NCBI RefSeq assembly: GCF_002113885.1
Contig: NW_018408880.1
Coordinates: 1,666,966-1,730,965 of the forward strand
Reading direction: 5' to 3'
DNA from: Mizuhopecten yessoensis
Lineage: Eukaryota
DNA length: 64,000 bases
In this document: positions 1 through 64,000 of the stretch, piece after piece
Position numbering within the stretch: the stretch's first letter is position 1
How the letters are laid out: each line of letters starts with the position of its first letter
Position numbers and translations under genes: made by a program
Notes under the pieces: generated by a model
What the model was told of the DNA's origin: nothing
Database searches by the model: none
Seen by the model: the letters and a program-made list of their open reading frames with translations, nothing else

Positions 1-1
1 A

Positions 2-361
2 ATTGATTCAACTGTTACATTGGGCAACTCAACAGATATTACGAATGTAGAACAAACAACTCCTCTAGGATCATACACTGTAAATGATTCAACAAAATCA
101 GAAAATTCAACTTTCAATTCAATACAAAATTCAACCGCTTTACCGGGTAATAGTGCACCTGGTAAATCTCAATCTACAACCGACAGCACTAATATGTTTG
201 AAACAACAAGGACTAACAAAGTGTCCTTTGAACCAACGACCGAGAGTACCAGGGCAGATGGAAACCTGTTGAATAAGGCATCAGATATCAATAATTCAAA
301 TTTGTTTGTACTATTCTTCTTCGTCTTAACCAAGTTGCTACGCTGGTCAAGGATGGGTTAG
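2..361 (+). CDS. 3' end (5'-partial) of a Ser/Thr/Asn-rich mucin-like surface protein with a C-terminal hydrophobic, GPI-signal-like tail
   Basis: The frame is open from position 2 (IDSTVTLGNSTDIT...). It is S/T-rich with many N-x-S/T sequons and ends NSNLFVLFFFVLTKLLRWSRMG*. A decayed paralog lies at ~7230-7520. Confidence 0.55.
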   Translation: MDSTVTLGNSTDITNVEQTTPLGSYTVNDSTKSENSTFNSIQNSTALPGNSAPGKSQSTTDSTNMFETTRTNKVSFEPTTESTRADGNLLNKASDINNSNLFVLFFFVLTKLLRWSRMG

Positions 362-3239
362 AATTACAACATGAAATCTAACCACAACTGTACATATTAT
401 GCGGAACATAAGTTATTTGTATTTCGGCTAGTATAACAATGCATTGCAGTCAGTACATATAAGACTGTTCATCGAAATGATTATCCGAACATTCTAATTG
501 AGTTTATCGACTAAAAGATAGTTTACAATAAATTATACTTTTTCTTTTAGAATTTTTCGTAAGGTTAATGAATTGATGTGGACACGTGAAGGCATATACA
601 TGGACGTTTGTAACCTCGTGTTATAGGTCTAAATTGCCCAAGTCCAGTCACATGTTGTCTGCACTTGTCATACATAAGGGAAGAGGGGGACTTTTAAAGA
701 GTTTTGTAAGTGTTGATTGGGCAAAACAAACTACACGCGCATGTATTATTGTCTAATAGTACATGGTTTACTTTAACCGGTGAAAAGTATCGTTATATCG
801 ACAGCGTCGTGTGATAGTCTTGATTAAAAGTACTGTGATATTATTTATTTATTATTTTGTTACGAAACAACTGTAAGTTTACACAGTTTTGATTTCGTGC
901 AATATTCTTTTCGTGGTTTTGTAATTTTCAAGTTATTTGTCGCTGTACATGTATTATTTCGTTCATTTCCAAAAGAGTATTTTGCGGATTGTGATAAATC
1001 TTTGGATTCCTTTATCTAAGGAAATAACACTGCTTTGATATATTGATGATGAATTTTAATTGGCTTTTTAAACACAGGGGCGTGGCAAGATCCCCAAACC
1101 CCACATTCCATACACATATATACAGACCGCATGGTGGGGGATCTGTGCCACGCCAATGTAGTTATAAAATATGAAGGATGCATTACTTTGTAAAGCAATC
1201 ATAGATTCAGAAATAAATTGATGAATATACATACACCTGTATTTTGTTCATTTACATGTACTTTCATTTTGTTTTCTTCAGCAGAGATTATATTTTGAAA
1301 TGGATATACTAAGTCATTCTCTGATTTTAAATACTGTATACAGTGAATCTTTCGCTTTGTCACACATTCGTCCTACGCCGATAAAATTCAACTTGATCAT
1401 ATGTTCATTTCGCCCTTTACGTTTGAAAACTATGTTAATCATGTTGTAAACTAATGTTGGTTCTGAAGATAAATTCGCTTGCATTGCGGAGGGCGAAACG
1501 TAAACTACGGCAAAAGTATCCTGGTAACGTATTTCTGTTAAAAAAATTAACATCATGAAAATAAAGAAGATGTTTTGACAACGAAAGCCACATGTATTTA
1601 TTTCCGACACAAATATGTACAAAATTAATAAACCAGGCAGTGAATATATGTTGCGTATTCATATGCTATCTTATAGATTATTTTCTTTAGCAGATGTTAC
1701 ATTTTAGAACACCGATATCAATCGATTTCTTAATCGTAAATTCTAATCTTATATTACAGATCATACTTCCATTCAGAAATAAAATATCAGGAATAAAAAA
1801 TGAGGTTATCATACGTGATATGTAGTTGATCCACTGACATCAGATCAGAAAATAGTTAATACATAAATATGTGAACACAGTAATAACTTTTACGTTATGT
1901 TTTCTTAAGAGGAAAGGAAATATCAAAATAAAAATATTAATTTAATCAATGATGCAGTTTCGGTAAACAATAAAACATGATACAAACTAAATCCAAACCA
2001 ATGTTATTATGGTGCTAAACGAATATTTTGCTGAAACACATTTAGTAATAATACATTTGGTTAAATCCGTGTTGCGTTGACTCGCAAGGCCGGTCTGTCA
2101 TAAAAAGAAAAATATCTTATGACTTTTTATGTATTCATATCAAAGTCAAATATATTTATTATATTATAGCTTTGTTACCGATTATCAGTCTAGAAAACGA
2201 TTGACAATAGATGCGTCCTCAACAGCTGATTACAAACCAAACATTTCGTTTTTTCTTCCTTTGGTCGTTTGTGAACAACATGATTTGAAATGAGTTATCT
2301 GAATTCAACTCAATTCAAGTTTATTTGGTAAAAAAGGTACAACAACATTTTCATACAGTACCCAATACATGTTTTGGCACTAATAATGTATATGGCTGAT
2401 TACATTATAAAACATATTAATGTAAAATTATATAAGTCTCTAAAAAAAGTTATCACACTTTTAAAAATTACAAGTTGAGTAATGGTTATGCCTACGAAAA
2501 ATAAAATAAGTAAAATATATGATGCCCTTAAAACCAGGATTACCCAGAAAGCCATGAAGCTTATTTCCACTGGGGTCCATTAAAAGACACATAAAGACTC
2601 CTTAAGTAAAAATTACTATAGTTATTATATTTTGAAGATAACTGGTTGTAACTTAAAACACATTATATCGAAGTACAGCACCCATATTGTGTGCACACTC
2701 ACATATTCACATACACACATACAAAAACATATATATAGAACATATTACGTTAATAAAATACAATTATCTTATCCTGTTCTCTTTTTAGTTTTACAAAAAG
2801 ATGTTTTTTGATCGCAACTTTGAACTCTGAAAGTTGATACTTTGAACTCTGAACCTGTTAATGTGATAAGTGTAAAAGTAAGGGAAAGGAAATTTCAATT
2901 TCATTTGTTTGAAAGTGAAAAGTTGTTTATATCTTAAAGGCAGGAAAGAGTACTCAGTTCTTAAAAAATGTCTCCACAGATTTTAACATTTATTTAGTAA
3001 ATAATATCATTTGTTTTTTACAGTAAAACAAAGCGATGTGATCATATTACTACCGTAATTCACAAACGCAGAACGAGGTCTATTGCCATCTAAAGCTATA
3101 ATAATCACACTGTTAATGTTTTCAAATGAAGACGATTGTTTCGTCCACCAATTGACATATTTATTTGAAGCAGTAAAAAAAGCTGTATTCGCAAAAAAGG
3201 GGTAAATAATCGCAATGCTTACAAGATTTTTTAATTTTT

Positions 3240-3690
3240 TTTACACACCATACTTCCAGAAGTTACTAAAAAATAATTTACATATCATACTGTTAAAAGA
3301 TAAAGTATGTATTCATTTTACACACCATACTTCTAGAAGATAATATATATAATTTACATATCATACTGTTAGAAGAAAATGTATATATTTATTTTACACA
3401 TCATACTTCTAGCAGATAATATATATAATTTACATATCATACCGTTAGGAGATAATGTATATATTCATTTTACATACCATACTTTTAGAAGATCATATAT
3501 ATAATTTACATATCATACTGTTAAAAGATAATGTATATATTTATTTTACACACCATATTTTTAGAAAATAATATATATAATTTACATATCATACTGTTAG
3601 ATGATCATGTAAATATTTCTTTTACACATCATACTTCTAGAAGATAATATATATAATTTACATATCATACTGTTAGAAGATAATGTATAT
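3240..3690. repeat. ~76-bp tandem repeat (two related ~38-bp halves), ~6 copies
   Basis: ttttacacaccatacttctagaagataat... recurs at 3316, 3392, 3468 etc. A shorter array is at 17470-17670. Confidence 0.9.
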
Positions 3691-4745
3691 AAAAACAAAT
3701 TTTACACTGCTAGCAAGATAATGTTTAACAATATCATATACGGAAATTCAAAAAGCTGTTTGAGTATGTATCATTACATTTGGGCCCGTAAATCCAGACA
3801 CTACCCTCCCCTTCTTCAATCTCCCCCACCTCTCCCCTCCACTATTATTTCAGTAATTGTCGGAACTACCGGGGTTTAGATAAACATACTGTTTAGCTGC
3901 TACTTCTTATAAAAGCGTTTTGATGTTACTTAATGCGGTTTATGTATTCAATTTCTCGAATATTTAGGAAATATTCTATTTTTGCGATTTCAGATTTTCA
4001 CAATTGACCTGAAAAGACATTTCCGCTAGGAATGTTATTCACAAAATGAATGATAACACATATTTAGTAATTGTTTTATGTGTTAAGTGAGTATTCATAA
4101 AATATCATTAGAATAAACGAAGAAAACAAATGTGATTTGCTATATATCCAAATTTTCGAATAAAACAGATGAGCCGATAGCGACTGCCCGATGTTTCTCT
4201 TAGAACTAGTTATGAGAAAATATATATTTTAAAAGAGGAGGTTTTCGCGGAGGGGAAATTCTTGCGTTTTTTTGCTTTGAGTAAATTAGCGCGAAAATAT
4301 GCACTAGCATAATATATGTATAAATGTTAATAAAGAGATTATTTAGATTATATTTACATGGTATATAAAGACTTCTGAACCATTGTCAACGCGACAATTT
4401 CCACACCGCGAACAGTTAACAGAGTTACAATCTTCAATCTTACAGATTCAGGAGAGCAGTGTTTGAATGGTAGTAGTCACATGATCTCCGTGGCACAAAA
4501 ACATTAGATTCCAACACCACCGCGATTTATTTCTATTAAGTAATAATTCAATTCAACACTGCACGGCCTTGTATATTCGCTTATGTTACTTTGCGAGATC
4601 AAAACATTTAACAGTTGCAGTCTGCCTGTTATGATACGTATGAGCATTCAGGCCACAAACGAAGTTTCAGAAATGGTACAAGATTTTGCCAGCAAAATCC
4701 ACTTGATAGTATTGAAGAATGATCATCCTGACCACCCAAGAAATT

Positions 4746-6374
4746 TCAGGAAATAGTACAAGATTTGCCATAGCTAGAATCACGATAGTATTGTAGAAGC
4801 TTCACCTTGTCCAAATCAGTAACAATCCAGACGATATTGTCCTGATCCAAACCCATCGCACTGATACACGTGCTGTCGGAGTGTATAACCGAAATGTGTT
4901 TCCCCTGATCACTGACAAGGTGAACAAAACGTCTGTCAGCTATAACCAGGCTTCCATGACTGTCATACGAAATATACGTGGGCTCCAAAATCGGCATGTC
5001 ATCTGTGTATTTGAACAGTATTTCGAAGTTTTTGTTCATGACAAGCACCTGTCTCCGAGGAGTGTTTTCATCGGATACGCTTAGATCCAAAATTGCGATA
5101 TTTTGAGAAACCCTACATTCGGAAATCTTGACTGGATTGTGCCCATTGAAATTTTCCGTTCCTGACAATTTCGTAGAAATTATCTTTCGGCCAGCAAGTG
5201 TGAATTTGGTGAGTTTTTGATTGGTTCCGATCAGGATGCGATTGTCATGTGTCGCACACAGACAAACGGGCCTGTCGTTGGTGAAGAATTGGAAACGAAA
5301 ACATGGATTTTTTGACAGCGAGCAATCCATCACGGACCAATTGTCCGCGGAACAGGCCCAAAGGGTTTGTGTGGTCGGAGAAACACTAATATCCCTAATT
5401 CTCAGGTTGGAGCTCACCCGTGCGTACACGAGGCCGTTCCTGTGCAAGAGAATTACACCTTTCATGTCAGAATAAGTCACCCAAACTCTATCATCTTGGT
5501 CGGTACATATGGTATTTCCAAAGTTAGATGAAACAGCGCCTTCAGTTATCACTTTAGCTTTTGGTAGTAGTCTATTCTTGGATGACACAGGTTCTGGCTG
5601 GGAACGTTTCTCATGCAAATGTTTGTTTGTCTCTGAATGTATTGATCTAGTTGTAGCAAGGTCATTCGACAGAGTAGACCACGACGAACCTGAAAATATG
5701 TCAGGGATTGCATCTCTCTCGTGCAGATCGACATGTTCAAAGGTACCAAATGCCTTTTCAAGGTTTTCATAAAAGTGGTCATTTGGAGTAAACCTGACAC
5801 TTTTAAGAGACGGTTTGAATGGATATACTAAAGCATCAGGAATATCAAAGTCGTAGATCTCAACATCACCTCCAGTTTGAAGGAACTCTTTACATTTTTG
5901 CAAATGTTTTTCAAAACTTTGCAGCCTTTTATGAAGTTTTTCCTTGAAATTCTTCAATTCCAAAGCATTTTCTTCTTCCAATACTTTATAAAGTCCTGTA
6001 AATTTTGCAATTTGAGCGTCTATCTCTTCTTTCATTCGGTTGCCTTGTTCCGTCAAATGTATGATATGATTCGCAAAATGTTCAGAATTATTTTTCAGTT
6101 CATTGTCTGTCCAATCCAACTCATTTCTGACTTCAAGTAAATCCTTTTTCTCTATATGCTCAATAAACTGCTGAATGTTTTCTTTCTTCGCTGCTATTTT
6201 GATACTTAGGTCTCCCAGAACGTGGTTCCTATGAACTGTATATAGACACTGGAGACATCCAAGTTCATTACACGTTTCACACTCGAAAATCACCTTGTTT
6301 CCATGGTGATAAGCACAGTTGGATTGACCTTTGCTCCTAACTGCCTGTTGACGTGCTGATGGTAAGTCGGCCAT
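4746..6374 (-). CDS. RING-less TRIM-like protein, copy 1 (B-box2, coiled coil, NHL-like beta-propeller, C-terminal CaaX), 542 aa, single coding exon
   Basis: ATG at 6374 (the ORF track starts at an upstream TTG). B-box CAYHHGNKVIFECETCNELGCLQCLYTVHRNH, a helical coiled coil, propeller blades (DQDDRVWVT, YDSHGSLVIAD, LDQDNIVWIV), ending CTIS*. Confidence 0.88.
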   Translation of the reverse strand: MADLPSARQQAVRSKGQSNCAYHHGNKVIFECETCNELGCLQCLYTVHRNHVLGDLSIKIAAKKENIQQFIEHIEKKDLLEVRNELDWTDNELKNNSEHFANHIIHLTEQGNRMKEEIDAQIAKFTGLYKVLEEENALELKNFKEKLHKRLQSFEKHLQKCKEFLQTGGDVEIYDFDIPDALVYPFKPSLKSVRFTPNDHFYENLEKAFGTFEHVDLHERDAIPDIFSGSSWSTLSNDLATTRSIHSETNKHLHEKRSQPEPVSSKNRLLPKAKVITEGAVSSNFGNTICTDQDDRVWVTYSDMKGVILLHRNGLVYARVSSNLRIRDISVSPTTQTLWACSADNWSVMDCSLSKNPCFRFQFFTNDRPVCLCATHDNRILIGTNQKLTKFTLAGRKIISTKLSGTENFNGHNPVKISECRVSQNIAILDLSVSDENTPRRQVLVMNKNFEILFKYTDDMPILEPTYISYDSHGSLVIADRRFVHLVSDQGKHISVIHSDSTCISAMGLDQDNIVWIVTDLDKVKLLQYYRDSSYGKSCTIS

Positions 6375-7229
6375 TTGAATCAATGTGTGTAAGTTAACAT
6401 GTTCTGTCGAGTAAATAAGTAAGTTTTACTGGCAAAGCAACACAACGTTGACGTTTTATACCTAACCGTTTGTAATAAATAATACAATTTTAATCAAACA
6501 GGAAGATAACAATTTTAGTAAATTTGATTGGTCAATGGCTTGTCCAATGGAAGTGGTAAATAGTTTATAGTTAATGTTTATAGTCAGATGAGCGTACCTA
6601 CATGTTAATAGCCCCGATATACCAATGGTTGTGTATGTTTAACATTAATAATCTGATAACCGATAACCGAATGGATATGATAGCAGATGATTTTAATTTA
6701 GACATTGTGCCATCATATCCATAAATGTTACTGATAACGCCTAAATTATGTGTAAATATATATATTAGCATTGATGATGAAATTACAGGGAGATCAACGT
6801 TAAGCACACACAGGAGATTGCAACTATGAAATTTGGTAATAGATACAGTTTGCCAAAAATGAATTACGCTACATCATACAGCTGTTTCGCCCTTCTATGA
6901 TTCATCGTTGATGCTAGGGGTCAAAAGCTGGGAAAACAAAATTGTCTAAACTACTGTTGAAACAGAAAGGCGAGGCGCATGAAAACCTCAAATCTATGAA
7001 TTTCAAAATAGAAACTTGTATTGATTCATTTCAAATTAAATGATTAGTAAAATGTGTACATTATGAACCGTGCTACTACTCAAAAGAGATTAGTGTGGCT
7101 ATCGAGGTTACGGCAAACCTTAGGGACTAAGAAATCCGCCAGCAGAACAATTTCAGATTCAATAGATTGGATAACGAACCATCTATCTCAAATTCAGCAG
7201 TGATGAATACGAACAATTCAATAAGCAAT

Positions 7230-8620
7230 TCAATTGATGTAGACCAATTCAGCAGAGTATGCGAATGACCAAAGCCACAAACAACTCCATTATAGGATCA
7301 CTAAACTGATCCAACAATATTAAAAAGAAAAATCAAGTGTTAATTCAACACAAAATACAATCGTTTCCCCGAATGATAATGTACCTGATAAGTTCAAACT
7401 CGATTCAACAACCAAAAACACCAGGACAGATGGAAACATGTCGATGAAGGCGCGCAAACATTTATAATTCATATATTAAATTGGTTTTTACTATTCTCTT
7501 TTTGCTCTACGAATCCGCAACTCTTCATATCACTGGCTTATTGTGATCATATAAAAATGTAAGAAATGACGACTTTTTACACGATTTGCTGGAACATAAA
7601 CAAGTTAGTTTATTTGTATTTCGGCTTTATAATGAAGTTCAGTCAGTGAATCAAATCACAGTCATTTTATATCGAAAACAAAATGATAACGGACACTAGT
7701 TTAAATTTTAAAAGTAAGGAGTTGACATATTGTTATATTGATTTTGCGAATTGACTTCATTCATATTTGTATATCTGTCACGCCGTGTGGCACATGGGCA
7801 TATCACAGATAAGATACAACTGATAATGATTTATATCAGCTTATAACAGTGGTATTTACTTTCGCACGTTTATGACATTGAAATGTATAACGAGGATACA
7901 ACAAATATTGATGCGAAAAAATATTTCCTGAGTAAATAATATTGCCAATGTTTGTGAATCCAGAGTTTTACATTCCATCATAACACCAACATTTTGCTGG
8001 AAATATATAAACTTAAATAACCACATGTAAATAAAATCAATTGCGATTTCGTATCTTTTTGGTTCCTTTAATGCAACGTGGCGTAGATAATGATCATTTT
8101 AAACTCTTTTTATTCATTCAAAGCCTCGTTTTCTTTCAACTAAAAGGCAAATGTTAAAGCTGATTTAACATTTATGGAAGATTTGAGTGGTCAACTAGTG
8201 CCAGTTTAAGGTAGATATGTCTTGAAACGTTTTGATATGTACATGCACGCATGTACCCTCAGTATACAAACCTAATGTGTCTAAGATCAGTCACATACGG
8301 TTCACTTATTTACATTCGTATAACAATGAAAACCTTTCACAGAACGTTGCACATTAATGATTTATTGGGCAAAAACAACAGCATGCACGAGCATGCATCA
8401 TTGTCAAATATTACAACTTTAGTATAATAAGTGAAAGGTGTCGTTACATTGCCGGCGAGGTATGATAGTCTTAAATGAAGCTCTGAGAATTTGATAAATA
8501 CGTTTATGAGAAATTGCTACATAACTTTATACAGCTTTGCTTTTGTGCAATATTATTTCAATACATTTATTTTCAAATGCCATTTCAAACTTTTGTTTTA
8601 ATTCGTGATTTTTGTCGTTG
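7230..8620 (+). pseudogene. Decayed paralog of the terminal exon and 3' flank seen at 1-950
   Basis: Colinear matches: acaaacaactcc..taggatca, accagg.cagatggaaac, ggaacataa..ttatttgtatttcggct, attgggcaaaa..tgatagtctt. The reading frame is disrupted. Confidence 0.6.
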
Positions 8621-8819
8621 TATATAATTAGGGATTCATCCAGTGTATTCCACGGGGTTTTTGAATTAACTGTGAAAAATATCCGAGTACATTATTGTTG
8701 TTTTGATAAATCAATTCTATTTTGTCGGTTTAAAAGGATTTCAAAATATATCGCTAATTAAAACATGTTTAAATTGGTTTTATTATGTTTGCGCCCTACC
8801 GATATTAACAGCTAAGTTC

Positions 8820-9085
8820 ATTTAAGGAACGGCCTCTATGTGTATTATGTATACGTGCATGTGTGTATGTGTGCTGAAGCCAGGGTATGTTGGTGTATTT
8901 GCCTGTTTGTGATAGCGCGTATCTGATGCCGACTTTACATTGCTACCTCACTGAAATACCTGCCCAAGACACCCAGCACAGCGTTCCTCTTGGTCACAGT
9001 ATACTGACAACAGATTAAACAGTTGTTGTCTTAACCCAAATTTTGACCGTTAAGCAAGAAATAACAACTACCATTTTAAGGATTT
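8820..9085 (-). mobile_element. Probable degenerate SINE body
   Basis: A (TG)-rich segment followed by tgctacctcactgaaata...gtcacagtatactgacaac, resembling mollusc SINE central domains (recalled, not searched). Confidence 0.35.
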
Positions 9086-10504
9086 ATAGTTTAACAATCC
9101 CGTGTTGAGAAATGGCAATAATGAATTAACATTTAAATGTGTATTTTTTTTATTTTTTTATTTGATTTTGTTTTGCTTGGGGAATATTATATTAAAAATA
9201 AATCAATGCAGTCATTGATTGTAAACATTTGTCTTACAGTTGATAAGAGCGAAGGTCTCGGGTGCCGTAGTCACACAAGCGGTGCTCTTTACCGGTAACA
9301 TGTGAGTGTAAATAGATCTGATCCAACCAAACTGATTCCATCACTGAATCGTACAGCCACAGCCTAGAAACGTTTCGTACTTCCGGTGACCTCTTCCGGT
9401 CCATGGAGCCCGTAAATATATCAAATAATTGTTTTATTCAACCACATTTAACAACAATACTGCTCAAGAACAACAAGTGCATCATGAAACTGACATCCAT
9501 TCCATCAGGTTAACACAATTATGACTGAACACAAGACAACACACAATCTTGCTCAAATTTGACAATGACATTAGAAGGGAATCAATCAAACATTGAGGAA
9601 AACATGGTCAAAATCGCAAAACCTCCCACAAAGAACGATGACACAAAGTTAAACCTCCAGAAACGTCACTTGCAAACAACTGTTTTTATCTGATATATGC
9701 CAATCAATCCCGAGGTATCTACAAAACTTAATTACAACAGCGACGATGAAAATGAGGAATCTCCTGCTATAGATACCTGGAATTTCTAAGGTATATGATT
9801 AGTACAAACATTAAATTTCCTCATTTCACGTGGATTATCTAAATTATTAAAAAGAAAAATCTTAAATCTTCATTTTATGCGTATAATGGTGTGAGACGTG
9901 ACAGTCTCTAACCTGCTATATCTAACACGCTAAACATATTTAAATTAAAAACAGATACATCCTTCATGGACTGGCATATCAGCTCAAACCATTTGTTTAA
10001 ACATGATGTCTACAACTCTCATTATCATGTTTACTCTATGATTTGTTTCTTTTTGATCAAAATAATAATATATAATATTATGAACAGACATGAGTAGAGG
10101 GAGGGTGTATATAAATGTATACTTTTATTCTTGGATAAAACAAGAACCAAATGAGGATACTATTACCAGCAATATGGTCTAGTATTACTGTAGTACAAAC
10201 CAGTCAACTTCAAGCTAACATGTGATGCGTCATATTGGTGTAGTGTGAATGTGGATCATTCTAAAACAGAGCACACATAAGTACAAGGATGAATGATTTT
10301 CCCCAGCAACAGATTCAAGTTTATTATACAAAACCAAGTACAGGTACATTTTGTATGTATTAAAATGGGTAATGTTATGATTCAAAAATTATACTATACT
10401 ATTGAAACAACTGTACAGTATGTGCTTCGCTCTCTCCAGGCCATGCCTGAATCAGAAATACAAGTAATAAATACATGTATATAAATAAAATAATCTGTAA
10501 ACAT

Positions 10505-11000
10505 AATGAAGAATCGTTTTCTCTCATTTCCCTGTGTGTAAGATAGAGCTATCCAGGGTAAGAAAGGGGTGTAGGAAATGTCTACCTTACACCCCATTCC
10601 ACGTGAGGTGACGTCACAATAGCTCGACAATGACGTGAAGTCACGAATTTGGAACTCTCCTATGCCGCAATGCGGAAAAGGCGCGACCAGATCAAATTAA
10701 AACCCTTTTACGATATATTTACCGTACACGTTAGATAGATGTGATTAATTTTCCTAAGCAAACCTCGTTTGCCAATATGGGATAAGTTTAATACGGCTGG
10801 CTGATTCATTTTCGTTTAAAAAGCTCAGGGTGGGGTATTTTCAAAATGGTGGCCAGTCCAAATGCATTTTCATGGTTTCTGAACTTATTTGTGTGGTTAG
10901 AATGAGAGAAAAATACTCTTTCATGCTCGGGGGTGTAGGATAGGGAAATTCCACCCAGGGATTTTCCTATCCAACACCCCTGAGCATGAATGAGTCTTAT
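10505..11000. mobile_element. Non-autonomous repeat with a terminal ~32-bp-arm hairpin (Crypton-like or MITE-like)
   Basis: 10921-10989: tcatgctcgggggtgtaggatagggaaattcc / gggattttcctatccaacacccctgagcatga. A related ggggtgtagga motif is at ~10566. Confidence 0.45.
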
Positions 11001-13514
11001 AATATTTTTGTATGTATTATCTTTATAATCTGTTTTCTAAAGCAGAGTTAAAAAATTATTTGCAAATACATAAAACAATTGTAAAAGAATATCGCGTTCA
11101 CCCTTTACACAATAAAACATTATGACAAACAAAAACCTTAATCAATATACACTGAGCTATCATAACCAACTAGCAACTTGTTAATATCCCGTCGATTGAT
11201 ACCTCTTAAAAGGAACACTCAGGAATAACTGATTTTTTTATTATTTTATTTTTGCAAATACTTGCAGAAAAGATGTTTGAAATTTAAAATATTACTAGTT
11301 CAGAAAATGATTAACAGAATGTGCGTCGTCGACAACAAAGTTGCAGCCAAAATATGTATTGTTCTTCCTTCACTTAACTAGGCCTGGAAGAAGGCATAAT
11401 GTGAGCGTATAAGATAAGGATGCAGAAAACATAACCAGTGGACAAGACACGTGTAGTTTATAAAAAAAAAAACGATGGAAGCTTTTTTGTCGATGCCTGG
11501 CAATCATGAGCTTTGATAGTTTCACATAATGGTCTGATGCTGTTTCCTTTTTATTGTTCCACTGTCATCAGAGGGCACAATAATTAAAAACAAGACAAAA
11601 CGTTTTTTAAACCACTTTTGAGGGTCAGTCATAAATTAGCATTCTTATTCATAATTTCCCTATATGAACCTGGTCATTTATAAGTACATGTAATATGAAA
11701 AAAATACTCCGTTTCTCAAAGAATGACTCGGCAGATTTTAACATTTTATTTAGTAAATAGCATCCTTACGATATTTGAGTTAAAACGAAAAAGGTTCACG
11801 TTTTCAGACCATAAAGGTAGACCATCCAAAATATGTAGACTAAAAACCTAGGGGGTCCTAACAATGAGCACATTTCGATTGTGATGTTCCAATAGGGCCA
11901 AACAATGTGCAGATTCAAGGCTTTTCTGGGTACATACAAAACTAGTGTAACAGAGGCCATTATTTATCGATGCTTCCGCTTAGAGTCGAACATATGACCT
12001 CTGGTTTACTAGTCCTAATCTAAACTCATCAATCTCGCTATAATTCAACAATTAACAAAATGTTAAACTCACGTTTCTTAACTGTCTTGTCTGACTTTGA
12101 AAGAACAGCACCTAGGTAGCAGTATACAGTAGAGGGATGTGGCCATGGGTGATATTTTTGTTAAATGGCTAACCCCTGTATAATGATATGTAAAAAAATA
12201 TAAAAATAAAACTGTACTAAAATTGGTATAAGCATGATGACGTGGGCTATGTGAGCTTCACATTTGTAAAAAAGAAAGAAGATTTCTTTGGTTCGAGAGT
12301 AAAATGTTGGCCATAATCCGAAAGGGTGCGTACACATGAAAAGCTAGCTTTACAGGAGGTAAAATTTGACAACAGCACACGACGCGAAATTGCAAAAAAT
12401 GTAGTTTTACAACTTTACTGGTACCCAGATAAATCTGCAACCAGGTAGGTAATCTTTAATTTCAGACAGAGCTTAGGAAAAAAAAATTCTAGTTGCGGGG
12501 GTCAAATTTTAGGTTAAAATAGCAATTTTTGGCATTTTTTGGTAATTTTTGATGTGGTTACCATGGTTTTCACACTAGTGACATACATTGAAAAAAGAGG
12601 TTTATACACTTCTCAGTACTTTATATGCATTGTAAATGTAAAGCAGTTTACAAATATATATACATGTATACATGTGTTGTGTAGGGTAAATCCGCTGTGT
12701 TTACATTTCCTCGACATGTGCCTTGTTTATCAGAGTCGGGCCATTTCTACTGTACACTGCTACCCTAGAAGATCCGAAAATCTATATTTTACACAGTTGT
12801 ATTACATAGTACATGAAATAAGGAATGATAATAAACACATTTGATGAAAGATTCAGTTTATTGATTCACTTGCAATGTGTTTTTACGGGAGTACATAGAG
12901 CTCAATTTGCAATAATGTGTTAGTTTATATATGAACAATTCGAAACATCCTTAACAAGTATTAGACACTCTTTTCTAAGATTTGTCCTTGTTATACTCCG
13001 CCAACTTGTTCTAAATCGTCCGCAGTAGGAGTGAAAAAAACACCAATTATTTAGACAAAACAACAGTACATCAACCACAAAGTTCGTGACAATTGACCCG
13101 TTGAATTAATGTCTTTTGATGTATTGCAACTTGACAATCATGTGACCGTGCGGATATTGCTTATAAGAACGTAAAGTAAAAAGTTAAAATCTGTTCACAG
13201 AGCAATGTATCCACTTAGTAAAGGGAAATTTTAAAATAGCATAGATACAGTTGCTTTCGATACTAGTACTAGTCTATAAAGTGTATAACAAAAACAGTGC
13301 ATTATGTAATTTAGGGTAATAACACGATTTGTTTTCAATCGATATGACTGCCGGAATTTCCACTTAAATAGCACTTCTTTTCCAAAATCTCCTTAAATTC
13401 AGCACATCGCGTACTGGTTTTTTTCCACACTTTTACGCGAAAACAGCAATGGACGAAATCAAAGCGATGTACTTCATTGTAATAAGGAACATTCTGGTTG
13501 CCCCTATCTAATTT

Positions 13515-15143
13515 TCAGGAAATGGTTCAAGATTTGCCATGACTAGAATCATGATAGTATTGAAGAAGCTTCACGTTGATCAAATCAGTGACAATCCAGA
13601 CGATATTATCCTGATCCAAACCGATCGCTCTGATACACGTGCTGTCAGAGTGTATAACCGAAATGTGTTTCCCCTGATCACTGACAAGATGAACAAAACG
13701 TCTGTCAGCTATAACCAGGCTTCCATGACTGTCATGCGAAATATCCATGGGCTCCAAAATCGGCATGTCATCTGTGTATTTGAACAGTATTTCGAAGTTT
13801 TTGTTCATGACAAGCACCTGCCTCTGAGGAGTGTTTTCATCTGATACGCTTAGATCCAAAATTGCGATATTTTGAGAAACCCTACATTCGGAAATCTTGA
13901 CTGGATTGTGCCAACTGAAATTTTTCGTTCCAGACAATTTCGTAGAAATTCTCTTTCGGCCAGCAAGTGTGTATTTAGTGAGTCTTTGATTGGTTCAGAT
14001 CAGGATGTGACTGTCATATGTCACACACAGACAAACGGGCATGTCGTTGGTGTAGAATTGGAAACGAAAACATGGATTTTTTGACAGCAAGCAATTCATC
14101 ACGGACCAATCGTCTGCGTAACAGGCCCAAATGGTCTGTGTGGTTGGAGAAACACTAAAATCCGTAATTCGCAGGTTGGAGCGCTCCTCTGTGTACACGA
14201 AGCCGTTCCTGTGCAAGAGAATTGTACCTTTCATGTCAGAATAAGTCACCCAAACTCTATCCTCTTGGTCTGTACATATAGTATTTCCAACGTTAGATTT
14301 GACTGCGACTTCAGTTATTACTTTAGCTTTTGGTAGTAGTCTATCTTTGGATGACACAGGTTCTGGCTGGGAAAGTTTCTCGTGCAAATGTTTGTTTGTC
14401 TCTGAACGTATTGATCTAGTTGTAGCAATGTCATTCGACTGAGTAGACCCCGACAAACCTGAAGATATATCAGGGATTGCATCTCTCTCGTGCAGATCGA
14501 CATGCTCAAAGGTACCAAATGCTTTTTCAAGGTTTCCATAGAAGTGGTCGTTTGTAGTAAACCTGACTTGTTTTAGAGAAGGTTTGAATGGACATACAAA
14601 AGCATTAGGAATAGCAAAATCGTAGATCTCAACATCACCTCCAGTGTGAAGGAACTCTTTACATTCTTGCAAATGTGTTTCAAAACTCTGCAGCCTTTTA
14701 TGAAGTTTTTCCTTGAAATTTTTCAATTCAAAAGCATTTCCTTTTTCCAATACTTTATAAAGTCCTGTAAATTTTGCAATTTGAGCGTCTATCTCTTCTT
14801 TCATTCGATTGCCTTGTTCCGTCAAATGTATGATATGATTCGCAAAATGGTCAGAATTATTTTTCAGTTCATTGTCTGCCCAATCCAACTCATTTCTGAC
14901 TTCAAGTAAATCCTTTTTCTCTATATGCTCAATAAACTGCTTGATTTTTTCTTTCTTCGCTGCTATTCTGATACTTAGGTCTCCCAGAACGTGGTTCCTA
15001 TGAACTGTATGTAGACACTGGGGACATCCAAGTTCATTACACGTTTCACACTTGAAAATCACCTGCTTTCCATGGTGATAAGCACAGATGGATTGACCTT
15101 TGCTCCTTACTGCCTGTTGACCTGCTGATGATAAGTCGACCAT
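13515..15143 (-). pseudogene. TRIM-like copy 2 with two in-frame nonsense codons
   Basis: Same length and frame as copies 1 and 3. GGA>TGA at 13995-13997 and TGT>TGA at 13527-13529. The ancestral stop is retained at 13515-13517. Confidence 0.85.
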
Positions 15144-17465
15144 TTGAATCAATGTGTGTAAGTAAACACGTTCTGTCGAGTAAATAAGTAAGTTTTACTG
15201 GCAAAGCAACACAACTATGACGTTTTATATCTAACCGTATGTAATAAATAATACAATTTTAATCAAACAGGAAGATAACAATTTTAGTGAATTTGATTGG
15301 TCAATGGCTTGTCCAATGGAAGTGATAAATAGAACAATATTTATAGTCAGATGAGGGTACCTACATGTTAAAAGCCCCGATATACCAAAGGGTGTGTATG
15401 TTTAACATTAATAATCTGATAACCGATAACCGAATGGATATGATAGCAGATGCTTTTAATTTAGACATTGTACCATCATATCCATTATTGTTACTGATAT
15501 GTATCAATATATATATATATAAACATTGATGATGCAATTACAAGGAGATCAACGTTAAGCACACACAGGAGATTGCAGCTATGAAATTTGGTAATAGATA
15601 CAGTAAGCCAACAATGAATTACACTACATCATACAGCTGTTTCGCCCTTATATGACTCATCAGTGATGTGAGGGGCTGAAAAGGTGGAGAAGCAGAATGG
15701 GTGGTGTGTAAACCCCTTTATTAAACGAATTTCAAAAATAACAGGAGTACTGGTTACTTCAATAACTTTAATAACGAATAAAGTGTGTATATTATGAACT
15801 CAAAAAAAAGATTACTGTCACCTTCAATGTTACAGCAAACCGCGGGGACTAAGAAATCCGCCGGCAGAGTCAACCGCCTTGTACCTTGAAAAATGAACGA
15901 AACACACACGTGATTGCGTCTGTACAATGTTGGTAATAAATAGAGTATGCCAAAAGTGAATTACACAGCATCATATACATATGCAAGACCACACACTTGC
16001 GTTTTTCTAACGAATCAGAAAGCACGATACACTAGTGGGTGGTCTTGCTTTTATCACATACCTTTCGTATTTGGTAGAGATCGATACAAAGATTTTTATA
16101 AACTTTGAAATTTTTTGCAATTAACGGGAACTTTTAAGTTCGCCATGGCAAGGGAATTCCCATAAAAAGTCGTCCCGGCTAGTAGGTAAATACAACATTC
16201 TGTATTGTACATGTGCAATACAGAACGTTGTATTTCATGGTCTGAAAATTGCTTGTATGGCTATAACAAGATTCAACAGGAATGTGATAAAGATAGTTAA
16301 TAGTACATAGCGAAATAAAGGTATTGAGACTATAGTCTTTTTAAAAATAGTGATATGCCAATTCTTTTGCAGTTAATACATACACTGAATCGAACAATGA
16401 ATGGAATCCAGGTCAACTCAACATCTAATATTATGTGCCATTACATAAACAGGGTTAACCTTATTTTTTCGAAGTCGATGAGAAAGTGGAAAAAACTTGA
16501 CTCATTGATGGTACTAATAGTCAAACAATTCAAATTCATTGCAATACTCTGTGACTGTATATCACCGGAAAATAAATCATCAGCCGTGATATGTGTCACG
16601 ACCTTATAATAACACGAAAAACATGTCCTCATGTGATCTAGTCATCTTGCAGTGAAATAACACCTTCACATACATGTTAAAATATTTAACAATTAAAAAA
16701 AACAATTATTGTGATGTCGTATGCAATGGTTTCAGGAATTATCGTGAAAGCAAAAATGACGGCACTTTGCTAGGTTTTATGTCCAAATGTGTTACTTATA
16801 GCAAGGAATATGGTATAATGAAGAAGAATAACAATTTCGCTGGAACTTATTTCTTAAAAAATATATACTTATAAAAGCAATTTGCTTAAAGACCTTGATA
16901 TATATTTCCTTGACTTTTTCAGGTCTGGCAACATGAAATAAATGTGTCATAATAATGGTTGGGTGTCTCTGGTAGAGAAGAAGACAATACACATTACTGC
17001 AGATGAGTTTAATTGGCGACAGTTACATATACATGTACTGAGTTTAATTGGCGACAGTTACATATACATGTACTGAGTTTAATTGGCGACAGTTACATAT
17101 ACATGTACTGAGTTTAATTGGCGACAGTTACATATACATGTACTGAGTTTAATTGGCGACAGTTACATATACATGTACTGAGTTTAATTGGCGACAGTTA
17201 CATATACATGTACTGAGTTTAATTGGCGACAGTTACATATACATGTACTGAGTTTAATTGGCGACAGTTACATATACATGTACTGAGTTTAATTGGCGAC
17301 AGTTACATATACATGTACTGAGTTTAATTGGCGACAGTTACATATACATGTACTGAGTTTAATTGGCGACAGTTACATATACATGTACTGAGTTTAATTG
17401 GCGACAGTTATATATACATGTACTGCATATAACTTAAATTTTGCAAGACATACACATTCGCGTTA
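15144..17465. repeat. Segmental duplication: upstream flank of copy 2, paralogous to ~19768-21725 and in part to ~6375-7145
   Basis: Long colinear identity, for example 16590-17004 versus 21225-21645. The spurious ORFs are also shared. Confidence 0.9.
17005..17424. repeat. 35-bp minisatellite, 12 near-identical copies
   Basis: Unit gagtttaattggcgacagttacatatacatgtact. It is present once at the paralogous site 21646-21680. Confidence 0.95.
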
Positions 17466-18138
17466 ATATTTATTTTACACACCATACTTCTAGAAGATAA
17501 TATATATAATTTACATATACTGTTAGAAGATAATGTTTATATTTATTTTACACACCATACTTATAGAAGATAATATATATAATTTACATATCATACTGTT
17601 AGAAGATAATGTATATATCTATGTTACACACCATACTTCTAGACATACTGATAGAAAATAATATATATACAAACAAAGTTTACACTGCTAGCAAGATAAT
17701 GTTTAACAATATCATATACGGTAATTCAAAAAGCTGTTTGAGTATGTATCATTACATTTGGGACGGAAATCCAGACACTACCCTCGCTTTCTTCAATATC
17801 CCCCACCTCTCCCCTCCACTATTATTTCAGTAATTGTCAACGCGACAATTTCCACACTGCGATCAGTTTACAGAGTTACAATCTTCAATCTTACAGATTC
17901 AGGAGAGCAGTGTATGAAGGGTCGTAGTCACATGATCTCCGTGGCACAAAAACATTAGATTCCAACACAACCGCGAATTATTTCTATTAAGTAACACTTC
18001 AATTCAACACTGCGCGGCCTTGTAATTTAAGTATGAACATTCAGGCCACAAACGAAGTTTCAGGAAATGGTACAAGATTTGCCAGCAAAATACACCTAAT
18101 AGTATTGAAGAATGATCATCCGGACCACCCAAAAAGTT

Positions 18139-19767
18139 TCAGGAAATAGTACAAGATTTGCTGGAGCTAGAATCATGATAGTATTGTAGAAGCTTCACCT
18201 TGTTCAAATCAGTGACAATCCAGACGATATTGTCCTGATCCAAACCGATCGCTCTGATACACGTGCTGTCGGAGTGTATAACCGAAATGTGTTTCCCCTG
18301 ATCACTGACAAGGTGAACAAAACGTCTGTCAGCTATAACCAGGCTTCCATAACTGTCATACGAAATATCCATGGGCTCCAAAATCGGCATTTCACCTGTG
18401 TATTTGAACAGTATTTCGAAGTTTTTGTTCATGACTAGCACCTGCCTCTGAGGAGTGTTTTCATCGGATACGCTTAGATCCAAAATTGCGATATTTTGAG
18501 AAACCCTACATTCGGAAATCTTGACTGGATTGTGACCATTGAAATTTTCCGTTCCTGACAATTTCGTAGAAATTTTCTTTCGGCCAGCAAGTGTGTATTT
18601 GGTGAGTCTTTGATTGGTTCCGATCAGGATGTGACTGTCATTGGTTGCACACAGACAAACGGGCATGTCGTTGGTGTAGAATTGGAAACGAAAAAATTGA
18701 TTTTTTGACAGCAAGCAATTCATCACGGACCAATCGTCTGCGGAACAGGCCCAAAGGGTATGTGTGGTTGGAGAAACACTAATATCCATAATTCTCCGGT
18801 GGGAGCGCACCTCTGTGTTCACGAGGCCGTTCCTGTGCAAGAGAATTACACCTTTCGTGTCAGAAAAAGTCGTCCAAACTCTATCAGTTCGGTCGGTACA
18901 TATGGTATTTCCAACGTTAGATTTGACTGCGACTTCAGTTATTACTTTAGCTTTTGGTAGTAGTCTATCTTTGGATGACACAGGTTCTGGCTGGGAAAGT
19001 TTCTCGTGCAAATGTTTTTTTGTCTCTGAACGTATTGATCTAGCTGTAGCAATGTCATTCGACTGAGTAGACCCCGACGAACCTGGAGATATATCAGGGA
19101 TTGCATCTCTCTCGTGCAGATCGACATGCTCAAAGGTACCAAATGCTTTTTCAAGGTTTCCATAGAAGTGGTCGTTTGAAGTAAACCTGACTTGTTTTAG
19201 AGAAGGTTTGAATGGACATACAAAAGCATTAGGAATAGCAAAGTCGTAGATCTCAACATCACCTCCAGTTTGAAGGAACTCTTTACATTCTTGCAAATGT
19301 GTTTCAAAACTCTGCAGCCTTTTATGAAGTTTTTCCTTGAAATTTTTCAATTCCAAAGCATTTCCTTCTTCCAATACTTTATAAAGTCCTGTAAATTTTG
19401 CAATTTGAGCGTCTATCTCTTCTTTCATTCGGTTGCCTTGTTCCGTCAAATGTATGATATGATTCGCAAAATGTTCAGAATTATTTTTCAGTTCATTGTC
19501 TGTCCAATCCAACTCATTTCTGACTTCAAGTAAATCCTTTTTCTCTATATGCTCAATAAACTGCTGGATTTTTTCTTTCTTCCCTGCTATTTTGATACTT
19601 AGGTCTCCCAGAACGTGGTTTCTATGAACTGTATGTAGACACTGGAGACATCCAAGTTCATTACACGTTTCACACTCGAAAATCACCTGGTTTCCATGGT
19701 GATAAGCACAGATGGATTGACCTTTGCTCCTTACTGCCTGTTGACCTGCTGATGATAAGTCGACCAT
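18139..19767 (-). CDS. RING-less TRIM-like protein, copy 3 (B-box2, coiled coil, NHL-like propeller, CaaX), 542 aa
   Basis: Intact ORF from ATG 19767 with the same architecture as copy 1. Ends SSSKSCTIS*. Confidence 0.88.
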   Translation of the reverse strand: MVDLSSAGQQAVRSKGQSICAYHHGNQVIFECETCNELGCLQCLHTVHRNHVLGDLSIKIAGKKEKIQQFIEHIEKKDLLEVRNELDWTDNELKNNSEHFANHIIHLTEQGNRMKEEIDAQIAKFTGLYKVLEEGNALELKNFKEKLHKRLQSFETHLQECKEFLQTGGDVEIYDFAIPNAFVCPFKPSLKQVRFTSNDHFYGNLEKAFGTFEHVDLHERDAIPDISPGSSGSTQSNDIATARSIRSETKKHLHEKLSQPEPVSSKDRLLPKAKVITEVAVKSNVGNTICTDRTDRVWTTFSDTKGVILLHRNGLVNTEVRSHRRIMDISVSPTTHTLWACSADDWSVMNCLLSKNQFFRFQFYTNDMPVCLCATNDSHILIGTNQRLTKYTLAGRKKISTKLSGTENFNGHNPVKISECRVSQNIAILDLSVSDENTPQRQVLVMNKNFEILFKYTGEMPILEPMDISYDSYGSLVIADRRFVHLVSDQGKHISVIHSDSTCIRAIGLDQDNIVWIVTDLNKVKLLQYYHDSSSSKSCTIS

Positions 19768-22011
19768 TTGAATCAATGTGTGTAAGTTAACATGTTCTGT
19801 CGAGGCAACACAACGTTGACGCTTTATACCTAACCTTATGTAATAAATAATACAATTTTAATCAAACAGGAATATAACAATTTTAGTAAATTTGATTGGT
19901 CAATGGCTTGTCCAATGGAAGCGATAAAAATAACAATGTTTATAGTCAGATGAGCGTACCTTCATGTTAATAGCCACCGATATACTAATGGGTGTGTATG
20001 TTTAACATCAATAATCTGATTACTGATAACCGAAAGGATATTTTAATTTAGACAGTGTACTAGCATATCCGTAATTGTTACTGATAAAGCTTCTGCTGTG
20101 GTTATGCATTAAGAATATATACATTTTGTACATAAACATTAATGATGAAATTACAGGGAGATCAACGTAACATCATACTGCTGTTTCGTCCTTCTATGAC
20201 TCATCGGTGATGTAAGGGGCTGAAAAGGTGGAAATCCGAATTGTTTAAAATATTGTTGAAGCAGAATGGGAGGTGTGTTAACCCTTAATTAAACGAATTT
20301 CAAAAATAACAGAAGTACTGGTTACTTCAATAACTTTAGTAACGGGTAAAATCTGTATATTATGAACCCCAAAAAAACCATTACAGTCACCTTCAATGTT
20401 ACAGCAAACCTCTGGGACTAAGAAATCCGCTAGCAGAGTCTACCGCCTTGTATCATGTGATTGCACCTTAACAATTTGGGTAATAAATAGAGTATGCCAA
20501 AAGTGAATTACACAGCATCATATACATATGCAAGACCACACACTTGTGTTTTTCTAACGAATCAGAAAGCCCGAAATACAAGTGTGTGGTCTTGCTTTTA
20601 TCACATACCTTCGGTATTTGGTAGAGATCGATACAAAGATTTTATAAACTTTAATATTTTTTGCAAATACCGGGAACTTTTCGGTTCGCCATGGCAAGGG
20701 GATTCCCATAAAAAGTAGTTCCGGCTAGTAGGTAAATAGAACATTCTGTATTGCACATTTCATGGTCTGAAAATTGCTTGTATTACCATAACAAGATTCA
20801 ACAGGTATGTGATAAATCTAGTTAATGGTACATAGCGAAATAAAGGTGTTTAGACTCAAGTCTTTGTAAAATAGTGATATGTCAATTCTTTTGCAGTAAA
20901 TACATACACTGAATCGAACAATGAATGGAATCCAGGTCAACTCAACATCTGATGTTATGTACCATTACATATACAGTTTAACCTAGTTATGTCGAAGTCG
21001 ATGGGATAGTGGGAACAAACTTCCGAGTTCGAATTCGAGTTAAATGAGTTTCCATGTTTGGTATTCATTTCTTTATAATGTTTGGTTAAACAGGAGACTA
21101 TCTGAGGAAGTGTTTTTACTACACAAGATGATTTTCTGTCTACGTCTCATCGATGGTACTTATAGACAAAAAAAATCAAAATCCTTGCAATACTCTGTGA
21201 CTGTAGATCACCGGAAAATAATTCATCAGCCGTGATATGTGTCACGACCTTAAAATATCACGAAAAACATGTCCTCATATGATCTAGTCATCTTGCAGTG
21301 AAATAACGACTTCACATACTTGTAAAAAATGTAACATGTCAAATGAACAATTGTGATGTCGTATGCAATGGTTTCAGGAATTATCGTGAAAGCAAAAATG
21401 ACGGCACTTTTCTAGGTTTTATGTCCAAATGTGTTACTTATAGCAAGGAATATGGTATAATGAAGAAGAATAACAATTTCGCTGGAACTTATTTCTTCAA
21501 AATATATACTTATAAAAGCAATTTGCTTAAAAACCTTGATATATATTTCCATGACTTTTTCAGGTCTGGCAACATGAAAAAAAATTGTCATAATAATGGT
21601 TGGGTGTCTCTGGTAGAGGTGAAGACGATACACATGACTGCAGATGAGTTTAATTGGCGACAGTTACATATACATGTACTGCATATCACTTACATTTTGC
21701 AAAAGACATACACATTCGCGTTAATTCGTGAATTATCATACATAAAGCTAACAAATATTGATCAAACACATGCATATTGATATGTATTAATTCATTTGGT
21801 GAACTCATTTGTTTTTTAAATAAGTATTTACGAATAATCAGCTGGACCTACTTATAGTTAGTAAAAGCAATGAATCTTTTGTCAGACTGCACATGCTGGT
21901 TTTCTGTGTTCCGTCTCGATAAATTTGTTGATTCTTGTTCACGGTGAAACCTTGTCAGTTTCAACAATTTTGTTTCTGTATACAGTGGAACTTTATCAGT
22001 ACCGATACTGT

Positions 22012-22368
22012 CAACCTCGATATACAGGGGTTACGCTCACTTTCGCTCTCTGAACCCCTGGAATATGTCATTGCAAAATTGAAGGCACGAAGATGGCTTT
22101 GATTGTTTGAATGGGCTCGGGTCAAAAAACTGACCAATCGCTAGGCTGATACCTGTCCTTTGAAGATTACAAAGGAGAGACGCCCGACTTCAAAGCCTGT
22201 CAATTTTTACCGTTACGTGACCGCGAGATTCTTTTGATGTACATCATAGGATCGAACTCGTCTTCTTGTCTCACCAACGAGGTGGCGCACACCGAGCCTT
22301 CAATTTTGCCGACATATTCCAGGGGTGTAGAGAGCGAAAGTGAGTGTTACCCCTGGATATCGAGGATG
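22012..22368. mobile_element. MITE with ~65-bp terminal inverted repeats
   Basis: caacctcgatatacaggggttacgctcactttcgctctc... / ...gagagcgaaagtgagtgttacccctggatatcgaggatg. Partial relatives are at ~27130-27296 and ~46780-46985. Confidence 0.8.
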
Positions 22369-22619
22369 CGATACTGTGTGTACAATGAAACCACGTAAGT
22401 ATTGCCTCTTTTATGGTGGCTGCAGTATATTGATTTGTACATGAAAACTTCAAAAGACAAGACTGTGGTGTCTGCCTTCATTAGTCTGGACAATTATTTT
22501 CTGTCTTGAGTATATCTAATTAGGAAAAAAGAGTTTCTTTAATCGAGACTTCCACTATTTCCAAGGTAGATGATTATGCTTAAACTCAATTTACATACAG
22601 AGCCTAAGTGGCAGACATC

Positions 22620-23220
22620 TGTTTCTCACAGACAATGTCTAAAATTATATAATCTTAATTAAAGAGAAATGTTTCTCACATAAAATATCTAGCCTTATAT
22701 AATCTAAATCGAAGAGAAATTTGTTTCTCACAGACGATGTCTATCATGATATAATTCAAATTTAAGAGAATTTTTTTTTCTCACAGACAATGTCTAGGAT
22801 TATATAATCCTAATCGAAGAGAAATGTGTTTCTCACAGACAATGTCTAGCATCATAATCTTAATTTAAGAGAAAATTTGTTCCTCACAGACGATGTCTAT
22901 CATTATTTAATCTTAATCGTAGAGAAATGTATTTCTCACAATGTCTAGGATTATTTAATCTTAATCGTAGAGAAATGTATTTCTCACAATGTCTAGGATT
23001 ATATAATCTTAATCGTAGAGAAATGTGTTTCTCACAGACAATGTCTAGCATTATAAAATCTTTATCGTAGATAAATTCGTTTCTCACAGAAAAGGTATAG
23101 CATATGATCTTAATTGAAGAGAAAAATGTTTCTCACAGATGATGGCAAGGATAATATAATCTTAATCGTAGAGAAATTTGTTTTTCTCACAGACAATGTC
23201 TAGGATTATATATTCTTATT
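22620..23220. repeat. ~50-bp degenerate tandem repeat, ~12 copies
   Basis: Core tttctcacagacaatgtctaggattatataatcttaatcgtagagaaat. Confidence 0.9.
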
Positions 23221-23817
23221 TTAGTGAAACATACTAATTACAGTGGATAATTTTCGTAAATTAAAATATACAAGAAGGAAAACCGGTAATAATGTTATTA
23301 CATATCTTTATTTTCAACAACAATTTTTGTTTAACAATGAATGCACAGAAATGTATACACAAATAGTATATTCTCTGTATGTTCTTAATGTCTTTTCCTT
23401 TTTCGATTTTGTTTTTACCTAGAAATCTGATGAAACAGACAGTATATTTCAGTTACTGCTTATTACTCTGCTGATGGAATTTAAATTTATTTATTTTTCT
23501 ATTCTCTTCACCAGAAAATCTAATAAAGAAGAAAAATGGCACTAACTTATTTTGCACTTTCGTATTTTTTATTTAATTCAGGAATTCTGATTAAGACAGC
23601 AAGTGACATTTGAAAGTTTTACATTATACTCCTTTAATATCTTGTTGTGTCAGTGTTCTGCTCCACCAAAATTCATATAAGAGCTGGCTTTCTTGATAAA
23701 TTGTCTGTTATATTCATTTTGGAATAATCACATCTCAATATTCATGCCAGATACATTTTAAGAGGTGGGCTGAATCTTACTTTGGGCTCAAAACTGCTAA
23801 AACCTGTTAGGAATTAA

Positions 23818-23900
23818 CCCTTTCACCCCTAGATAACTTTCGTAGACTCTACCATACATTTGTCTGGGTGAGTCCATTATGGTCTACAGTGGTGAAAGGG
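23818..23900. mobile_element. 83-bp piggyBac-type MITE
   Basis: TTAA|ccctttcacc...ggtgaaaggg|TTAA. A second copy is at 47031-47113. Confidence 0.85.
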
Positions 23901-24032
23901 TTAAAATCTTTTATCAAAGATAAAACTTTCCTCAAATCAGAGAAATTAAAGATATTGCCCAAACTGTACCTTCTGTTCTGTTACATGTCAATGCCTAACA
24001 AGATCACAGATCTAAAATATATTCCACACATA

Positions 24033-24288
24033 TCAATCAGAATCACTGAGAACCATTTCTGAGGCCTCAGCCATGGGTTCTCCCCCTTCCCCCGCCTCCT
24101 GGTCACGACACTTGGAGTGCTGCAGTTCTCTTCGTGTCTCCGGTGTAATGAGACCATGTGAGTGTACGCGTAAAAGTTCTAATAAACTCTCCTTCTGTTC
24201 AGAAGAAATGTCCTCTTTGTATCGCTGTGCGAAAGTCAGGAAACACTGATGCCACAATACCGGTAATTCTCTCTTGTCAGACATAAAC
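24033..24288 (-). CDS. BYSL: Bystin exon 10
   Basis: [24 protein letters not shown]...VLSDSD*. Confidence 0.92.
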
Positions 24289-27200
24289 CTGAAATGTTCA
24301 ATTGATGGATTGATGAGATTTAAACGTCCATCAACACAAAAAGGTGTTCTAAACAAAAGAACGATTCAAAAAGATCAATAGTAAATGAAAGGTAGATTAA
24401 GGAAACATGGTATGGAGGTGTTCAAGAGCAAAAATGTAGAAAAAGCTAGAAAACATCTGTCGGACATAAATGCCACCTTGGACCTGGGATTGACCTATAA
24501 ATAGCAACAGTGACCTTGGCATTGACCTTTGGACCACAAAATACAAACATTTGACCATATCTGAGAAAATGACAAATGCTTATTTGTATTAAAAAGTAGG
24601 ACTGACTGATACTTATTGACCCATCATTACAAAAAAGCTGGTATTCAGAACAATCAAAAGTTACATATCAAACCAAAACTCTAGAAAAAGATAAAAAGTG
24701 CCATGAAAATAATTTGTACTTCATCAAGCATCAAAACAAACAGGTCATACTAGCAAACAGAATAGGACCAAGATTATATTCTTTATGCATTTAACCAAAA
24801 ATATACAATTTTCCCTTTGCACATTGCATTGTAAAGGAAATAGATTCTGTGTTTGATAAACACTCTTTTCATCCATTGGTCAATGCAATGCAATCTATGC
24901 TGTACACAAAAAACCTTTTGATTTGAAATTGATAAGAAATAAAGAGATAAGATTTCCTTATGTATCCTTTTATTATGTACTAATTCTCACCTGATAAAAT
25001 GGAACACGATGGCATCTACCACTCGGTACGGTAAGGCGTACTTCTTATCCAGGAGGGTACGCAGAAATATACTGTTTGCTCCGTTGTAGTCCATCTCGGC
25101 TATTTTCAAGATGGCTGCAGCAGAGTGCAACATGGGTATGGAGTTCTTGGACAAAATACTTGATACGATCACTGCTTCTCGTAGGGTGCAATCACCAGCC
25201 TAAATTAACACAAACTGAGTCACTAAATAATTCACATCATAATGACAGCATGGTTTGACAGATTGGACAATATTCGGTATTTTATTTCTTTAATTTACTT
25301 GAAACAAATCTTGATGCTTTTTTTGCTCGACACTCTGCTATCTCGAGGTGTACTTACGTACCAAATCTGGTTACTCCATGTAAAATAATGTAGAAGATAT
25401 GCCCCGGACAAACTCTTTGGATTGACAGAATTTGGACGGCCAGGTGAAGTGCAAACCTATAGTTCCCCACCCCAGACTGGGAACCAGTGAGGGAATTATA
25501 ATCATGAAGAAACAAGAATAATTCCAGTAATTACAAAGAAAAACATGTTGTAGTAGATTTCCAGAGAGCTATCTGTCTCGGACCGCTGACCACGCTGACC
25601 ACGCTGACACGAGGTCTTGTACAGGTGTAGGATAACATCACTGTGAAGTTTCTGCTTCTTTGATCCCAACTCCTGCACAGACAGCATGTGAGCTATCGTT
25701 GTCATTTTGTTAGGTTTAGGGGATTAAAGCTGGTCTTAGATCCCATGTAGTAAAGATGTGAGACACCCCACCCTACCATATTATCAAAGTGACTAATGTC
25801 TTTGGGCAAAAAACTTACCTCACACAAAGGTAGCAGGATTCCTTTGAAAAAAGCAGCTGGCTTGAAAAGTGATTTTTTCACAGCCTGAAATAGAACCACC
25901 AATTTGTGTTGCTATATTAGTGATATCTATAACATTCAATTAGGAATATATATAACAGCCAAATCACTCAAATTCTTTACTAACTCTAAGCTTTGCAGCT
26001 ATCAGTATAGATTTGTACAGTTGTATACAGTCGGTTTACAAACTAGCTTTTTGAAAGATTATGTTATCTTACCATATATAAATGAAAATTCAATCTTTTG
26101 TATTCTGCAATGTCATCACGTATTCTTGGGTATAAAACAAGGTTGAAAAATCTGCAATACAAGATGTAGAAATTCATACAAATACAATATATATAATGCA
26201 TTTCCTTCAAAACAAATATTCAGATTTCAAGAATGCAATATCTATCCCAAAAGTATCATAATCAACTACCGTAACACAATTACATGCAAATTTGATGTTA
26301 CAAACACTTTTGTATAAAATAACAATGTGATGTCTTTGCAATGTAGATATACTGTGTAACCTGTGGGAATCTGAAGACAACCAGAGGATGTATGGAAATC
26401 GCTTCGGAAACTTATAATTTTTGTCTCTTTTCTTTAATTTAATATCTAACAATTGTCAGCTTTTATTTTGGGCTCATATAATAAATAGTGCTGCATTGTA
26501 CAGCCATTGAACCAAAATAGTTGACATGTGACATTGTAAAAGGCTTAGTGCTTAAACTGATACTTGCTGTACATTTAAATGTGAATTTTTTATCATTTGG
26601 ACTGTTCAGATTATTTTAGCGTGGTTGGGTTATCTTGTATAAACCATACTAAAGACGTGCGTGAAAGCAACAATAATGCCATCCTTGATACACCAGGGTC
26701 ATGAAATCATTCTCCTGCTCAAGCATGGATTTTGTGCTCAAGCCTAATTTCTTTTTCCGTTTATAAATTGATAATAAAATCTTATTTTGTCAACAAATTG
26801 GGGGGAAAATTAAGAGACTTCCAGCGAAATACTGTTTTCAATGTTTACATTTTACTTTTTGATGGTTTGACATGATTTAAGTGAGTCACAAGAAATTTGG
26901 TTTGAGCACAAAATCCATGCTTGAACATGAGAACAGTTTCATGAATACGGGCCCAGGGGTTACAGTCACTTACGCTCTCTGCACATACTCCTGGAAATGT
27001 CTATCAAAAAAGGAAACGCTCAGTGTGCACCACATCGTGGATAAGATAAGAAGACCAGTTTGATTCTTATCAAACAAATGCCTTGGTAGCGTAACAGTGA
27101 AATTGACTGACTTTGACTGGGTCGTGTGTCACTCTTCTGTAATCTTCAAAGGAGAGGTATCAGCCTAGTGATTGGTCATGTTGTTTTTTACCTGAGACCA

Positions 27201-30200
27201 ATCAAATGTCTATCTTTGTGCCTCCAATTTTTCTATGACATATTCCAGGGGTGGAGAGATTGTCAGTGAGCGTAACCCCTGGAGTATCGAGGATGTGATA
27301 ATGCTACTAATGATGATATGTGCCGGTACTAACAAAATGGATGATAATATGAAATTGCCAGCATTTACCATGTACAATGACACTTACCTCTGAGCCATCT
27401 TAGCGTTTAGGTTGGACACAAATATTCGAGTGGCTTGGTACATTGCTGCCGCAGACCAGCTGTCTGGTTCCGTAAGGTATAAAATCTGGCAAAGGTCAAA
27501 TCAAAAATGAAATTTATCAGACACATTCCCATATCCCAGTTTTTTGCTTTAATGAAATAATACTGTTCTCTAAATTAAAATTTTTAGCATTCAAAACAAA
27601 ATTTTGAAACTGGGTTATTATTTGATTAAGAGCCATTTTAAGAGCTTGTAAGTGAAAATCTGTCTCATTGATATGGAAATGAATGAGTAACAGAAATTTA
27701 GTGGGAGTCTTTTTCCTGGTGTCCTCCAAACATTTTGTGGATAATGATTGACAAAGCCTACCTGTTCCCAATTACGAAGGTTAGGGACAATCTTGAAGGC
27801 CTTGGGGAGCTTTCCACTCCTGTAGCGCTGTAACACTTGTTTTATACTCTTGTACATGGTTACAACGCGCTCATCAAGCTCCTGCATCTGTACACTGGCA
27901 TTGTCTGTAAACGAAGAAATCTGTTGACTAGAACTCTATTTCTTCCACCTCTGCACATGAATGATACACCTATCCCATGTAAACAAAGATATCTGTAGAC
28001 TGGTACTGCTTGTAAACCAACTATATCTCAATTTATCTATTTACCAAGATTGATGATCCTACATGAAAAGTAAGGGCTACTCCTTTTAAATATATATATA
28101 TATCGAAAAAAAAGGAAATTTACGTAAAAATCGTTTTTATGTTCCAGGTAATGAGTTGCAAAAAGAAAATCATTTATATCTAAAGTAAAATGCAGCACCA
28201 TAAGTGTACAGCTTTGTTTTATGTCCAACCATCGACACTCTTGACATATACATGTATAACCCAAGCTGTTGAATGGTCTCACCATCAATCGACTCTGATT
28301 GTTCAACCTTAGGTGTTGAGCTGCCCGATCATTAGGGGACACCACTCTAGAACGACCTAAGTTCCTTTACAGCATGCTCATCAATGGACTGTGATCACAT
28401 TGCCTACAATGTTGATTGGCCAACCATCAATGGACACGGTCATTGTATGACCTCTGCTATTGGCCTGATCATCAGTGGACATTGTCGTCATATGACCTTA
28501 GCTGTTTACCAGTAGATGCGTCAATAGTAGTCGTAGACTAATGTTATGACGTCGACAACGGCGAGATAAGTAACAGCAGACACAGTCGTCATTATAGGGC
28601 AAACAGATCAATATTTGATTATAATCGATCATCAGCCTATCACCAATTGTCATAAGACCTCTACTGTTATGAAGACGGTAAATCTCAAACAAACAAGTAA
28701 ACACGTTCCACATCTCTCCGTTACCAGTGTTACGTACCTGACATTTGTGTGCGTATCTCTGTCTGTTTCTCTGTGATCTTCTCCTGTATGATGTCGGCCA
28801 GAGTGCGTCGTACCTGCGGCTCCTTAGACATGAACATCTGGAGAGCTGTCTCATCCCCCTCATCAACCTCCTGTCAGATAGACAACATGGTAATTACAGT
28901 CTTAAGGATCCCTGTCCCACTGCATGTAAACACTAGAGTTCCACTGAAGTTTCATACACATAGTGACCTCCCCTTTACTTCATTTTAGATGTAACTATAA
29001 GGTGTCTGTGCCAGGGACTACAGTTGTACAAGAAGCTAAGTTGTTTAGAGAAATCAGATTTTCATCAGGGTCAGGGTTTGAATTTGGATTTTTCATCTTT
29101 ATTTCAGTAATTATATATAATCATTACTTTTTTTTATAAATGTTTCCAAAAGTAACAACTGGGGGGTGGAGACCCCTAATTTCTATTTTCAAATGTTCCA
29201 AAAGGTTAGAGTTTCGTTTTAGAACTGTTTTAGGTACTGGGATACTTATAAGGTTTTCAGGAATACTATTAGTCATGTTCTGTAAAGTGCCTTATATTAG
29301 AGTAATCTTGCAAAATGTATAGGGTACTATACAAATGTTGTATATTATTATTATTATAAATGTTCTTTAATCCGCTCCAGCTTAAATACATTTGTCTTAA
29401 AGCTTTCTAATATAAACATTTTGGCCTTCAAACATTGTTCTTTATCAAAACATGAATGTCCAGTGCAATAAACTCAGTATTTTTGGGGCCTTACACACTA
29501 GTGAGTCATACCTAAATCTTCATCAAGAAAAGCAAAATAACTGCTGGGTTTAAATTTTACTTTCATTCCAGACAGTGAAAACAAAACTTTTAGGAAATAT
29601 TAAAGATATACAGTATATTGTGGACTGTACAATTGGAGCTCCAACCTGTGGTTTGATGTTTTGCTTTCCTGACCCAAACTTACAATTGTTTCATAGCATT
29701 CGTCTGTATCCGAAGTTTCCTCCACCTCCTCGTCCTCATCATCAGACCCATGCTGTAAGGATCTCCCCCTAGAAGCCCCGCCCACTGCTCCTGAACCGCC
29801 TAGGGAAACGGTCTTTTTTTCTGTTGGTTTTCTGAGAACACAAATATTCATATAAACATTTAAGAAGTCTATAATTGATCTAGAATAAACTGGAGCGTAA
29901 CAATCTGCTAATCTAAGACCTTATGAATGGTGCCAGATATTTTGTAAAAGTAAAATATTTATAACTATAATGGTCAAAATAGAAGGAATATTGTTTGAGG
30001 AAAAATGTGACTAAATAAAGTAATTTGTATCATAAATTACACACAGTAAATATTTAATGGTATCATTAAGTAAATCTAGTAACCTATTAAAACATCTTTA
30101 TAAGGCTAATACACAGACAAAGTAGTTATACTATGTGTGTAAATTGTCAATGCATACCAGTAAAGCTGGGTACACGTTAACACTAATATTTACTTTTTCA

Positions 30201-33200
30201 ATCCATGTTCATCTTCCAATTCTTCTTGCTGTTTACGAGCTTGCTGTAGAATTTTCCGGGATAATTTGTTATCAACAAACTGAAAAAAATAAAAATAATG
30301 CAAGTCAACAACAGAACAAGATAAATATATAGACTTGCCAATGTAAGAGATTCTTAAATATAACAGATGAGAAGACGCATTTTTACCCAAGATATTTAAG
30401 GTCATAGGAGTGTATTGCTAAATGGAAATAGGAAGTACATCCCAAGTTGAAAATCAAATGTAGGGAGACATTATCACAATTGCCACATATATTCTAATGT
30501 TTAATATTAAATTGATGAATATTGTATGCTTATTATTGACAGAACAGTGTGTTCTTTCAATATTAAAGTATTGCAAAGCAATCCAGGCATTAATTCAGTT
30601 GTTTTTTAATCAATGAGTCATATGTGTCCATTTTTCTGTACTTCAGGAAACCGGCTACCTATTTCACTACTGTGAAGTTTTATTATTAAATGTCAATTTT
30701 TAATCGTTTATAGATAATTAATTTTACACAATTTCAGTATTTATGAAATTGATATACGTTAATGCAATACTAATCTATGTGAGTATCATAATTTTATTGA
30801 CATTATTTTGCAAAAAAATTGTGGTTTTTTTTTTCAAAATTCACTCCTTTTTACATAAAATTCCATTTAAAATCCTTAAATTCTGACAACCTATATTTTT
30901 TGGTGGGAGAAATTTTTCTTTACTTCAAAGCAATATAGCTACAAATTTTGAATAAATTCTACTGAGAAATGACGACACAATCCTAATACCTTAAGGATAA
31001 TTACTGTAACTGACAAATATTTTAAATGTATCTGAAGTGATGGGATCTTGACAATAATATTAGGTAAAACTACAGTAACTATGATACTAGGCCTGCAGGT
31101 ATCACAAGCAAAACTCAATTTGTTTCTTCATTATTGATTCTATCAATGCAATTATTTTTTTACTCCCATCAGATACCCCTCCCCAATAGCAACCACATCT
31201 TGTCCCTAAACTGAAAAATTCTGTTATATTTTTTTCACTCTCAACGACATGTATATCATTATGAATTGATACAAGTTAGAGAAATACCTGTAATTTCTCT
31301 GGATAAGCTTGCGAGTCTCTTGGTTTCGACTTTCAAAACAGTTATCTTCCTTTTTGAATTGAGATCTCCCAATAGTGATCAGTCTTAACTAATTTCACTG
31401 GTGTCTAATTTGTGGAGCACTAGCCTACAAACTAGATTTTGGAAAAATTCTAAAAGCCCAACGTTATTTTCGTAGCAAATATTAAAATTTTCTTAAAATC
31501 TATTAATCAACAAAAAAAGGTGTTCAGAAAATCTTCCAAAGAAAACTAACAATTGAAAACCGTGAAAATAAGGGCAGATAAGGATCAACTTAAAATTAAT
31601 TAATTTATCAATATATATGAAAAACATGTTGTGTCATAGTAGATTTCCAGCACACACGCAGGCATACACACATAGGGAGATATTAGCCAGGTGGCATAGG
31701 ACTAGTAGTTAGAGCCTGATAAGGCAGCTCCTGCGAATTCCTCAAAAAATTGTATATTCTAATTGTATGTCTACTGTAAAGCTCTTTATGTTAGCTAGAT
31801 AGGGCGCTATATCAAATGTTGTATATTTTTATATTATTATTTTGGTTGTCTGCACCTCAAAACTTTCCAATACCAAACGGTATCAGAGAATTCCACATTT
31901 TCATATGGTAGTGCGCTCATGCCCCACACTAGATATTTGTCTGTTGTAACTGGAGAAAAGAATAATGTAACTGACAGAGCGGAGTTTGATCCTGGGACCC
32001 TCCAAACACTAGAGGGATGCTCTACCAATTGAGCTACCTACGTCCTACGATCGACCCAGTCCAGTTCCCCTACATTCCTCCCTCCTGTTTCTAAATCTTC
32101 GCCCCTGAAGACACAACTATTTACAACACAAGTTTAGGTACCCCCTTGCTTAAGGTATACTCCTAAGTTTTGAAACAAGGGTGGGCAAGCTCACCAATTT
32201 TGTAAAGGGACAAAGAGAAAATGAAACGGCCAGATCAGGGTTCCAATCTAGGACCCTCTGAACTTGACAGACGCTCTACCAATTGAGCAACCTGGTCGCC
32301 GACGATCAACCAAGTCCAGTTCCGTTACACTGTCAAAATTTCTAAGTCTAGCTGCTGGTGTCAGGACCAGAGGAAACTTGGGCTATACACAACTAAACAG
32401 GACTAATTAGTCCAAAACATATTTTAAGGGTTCTACCATATAGTGACCACCTTCAACAAATTGAAGATTTTGTCACAAAGTTGGGTTTATGCAGCACAAA
32501 TGACAGACTATATATATTACATAATAATTAATCACTTAGTTAAAGTTAAGAGAAGGAAAATTTATTTCGAGGAGAGTACGAGAGAGAGTTCCGAGCAAGC
32601 CAGTGATTGGGCAGCCCTCACCGACAAAGCTTGTTCGCAAAAGGGGGAAAAGAAGTCTGTTGAACTTGAAGTACATGTAACTAATTACTCTGCATCTTCA
32701 ATTTTATAGGTGAAACAACTTAGTGCGAAACGACCCAGCGCGAACAGAATATTGTGTGAAACGACCTGACACCTATGCGACCAGGTAGCTCTATTGGTAA
32801 GAGTGCCCCTCTTAAGCTTAATTTACAGTCAGAATTTCAAACACCTTTGGTCGGGAGTCCTGGTCTGCTAGTTGAATTGTTCTTTTTCTGTGATTTAACT
32901 CTCCATCCCCTTTTTCGAAACTGGAAAAATCTAATTTTTAAATGGAATAGATGCATAATTGTTGTATATTCATATGATCCAGACTCTTGTGTGGGAGAAA
33001 TGATCACATTAAATCACACATTGCGCCCCCCCCCCCATAAGGAAATGTCAATCGATTCACACCTCATCGTCGTCTTCTTTCCTTGTTCGAACTTTCACTC
33101 GACCAGCCTGTCTGATGGATTTATCTTCTAATATTTGGTCAGCAAGTGATTGGCCTCTATCTCCATCCCCTGTGGCCTTAGACACACGAATTTTCTTCGC

Positions 33201-33209
33201 CTTTCCCAT
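24033..33209 (-). CDS. BYSL: Bystin (Enp1 homolog, 40S biogenesis), 10 coding exons, 454 aa
   Basis: join(33209-33063, 30279-30194, 29831-29684, 28870-28738, 27904-27762, 27485-27388, 26151-26073, 25884-25819, 25199-24991, 24288-24033). All introns are GT-AG and phases are consistent. Motifs [59 protein letters not shown]. Confidence 0.96.
24991..25199 (-). CDS. BYSL: Bystin exon 9
   Basis: [12 protein letters not shown]...[18 protein letters not shown]|gtgaga. Confidence 0.92.
25819..25884 (-). CDS. BYSL: Bystin exon 8
   Basis: [22 protein letters not shown]|gtaagt. Confidence 0.92.
26073..26151 (-). CDS. BYSL: Bystin exon 7
   Basis: [26 protein letters not shown]|gtaaga. Confidence 0.92.
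26697..26953. mobile_element. PIF/Harbinger-type MITE in bystin intron 6
   Basis: Inverted arms tcaagcatggattttgtgctcaa / ttgagcacaaaatccatgcttga, flanked by CAG on both sides. Confidence 0.75.
27388..27485 (-). CDS. BYSL: Bystin exon 6
   Basis: [32 protein letters not shown]|gtaagt. Confidence 0.92.
27762..27904 (-). CDS. BYSL: Bystin exon 5
   Basis: ...[21 protein letters not shown]|gtaggc. Confidence 0.92.
28738..28870 (-). CDS. BYSL: Bystin exon 4
   Basis: [14 protein letters not shown]...[19 protein letters not shown], donor gtacgt. Confidence 0.9.
29684..29831 (-). CDS. BYSL: Bystin exon 3
   Basis: [11 protein letters not shown]...acidic tract...CYETI|gtaagt. Confidence 0.85.
30194..30279 (-). 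CDS. BYSL: Bystin exon 2
   Basis: ttttcag|[28 protein letters not shown]|gtaaat. Confidence 0.9.
31945..32329 (-). mobile_element. Miniature LTR retrotransposon with tRNA-like LTRs and a 4-bp TSD
   Basis: CTGT TSD at 31941-31944 and 32330-32333. LTRs 32201-32329 and 31945-32074 both run TG...CA. PBS-like TGGTGAGC follows the 5' LTR and PPT aggagggaggaa precedes the 3' LTR. A/B-box-like sequence is in each LTR. Confidence 0.85.
33063..33209 (-). CDS. BYSL: Bystin exon 1
   Basis: MGKAKK...KEDDDE, donor gtgtga. Confidence 0.85.
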
Positions 33210-33554
33210 TACATTTATAAATGCACGTGTTACGTTGAGTACCAAAACACTGAAGAGTTCCAATTCAAGGGGAGCGCTCATTTATGGTATTTTATAACAA
33301 TTATTTCATTGTACAATTAATTTTGTTAAGTTTCCATTTTCGAACTGTATTTTATCAAAATATTTTGATATCATATTTTTCGAGCTTAAATAACAAATGA
33401 TGAATTATTTGGCCTACAATGTATCACATTCAATGCTATTTTGGAACTCTTTTGCACTGAAGGCAAAAAAGCACACACCCCTGCTTGTGGGAGTTGAGGA
33501 AGGACTGTGTACTTTGTTATGGTCAAAAGACCATTGTTTTCTGCAAAATAAGAT
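33210..33554. promoter_or_regulatory. Probable bidirectional promoter/5' UTR region shared by bystin and the SDR gene
   Basis: The two divergent ATGs are separated by only 345 bp. Confidence 0.6.
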
Positions 33555-33776
33555 ATGGCATCCAAAGACAAGCTAATGCTGCTTTTAAAATTACCATTTT
33601 ACATGATATATTTTTACCTGGAAGCATTTGTGCGATCAGTTTTCCTCCGGCCATCACCCAAAGATGTGAAAGGAGACGTTGTATTAGTGACGGGGGCGGG
33701 GCATGGCATAGGAAGAGAAATTGCCCTTGAGTTTGGTCGGCTGGGCGCTAGAGTAGTGCTGTGGGATATTAACAAG
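33555..33776 (+). CDS. SDR exon 1
   Basis: MASKDK...[15 protein letters not shown]...WDINK|gtaatg. Confidence 0.9.
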
Positions 33777-36700
33777 GTAATGTTCAACTTAAATACATTA
33801 GATGTTTTGAATTTTTGTAATTTAATGAATTGCTGACAATAACACAGCAAAAATGTTTGTATATTTCAATTGGGCCAATACGAGCTTTAACTGTCTGACT
33901 GTTTAAGCTCATTTCCATTTCATGCCATCCGGATCAAGGTAATTAATATATGGTGACACAGCATGTACAAAGGTGTTTGAAATTCTGACTGTAAATTAAG
34001 ATATATCATGTCATAAAAACTAAGGTGATTACTATAAAAAAGTAGTAATACCCTTGGTTTTTATATGACATATTTCTCAATACTGTTTATAATAATAATA
34101 CTGTTACGAGATAATTTGTTACTAGTGTAAAAGATTTGGATTAATTAGATTGCCTTACAAGCGTCAGCTGTAGGAAATTTCCCTTAAGCTCAGTGGTAGA
34201 GCATCGGGCTGGAGAGCCAATGGTTGCGGGTTCGAGCCCAAGTGACGGCACTTTCTTTATCACTATTCCTTGTCCTACTACACTTACTTAATTTTATCTT
34301 ATTTCCTGCACAGGTTCCTCTCAGGATCCTCTTCGCTGGACTCTGTAGTGTTATAATGTTCACTTCCAGTTGTTACACGTATTGTCCCTTTGTACATGTC
34401 CATCTGTAGTTGTTGTTTTTTTACTTCCTGTCCATTTCAGAAATTGTCAAGTGTGTTCTTGAAGCTATTTAATGAGTTGGCATTTACAAAGTGGGCTGGC
34501 AAATTGTTCCATACTGCTGTCATTCTTATGGAATTTTCTGTATCGATGTTCTTGTACATAAGGAATATCTTCATGAAGATTGTCCTAGTGTTTGATCTTT
34601 CTGAGGTGTCAGACCACATCCTTATCCTCGCACTGCTTTATACATGTGTCTCCTCGCACTGCCTTATACGTGCATCTCTATTGTGTCTCCTCGCACTGTC
34701 TAAGCCCTTATACATGTATCTCTATTGTGTCTCCTCACACTGCCTCATACATGTATCTCTATTGTGTCTCAATCCTCGCACTGTCTTATACATGTATCTC
34801 TATTGTGTCTCCTCGCACTGCCTCATACATGTATCTCTATTGTGTCTCAATCCTCGCACTGTCTTATACATGTATCTCTATTGTGTCTCCTTGTCTGCCT
34901 TATTCATATATCTCTATTGTGTCTCCTCACACTGCCTCATACATGTATCTCCTTTGTGTCTCCTCACACTGCCTCATTCATGTATCTCTATTGTGTTCTC
35001 GCACTGACTTATACATGTATCTCTATTGTGTTCTAGCACTGCCTTATACATGTATCTCTATTGTGTCTCCTCACACTTCCTTATACATGTATCTCTATTG
35101 TGTCTCCTCGCACTGTCTTATACATGTGTCTCTATTGTGTCTCATCTCACTGCCTTATACATGTGTCTCTATTGTGTCTCCACACACTGCCTCATACATG
35201 TATCTCTATCGTGTCTCAATCCTCTCACTGCCTTATACATGTATCTCTATTGTGTCTCCACACACGTCCTTATACATGTATCTTTATTGTGTTCTCGCAC
35301 TGCCTTATACATGTATCTCTAATGTGTCTCATCTCACTGCCTTATACATGTGTCTCTATTGTGTCTCTTCGCACTGTCTTATACATGTGGCTCTATTGTG
35401 TCTGATCTCACTGCCTTATACATTTATCTCTATTGTGTCCCCTCGCACTGTCTTATACATGTTTCTCTATTGTGTCTCTTCGCACTGTCTTATACATGTG
35501 TCTATATTGTGTCTCCTCGCACAGTCTTATACATGTATCTTTATTGTGTCTCCTCGCACAGTCTTATACATGTATCTCCAGTGTCTGATCTCACTGCCTT
35601 ATTCATGTGTCTCTATTGTGTCCCCTCGCACTGTCTTATACATGTATCTCCAGTGTCTGATCTCACTGCCTTATACATTTATCTCTATTGTGTCTAATCT
35701 CACTACCTTATACATTTATCTCTATTGTGTCTCATCTGACTGCCTTATACATGGATCTCTATTGTGTTTCCTCGCACTTCCTCATACATGTATCCCTATT
35801 GTGTCTCCTCACACTACCTTATACATGTATCCGCACTGCCATAAACATGTATCTCTATTGTGTCTCCTCGCACTGTCTTATACATGTGTCTCTATTGTGT
35901 CTGATCTCACTGCCTTATACATGTGTCTCTATTGTGTCTCCTCACACTGTCTGATACATGTATCTCTACTGTGTCTCCTCGCACTGCCTTATACATGTAT
36001 CTCTATTGTGTCTCCTCGCACTGCCATAAACATGTATCTCTATTGTGTCTCCTCGCACTGCCTTATACATGTGTCTCTATAGTGTCTCCTCACACTGCCT
36101 TATACATGTATCTCTATTGTGTCTCCTCGCACTGCCTTATACATGTGTCTCTATTGTGTCTCCACACACTGCCTTATACATGTATCTCTATTGTGTCTCC
36201 TTGCACTTCCTTATACATGTATCTCTATTGTGTATCCTGGCACTGCCTTATACATGTATCTCTATTGTGTCTCCACACACTGCCTTGTACATGTATCTCT
36301 ATTGTGTCTCCTTGCACTTCCTGATACATGTATCTCTATTGTGTCTCCTCGCACTGCCTTATACATGTATCTCTATTGTGTCTCCTCACACTGCCTTATA
36401 CATGTATCTCTATTGTGTCTCTGCACACTGCCTTATACGTGTGTCTCTATTGTGTCTCCTCACACTGCCTTATACATGTATCTCTATTCCTTATACATGT
36501 ATCTCTATTGTGTCTCATCACACTGCATTATGCATGTATCTCTATAGTGTCTCCTCACACTGCCTTATACATGTATCTCTTTAGTGTCTCCACACACTGC
36601 CTCATACAGTATCTCTGCCTTATACATGTATCTCTATTGTGTCTCTGCACACTGCCTTATACGTGTGTCTCTATTGTGCCTCCTCACACTGCCTTATACA

Positions 36701-39700
36701 TGTATCTCTATGTATCTCTATTGTGTCTCCACACATTGCCTTATACATGTATCTCTATTGTGTCTCCACACAATGCCTCACACATGTATCTCTATTGTGT
36801 CTCCACACACTGCCTTATACATGTATCTCTATAGTGTCCCCTCGCACTGCCTCATACAGTATCTCTATTGTGTCTCCTTGCACTGCCTTATACATGTGTC
36901 TCTATAGTGTCTCCTCGCCCTGCCTTATACATGTATCTCTATTGTGTCTCACCACACTGCCTTATGCATGTATCTCTATAGTGTCTCCACACGCTGCCTC
37001 ATACAGTATCTCTATTGTGTCTCCTTGCACTGCCTTATACATGTGTCTCTATAGTGTCTCCTCCCACTGCCTTATACATGTATCTCTATAGTGTCTTCTA
37101 TTGTGTCTCCACACAATGCCTCACACATGTATCTCTATTGTGTCTCCACACACTGCCTCATTCAGTATCTCTATTGTGTCTCCTCACACTGCCTTATACA
37201 TGTATTTCTATAGTGTCTCCACACACTGCCTCATACAGTATCTCTGCCTTATACATGTATCTCTATTGTGTCTCCACCCCCTGCCTCATACAGTATCTCT
37301 ATTGTGTCTCCTCCCACTGCCTTATACATGTATCTCTATAGTGTCTCCACACACTATACTGTATATCTCCTATCTAAGAACCTTGCTGATACTGTATATC
37401 TCTATTGTGTCTCCTCACACTGCCTTATACATGTAGCTCTATAGTGTCTCCTCACACTGCCTTATACATGTATCTCTGTTGTGTCTCCTCGCACTGCCTC
37501 ATACATGTATCTCGATAGTGTCTCCTCACACTGCCTTATACATGTATCTCTTTAGTGTCTCCACACACTGCCTTAAACAGGATCTCTATTGTGTCTCCTC
37601 GCACTGCCTTATACATGCATCTCTATTGTGTCTCCTCGCACTGCCTTATAGTATCTCTATTGTGTCTCCACACACTGCCTCATACAGTATCTCTGCCTTA
37701 TACATGTATCTCTATTGTGTCTCCACACAATGCCTCACACATGTATCTCTATTGTGTCTCCACACACTGCCTCATTCAGTATCTCTATTGTGTCTCCTCA
37801 CACTGCCTTATACATGTATTTCTATAGTGTCTCCACACACTGCCTCATACAGTATCTCTGCCTTATACATGTATCTCTATTGTGTCTCATCACACTGCCT
37901 TATGCATGTATCTCTATAGTGTCTCCACACGCTGCCTCATACAGTATCTCTATTGTGTCTCCTCCCACTGCCTTATACATGTGTCTCTATAGTGTCTCCT
38001 CCCACTGCCTTACACATGTATCTCTATTGTGTCTCCTCCCACTGCCTTATACATGTATCTCTATTGTGTCTCCTCGCACTGCCTTATACATGTATCTCTA
38101 TTGTGTATCCTTGCACTGTCTTATACATGTATCTCTATTGTGTCTCCTCACACTGCCTTATACATGTATCTCTGTTGTGTCTCCTCGCACTGCCTCATAC
38201 ATGTATCTCTATTGTGTCTCCTCGCACTGCCTCATACATGTATCTCTATTGTGTCTCCTCGCACTGCCATAAACATGTATCTCTATTGTGTCTCCTCGCA
38301 CTGCCTCATACATGTATCTCTATTGTGTCGCCTCGCACTGCCTTATACATGTATCTCTATTGCGTATCCTTGCACTGTCTTATACATGTATCTCTATTGT
38401 TTCTCCTCACACTGCCTTATACATGTATCTCTATAGTGTCTCCACACACTGCCTCATACAGTATCTCTATTGTGTCTCCTCACACTGCCTTATACATGTA
38501 TCTGTAGCTATTGTGTTTCATCTCACTGCCTCATACATGTATCTCTATTGTGTCTCCTCGCACTGCCTTATACATGTATCTCTATTGTGTCTCCACACAA
38601 TGCCTCACACATGTATCTCTATTGTGTCTCCACACACTGCCTTATACATGTGTCTCTATTGTGTCTCCTTACACTGCCTCATACAGGTATCTCTATTGTG
38701 TCTCCTCACACTGCCTTATACATGTATCTCTACTGTGTCTCCACACACTGCCTTATACATGTATTTCTATTGTGTCTCCACACACTGCCTTATACACGTA
38801 TCTCTATTGTGTCTCCTCACACTGCCTTATACATGTGTCTCTATTGTGTATCCTTACACTGCCTCATACAGGTATCTCTATTGTGTCTGCTCACACTGCC
38901 TTATACATGTATCTCTATAGTGTCCTGCCTTATACATGTATCTCTATTGTGTCTCCTCACACTGCCTTATACATTTATCTCTATTATGTCTCCACACACT
39001 GCCTTATACATGTATCTATATTGTGTCTCCACACACTGCCTTATACATGAATCTCTATTGTGTCTCCACACACTGCCTTATATATGTATCTCTATTGTGT
39101 CTCCTCACACTGCCTTATACATTTATCTCTATTATGTCTCCACACACTGCCTTATACATGTATCTCTCTTGTGTCTCCCCACACTGCCTTATACATGTAT
39201 CTCTATTGTGACTCCACACACTGCCTTATACATGTATCTCTATTGTGTCTCCTCGCACTGCCTCATACAGTATCTCTATTGTGTGTCCTCACACTGCCTT
39301 ATACATGTATCTCTATTGTGTCTCCTTGCACTGCCTTATACATGTATCTCTTTTGTGTCTTCTTGCACTGCCTTATACATGTATCTCTTTTGTGTCTCCT
39401 CGTATATGCCTTTATCCTTACTCTGGATATTCCCGGTTAGTATTAATGTGTGTCATGAAATAATAAATCAAAACATAATTATCAATAGCCATATTTCATC
39501 AATTGTATATATATCCATTATTTAGAGGTTGAGCGATGTATGAGTAATTATGTATGTTTAATTATTATATAGGTTTATTTGTCCACGACAAGAAATAAAT
39601 ATATCCTTAACTGGAAAGGCATGGAGTGTTTTTATTGAGAACCTACGTTACATCTACATACTGTGCAAATATTAATTTTCTGATGCAGCATGCTGATGCG

Positions 39701-42700
39701 AAAATAACAGCAGGCAAAGTGAAAGTAGTATACAATTTGATGTCCTTTGTAAAGAATTCTGTCATGGATATCAAACTCCATAACAAATTATGTCAAATAT
39801 AATCAAACTAATATCTCCAGAATCTCCCTTTATGATGGTGTAGTCCACCTGTATTTTGACAGAGTGGAAATGACTCTGTGGCTGCTGAAATCAAAGCTGC
39901 TGGAGGCGAGGCACATCCTTACGTCTGCGACCTCTGTAAGACAGATGACATCAAGACAGTAGCGGCCTCGGTAAAGAGCAATGTAGGCAATGTAGATATC
40001 CTTGTCAACAATGCTGGAATTTTATATGGAGGAGAGATGCTCAAAATGAGAGAAGAACACATTCGCAGGACATTTGAAGTCAACACTCTGTCTCATTTCT
40101 GGGTAATAAAGTTTTTCTATTAACGTACATAGGTTGCATTGCTTGAGTGGATTTTGTGGAGAGTGTACACCCTTCTTCTCTTGCATGGAGCAGTTGGTCC
40201 CTCACAGTGTCCATCAAATTTGTTTAAACAGTATAGTAATAAAGGGCTGATAACACTGTAGTCTCCAGTCATGTGTGCGTGTCATATTGATAACATCATC
40301 ATTTTTAGCATTGTGAGCTTATGCCATACCACAGCGTCCATCGTCCGTACGTCGTCCATCCATTGTCCGTCCGTCAACTTTTCCTTTAAAACGCTACTAG
40401 TCCTGAACGGCCAAGCACATTTTGACTAAATTTGATCTGGAGCATCCTTAGGCAAAGGGGACTCAGTTTTGCATAAACAGTGAGTGTGACCCCCCTGGGG
40501 GTAGAGAGACAGGGCCGATTATTGGAAATAGAGGTAAAACCTTTAAAATCCTTCTTCTACCATAGAGATTAAGGGATTTCATCCAAATTAAGTCTGGAGC
40601 ATCATTGGGCAAAGGGGACTGAATTTTGTAATAACGGTTGGTGTGGCCCCCCCTGGGGGCAGAGGGGCGGGGCCAAATAGGGGAAATAGAGGTAAAACCT
40701 TTAAAATCCTTCTTCTACAATACAGATTAAGGGATTTCAGCCTAATTTAGTCTGGAGCATCCTTGGGCCAAGGGGACCCAATTTTGTATAAACAGTTGGC
40801 CCCCCTGGGGGCAGAGGGGCGGGGCCGAATAGGGGAAATAAGAGCAAATTCTTCAAAATCCCTCTTCTTCTGTAGGTACGACAGGATTTTTTCCAAATTT
40901 GGTATGAAGCACCCTTTGGTGAAGGGGAACCAACATCGTATAAATGGTTGGCAGACCCCCTGGGGGCAGAGAGGCAGGGCCAAATAAGGGATATAGAGGA
41001 ATGGCTTTAATATCCTTCTTCTGTTGGGATGAAGGCATTTTGACCAAATTTGAACAGTAGCATCCTTTTCGGAAGGGAAATCAAGTTTGTATTCATGGTG
41101 GGTTTGAAGCCCCTGGGGCCTAAGGGGCAGGGCCCAATAGAGGAAACATAGCAAAATCTTCAAATCCCTTCTCCTTCTGTAGGAATGACAGGATTTGATT
41201 ACGGTAAATTTCGGACGAAGCATCCTTGGGTGAAGGGGAACCAATTTTGTATAAATGGTGAGTTTAACCCCCCTTGGGGTTGAGAGGCGGGACCCAATAA
41301 GGGATATAGAGTTATAGCTTTAATATACTTCTTCTTCTTTTGGGATGAAGGTATTTTGACCAAATTTGAACAGTAGCATCCTAATTGGAAGGGAAATCAA
41401 TTTTGTATCCATGGTGGGTTTGAACCCCCTTGGACCTGAGGGGCAGGGCCCAATAGAGGAAACATAGCAAAATCTTCAAAATCCTTCTTCTTCTTATAAC
41501 AGGATTTTGATTAAATTTGGGATGAAGCACCCTTGGATGAAGGGGAACCAATTTTGTATTTAGATAGAAAAACAGCTTTAAAATCCTTCTTCTTCTGTAG
41601 GAATGATAGGATTTTGTCCATATTTGGTCTTAAGCATCCTTGGGTGAAGGGTCCTAATTTTGTATCAACGATTGGTCTATCCCCCCTGGGGGCAGAGGGG
41701 CGGGGCCCAGTAGGGGAAACATACCAAATTCTTTGAAATCATCCTTTCACTTTATGAATGACAGGATTATGTCCAATTGCATATAAATATAACCCCTAAC
41801 TAACATGTAATACATGTCCACTTCCAGTAACATCTGGCTATTCTTACTTCAATTTTGCTAACATTTCCAGGTCAGCAATACAGGCCCTCTGTGCCTCTTG
41901 TTTAGCTCTGCCTACAGTTTGGTCCAAGTGCATTACTTTATCATGAAATATTTCTGCGCCATCTGAACTGTTTCAACCGGGATATGCGAATGCTGCCTAA
42001 GATCAATATGTCACACATATATTTGTATATTGTTCTTATTTCATAGAAACTTTCAGAAACATTAAAAATAACTGCCTATCTCAACTCTAAAAACATTCTT
42101 GTTGTTATACTTAACAGATGTATAATTTTGTTTGGCCTCAGTGATCAGTTCACGTGTCTTTTTGTATTCATTTTAAGGTCTGAATCTGTTTTGACATGTT
42201 ACTGTACCATATTTGACCTAATAACCACTCCATCTGCCTCCGTCCCTTTTCTGGTCGGAGCATCCGGCCATCTCTTTACCCTAATTAATTTCAATTGCAC
42301 TTTACTTTAACAAAATGTATATTTTCAAAATTTTATAAACAGGATTTGGCAGTTTCTCTATTCGATACAATCTCTCAAATTGTTATGAGACCAGGGCACC
42401 ATTCAGGTTAAATACAGATTTTTTTTAAATTTATTTTACATGTTTTTTACATTTTTTTTATTTTTTTTTACAATAAAATTATTTTGTTTCATTTTATTTT
42501 CATTTTACACTAAAACGTTTTTGTTTCATTTTACATGTATTTTACTGTTTTTTATTTTATTTTACATGTATTTTACACTAAAATGTTTGTTTTGGTTTCA
42601 TTTTATGTATATTTTACATCAAAATGTGTGATTTAGTTCTCTTATTTTGATTTATTCAGACCACCAGAGAGTTTTTGCCAGCCATGATTAAGAAAAAAAA

Positions 42701-45334
42701 GGGTCACATTGTTACAACATCATCAATGTCTGCAAAGTCAGGCACTGCTCTTCTGGTCGACTACAGGTAATGGATGGTCCCCCGAAAAAATTATGATCTT
42801 CAAAATATTGAACATTATACATACTTGAATGTACATGATTTCCTGTAGCACATCAAACCCATGAATATTGAATTCATCATGGTTTTATGATATGAAGAGA
42901 GTGTAAAAATGTTTTGTGTCCATCACACATACTGTACATATTGTAGTGGGACTAGACTGGGTCGATCTCCACGACCAAGTAGCTCAATGGGTAGAGCATC
43001 CATCTAGAGTTTGGAGGGTCTTTGGTTTGAATACCAGTCTTTGCTGTGTATTTTTCCTCTCCAGTTACATTTGGTGTCCAACGAAATATACCCACAGAAG
43101 GTGGAATAGGGTCTCGTGTGTCTTGGGGGCCGAAGACTTTGTTAAAGGAGGGAGTAATGTAGAGGAACTAGACTGCAGGGTTGGTCACAGGCGACCAGGT
43201 AGCTGCATTAGTAGAGCATCAGTCTAGAGTTCTGAGGGACCTAGTCCGAATTATTCTGATGTTTTATCGACTTTTTTCATATCGGTCTGTCGTGACTATG
43301 AGGGACCTTGGTCGGAATCTTGATCTGGCTGTGCATTTTCCTCTCCCGTAACATCTTATTAAAGCACATTATTGTTGATTTATTGTAAAAGAAACCTGAC
43401 TGCGGTCAACGATGTAGTCAGTATTACTGTCGTCTTGGGGTTATACAGTGCTAGTCAAGGGGATTATTGTTTTTAAATATATAATTGATTTATTTCCATT
43501 ATGTTCTTATATAATTATAAGTGTTCAGTTCCATGATACCATGTTTGTGTGAGAATATATATATATAGAGTGGATTGTTCCAAAAATTTGAAAACCTGAT
43601 ATTTTCGACGCTGTTGCAATTACTCCCTCGCCCCATATATATTTACAAAAGTGTTAGCCTGAGTTTCCTCTGGCCCTGACACCAGACTCTGGCCCGGACA
43701 CCAGACTAAGACATTTTGACAGATATATGTCTTACACCAGACATCTATCTGTCAAAATGTTTAAGTCTGGTGTCAAGGCCAGAGGTAACTCAGGATAGGG
43801 AAGGGTGTACATTTAACTGTATTGTTAAGAATACCCTTTCAGCTCCTCTAAGTACGCTGCCTATGGGTTTGCGGAGGCTATGGAGGAGGAAATGGACAGA
43901 CTTGGTCACAGCTACATCAAGTTTACCACAGTGTGTCCAATGTTTGTAAGCAGTGGACTGGTCAAAGCTACTACCGATGTGTAAGTCAAGTAAAACGTTT
44001 TCTACTATTTGGCCAATGGTTGTTGACTGGTTTCATGAAATCAGGGACTAGTGTATAAGTTATGGTAGTTTTGTATTATACCATGCACGTATGACGAGAC
44101 GTCAAGGGTGTACGTATATTTAGGGATCTGCTCATTTGTACAGTCTTGTCCCAATTGCTTCACCTCTCTATATCTGCAGACTTCCTTTCTAACCCAATTG
44201 TCACAAAACCTCTTGTTCAAGTACATGTTTTGACCTTCTGCAGTCCAAATCTAGGTCATTGTTACTATAAATAGAATTTGATGAAATTCTTGACGTCGCT
44301 GCTCTACAGACGTCATTTCTTTTCTGATTGTCACAAAACTTCACACATGTGTTCACAAACATCACCTCCTGTATAAGTTTTCATTTTGATCTTCTGCAGT
44401 AAAAAATTTGCATAAATTTCTTAGAACTTTGAAGTGCGAAGGTAGTTGTATTGTCTGCGGTGCCTAATTTAATCTTGCTTGGCTTTTAGTCAGAATGTCA
44501 TTATACCATATACAAATGTATGTAAAATACTTCAATAATTTAGAAGGAGAATTTTCTATGGATGAGTACGAGTATAGGCTTTTTGATCTGTACACAACAT
44601 GAGTGGGGCTTGGTAGCTTTGACATGAGATGCATTCTTTGTTACAGAGATGAAAAAATGTTGACACCGAAAGAGGTTGCCTTGGCAACTGTAAATGGAAC
44701 TTTGATGAACAGGGCAGTTGTTACGATTCCAGACCATTTGGCATTCTCACTGCGAGTGGCAGCGTAAGTTTAGCCAGAATTACCTGGTGAAATTTTTAAA
44801 AGTTTAGACAATTTTGCAACAATAACACATGTACTAACCATATTTATATTGCAATAAGCGGAGGGGCCAATTTTAACATGTAATTTGAAGTAGGGGTGGG
44901 CGAGCTTATTACAAGAAAAAGCATTAACAATTAGTTAACGATTTTTTTGCATTTCTGTTGAACTGAATAAATATAAGGTTGGACTTATTTCCAGGCATGG
45001 GCTCATTGCAGAATGTGAGCTTGTATATCACCAGTGTGAGCTTGTATATCACCAGTGTGGGAGTATTTGCATGTATATAATACATCATACATTCACATAT
45101 ACAGATCTGTAACAAGCCTCGTGAGCTCCATCTGGAGGTCTAAGCTCTCACTTCTGATATATAAGCTCTTTTTGAGCTCTTTTATAGTCAATGTATGGAT
45201 TCGATGATTCAATGTTCCTGATATTGATTTTGATATCCTGTTGCAGGTGGTTTCCACGGAAACTAAATTTGTGGCTGAAGAAAGTGGGAAACCTAGGAAT
45301 TCAGCCACAGTACACCCCCTCAAAACAAGACTGA
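33555..45334 (+). CDS. Short-chain dehydrogenase/reductase, SDR16C family (epidermal retinol dehydrogenase 2 / 17-beta-HSD11/13-like), 6 exons, 303 aa
   Basis: join(33555-33776, 39863-40102, 42660-42766, 43843-43980, 44647-44763, 45247-45334). N-terminal hydrophobic anchor, [19 protein letters not shown], catalytic YSSSK. Phases are consistent and AATAAA follows at ~45405-45430. Confidence 0.93.
34169..34282 (+). mobile_element. tRNA-like element with TG...CA ends, probably a solo LTR of a related subfamily
   Basis: tgtagga...AGCTCAGTGGTAGAGC...GGTTCGAGCCC...ctactaca. No TSD seen. Confidence 0.55.
34300..34620 (-). mobile_element. 3' remnant of a CR1/L2-type LINE
   Basis: The peptide [24 protein letters not shown] matches the typical CR1/L2 ORF2 C-terminus. 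Confidence 0.7.
34625..39420. repeat. 37-bp minisatellite, ~4.8 kb (~130 units), in SDR intron 1
   Basis: Unit cactgccttatacatgtatctctattgtgtctcctcg. Confidence 0.97.
39863..40102 (+). CDS. SDR exon 2
   Basis: [10 protein letters not shown]...[10 protein letters not shown]...NTLSHFW|gtaata. Confidence 0.92.
40302..41902 (+). mobile_element. Non-autonomous Helentron/HINE (pearl-like) element carrying an internal ~155-160-bp satellite array
   Basis: 5' ttttagc..gtgagctt followed by a (GTCC)n microsatellite, ~9 internal units (agcatcc..ggg..aagggga), and a 3' caggtcagcaatacaggccctctgtgcctcttgtt hairpin end. Confidence 0.8.
42660..42766 (+). CDS. SDR exon 3
   Basis: [35 protein letters not shown]|gtaatg. 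Confidence 0.92.
42942..43353 (+). mobile_element. Miniature LTR retrotransposon with tRNA-like LTRs, second full copy
   Basis: LTR 42942-43069 (TGTAG...GTTACA), PBS-like TGGTGTCC at 43072, PPT aaaggagggagtaa, LTR 43158-43353 (with internal partial duplication). No clear TSD. Confidence 0.8.
43655..43797. mobile_element. Fold-back MITE
   Basis: tagcctgagtttcctctggccctgacaccagact... / ...agtctggtgtcaaggccagaggtaactcaggata. A related copy at ~31925-32386 is split by the LTR element. Confidence 0.75.
43843..43980 (+). CDS. SDR exon 4
   Basis: [16 protein letters not shown]...[12 protein letters not shown], donor gtaagt. Confidence 0.92.
44647..44763 (+). CDS. SDR exon 5
   Basis: [28 protein letters not shown]..., donor gtaagt. 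Confidence 0.88.
45247..45334 (+). CDS. SDR exon 6
   Basis: ttgcag|[28 protein letters not shown], in phase with exon 5. Confidence 0.75.
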
Positions 45335-45795
45335 ACTGTTTCCATGGAGATACATCTGTTTTTGTGATAGTTTTGGTAATAGCCGTAATTTTAAAATGTT
45401 TACAAATAAAATATACACATTTTTTAAATAAAGTTGATATTTTATGTTCTGAAAATTAACAAGTAATATAACAGACATAAGTTGTCAATTGTGATGTTAC
45501 AATAGACATAGACAGTGAAAAATTAAAAAAAATTGATGTCAGGATCTGCTAGAATATTAACTACATTTTCTTAAAGTTCTTCATTAAATTGGTACATGTG
45601 TTGTTTTGAACTCCTTTTTTGTGCTGCTGTCTTTCTGCGTTTCAAAAATATGACTTATGACTTTTCACGCATTTTCAGGAAAAAATATTTCCAATAATAA
45701 CAGTTTATTATTTTTGCTTGGCCTTTTTTAATTCTGACGCAACAAACCAGCACATGATATCTTCTTAGATTAATCGTTCGTGTTGGCCAGGATAG

Positions 45796-45926
45796 TAACG
45801 CAGTAGAACTGGACTGGGTCGGTCGCCGGCGACCTGGTAGCTCAATTGGTAGAGCGTCCGTCTAGAGTTTGGAGGGTCCTGGGTTCGAACCCTGGCCTGG
45901 CCGTGCATTTTCCCACTCCTATTACA
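45796..45926 (+). mobile_element. Solo LTR of the tRNA-LTR family with a well-preserved tRNA-like cloverleaf
   Basis: GACCTGG TAGCTCAATTGGTAGAGC GTCCGT CTAGAGT TTGGA GGGTC CTGGG TTCGAAC CCTGG CCTGGCC. Ends attaca. ATAG occurs on both flanks. Confidence 0.75.
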
Positions 45927-46356
45927 ATAGCATACAAGCTAGGGGGTCTTTATATACATGTAGGAAGGAAAACAGAACCTGATCAGGGATTACGATCCTG
46001 GCCGTCTTTCTGAAAGGCGAGTGTGTTATCCGGTGTGCCCCCACCATAATAGAACATACATTTGTATAAAGTAAAAATATCAGCATGTTTGAAAGTTGAC
46101 CATAAAGACAATTCAGAGGTCCTTATGTGATGAATGTGGCTTTTAAACACAATTCTGTTGTTCATATTTATTAAATTATATCACTTTATTTTGAGATCCG
46201 TGAAAAATTAATGATCATGTTATTCCCATGTATTATTATGACTATAAAATATGGTTTTTAGATACTGGATTACAAAACATTATCAGTGGGAGGGTCTTGC
46301 TCCTGTGCGATTGATAAACGACTTTCATATGTTTTGATCAATTATCAAAATCCCTG

Positions 46357-46594
46357 GGTCCAGTTGTTCAAAAGGTGATTCGCTTAATCAGTGATTAGCG
46401 TAAATTTTAATTTTTGTATGTCTTTAAGACACAACCACTGAATTAGTTACAACTTTCAAGATATCAAATATTTAGTAGAGTGAATTTACATGCACAATTG
46501 TGAGACTTTACCTTGTATATCGACAAAAGTATTAAAGGCTGAAAAACTGTTGTTAAACTGTGATTAAGCTAATCACCTTTTGAACATCTGGGCC
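46357..46594. mobile_element. PIF/Harbinger-type MITE
   Basis: CTG|ggtccagttgttcaaaaggtgattcgcttaatca ... tgattaagctaatcaccttttgaacatctgggcc|CTG. Confidence 0.85.
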
Positions 46595-47030
46595 CTGGTA
46601 TACAACTTGATAGCCCTTCATTCCAGCAATGAATCCTCCATCATAAAAATAGATCATCTCTGCACCCCTGGTATATATCATGACAAAATTGAAAGCTCTT
46701 TACACTAAACCTTGCGGATGATACAGCTCAACACATCTGACATCTTTGATGAAGATGAAAGGAATCATGCATCAGCATAACGGTAAAATCAAAAGGCTGT
46801 GAAGTGGGGTGTAGAATCTCTGTAATTGTTAAAGGACAAGTACTTATCAGCCTAGCGATTTGTCAGGCTTTTTACCTGAAATTAATCAAATAACTTTTTT
46901 ATGCCTTGATTTTGTCATGGCTTATTTCAGGGGTAAAGAGAAGAAAAGTGTATCCAGAGCAGAATCCTCGGATTTTGTGGATGTCTATCCTAGACATAGA
47001 CCTCTTTGTTCTTCAGAAGAAGATGTTTAA

Positions 47031-47113
47031 CCTTTTCACCACTGTAGACCATAATGGACTTATCCAGATCAATGCATGGTAGAGTCTACTAAAGTTACAT
47101 AGGGGTGAAATGG
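47031..47113. mobile_element. 83-bp piggyBac-type MITE, second copy in opposite orientation
   Basis: TTAA on both flanks. Reverse complement of 23818-23900. Confidence 0.85.
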
Positions 47114-47201
47114 TTAATGTCGTAACACAGATTCCTGTGATATTGAAAGTGGTACCCTTTAACACATTACCAAGGTCGAGCTCTTACTTGATAAAGTAGT
47201 T

Positions 47202-47365
47202 CAGACACGGCAAGACGATTTACCCAAAAAACACACAAAAACACCTCACCAATAGCGTTTAGCTGAAGAAATTATTTAAAATAAAATAGAATGGGTTTTT
47301 GGGTAGTTTTGGGTGTTTTGGGGTAGTTTTGGGTGTTTTGGGGTAAATCGTCGTGCCCGTTCCGA
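47202..47365. mobile_element. Short inverted-repeat element with a G/T-rich arm
   Basis: acggcaagacgatttacccaaaaaacac / gtgttttggggtaaatcgtcgtgcccgt. Confidence 0.55.
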
Positions 47366-48449
47366 CATGCCTGTTTCGTTTTGTCCCTCTCTTTTTAAAA
47401 ATATTTGGCTTGAGTAAGACTATTTCTACAAGCACGTGTGAACTTTATTTTAAAACACCTGTAATGTTCCGGCAGTTTACATGTGGGAAATTGAAGAGAA
47501 CGGGCATACTCTCCCTCATTAATAGGAGGGAGACTCTCATTTTCACCAAAATTTACCAATCTCCCTCGAAACTCCCTCATTCAAGTCCAAACTCACACAA
47601 ACTCAAAATCTATATTGTAGTTACTACAGGGTGTGTGTAATGATCATAACAGGTACCTGTGTCTTAATTAAATGAACGTAAATGAATGCGTTATTTTGAT
47701 ACATAAAAAGGGAAAGACAAATTGCACACCTATGTATGAGCAGCTGTACAATAAGAGAAGTGTCCTGTCTATTCAATGTCCCTATTACTAGACAGGTCAA
47801 GGTCACATTAATATTTTGTATTGATTTCAAGTTTCAATTTCAATTTTTGTCAAAGAAATGAACGGGAAATCCTCTAATTGGCTACATTTCTTCACCCAGA
47901 TATCACCATTGTCGTCGTCGTCATCATCGTCGTAATCATCAAAAAAGTGTGAATTCTGCAGACTGAATGTCAAAGGTCAAGGTCACAAGATGACTTAGTA
48001 ACCGTCGTTATTAACATCAAAACCTCTCAAAGCAACTAAAGGATTAAAAGACTACCTTTCATAATACAATGTCATATACATGTTGTTTATGAAAGATCAT
48101 CACTTAAGACATGATAAAGAAATAAAAAACATCATCTCCGACTTGTCGAATTCTTAAGACAAGGTCCCGTCTCTAACTTGTGACATTCTTTAGACTTGAG
48201 GTCAAGGTAACCAGGGACAGTAAGTTAACAAACTTAAGGTCATGGTTGTAGAATTTTCAGGAAACATTTTTATCTTCAAAAATGATAAACTCTTTTTTAT
48301 TATAATGATATTTTATTAACAGTTTAAGTACGGCCGAAAAGATGCATAGCTCGTATTGTATTCAATAAGTACCTATGATTTTATTGTATTGTCTTATATT
48401 TTTACTTGCATCCACACTGTTGGTTGCTCTGAAGAACATCGATAATCAC

Positions 48450-48660
48450 AGGGACCTGAGAATTTGTTACAGGTATATATGAACCTATACTGAAGTGTTC
48501 AGATTTATTAAACACACTTTGGGGATTTAGATCAATCAATCATATTGGTAAAAATGCTACCTAATGATGGTATTATAATAGATATAAACCCCTAAACGTG
48601 TAAAACTACTCTGCACATCAATTTAGGTTCAACTATACCTGTAACCGAATCCGGTTAAAA
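48450..48660. mobile_element. Degenerate copy of the 54-kb fold-back element
   Basis: cagggacctgagaatttg...ggtaaaaatgctacc...taaacccctaaacgtgtaaaact. Confidence 0.6.
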
Positions 48661-50834
48661 CGGCCTCACTGCAGTAACGGCCCTAGTTAAAACGGCCCCA
48701 CCCTAATATATACTGTATAGTACTGCAAGTACTACAAGTGCGTAATACAAATACATAACTTGATATTATGTTAATAAAGTTACATGCGCTTTCAAGAAAT
48801 AAAGATATGTACATGTACAGATAAAAACATGATAATTGTGTTTGTGTTTTCATTGATAGTTGACCCTCCTCAGTCTCAACTACCTTTGCAATAGTACGCC
48901 ATGACGCCAACCAGACATTTGACTAAAATGATCCGGAATCCGTCCACATTTGTAAACGGGATATTAAAACGCACCTTAAAATGAAAATCGAAAGCAACTA
49001 TAACGTATAAATGAAACTGATAATGGTACACGCATGAACATATTATTGATATAAAGCACAACATTATTAAAACATATATTATAAACTAAAGTAAAAGTTC
49101 GATTTTATATTGCTCAATGGTAACGAAATGAACATTTTTAATGCACAACAATTCCGTGGTTGGCCGTTCATGGTAAAAACTTTTCTGTAAAACATGGAGA
49201 TATATCGATAAAAATAATGATAAAAAGATAGTTAATTGGTATAAAAACAACATATATATAATGAAGTACACGAGTAAAGCATTATAAAACTATTTCAAAT
49301 CTTGTAGGAAACATTTTAATCCTTAAACAGAATATTCGTCAATAATCCTCAAAATATTATTCAATATCTATATGTTATACTTCACAGAGACCAAAATTGC
49401 TTTAATGCGTCTTAATACTGTAGATTCCCGAAAGGCATACATTGTTGCGTTAATACACGAAATACTATTGCAAATTCAAAAAATATCAGTTACACTTATT
49501 CAAATACAAACACGGAACATGTAGCAATTGTTTATTTCGTGAATAAAAGTCATTATATGTATTTAGAAAACGCGAAAAAAAGAACTCGGAACAATTCAGC
49601 GATTTCCGGTAACAAACAAACCACTCGTCAATTTCGATTGCAGTAGATATGTTGGTTTTTTTTATATTTTTTATTGCCAATTCGGTATTTTTCTTAATTT
49701 CTAAAATAATTAATTGTTTGAATTAATGTAAAATGTATTGCCTCTGTAAGGATATAAATATATATTAAGATTGGTTATGTCAGAATTTGCCCTATAAAGA
49801 ATATTTCGGTTATTTTCTTATGCAATATAATACTGTCATTACATGTATCTTAATATCATTACAGTACATTCAATAATATGCATTTGCACGCCGCTTAGAT
49901 ATAAAACAGTCAACTATTAAACATGACGTGAGTTTCAAGTTCATGAAGGGTTTTCTCGTTCCTCAGCAGTATCAAGGTAGATTTTGGCACCTTTCATTAA
50001 TCACCAGTGATTATGGATTATACATTCCTTCCAACTATATGTGCTTGAATCGACTAGTCTATCCCTTTGAACAAATTTTCGGACTTGAGCAAGGCTACTT
50101 CTCGTATCAGTTGATAGCCTTGTACAAGTCCGAGATGATAACGGGGACAGGGGCTAATCGATTAAAGCCGTCAGTCACGTGCTTCGTACAAACACATCTG
50201 GTCATAAGTATTAATATAATTAATAAAGAAGTTTTCAAAAGAATACTTCTAGCTTTTACACAAACTTTCTTGATGACAAAATGATGTCTTTCTATGATTT
50301 CACACGTCTAGTAGAAACTACGATATACTAGATTTAATTTGTTGATGGTTGTTTAACTTTAACTCACAAAATCCTAAAAATATATATCATTAATAAAGAG
50401 TATATTTCGATATCATTTAATGTTCAAAGGGAGATTACTCTAATAAATTATGGATACCAAAATGTAATACTGCGAAATCACATATTTTCGTGGTGCAAAG
50501 TTTTCGCAGTTTTACCAAATTCGACCGAGGACGATTTTTTTCAGAATCTGCCATGCTAACATATGTTCACTGGCATATACATTTGATGATAAAGAATGCA
50601 CTCGGAATTCACGAAAATACACCCCAAAGAAAATTATTTATTCCGCAGAATTAACTTAAGTAGGTATCATTGTGCACTCCTCCAGTACTAATGCACAGGA
50701 TATATTAAATTCCACCAGCGAATATTTTAGAATGGAATTGGACAAACTGATTCTATCGTTCTACATGTCATAGAGGTGTTATCCCTTCTCATTTCCGACG
50801 CTTTTGTTCAGTAAGTCACGGTTTATCCGACAGA

Positions 50835-51061
50835 CTACAAGGGTTGTACCGGATTGAAGGCCTGTTGGTCCGGCGGAAGTGACGGAATCCCGTCATCGTC
50901 CTTGTCCTTGGTGCCATGTTTAAGCATGCTCGTGAACTCGACGTAATCAAACATGCCGCCAGCGATTGGGGCTCCGTGTAGGAGTTCGTCCACCATCTCC
51001 TCTGTCCACCGGTCGCCCATGGTCGTCAGGCACTCGCGCAGGTAGTCTTCGTTAATATATC
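50835..51061 (-). CDS. Myosin RLC last coding exon
   Basis: [18 protein letters not shown]...QAFNPVQPL*. Confidence 0.92.
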
Positions 51062-52887
51062 CTATAACAGAGATCCACAAAGTGTCAGGAAAATTACAGC
51101 ACTCGAAACACCTCGGACATATAAAATCATTTGAAATATGCACCTAAGAAACTTATTCGATAAAATGTTGTTTGGATTATACGCGGTATTACAAATGGAC
51201 AATTTCCAAGCAAATCAAAAAAAAGGTTGCGAAGGGTCTTCTGACGCAATTCTGAAATAAATTGAGGTCCATGTGCAAGTTATGTATAACAGTGGTAGAA
51301 AAGTATGATTATGACAATATAAAATTCATATTTGTCATCGGGCGATAGTTCATTACAAGGATAAAAACGTTTTGAAACATTTTGTGTAGTGGAGGCCTCT
51401 CAATCCAGTGCCTATATTGCTGCTTTAAAGGCACATTATAATATTTATTTCCTTTTGCTGCACATAATACTCGAAAGAGGGTATTGCAGAATATCTAGAT
51501 AGATATTATGCAAACATGACGTCATACTCCCGTGTTTTCACTATGACGTCACAATCAACGTGAAGTGTTCTTAACATTACATCAATATGTAACAAACGTT
51601 TATTTGATGCTGTTACGCAATGGGATAACGGAATGAAAGGATACGTATAAAATATATGAATATGTAATATTGTTTATTTGTATGTGTAGGCATTTCCAGT
51701 CGGGTATCTTCGGGTTTTTCCGGCATGTGAAGTTTTGTTTTTTTCCGCAGAATTCCGGAAATTTCCGAGAATGTGCGATATATTGGTATTTCGAAAACTA
51801 ACCTGCATTTCTGTCATCGAAACAAGCAAAGGCGTTCTTAATGACTTCCTCTGGGTCGGTCCCGTTTAATTTCTCCCCGAAGAGTGTCAGAAACATGGTA
51901 AAGTTGATTGGGCCCGGGGCCTCGCTCACCATCTTATCTAGGTACTCATTGGAGGGATCCTTCCCTAGTGACGTCATCAGGTCAAGAAGGTCATCCTTGT
52001 CGATGTAACCGTCTCGGTTTTGGTCAATCATGTTAAAGGCTTCCTGGCAAATGACAACTTGAAAACTTACCAAGTGAACATAAAATTACATTTAATCGAG
52101 ATTCAGCATACGCGGGAAATGTTTTCTACATAATGACTTGTAGTATACTCGGTTGTATCCCTTTATTTTACAAACATATAAAGATCCAGTTAATTTATCA
52201 CATAGCTGCTGAATCTTGTTATAGTAATACAAGCAATTTTCAGACCATGAAATACAACGTTGTCTTTACTTACTAGCCGTAACTCCTTTTTATGGGAATC
52301 CCCTTGCCATGGCGAACTGAAAACTTCCCGGTATTTGCAAAAATTATCAAAGTTTATAAAATCTTTATATCGATCTCTACCAAATACGGAAGTTATGTGA
52401 TAAAAGCAAGACCACACACTTGTGTTTTTCAAACGAATCAGAAAGCACGAGTTTATTGCGCGGACGAATATATATATTCACGAGTGCGCTGAGTGTGGTC
52501 TTGCATATTTATATCACCTGTCTGATCAGAATAACACAATTGATCGTTTATTTTATTTGCAAAATATTTGATCAATTTTGATAATTTATGCCTTTTTCTG
52601 CGTTTGTTGGAAAATTGATAAATATCAGAAATTTTCTCAAAATGTGTTTTAATTGGGATCTAACAAATGAAGGGAGATAACTAATGAATTCACTGCAAGG
52701 CCTCGTACTTTACGTGTTCAAATATAACATGGATATATCAGAAACCGTCTGACCTCATACTTTGGCCTTGACCCTGAGTACTGACCTTGAACTCTTGTAT
52801 TTGTGCCTGGTTAAACATGGCGAACACATTTGATGTGTATCTCTGGGTCCGAGACCGGTGCTTCTTCTTGGATTTCATCGACGACAT
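50835..52887 (-). CDS. Myosin regulatory light chain, non-muscle/smooth type (sqh/MYL9/MYL12-like), 3 coding exons, 189 aa
   Basis: join(52887-52786, 52043-51803, 51061-50835). [73 protein letters not shown]. Confidence 0.93.
51803..52043 (-). CDS. Myosin RLC second coding exon
   Basis: [12 protein letters not shown]...[11 protein letters not shown]|gttagt. Confidence 0.93.
52190..52508 (-). mobile_element. Dispersed repeat also present at ~15978-16300 and ~20525-20825
   Basis: Shared body (tttggtagagatcgat.aaagattttataaact...gccatggcaagggga.tcccataaaaa) and a gcaagaccacacac inverted repeat. Confidence 0.8.
52786..52887 (-). CDS. Myosin RLC first coding exon
   Basis: [34 protein letters not shown]|gtcagt. 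A splice acceptor ttttccacag lies just upstream at ~52911. Confidence 0.9.
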
Positions 52888-52972
52888 TTTGTCTTCTTAA
52901 GATGAATAGACTGTGGAAAACCCCAAAATACAACAACTTTAATATAAATGGATATTTTGAAAGATATTTAAA

Positions 52973-53435
52973 TCACGGACCAGGCACATTGTAAATAGAT
53001 ACATGGGAACTTGATTCACGGACCAGACACATTGTAAATAGATACATGGGTACTTGAATCACAGACCAGACACATTGTAACTAGATATTCACGGACCAGA
53101 CAAATTGTAAATAGATACATGGGTACTTGATTCACGGACCAGACACATCGTAACTAGATACATGGGTACTTGAATCACGGACCACACACATTGTAACTAG
53201 ACATTCACGGACCAGACACATTGTAACTAGATACATGGGTACTTGAATCACGGACCAGACACATTGTAAATATATACATGGGGACTTGAATCACGGACCA
53301 GACACATTGTAACTAGACATTCACGGACCAGACACATTGTAACTAGATACATGGGTACTTGAATCACGGACCAGACACATTGTAAATAGATACATGGGCA
53401 CTTGAATCACAGACCAGACACATTGTAACTAGATA
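52973..53435. repeat. 43-bp tandem repeat with interspersed shortened units
   Basis: tcacggaccagacacattgtaaatagatacatgggtacttgaa. Confidence 0.93.
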
Positions 53436-53979
53436 TACACCTTTTGGGGGTTTAACGTCTTCGCGACAGGTAAGGCTATAAGAAACGGTTGCCTTGGGAG
53501 ACACCGCCAGGAAAGAAGAGTAGAGAGTTAAAAAAAGAAAAAAAGAAAAATCCCATTTCATTAGGGACGGCAGATCAATTTTGTGTTCTAATGTCCTTTT
53601 TAAACAAAAGAAAATCCCTGATTCTAGGAAAGGAGTTAGGAGACAGCAGTCTTCTTTAAGTTATATGATGTATTTATTTCGTGGTCACTATAGACTTCAG
53701 GACACTGATTGCCGAAAACAATTAATGTTCGACACAAAGCAGAAAACATGGCCATTCAAAGCTTGAAACACATTGAAAAACACCCCACGATAAAAGGGGA
53801 AATGGTGGAAAAAAAGACAATTAAATATGTGCTGTTCTTGCATCCAACACAAAGACGCTTTCTGATAATGTCATACATTAAGGACTACATGTGAAAATCG
53901 AACCCAGGTCACCAATCTAGCGAGTGTAAGGCACGACAACTCTGGGACTGAGAGATTGGCTAGCCACGCGAACCGTTCA

Positions 53980-54213
53980 CAGGGATCTGATAATTTGTAA
54001 TAGCTATATTTTGACATAAGCTAAGGTGTTTAAAGTAATTTTACACATTTAAGGGTTTAGGTCAATTATCGGTAAAAATGCCACCCCAATGATGATACAT
54101 GTACAAGGTGGCATTTTTACCGAAAATTTATCTAAACCCCTAAAATGTGTAAAATTACTTTAAACACCCTAGCTTATGTCCAAATAGAGCTGCAACAAAT
54201 TATCAGGTCCCTA
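53980..54213. mobile_element. Fold-back element with ~105-bp arms
   Basis: cagggatctgataatttg...cggtaaaaatgccacc / ggtggcatttttaccg...caaattatcaggtccct. Confidence 0.85.
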
Positions 54214-54849
54214 TGGTGCCACTTGGGTTAGACGGGTGTTTTCAATGCAAGAGTTCTATTTTAGTACACTGTATCCCGTGAGAACTATAGCCAGTGGCGT
54301 GGTTTAGACAGATAATTTTGAATTATCCTCTTGTATCTGGATTTTTTCCAATTGTAGAGACAGTGATATCTTCTTTACTGTTTTTAGCTCTTGTGATTCA
54401 TATTGCAGCAAGTGCCTGTGGTCTAAACAACTGTCCCTGTCTATAAACAATTCGCCTTTCCGGTATACAGTACATTGTTACACAATGTACGACTCATAGA
54501 CAGGGTTTTTTATATTCATATGATATATGTGTTTATAACTGCCAGTTGCCACATTGAAAAGGCCACCACAATATATATAAAGTATCTTTGACATCCCGTA
54601 CGAGTTGCGTTTAATTCGGTAAAACATGTACCTGTTGGATATTTGGTTTAGCCTCAAAACTGGGAGATGCTGTTTATTACTAAACGACAAACAAATCCCG
54701 GAGCTGTTAAATATACATTGCACACTTGGAATCTCTCACGTGCCACAGACAAGAATTTTACGCCACACTATATAACGTTATCAGTAATTCACATTCAGCA
54801 GGATTCCTTCATTGTAAAATGGTATTGGTCACCCTGCATACAGAAAGAT

Positions 54850-56965
54850 AGGAACATGGGAACACTATATAACGGTATAAACCACCTCATTTATAGCAAG
54901 ATAAGAACCACGGGACACTATATAACGGTGTAAACCACCTCAAACAATAAGACACTATATAACGGTATGAGTCACGGTAAATACAGCAAGATAAGGACCA
55001 TGGTATCTAGACCGTATAACGGCATGAGTCACGATAAAAACAGCAAGAAAAGAACCACGGTTTATGCACTATATCACGGTATAAGACACGGTCAATACAG
55101 CAAGATAAGAACCACGGTATCTACACCTTATAACGGTATGAGTCACGGCAATTACAGCAAGATAAGAACCACGGTATCTACACTTTGTAACGGTATGAGT
55201 CACGATAAATACAGCAAGATACGAATCATGGTATCTACACTATATAGCGGTATGAGTTACGGTAAATACAGCAATATAAGAACCATGGTATCTACACTTT
55301 GTAAAGGTATTAGTCACGCTAAATACAGCAATATAAGACCCATAGTATCTACACTTTATAGCAATATGAGTCATGGTGAATACAGCAAGATAAGAACCAT
55401 GGTATCTACACTATATAACGGTATGAGTCACGGTAAATACAGCAAGATAAGAAGCATGGTATCTACACTATATAGCGGTATGAGTCACGGTAAATACAGC
55501 AATATAAGAACCATGGTATCTACACTTTGTAAAGGTATTAATCACGCTAAATACAGCAAGATAAGACCCATAGTATCTACACTATATAGCGGTATGAGTC
55601 ACGGTAAATACAGCAAGATGAGAACCATGGTATCTACACTATTTAACGGTATGAGTCACGGTAAATACAGCAAGATAAGAACCACAGTATCTACACTATA
55701 TAATATTATCAGTAATCCACATTCAGTTGGATTCATTCATTGTAAAATGGTATTGATCACCCTGCATACAGAAAGATAAGAACCTGGGAACACTATATAA
55801 CGGTATAAACTACCTCATTTATAGCAAGATAAGAACCTGGGAACACTATATAACGGTATAAACCACCTCATTTATAGCAAGATAAGAACCTGGGAACACT
55901 ATATAACGGTATAAACCACCTCATTTATAGCAAGATAAGAACCTGGGAACACTATATAACGGTATAAACCACCTCATTTATAGCAAGATAAGAACCTGGG
56001 AACACTATATAACGGTATAAACCACCTCATTTATAGCAAGATAAGAACCTGGGAACACTATATAACGGTATAAACCACCTCATTTATAGCAAGATAAGAA
56101 CCTGGGAACACTATATAACGGTATAAACCACCTCATTTATAGCAAGATAAGAACCTGGGAACACTATATAATGGTATGAGTCACGGTAAATGCAGCAAGA
56201 TAAGAACCAAGTTATCTACACCATATAACGGTATGAGTCGCGATAAATACAGCAAGATACATGTAAGACCTATGGTATCTACACTATACAGCGGTATAAG
56301 TCACGTTAACACAGCAAGATAACAACCACGGTATTAACACTATAAAAGGGTATTAGAGACGGTAAATACAGCAATATAAGAACCATATTATGTACACTAT
56401 ATCACGGTATTAGTCGCGGTAAATACAGCAAGATAAGAACCACGGTATATGCACTATATAACGGTATAAGTCACGATAAACACAGCAATATCATAACCAC
56501 GGTATCTACACTATATAACGGTATAAGTCAGGATAAACACAGCAATATAAGAACATCGGTATCTTCACTATATAACGGTATGAGTCACGTTAAATACAAC
56601 AATATAAGAACCATAGTATGTACACTATATAACGGTATTAGTCGCGGTAAATACAGCAAGATAAGAACCTCGGTATATGCACTATATAACGGTATTAGTC
56701 ACGTTAAATACAGCAAGATCATAACCACGGTATCTACACTATATGTATAACGTTATGAGTCACAATTAACACAGCAAGATAAGAACCTCGGTATCTACAC
56801 TATGTAACGGTATAAGTAACGGTAAATAGAGCAAGATAAGAACCATGGTATCCACACTATATAACGGTATGAGTCACGTTAAATACAGCTAGATAAGAAC
56901 CATGGTATCCACACTATATAACGGTGTGAGTCACGGTAAATACAGAAAGACAAGACCCACGGAAC
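54850..56965. repeat. 60-bp minisatellite with an embedded homogeneous 53-bp sub-array (~55775-56170)
   Basis: Units atctacactatataacggtatgagtcacggtaaatacagcaagataagaaccatggt and gataagaacctgggaacactatataacggtataaaccacctcatttatagcaa. Confidence 0.95.
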
Positions 56966-57182
56966 ATACATAATACATATATTAGTAACATTATATACAG
57001 CAAAATAAAAATCATAGAGCTTACGATTAGGAATAGTTCATCCTCCTCATATACAACAAGAAAAGAACCATTTTACACTTACTATAGTACTATATAACTC
57101 AAACAGAGCAAGATAAAAAGCCATATGACCTATGCTATATAACGGAATTAACCATCTCCAGACCTCATATACAGCAAAATAT

Positions 57183-58300
57183 GCAACTACACTATATAAC
57201 CATGGAAACCATTGAACCTACACTATAAAACCATGGAAACCATTGCAACTACACTATATAACCATGGAAACCATTGCAACTACACTATATAACCATGGAA
57301 ACCATTGCAACTACACTATATAACCATGAAAACCATTGCAACTACACTATATAACCATGGAAACCATTGCAACTACACTATATAACCATGGAAACCATTG
57401 CAACTACACTACATAACCATGGAAATCATTGCAACTACACTATATAGCCATGAAAATCATTGAACCTCCACAATATAACCATGGATAAATTTGAACCTAC
57501 ATTATATAACCCTCGAACCAATTAAACATCCAATATATAACCATGGAAACCATTTAACTTCCATTATATACATGTAACCATGAAAACCACCGAACCTACA
57601 TTATATAACCATGGAAACCATTGACCCTACATTATAAGTATTAACCATGGAAACCATTGAATCTGCATTATATAACCATGGAAAACATTCAACCTACACT
57701 ATATTACCATGGAAACCATCGAATCTACATCAATTAACCATGTAAACCACTGACCCTACATTCTAAGTATTAACCATGGAAATCTTTGAACCTACATTAT
57801 ATAACCATCGAACCAATTGAACATCCACTATATAACCATGGAAACCATTAAATCACCATTATATAACAATGGAAAACATTCAACCTAAACTATATTATCA
57901 TGCAAAACATCGAATCTACATAAAAAAAACATGGAAACCATTGAACCTACATTAACAGTATTAACCATGGAAACCATTGAATACATAATAGAACCATGGA
58001 AACCATTGAATACATTATATAACCATGGAAACCATTGAATACATTATATAACCATGGAAACCATTGAATACATTATATAACCATGCAAACCATCGAATCT
58101 ACATCAAATTACTATGGAAACCATATTGACCCTACATTATAAGTTTTAACCACGTAAACCATTAAATCTACATTATATAACCATGGAAACCATTGACTCA
58201 CCGTTATAGGAATATGGAAAACATTCGACCTACACTATATTACCATGCAAAACATCGAATCTACATCAAATAACCATGCAAACCATCGAATCTATACACT
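57183..58300. repeat. ~31-bp minisatellite
   Basis: ctacactatataaccatggaaaccattgcaa. Confidence 0.93.
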
Positions 58301-58767
58301 ATAAAAAAAAACAATGTGGTCTACACTATATAACGGCACAAGCCATTCTATACAACAGGATAAGAACCACGGGATGGGTTATTCATAAATATATGAATAA
58401 AAATATATCTAAAAATAGTTAAAATACCCATATTGTGCTGAAAATTCCAGAAGGTACACCCTTATGTTATGTAAAATTAAAGATTTTAGTATTATTGGTT
58501 TACAATTATGACTATGGGAGACACGTTTGATTGTAAGGATGAGAACCGGCTTGTTATGTTAGATCGGTGTATATGAGTGTTACTACAATGTATATCTGAC
58601 TCATACTGGAATAGTTACATACCAACTTAACATTTAAAACCTCCTGTTCTGCGAGTGTGTATACAGATATTGATAAGTACACTCAACATTCGTAACTGTA
58701 GTGTATATAGAGGGTGAGTTAATTAACACTAAAGACACATCCGATAACTCTTAATACCAAAACTCAC

Positions 58768-58960
58768 CTTTGTACGGAAAAAAGAAACTGTCCAAAATGT
58801 CTGACACAAACTCCGATTCTGACTGTACCGGAAACACGCAATTTGGATACGACGCGGAAAGGCCCGAGAAAATGTGCGATTGGCTCCAGATGCTGGTAAT
58901 TTATCTCTTTCGGTTACCATGGCGACCGGCAGGGAGGCCCTCAGGCGGGGAATTCGTATC
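58768..58960 (-). promoter_or_regulatory. Candidate promoter and non-coding first exon of the myosin RLC gene
   Basis: Strong minus-strand donor AAG|GTGAGT at 58768/58767 inside a CpG-rich patch with a CCAAT box (~58880). The RLC ATG exon has an unpaired acceptor. Confidence 0.35.
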
Positions 58961-61544
58961 TTAGGATATGTATTGATTTGGCGTTACTGCCACTGATATC
59001 ATGGTGCGTACGCGTATAGCTAGGGATGGCGGAAGCAAACATAATAAATTGTAATACATAATTTGTAATAACGTGCGGCCCATTTGATCGTTGCCATTTC
59101 TTAAAGGATAGGGGATGGCTCGTTCATTTGCATTTTCGTTCCTGCATAGTGCATGTTTTTTGTTGTTTTGTTTTTTTCTCCGACGCAGAACTGTTCAAAT
59201 GTTTCATCGAAGGAAATAAACTTTATGAATAATTTGTTATATATATTTTTTCTGGCAACTTAAAAAAAAAAGAGGAAAATACGTCTTAAATGTTTGAATG
59301 TCAAATAGACAAACCTACTATTTCTACGTGATTAAATATGGAACACTCTCAAAAATAGGATTCAACGCAAAAAGAATGTAACTTATTTTCAAGACTTGAT
59401 TTTGAATAAAGTTTGGGATGCGGCGTCTGCATATCTGGGTTACGTAATTTATGAACAACCTGATTAAAACCATGTCCTGTTATTTCTGACAGGCTTGCAT
59501 ACATTTCATCACTGAATCCTGTATCTACAAAGAAAAAAACTGTCTGAGATCAAATATAAATCAAGAAACTACATAAGTTTTAGTACAAAGGACTGGAGCA
59601 CAAGCTATTATAACTTACAAAGTCACCTTCTACCAACTTTTCAAAAACACTATAAACGTCGAACCTCTTTGAAAAGAGTTGTTTTCAAAGTTCGTTTCAC
59701 ATGACCATAGTGCCGGGGTTGTGGCGCTACCGAAAAACAAAGAAATACGAGTGGTATATTTTTTATTTAAAACTCATAAAACCAATTTCCTAACCAACGC
59801 TATTTGTTATTTCAACCTTTTATGCCAGTTCTAAACGTTCCTAAATCCACGTCCACTATAAGGTTACATTCGCGAGTAGTCTAGTCATGAATCATGTATT
59901 TTACATACCAACATTCAAAAGATGGTTTATTAAACACTTAAGAAATATTGATTCATTGTTATGATGCAAACCCTCCTCAATCCAAGATGGCGGCTTACAT
60001 AGATAAAGTGAGAAAAACGGGATCTATAGAGATGTCCTAGACTACTTTCGCGCATCCCGTTTGAAACGGTACAGGTAGCGCAGAAACGAACGCACTTGCC
60101 CCGTTCTATAAGCAGAGCTAAAAATGCCAACTTCGGAGAATAAATAACAATGTATCAAGAATAGTATGCCCTTCACTCGCGCGTCCACCGTATTACCTAA
60201 CGTATCTTAAACACTACATGTGGCTTGGCATTGTTTTAGAAAGAAATAACGCAAATTAGCTATAGGCAGCATTTTAGGCTCGGTCAGGTACATCTGGACG
60301 GTGCCGAATTTTCATGAGGGTGAGCCTCTTCTACCATCGATAATCTTAAACAAGAGCTACGGTGTAACGTCACTGTACCCAAATCGGGACAAGCTGAATA
60401 TCAAATACCATACTATCTGTTCCAAAAATGTTTTTTTCCCATTTTTCAGAAATAGATACTATCCACTTTTCCTCACATTTTTGATATTTCGGGCGCGTGG
60501 TACTATAAAAAGAACGCGAAATACATCAGAGTTATGTACATTTGTAGGCCCTTTAACCGGCGTTACTGTACCCTGAAAGGGAAACTCCCGGTACTTTGGC
60601 GAATATTTGGGGATAAACGATCAATATCGGCAGAAAATATGCATAGTTGAAATATTTTAGATTCAACGAGGGTTCTGATTAAATTTCTTCTTCAAACTAG
60701 CATTGGTTTTGTTAAAATAGACTTTTGAAAATGATATCCAAATAAATAGCGTCGCACGGCACGTAAATCAGGAAAGTCTTGTTTTGGTAATTATTCTTAC
60801 CTTTAAATTATCCATTTAACGATAATCAACAGCCAATAAAGCTTAATACAGTTTAATTGTCATGAAAAGTATTATCAAATGAAAACTGTGTACATAAAAG
60901 TACTTCTTTGCATTGAATGACAGTTTCTTGGGCTGTTTTCCCACAAGTGTCCCATTTTGGGTACAGTGACGGTACTAGCCAGGAACATTCAGAAAAGCAT
61001 CAGAAAGAGACGCTGGGGTGTGATTGGCAATGCACCAAAACCGAAATATAACCCCGTCACACGGGTTAACGTCCCCTGGATATATGAACGCAAGGAAAAG
61101 AGACTTACAGACTTGTTCTTAAATATGCTACTACCCATAGCTCCCGTGACGTCTCCAGAAGTCTCGGTCTTGGACCATTTTCTCGAACTTGCCCGGGTAA
61201 TTCTAAAGCTCCCAGTGTCGGACTCTGGTCGTAGCGCCTTCCTTTTGTCATTGTGCTTCAACTTCAATGGTCCCCTCTGCATTGCTTATGACATTTATGT
61301 TTGGGATAATTATCGTCTACAAAGTTTTAGGTCGTCAAGCTGCGTTCAATGTGCCTACCGGATTTCATACCATGTTTATGCTATTAATATTTTCGTATTT
61401 CAGTAGAAACGGCGAAGGTATTGCTGTTACACTTGTTCTCATGTTGATCGCTTTTGAGAGCTGCCCTAGCTCTGTAGATGACTCTGTCGGTCAGTCTCTC
61501 GTACGAGATACTGATGATATTGAAAATATTCATTAAAACACTCA

Positions 61545-62322
61545 TTAAGTCAAAGTAAGGTATACGTAGCATACACCCTTAAGTCAATGCAAGGTATACG
61601 TAGTATACACCATCAAGTCAAAGTAAGGTAACAAACATCCTCAAGTCAAAGTAATGTATAGGTAGTATACACCCTCAAGTCAAAGTAGGTTTACATAGCA
61701 TACATCCTCAAGTAAAAGTAAGGTATACGTAGCATACATCCTCAAGTCACTGTAAGGTATACGTAGCATACATACTTAAGTCACTGTAAAGTAGCATACA
61801 ACCTTAAGTCACTGTAGGGTAGCATACATCCTTAAGTCACTGTAAGGTAGCATACATCCTTAAGTCACTGTAGGGTAGCATACATCCTTACAATGTAGGC
61901 TACTGTAAGGTAGCATACATTCTAAAGTCACTGTAAGGTAGCATACATCCTTAAGTCACTGAAAGGTAGCATGCATCCTTAAGTCACTGTAAAGTAGCAT
62001 CATTAAGTCACTGTAAGGTAGCATACATCCTTAAGTCACTGTAAGGTAGCATACATCCTTAAGTCACTGTAAGGTAGCATACATCCTTAAGTCACTGTAA
62101 GGTAACATTCATCCTTAAGTCACTGTAAGGTAGCATACATCCTTACAATGTAGGCCACTGTAAGGTAGCATACACCAGTAAGTCACTGTAAGGTAGCATA
62201 CATCCTTAAGTCACTGTAAGGTAGCATACAACCTTAAGTCACTGTAAGGTAGCATACAACCTTAAGTCAAAGTAAGGTAACATACAACCTTAAGTCAAAG
62301 TAAGGTAGCATACAACCTTAAG
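61545..62322. repeat. 28-33-bp minisatellite
   Basis: catacatccttaagtcactgtaaggtag. Confidence 0.93.
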
Positions 62323-64000
62323 AGACAAGCAAAATTGGTCATATAGACAGTGGGCTATCTAGTCACTAGGTGTAGGAAACCACTTACCTTCTGGGCCCCA
62401 TCTGTCGAAATTCTGATTAGCTTACAGATTAATTAATGTTAAATTACAGAAGGTGATTTTTGAGAAATCTTTAGATTTACAAATACAGCAGTGTTTTTTT
62501 ATCTTCAGATGTTACTATTGATCATTTTAAATAATACATCTCCATTTTTAAATAGAAACTTTTTTGAAAAATATTATACAACATTAAGATTACACATTAC
62601 ATTGTCTTTACTTGTAACTAATCATCCTGTCAACAGCTGGGCCTTAAAGCAATAGATATTTTACCTTTAAGTTTTTTTTCTTGTTCTTTGGGGGTGGGGG
62701 TTTCGTTCAACTGGATTCATGTTAAGAGTTTGTTTTTGTGTCTTTTTCAAAAGATGTTTTCCTGCATTCTTTTATAGTTCAGGAAATACGAAATACACTA
62801 ATATCAATAGATATTAGCCTTTGCTCTGTATCCTTCAACTGTGATGCATTGAGAAAGCAAATGTTGTTGTGAGACTATAACAACATTTGAAATGGTAACG
62901 TCATCAATCTCTTTTGTGACATCATCAATTTCATTGTTGCCAACACTTGATTTTCTGTTCAAAGAACTATTGGAAATAACTAAATAAAGCATAAATAAAG
63001 CATAATTACTCTATACAAATGTAAGTATTAATAATGAACATTTTAGCAAATATTGTTATGTTCCTATAACACACATTTCTATTGCTGACATCAAATTTAC
63101 ATAAAGCCCTACCCGCATAACACTATTTGCTAAAACATTCACTGCTTAAATAATTGGCCTTCTTGATTTGAAAGCGAAGTTTAGGGACACTCAGGCTTCC
63201 AGAGATGTAATCCATTTGTAGTGCTATAAAGGAAACGATCACACAAAATACCACAGAAATAACAGTATTTACATTATTTTATTGGAGATTCAACAATTCA
63301 CAAAATTTATCATGATTTTACAAATCATCATAAGAATCTCTGAAAACAACATTTTTACAACTAAACCATAGTCAACTTAAGCTATTAAGTTATTCCCTCA
63401 TTTAATGTCCCAAGGGGGTGAAGTTGGAAATGACCAACAATATCTCCTTTAAAAACTTTTTTTTAAAGAATTTCAAAAGAAGATTATCAGTTATTTTGAA
63501 TTAAGGTGGTGGAGATGGGGTACCGTTTGCATATAATAATTTTACAGTAAAAACCTGTCTTATCTGACCAAAGTCTATGTAAAAGTCAGTGCAAGTTTCT
63601 GTTACATAGACCTTATGTCTAAGCAATGCATCTTTAGTAAAAGATTTTAAACCATCCAAAATGAAATTATATGGAAATGTGGTTCTCCAGACATCAAACA
63701 ATATGTGTGGAAATGGTAATTAACCAAGTGAACTGAAAGTCATTGAAAGTCAGCAAATTGTAAAACAAAGGAACAGTCGAAAATTAGACTTGTTTTTTTA
63801 TTGTTGCAAAAAAAAGGAGTGTAGTAGAATCTAATTTCAATAGACCTAGCTTCAGCCTATAATGTTGTATTAAATCCCACATCTAATGAAAACTACTAAA
63901 TAAGACCTGTGTATTCTGACCTTCTGTTTAATCTGTCCAATATTTTGTGTCCCACAGGGTTTCAGACTAGACAGGTTTCACTGAATCTATTTTTGTGACC

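Follow-up and report, generated by a model that had tools for sequence, protein, structure and literature searches.

Two intact genes in the 64,000-nucleotide stretch of Mizuhopecten yessoensis DNA analyzed here (the window) encode B-box/propeller proteins that end in the CaaX box C-T-I-S. This raises the question of whether the terminus is a working prenylation signal and, if so, whether it marks a whole protein family. From sequence comparisons we concluded that CTIS is probably a genuine, selected prenylation tail, and that it belongs to a minor sublineage of a scallop expansion and is not family-wide.

The locus holds three copies of the gene, all on the reverse strand. Copy 1 (CDS 4746..6374) and copy 3 (CDS 18139..19767) are intronless, each with 542 codons plus a stop. 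The first ATG is at 6374 in copy 1 and at 19767 in copy 3, and a length of 545 residues is reached only if counting starts from an upstream TTG. The interval given in the earlier note, 4746-19767, therefore stretches from the copy 1 stop to the copy 3 ATG. We read the terminal DNA directly in addition to the ORF translations and found that both intact copies close with the codons aaa tct tgt act att tcc tga, which give the K-S-C-T-I-S-stop that the earlier note had observed. The CaaX box occupies 4749..4760 in copy 1 (Cys codon, 4758-4760; stop, 4746-4748) and 18142..18153 in copy 3 (Cys codon, 18151-18153; stop, 18139-18141). Copy 2 (13515..15143) has the same length and no indels, but two nonsense codons in its read-through translation mark it as a pseudogene: a TGA at 13995-13997, where the other copies have a Gly codon, and a TGA at 13527-13529, at the position of the CaaX Cys. 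Its terminal stop is at 13515-13517, and similarity to the other units stops about 5 nt beyond, at 13510. The CaaX Cys codon is gone from this sole dead copy.

Copies 1 and 3 stem from a recent duplication (dS, 0.08; protein identity, 87%), and we therefore counted them as one observation of CTIS, not two. Their tails, R-D-S-S-Y-G-K-S-C-T-I-S in copy 1 and H-D-S-S-S-S-K-S-C-T-I-S in copy 3, are identical over the last six residues but not over the first six, three of which differ. Because the pair is young and its overall dN/dS is 0.75 (propeller, ~1.0; tail, 0.85; coiled coil, 0.32), this identity proves little.

Read and contig coverage refers to copy 3. We found that contigs from run X1 cover 17789-19750 and that those from run X2, which comes from a different study, cover 17692-19802. 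That both runs are RNA is our guess from the gene-shaped pattern of coverage. The contig extent (17692..19802, reverse strand) would then be the probable transcript, continuous and unspliced, with a 5'UTR of ~35 nt and a 3'UTR of ~350 to 450 nt. A TATA box (19823..19828, reverse strand) lies 61 nt upstream of the ATG, with CCAAT/ATTGG boxes farther upstream at 19895-19899 and 19912-19916, and the X2 contig end at 19802 falls 21 to 26 nt downstream of the TATA box. Conserved TATA/CCAAT elements also precede copies 1 and 2 (TATA boxes at 6455-6460 and 15224-15229), and an in-frame stop precedes the ATG by 93 nt in copy 3 and by 54 nt in copy 1. The X1 and X2 contigs cross the CaaX box and stop codon of copy 3 with no variant and no joint, and no joints or loose ends were reported in them elsewhere across this copy. 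Flanking segments (~19900-20150, 20290-20420, and 20950-21345) had zero depth in both runs; otherwise the flanks gave signal only at a high-copy repeat and, near 20212, in one short X2 contig of low depth. Part of the stretch is present in 18 runs from 6 studies. Two true RNA-seq runs, in which ~18 to 19% of the reads were sampled, gave no read on copy 3.

The contigs pass the stop codon without splicing and finish just below the TATA box, which leaves room for neither a RING exon upstream nor another C terminus. The earlier note had claimed that these proteins lack a RING, and the claim is upheld at the transcript level by the short distance from TATA box to ATG, the contig end, and the absence of joints. 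It had also raised the prospect of splicing to another C terminus; the contigs instead run straight through the tail and stop.

The proposed B-box/coiled-coil/propeller architecture was backed by Pfam, a family profile, an AlphaFold model, and Foldseek. The B-box model zf-B_box (PF00643) scored above the gathering score in all three copies (E = 3e-06 in copy 1), and the ligands C20, H23, C32, C35, C40, C43, H48, and H51 are nearly invariant in 57 relatives. Pfam gave no RING match in the window proteins, whose ORF begins 17 residues ahead of the B-box. In the model of the copy 3 protein (mean pLDDT, 83.3), the B-box (18-55) is followed by a single helix of ~110 residues (56-167; pLDDT, ~90, from a single-chain prediction), a disordered segment (218-263), a propeller (269-530; pLDDT, ~95), and a tail (531-542) that is predicted to be disordered (pLDDT, ~59 and ~52 in the last two 10-residue blocks). 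No single window sequence reached the Pfam NHL model. Against the PDB, the family profile matched the NHL domains of TRIM71, TRIM3, and TRIM2 at E values of 3e-21 to 8e-20 and the B-box/coiled coil of TRIM3 at 1e-17, and it matched B-box/coiled-coil chains of TRIM28, TRIM25, and TRIM5 too. The top Foldseek match was the TRIM2 NHL domain (TM, 0.75), and the NHL domains of TRIM2, TRIM3, TRIM71, Thin, and Brat scored 0.70 to 0.75 (on target), so that profile and Foldseek both support a C-terminal six-bladed NHL propeller. We concluded that the window proteins are RING-less TRIM-NHL-like proteins, with a B-box and, as modeled, a long helix, a disordered linker, a six-bladed propeller, and a 12-residue disordered tail.

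Judged by its sequence, the terminus would be a good farnesyltransferase substrate in both intact copies: Cys is at position -4, a2 is aliphatic, and X is Ser. The box lies on a segment predicted to be flexible and at the end of the probable transcript, as the contigs cross the stop. The earlier note's statement that CTIS is the farnesylated C terminus of human GBP1 and that X = S specifies farnesyltransferase agrees with the literature (PMC2903825). Scores for CTIS and CSIS are absent from the accessible parts of the text and supplements of PMC11152559 and of the supplements of PMC10320760. The window tails hold one Lys and no additional Cys, and we found no second membrane signal in them. 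Such a signal next to the CaaX box is not obligatory for prenylation. Since the tails have neither a polybasic nor a palmitoylatable second signal, a monomer should have weak membrane affinity. Other readings of the terminus were ruled out: a class I PDZ ligand would have to end in a hydrophobic residue, a PTS1 would be of the S-K-L type, and a KKXX signal was likewise rejected.

How far the tail extends through the family was surveyed in a search of representatives at an E value of ≤1e-3, which matched 305 clusters; we examined C termini in the ~150 listed of these 305. Five of the ~150 listed representatives have a canonical CaaX box (the two window proteins, P0004, P0060, and P0037), and 145 do not, most of them ending right after the propeller. 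Among members with a last-blade motif, 71/85 end no more than 6 residues past it. Tails of at least 10 residues occur in 10 members, and 5 of these 10 end in CaaX. With the chance expectation set by how often this 4-mer pattern occurs internally in the proteins, we found canonical CaaX in 3 to 4 independent lineages of the listed representatives versus 0.52 expected (Poisson p, 0.016 to 0.002). A bare Cys at -4 was not enriched in the listed representatives (8 observed versus 4.9 expected).

P0004 is the sister of the window proteins (LG+G4 tree; 39% identity, tree path of ~1.3 to 1.4 changes/site, 100% SH-aLRT). Its tail, G-K-K-R-T-K-C-S-I-S, has a K-Ras-like polybasic segment plus CaaX, and a comparison with the window proteins shows a completely changed linker but the Cys, Ile, and Ser and the stop at unchanged positions. 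This CaaX-bearing clade is thinly sampled: it consists of the window pair and one 2.1-kb Logan contig (SRR27895283). The two other tails are in single-exon scallop genes, each with a second signal: P0060 (M. yessoensis) ends in R-P-K-K-Q-E-C-S-I-S, with basic residues and an extra Cys, and P0037 (Argopecten irradians) ends in K-N-K-C-C-V-L-L, with a double Cys. CVLL was fully geranylgeranylated in a humanized yeast assay (PMC11152559). An AU test on a 28-row subset rejected a single clade of the four C[ST]IS proteins (p, 0.017). Beyond the window proteins, P0003, and P0004 itself, word-index searches with copy 3, a six-protein alignment, and P0004 gave no matches and no further CaaX members. 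P0003, the closest annotated homologue, has no CaaX and ends in ...KLLKYYK. The absence of CaaX from distant homologs, which the earlier note said would count against its prenylated sensor family, thus applies only in part: CaaX is present in the sister protein and in two further scallop lineages, and it is missing from 145 of the ~150 listed representatives, including P0003. Because of this last count, we regard the tail as a minor recurrent variant and not as the mark of a prenylated family.

The tail-coding DNA has itself been duplicated. The 3'UTR of copy 3 holds a degenerate second copy of the CDS end, comprising its last ~60 nt and the stop (18049..18112, reverse strand), with its equivalent in copy 1 at 4661-4719. 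Local alignment scores were 62 for copy 3 and 56 for copy 1, versus 15 ± 2 in shuffles, and the copy 3 duplicate still encodes G-K-S-C-T-I-S-stop. This duplicate also reads L-Q-Y-Y-TAG, which could mean that the ancestral terminus was short and that the tail arose recently by stop loss. We rejected this origin: the codon is CAA in the copy 1 duplicate and CAT in the coding copies, and the TAG is therefore derived.

Could the terminus have no selected function? In a gene family that evolves by birth and death, short C-terminal extensions that change fast might spell CaaX in a few members by chance, whether or not these are then farnesylated. The rarity of the trait (5 of the ~150 listed representatives) fits this, as do the lack of overall enrichment of Cys at -4, the dN/dS between copies (propeller, near 1; tail, 0.85), and the small tandem duplications of tail-coding DNA in the window and in Mizuhopecten, which point to unstable sequence able to create odd termini. 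In humans, a CXXX terminus is found on about 6% of proteins, most without known prenylation (PMC11152559). However, chance would have to account for the excess of canonical CaaX boxes, for the independent second signals in P0004, P0060, and P0037, and for the fact that P0004, which is 39% identical to the window proteins and has a replaced linker, retains their Cys, Ile, and Ser and the place of their stop. We consider this neutral origin unlikely, though a serious competitor.

Much less probable, in our judgment, is that copies 1 and 3 have only newly been relaxed and are heading the way of copy 2, with C termini that have no present function. Copy 2 of the three is already a pseudogene, the overall dN/dS is 0.75, and the two sampled RNA-seq runs were silent on copy 3. 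Against such decay, both 542-codon ORFs are intact and without indels, the coiled coil is constrained (dN/dS, 0.32), the TATA/CCAAT promoter is conserved, and gene-shaped contig coverage comes from at least two studies, with part of the stretch found across the 18 runs and 6 studies.

The explanation that we favor, with somewhat better than even confidence, is that copies 1 and 3 are expressed, intronless, RING-less TRIM-NHL-like genes of a small sublineage with a real CaaX prenylation tail and that their products act through a farnesyl anchor. Cytosolic farnesyltransferase would lipidate Cys539 in the exposed, Ser-rich disordered tail, just as human GBP1 is farnesylated at an identical CTIS, and cleavage of -TIS and carboxymethylation would probably follow. 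In solved TRIMs, the coiled coil after the B-box forms an antiparallel dimer. A coiled coil of this type would pair two chains and so bring two farnesyl groups into each dimer, which may be sufficient for peripheral endomembrane binding despite the missing polybasic or palmitoylation signal. The fast-evolving NHL propeller could then bind ligand at the membrane surface. As they have no RING, the window proteins should not ligate ubiquitin themselves and may act by scaffolding, sequestering, or recruiting partners; any immune or sensor role is likewise putative. A wider proposal, which we hold only tentatively and think rather unlikely to be correct, is that scallops repeatedly gained or long kept farnesyl (C[ST]IS) or geranylgeranyl (CCVLL) anchors, with Ras-like second signals, that would hold part of a diversified propeller repertoire at membranes.

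Compared with known systems, the window proteins most resemble the TRIM-NHL proteins (vertebrate TRIM2, TRIM3, TRIM32, and TRIM71/LIN-41; Drosophila Brat and Thin), sharing the type 2 B-box (C-H-C-C-C-C-H-H), the predicted long coiled coil, the disordered linker, and the six-bladed NHL propeller. They differ in having no RING (as does Brat), no filamin domain, and a single B-box, and in being encoded by intronless genes in tandem arrays; in addition, their propeller evolves fast and their C terminus carries a CaaX tail. B-box/NHL TRIM-like genes are expanded in bivalves, and with the RING-less B-box/coiled-coil/NHL members of the scallop and bivalve expansion the window genes share architecture, intronless tandem layout, and change concentrated in the propeller. 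In contrast, most listed members stop 0 to 6 residues past the last blade, whereas the tails of the window proteins, P0004, P0060, and P0037 have at least 10 residues and a CaaX box. The CaaX tail is the new part in this expansion. We know of no TRIM with such a tail, and our literature search found neither a prenylated TRIM nor a bivalve TRIM-NHL expansion. TRIM13 and TRIM59 are B-box/coiled-coil TRIMs held on endomembranes by a C-terminal transmembrane helix, with a RING and no NHL propeller; TRIM-type proteins otherwise reach membranes through partners. Anchoring at the C terminus would be alike in these two and the window proteins, but the anchor predicted here is a lipid and reversible. 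If true, prenylation would be a new way to position a widespread recognition scaffold, and these would be the first lipid-anchored TRIM-type proteins.

By analogy, the window proteins may also be set beside GBP1 (CTIS), GBP5 (CVLL), ZAP-L (CVIS), and OAS1 p46 (CTIL), soluble recognition or effector proteins that a C-terminal CaaX box targets to membranes. The folds are unrelated (dynamin-like GTPase, CCCH/PARP, and nucleotidyltransferase), and the scallop side is known from sequence. In ZAP-L and OAS1 p46, CaaX is necessary for membrane localization and full antiviral activity (PMC8568172, PMC8357416). If the scallop tails work in this way, they would parallel, in an invertebrate, the membrane-directed arms of vertebrate cell-autonomous immunity represented by GBP1, ZAP-L, and OAS1 p46. 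A lipid-anchored sub-branch would suggest where in the cell some members of this large, fast-evolving RING-less scallop family meet their ligands, much as the vertebrate CaaX box decides whether ZAP or OAS1 acts on membrane-bound sites of viral replication.

We found one gene in three tandem units on the minus strand of the window. Copies 1 (CDS 4746-6374) and 3 (CDS 18139-19767) are intact and, counted from the first ATG, each has an ORF of 542 codons; the 545 residues given by the ORF tool are counted from an upstream TTG. Copy 2 (13515-15143, minus strand) is equally long and free of indels but carries two nonsense TGA codons, one at 13995-13997, where a Gly codon stood, and one at 13527-13529, the exact position of the Cys codon of the CaaX (C-terminal prenylation) box. 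Its likeness to the other units stops at 13510, about 5 nt past the terminal stop codon (13515-17). The earlier note, whose span runs from the copy 1 stop through the copy 3 ATG, had both intact copies ending in K-S-C-T-I-S-stop, and their terminal DNA (aaa tct tgt act att tcc tga) and its translation showed that this was correct. Between these two copies dS is 0.08; dN/dS is 0.75 over the whole protein, with 0.32 for the coiled coil and about 1.0 for the propeller. They are young duplicates, and their common CTIS ending is therefore one observation. Within the tail, they differ at three of the first six residues and at none of the last six, a suggestive pattern that is not significant.

Tandem repeats surround the units. 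Copy 3 is followed closely downstream by a 35-bp array (16899-17528), in which seven overlapping 210-nt register windows are mutually 100% identical, and related arrays flank the other units at 3231-3691 and 21645-21725. Farther along, a 37-bp satellite (34645-39401; about 127 copies, 79% matches) explains the strong GC/AT skew and the stacked overlapping ORFs of that region, all of them lacking a Pfam match. A 158-bp repeat of 3.7 copies follows at 40428-40999.

The window protein is TRIM-NHL-like without a RING, as the Pfam, profile, AlphaFold, and Foldseek results show. In single-sequence Pfam searches, the B-box (PF00643) was the only match, and in every copy it passed the gathering score. 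A profile built from 57 relatives matched the NHL propellers of TRIM71, TRIM3, and TRIM2 (E of 3e-21 to 8e-20) and also the B-box/coiled-coil chains of TRIM3 (1e-17), TRIM28, TRIM25, and TRIM5. The AlphaFold model (mean pLDDT, 83) has a B-box (residues 18-55), a single long helix (56-167), a disordered stretch (218-263), a propeller (269-530), and a low-confidence tail (531-542; mean pLDDT about 59 and 52, respectively, for the last two 10-residue blocks). The top solved structure in Foldseek was the TRIM2 NHL domain (TM 0.75 on the target, rmsd 3.7-3.9), ahead of TRIM3, TRIM71, Thin, and Brat. Within the protein, variation is greatest in the propeller, and 20-24% of the residues in its first blades differ between copies. 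This predicted architecture puts the genes in the scallop expansion of RING-less B-box/coiled-coil/NHL proteins.

Upstream of the ATG, about 265 nt are common to the three copies and include CCAAT/ATTGG boxes and a TATA box, which in copy 3 lies at 19823-19828 (minus strand), 61 nt ahead of the start codon. Part of the copy 3 stretch is present in 18 public runs from six studies. Two small runs, X1 and X2, come from separate studies, and we placed their contigs on 17650-21600, which holds copy 3 only. Contig cover over copy 3 was continuous (X1, 17789-19750; X2, 17692-19802), with no joints or loose ends within the copy and no variants in its last seven codons, and the end of the X2 contig falls 21-26 nt downstream from the TATA box. 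The flanks had zero depth except for a repeat at 20422-20817, a short X2 contig of low depth near 20212, and a separate patch from 21361. Such coverage is gene shaped, as a transcript gives, which argues that X1 and X2 are RNA; the tool's label for the runs is a guess. On that reading, copy 3 consists of one exon under a promoter of its own. Also on that reading, the X1 and X2 contigs of copy 3 bear out the RING-less assignment of the earlier note, as no RING-coding exon is spliced on, and they contain no splicing to another C-terminus. In two true RNA-seq runs, of which 18-19% of the reads were sampled, none fell on the copy 3 gene, so its expression is not general.

The repeat at 20422-20817 (also at 15907-16115 and 52193-52450) is a high-copy element that lies upstream of copy 2 and of copy 3. 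In X1 the contig depth summed over it reaches about 2000, both true RNA-seq runs contain reads of it, and some reads join opposite strands at about 20530-20596, inside it. It probably represents a transposable element that is expressed and contains an inverted repeat. The patch at 21361-21600 consists of low-depth X1 and X2 contigs over a 145-aa ORF (21343-21780, plus strand) that has no Pfam match, and it has a homologue upstream of copy 2, at 16501-17040.

An exhaustive HMMER search gave 305 representative clusters at E ≤ 1e-3, and the relatives that we looked up by name were all scallop (Argopecten, Mizuhopecten, Pecten). We read C-termini for 150 of the 305 representatives, the matches listed. 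The conserved last-blade motif is present in 85 listed members, and 71 of these proteins end 0-6 residues beyond it; this short-ended group includes P0003 from Argopecten irradians, the closest annotated homologue (...KLLKYYK). Only 5 of the 150 listed have a canonical CaaX end: P0001 (copy 3) and P0002 (copy 1) from the window, ending in K-S-C-T-I-S; P0004, from a 2.1-kb Logan contig (G-K-K-R-T-K-C-S-I-S); P0060, Mizuhopecten yessoensis XP_021346299.1 (C-R-P-K-K-Q-E-C-S-I-S); and P0037, Argopecten irradians XP_069106943.1 (D-K-N-K-C-C-V-L-L). The P0060 and P0037 genes are likewise single exons. Polybasic runs and extra Cys residues are classical second signals of prenylated proteins, and P0004 has a polybasic run, P0060 has basic residues and an upstream Cys, and P0037 has a double Cys. 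The box was found in 5 of the 10 listed members with a tail of at least 10 residues.

The CaaX 4-mer pattern occurs at 0.35% of internal positions in these family proteins. Among 151 termini, we observed it in 3-4 independent lineages versus 0.52 expected (p 0.016 to 0.002). Cys by itself at position -4 was not enriched in these 151 family termini (8 observed versus 4.9 expected), which agrees with the finding that about 6% of human proteins end in CXXX (PMC11152559). As for the prenylated family proposed in the earlier note, the box extends to the homologs P0004, P0060, and P0037 and is missing from the other 145 of the 150 listed representatives, including P0003. On the few sequences behind this claim, the CaaX tail would be the trait of a small sublineage and not family-wide.

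We computed a tree after removing the last 14 residues. P0004 grouped as sister to the window pair (100% SH-aLRT; path of 1.3-1.4 changes per site; 39% identity), and P0060 and P0037 fell in two other well-supported groups. The CaaX label needs at least three changes on this tree, and placing the four C[ST]IS proteins, a group that was named after the tree was seen, in one clade was rejected by an AU test (p 0.017). Either the tail is old and was frequently lost, or it was gained several times. For a loss, one nonsense mutation suffices, as in copy 2. As to how CaaX tails originate, duplication of tail-coding DNA could bear on the question. Copies 1 and 3 each have, ~62 nt downstream in the 3'UTR, a degenerate repeat of the final ~60 nt of the CDS and the stop (4661-4719 in copy 1 and 18049-18112 in copy 3, minus strand), and the copy 3 unit still reads G-K-S-C-T-I-S-stop. 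The P0060 gene has a 40-nt, 4.1-copy minisatellite (L002:9634-9803, in the DNA carrying that gene), whose first unit encodes the whole tail and stop. Tandem duplication of tail-coding DNA is thus found in two separate CaaX lineages. Under either tail history, the comparison with P0004 points to selection acting on the CaaX box, because the Cys, Ile, Ser, and stop position are kept despite complete replacement of the linker.

The contig that encodes P0004 may be genomic DNA and not a transcript, since a consensus splice-donor-like gtaagg directly follows the stop codon (L001:2075-2085) and 412 nt with CCAAT-type boxes lie upstream of the ATG.

By sequence, the window proteins belong among the CaaX proteins. 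In human GBP1, CTIS is a proven signal for farnesylation, and Ser as the X residue directs farnesyltransferase to the box (PMC2903825). CVLL gave full geranylgeranylation in a humanised yeast assay (PMC11152559), the transplanted box of OAS1 p46 was sufficient for geranylgeranylation (PMC8357416), and transplanting the ZAP-L box to ZAP-S increased membrane association and antiviral activity (PMC8568172). Given these precedents, CTIS on the disordered Ser-rich tail of an expressed cytosolic protein is probably farnesylated. With such a farnesylated tail, the coiled coil, by homology, would form a dimer carrying two anchors, and the variable propeller would meet its ligand at the membrane. Lacking a RING, the protein would be no E3 ligase by itself.

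The new part is the CaaX tail and not the RING-less B-box/coiled-coil/NHL architecture. We know of no prenylated TRIM-type protein, and a literature search found none. TRIM13 and TRIM59 are membrane bound via a transmembrane helix, whereas the predicted anchor of the window proteins is a CaaX lipid. Functionally, the window proteins would be analogous to the CaaX-bearing GBP1, ZAP-L, and OAS1 p46.
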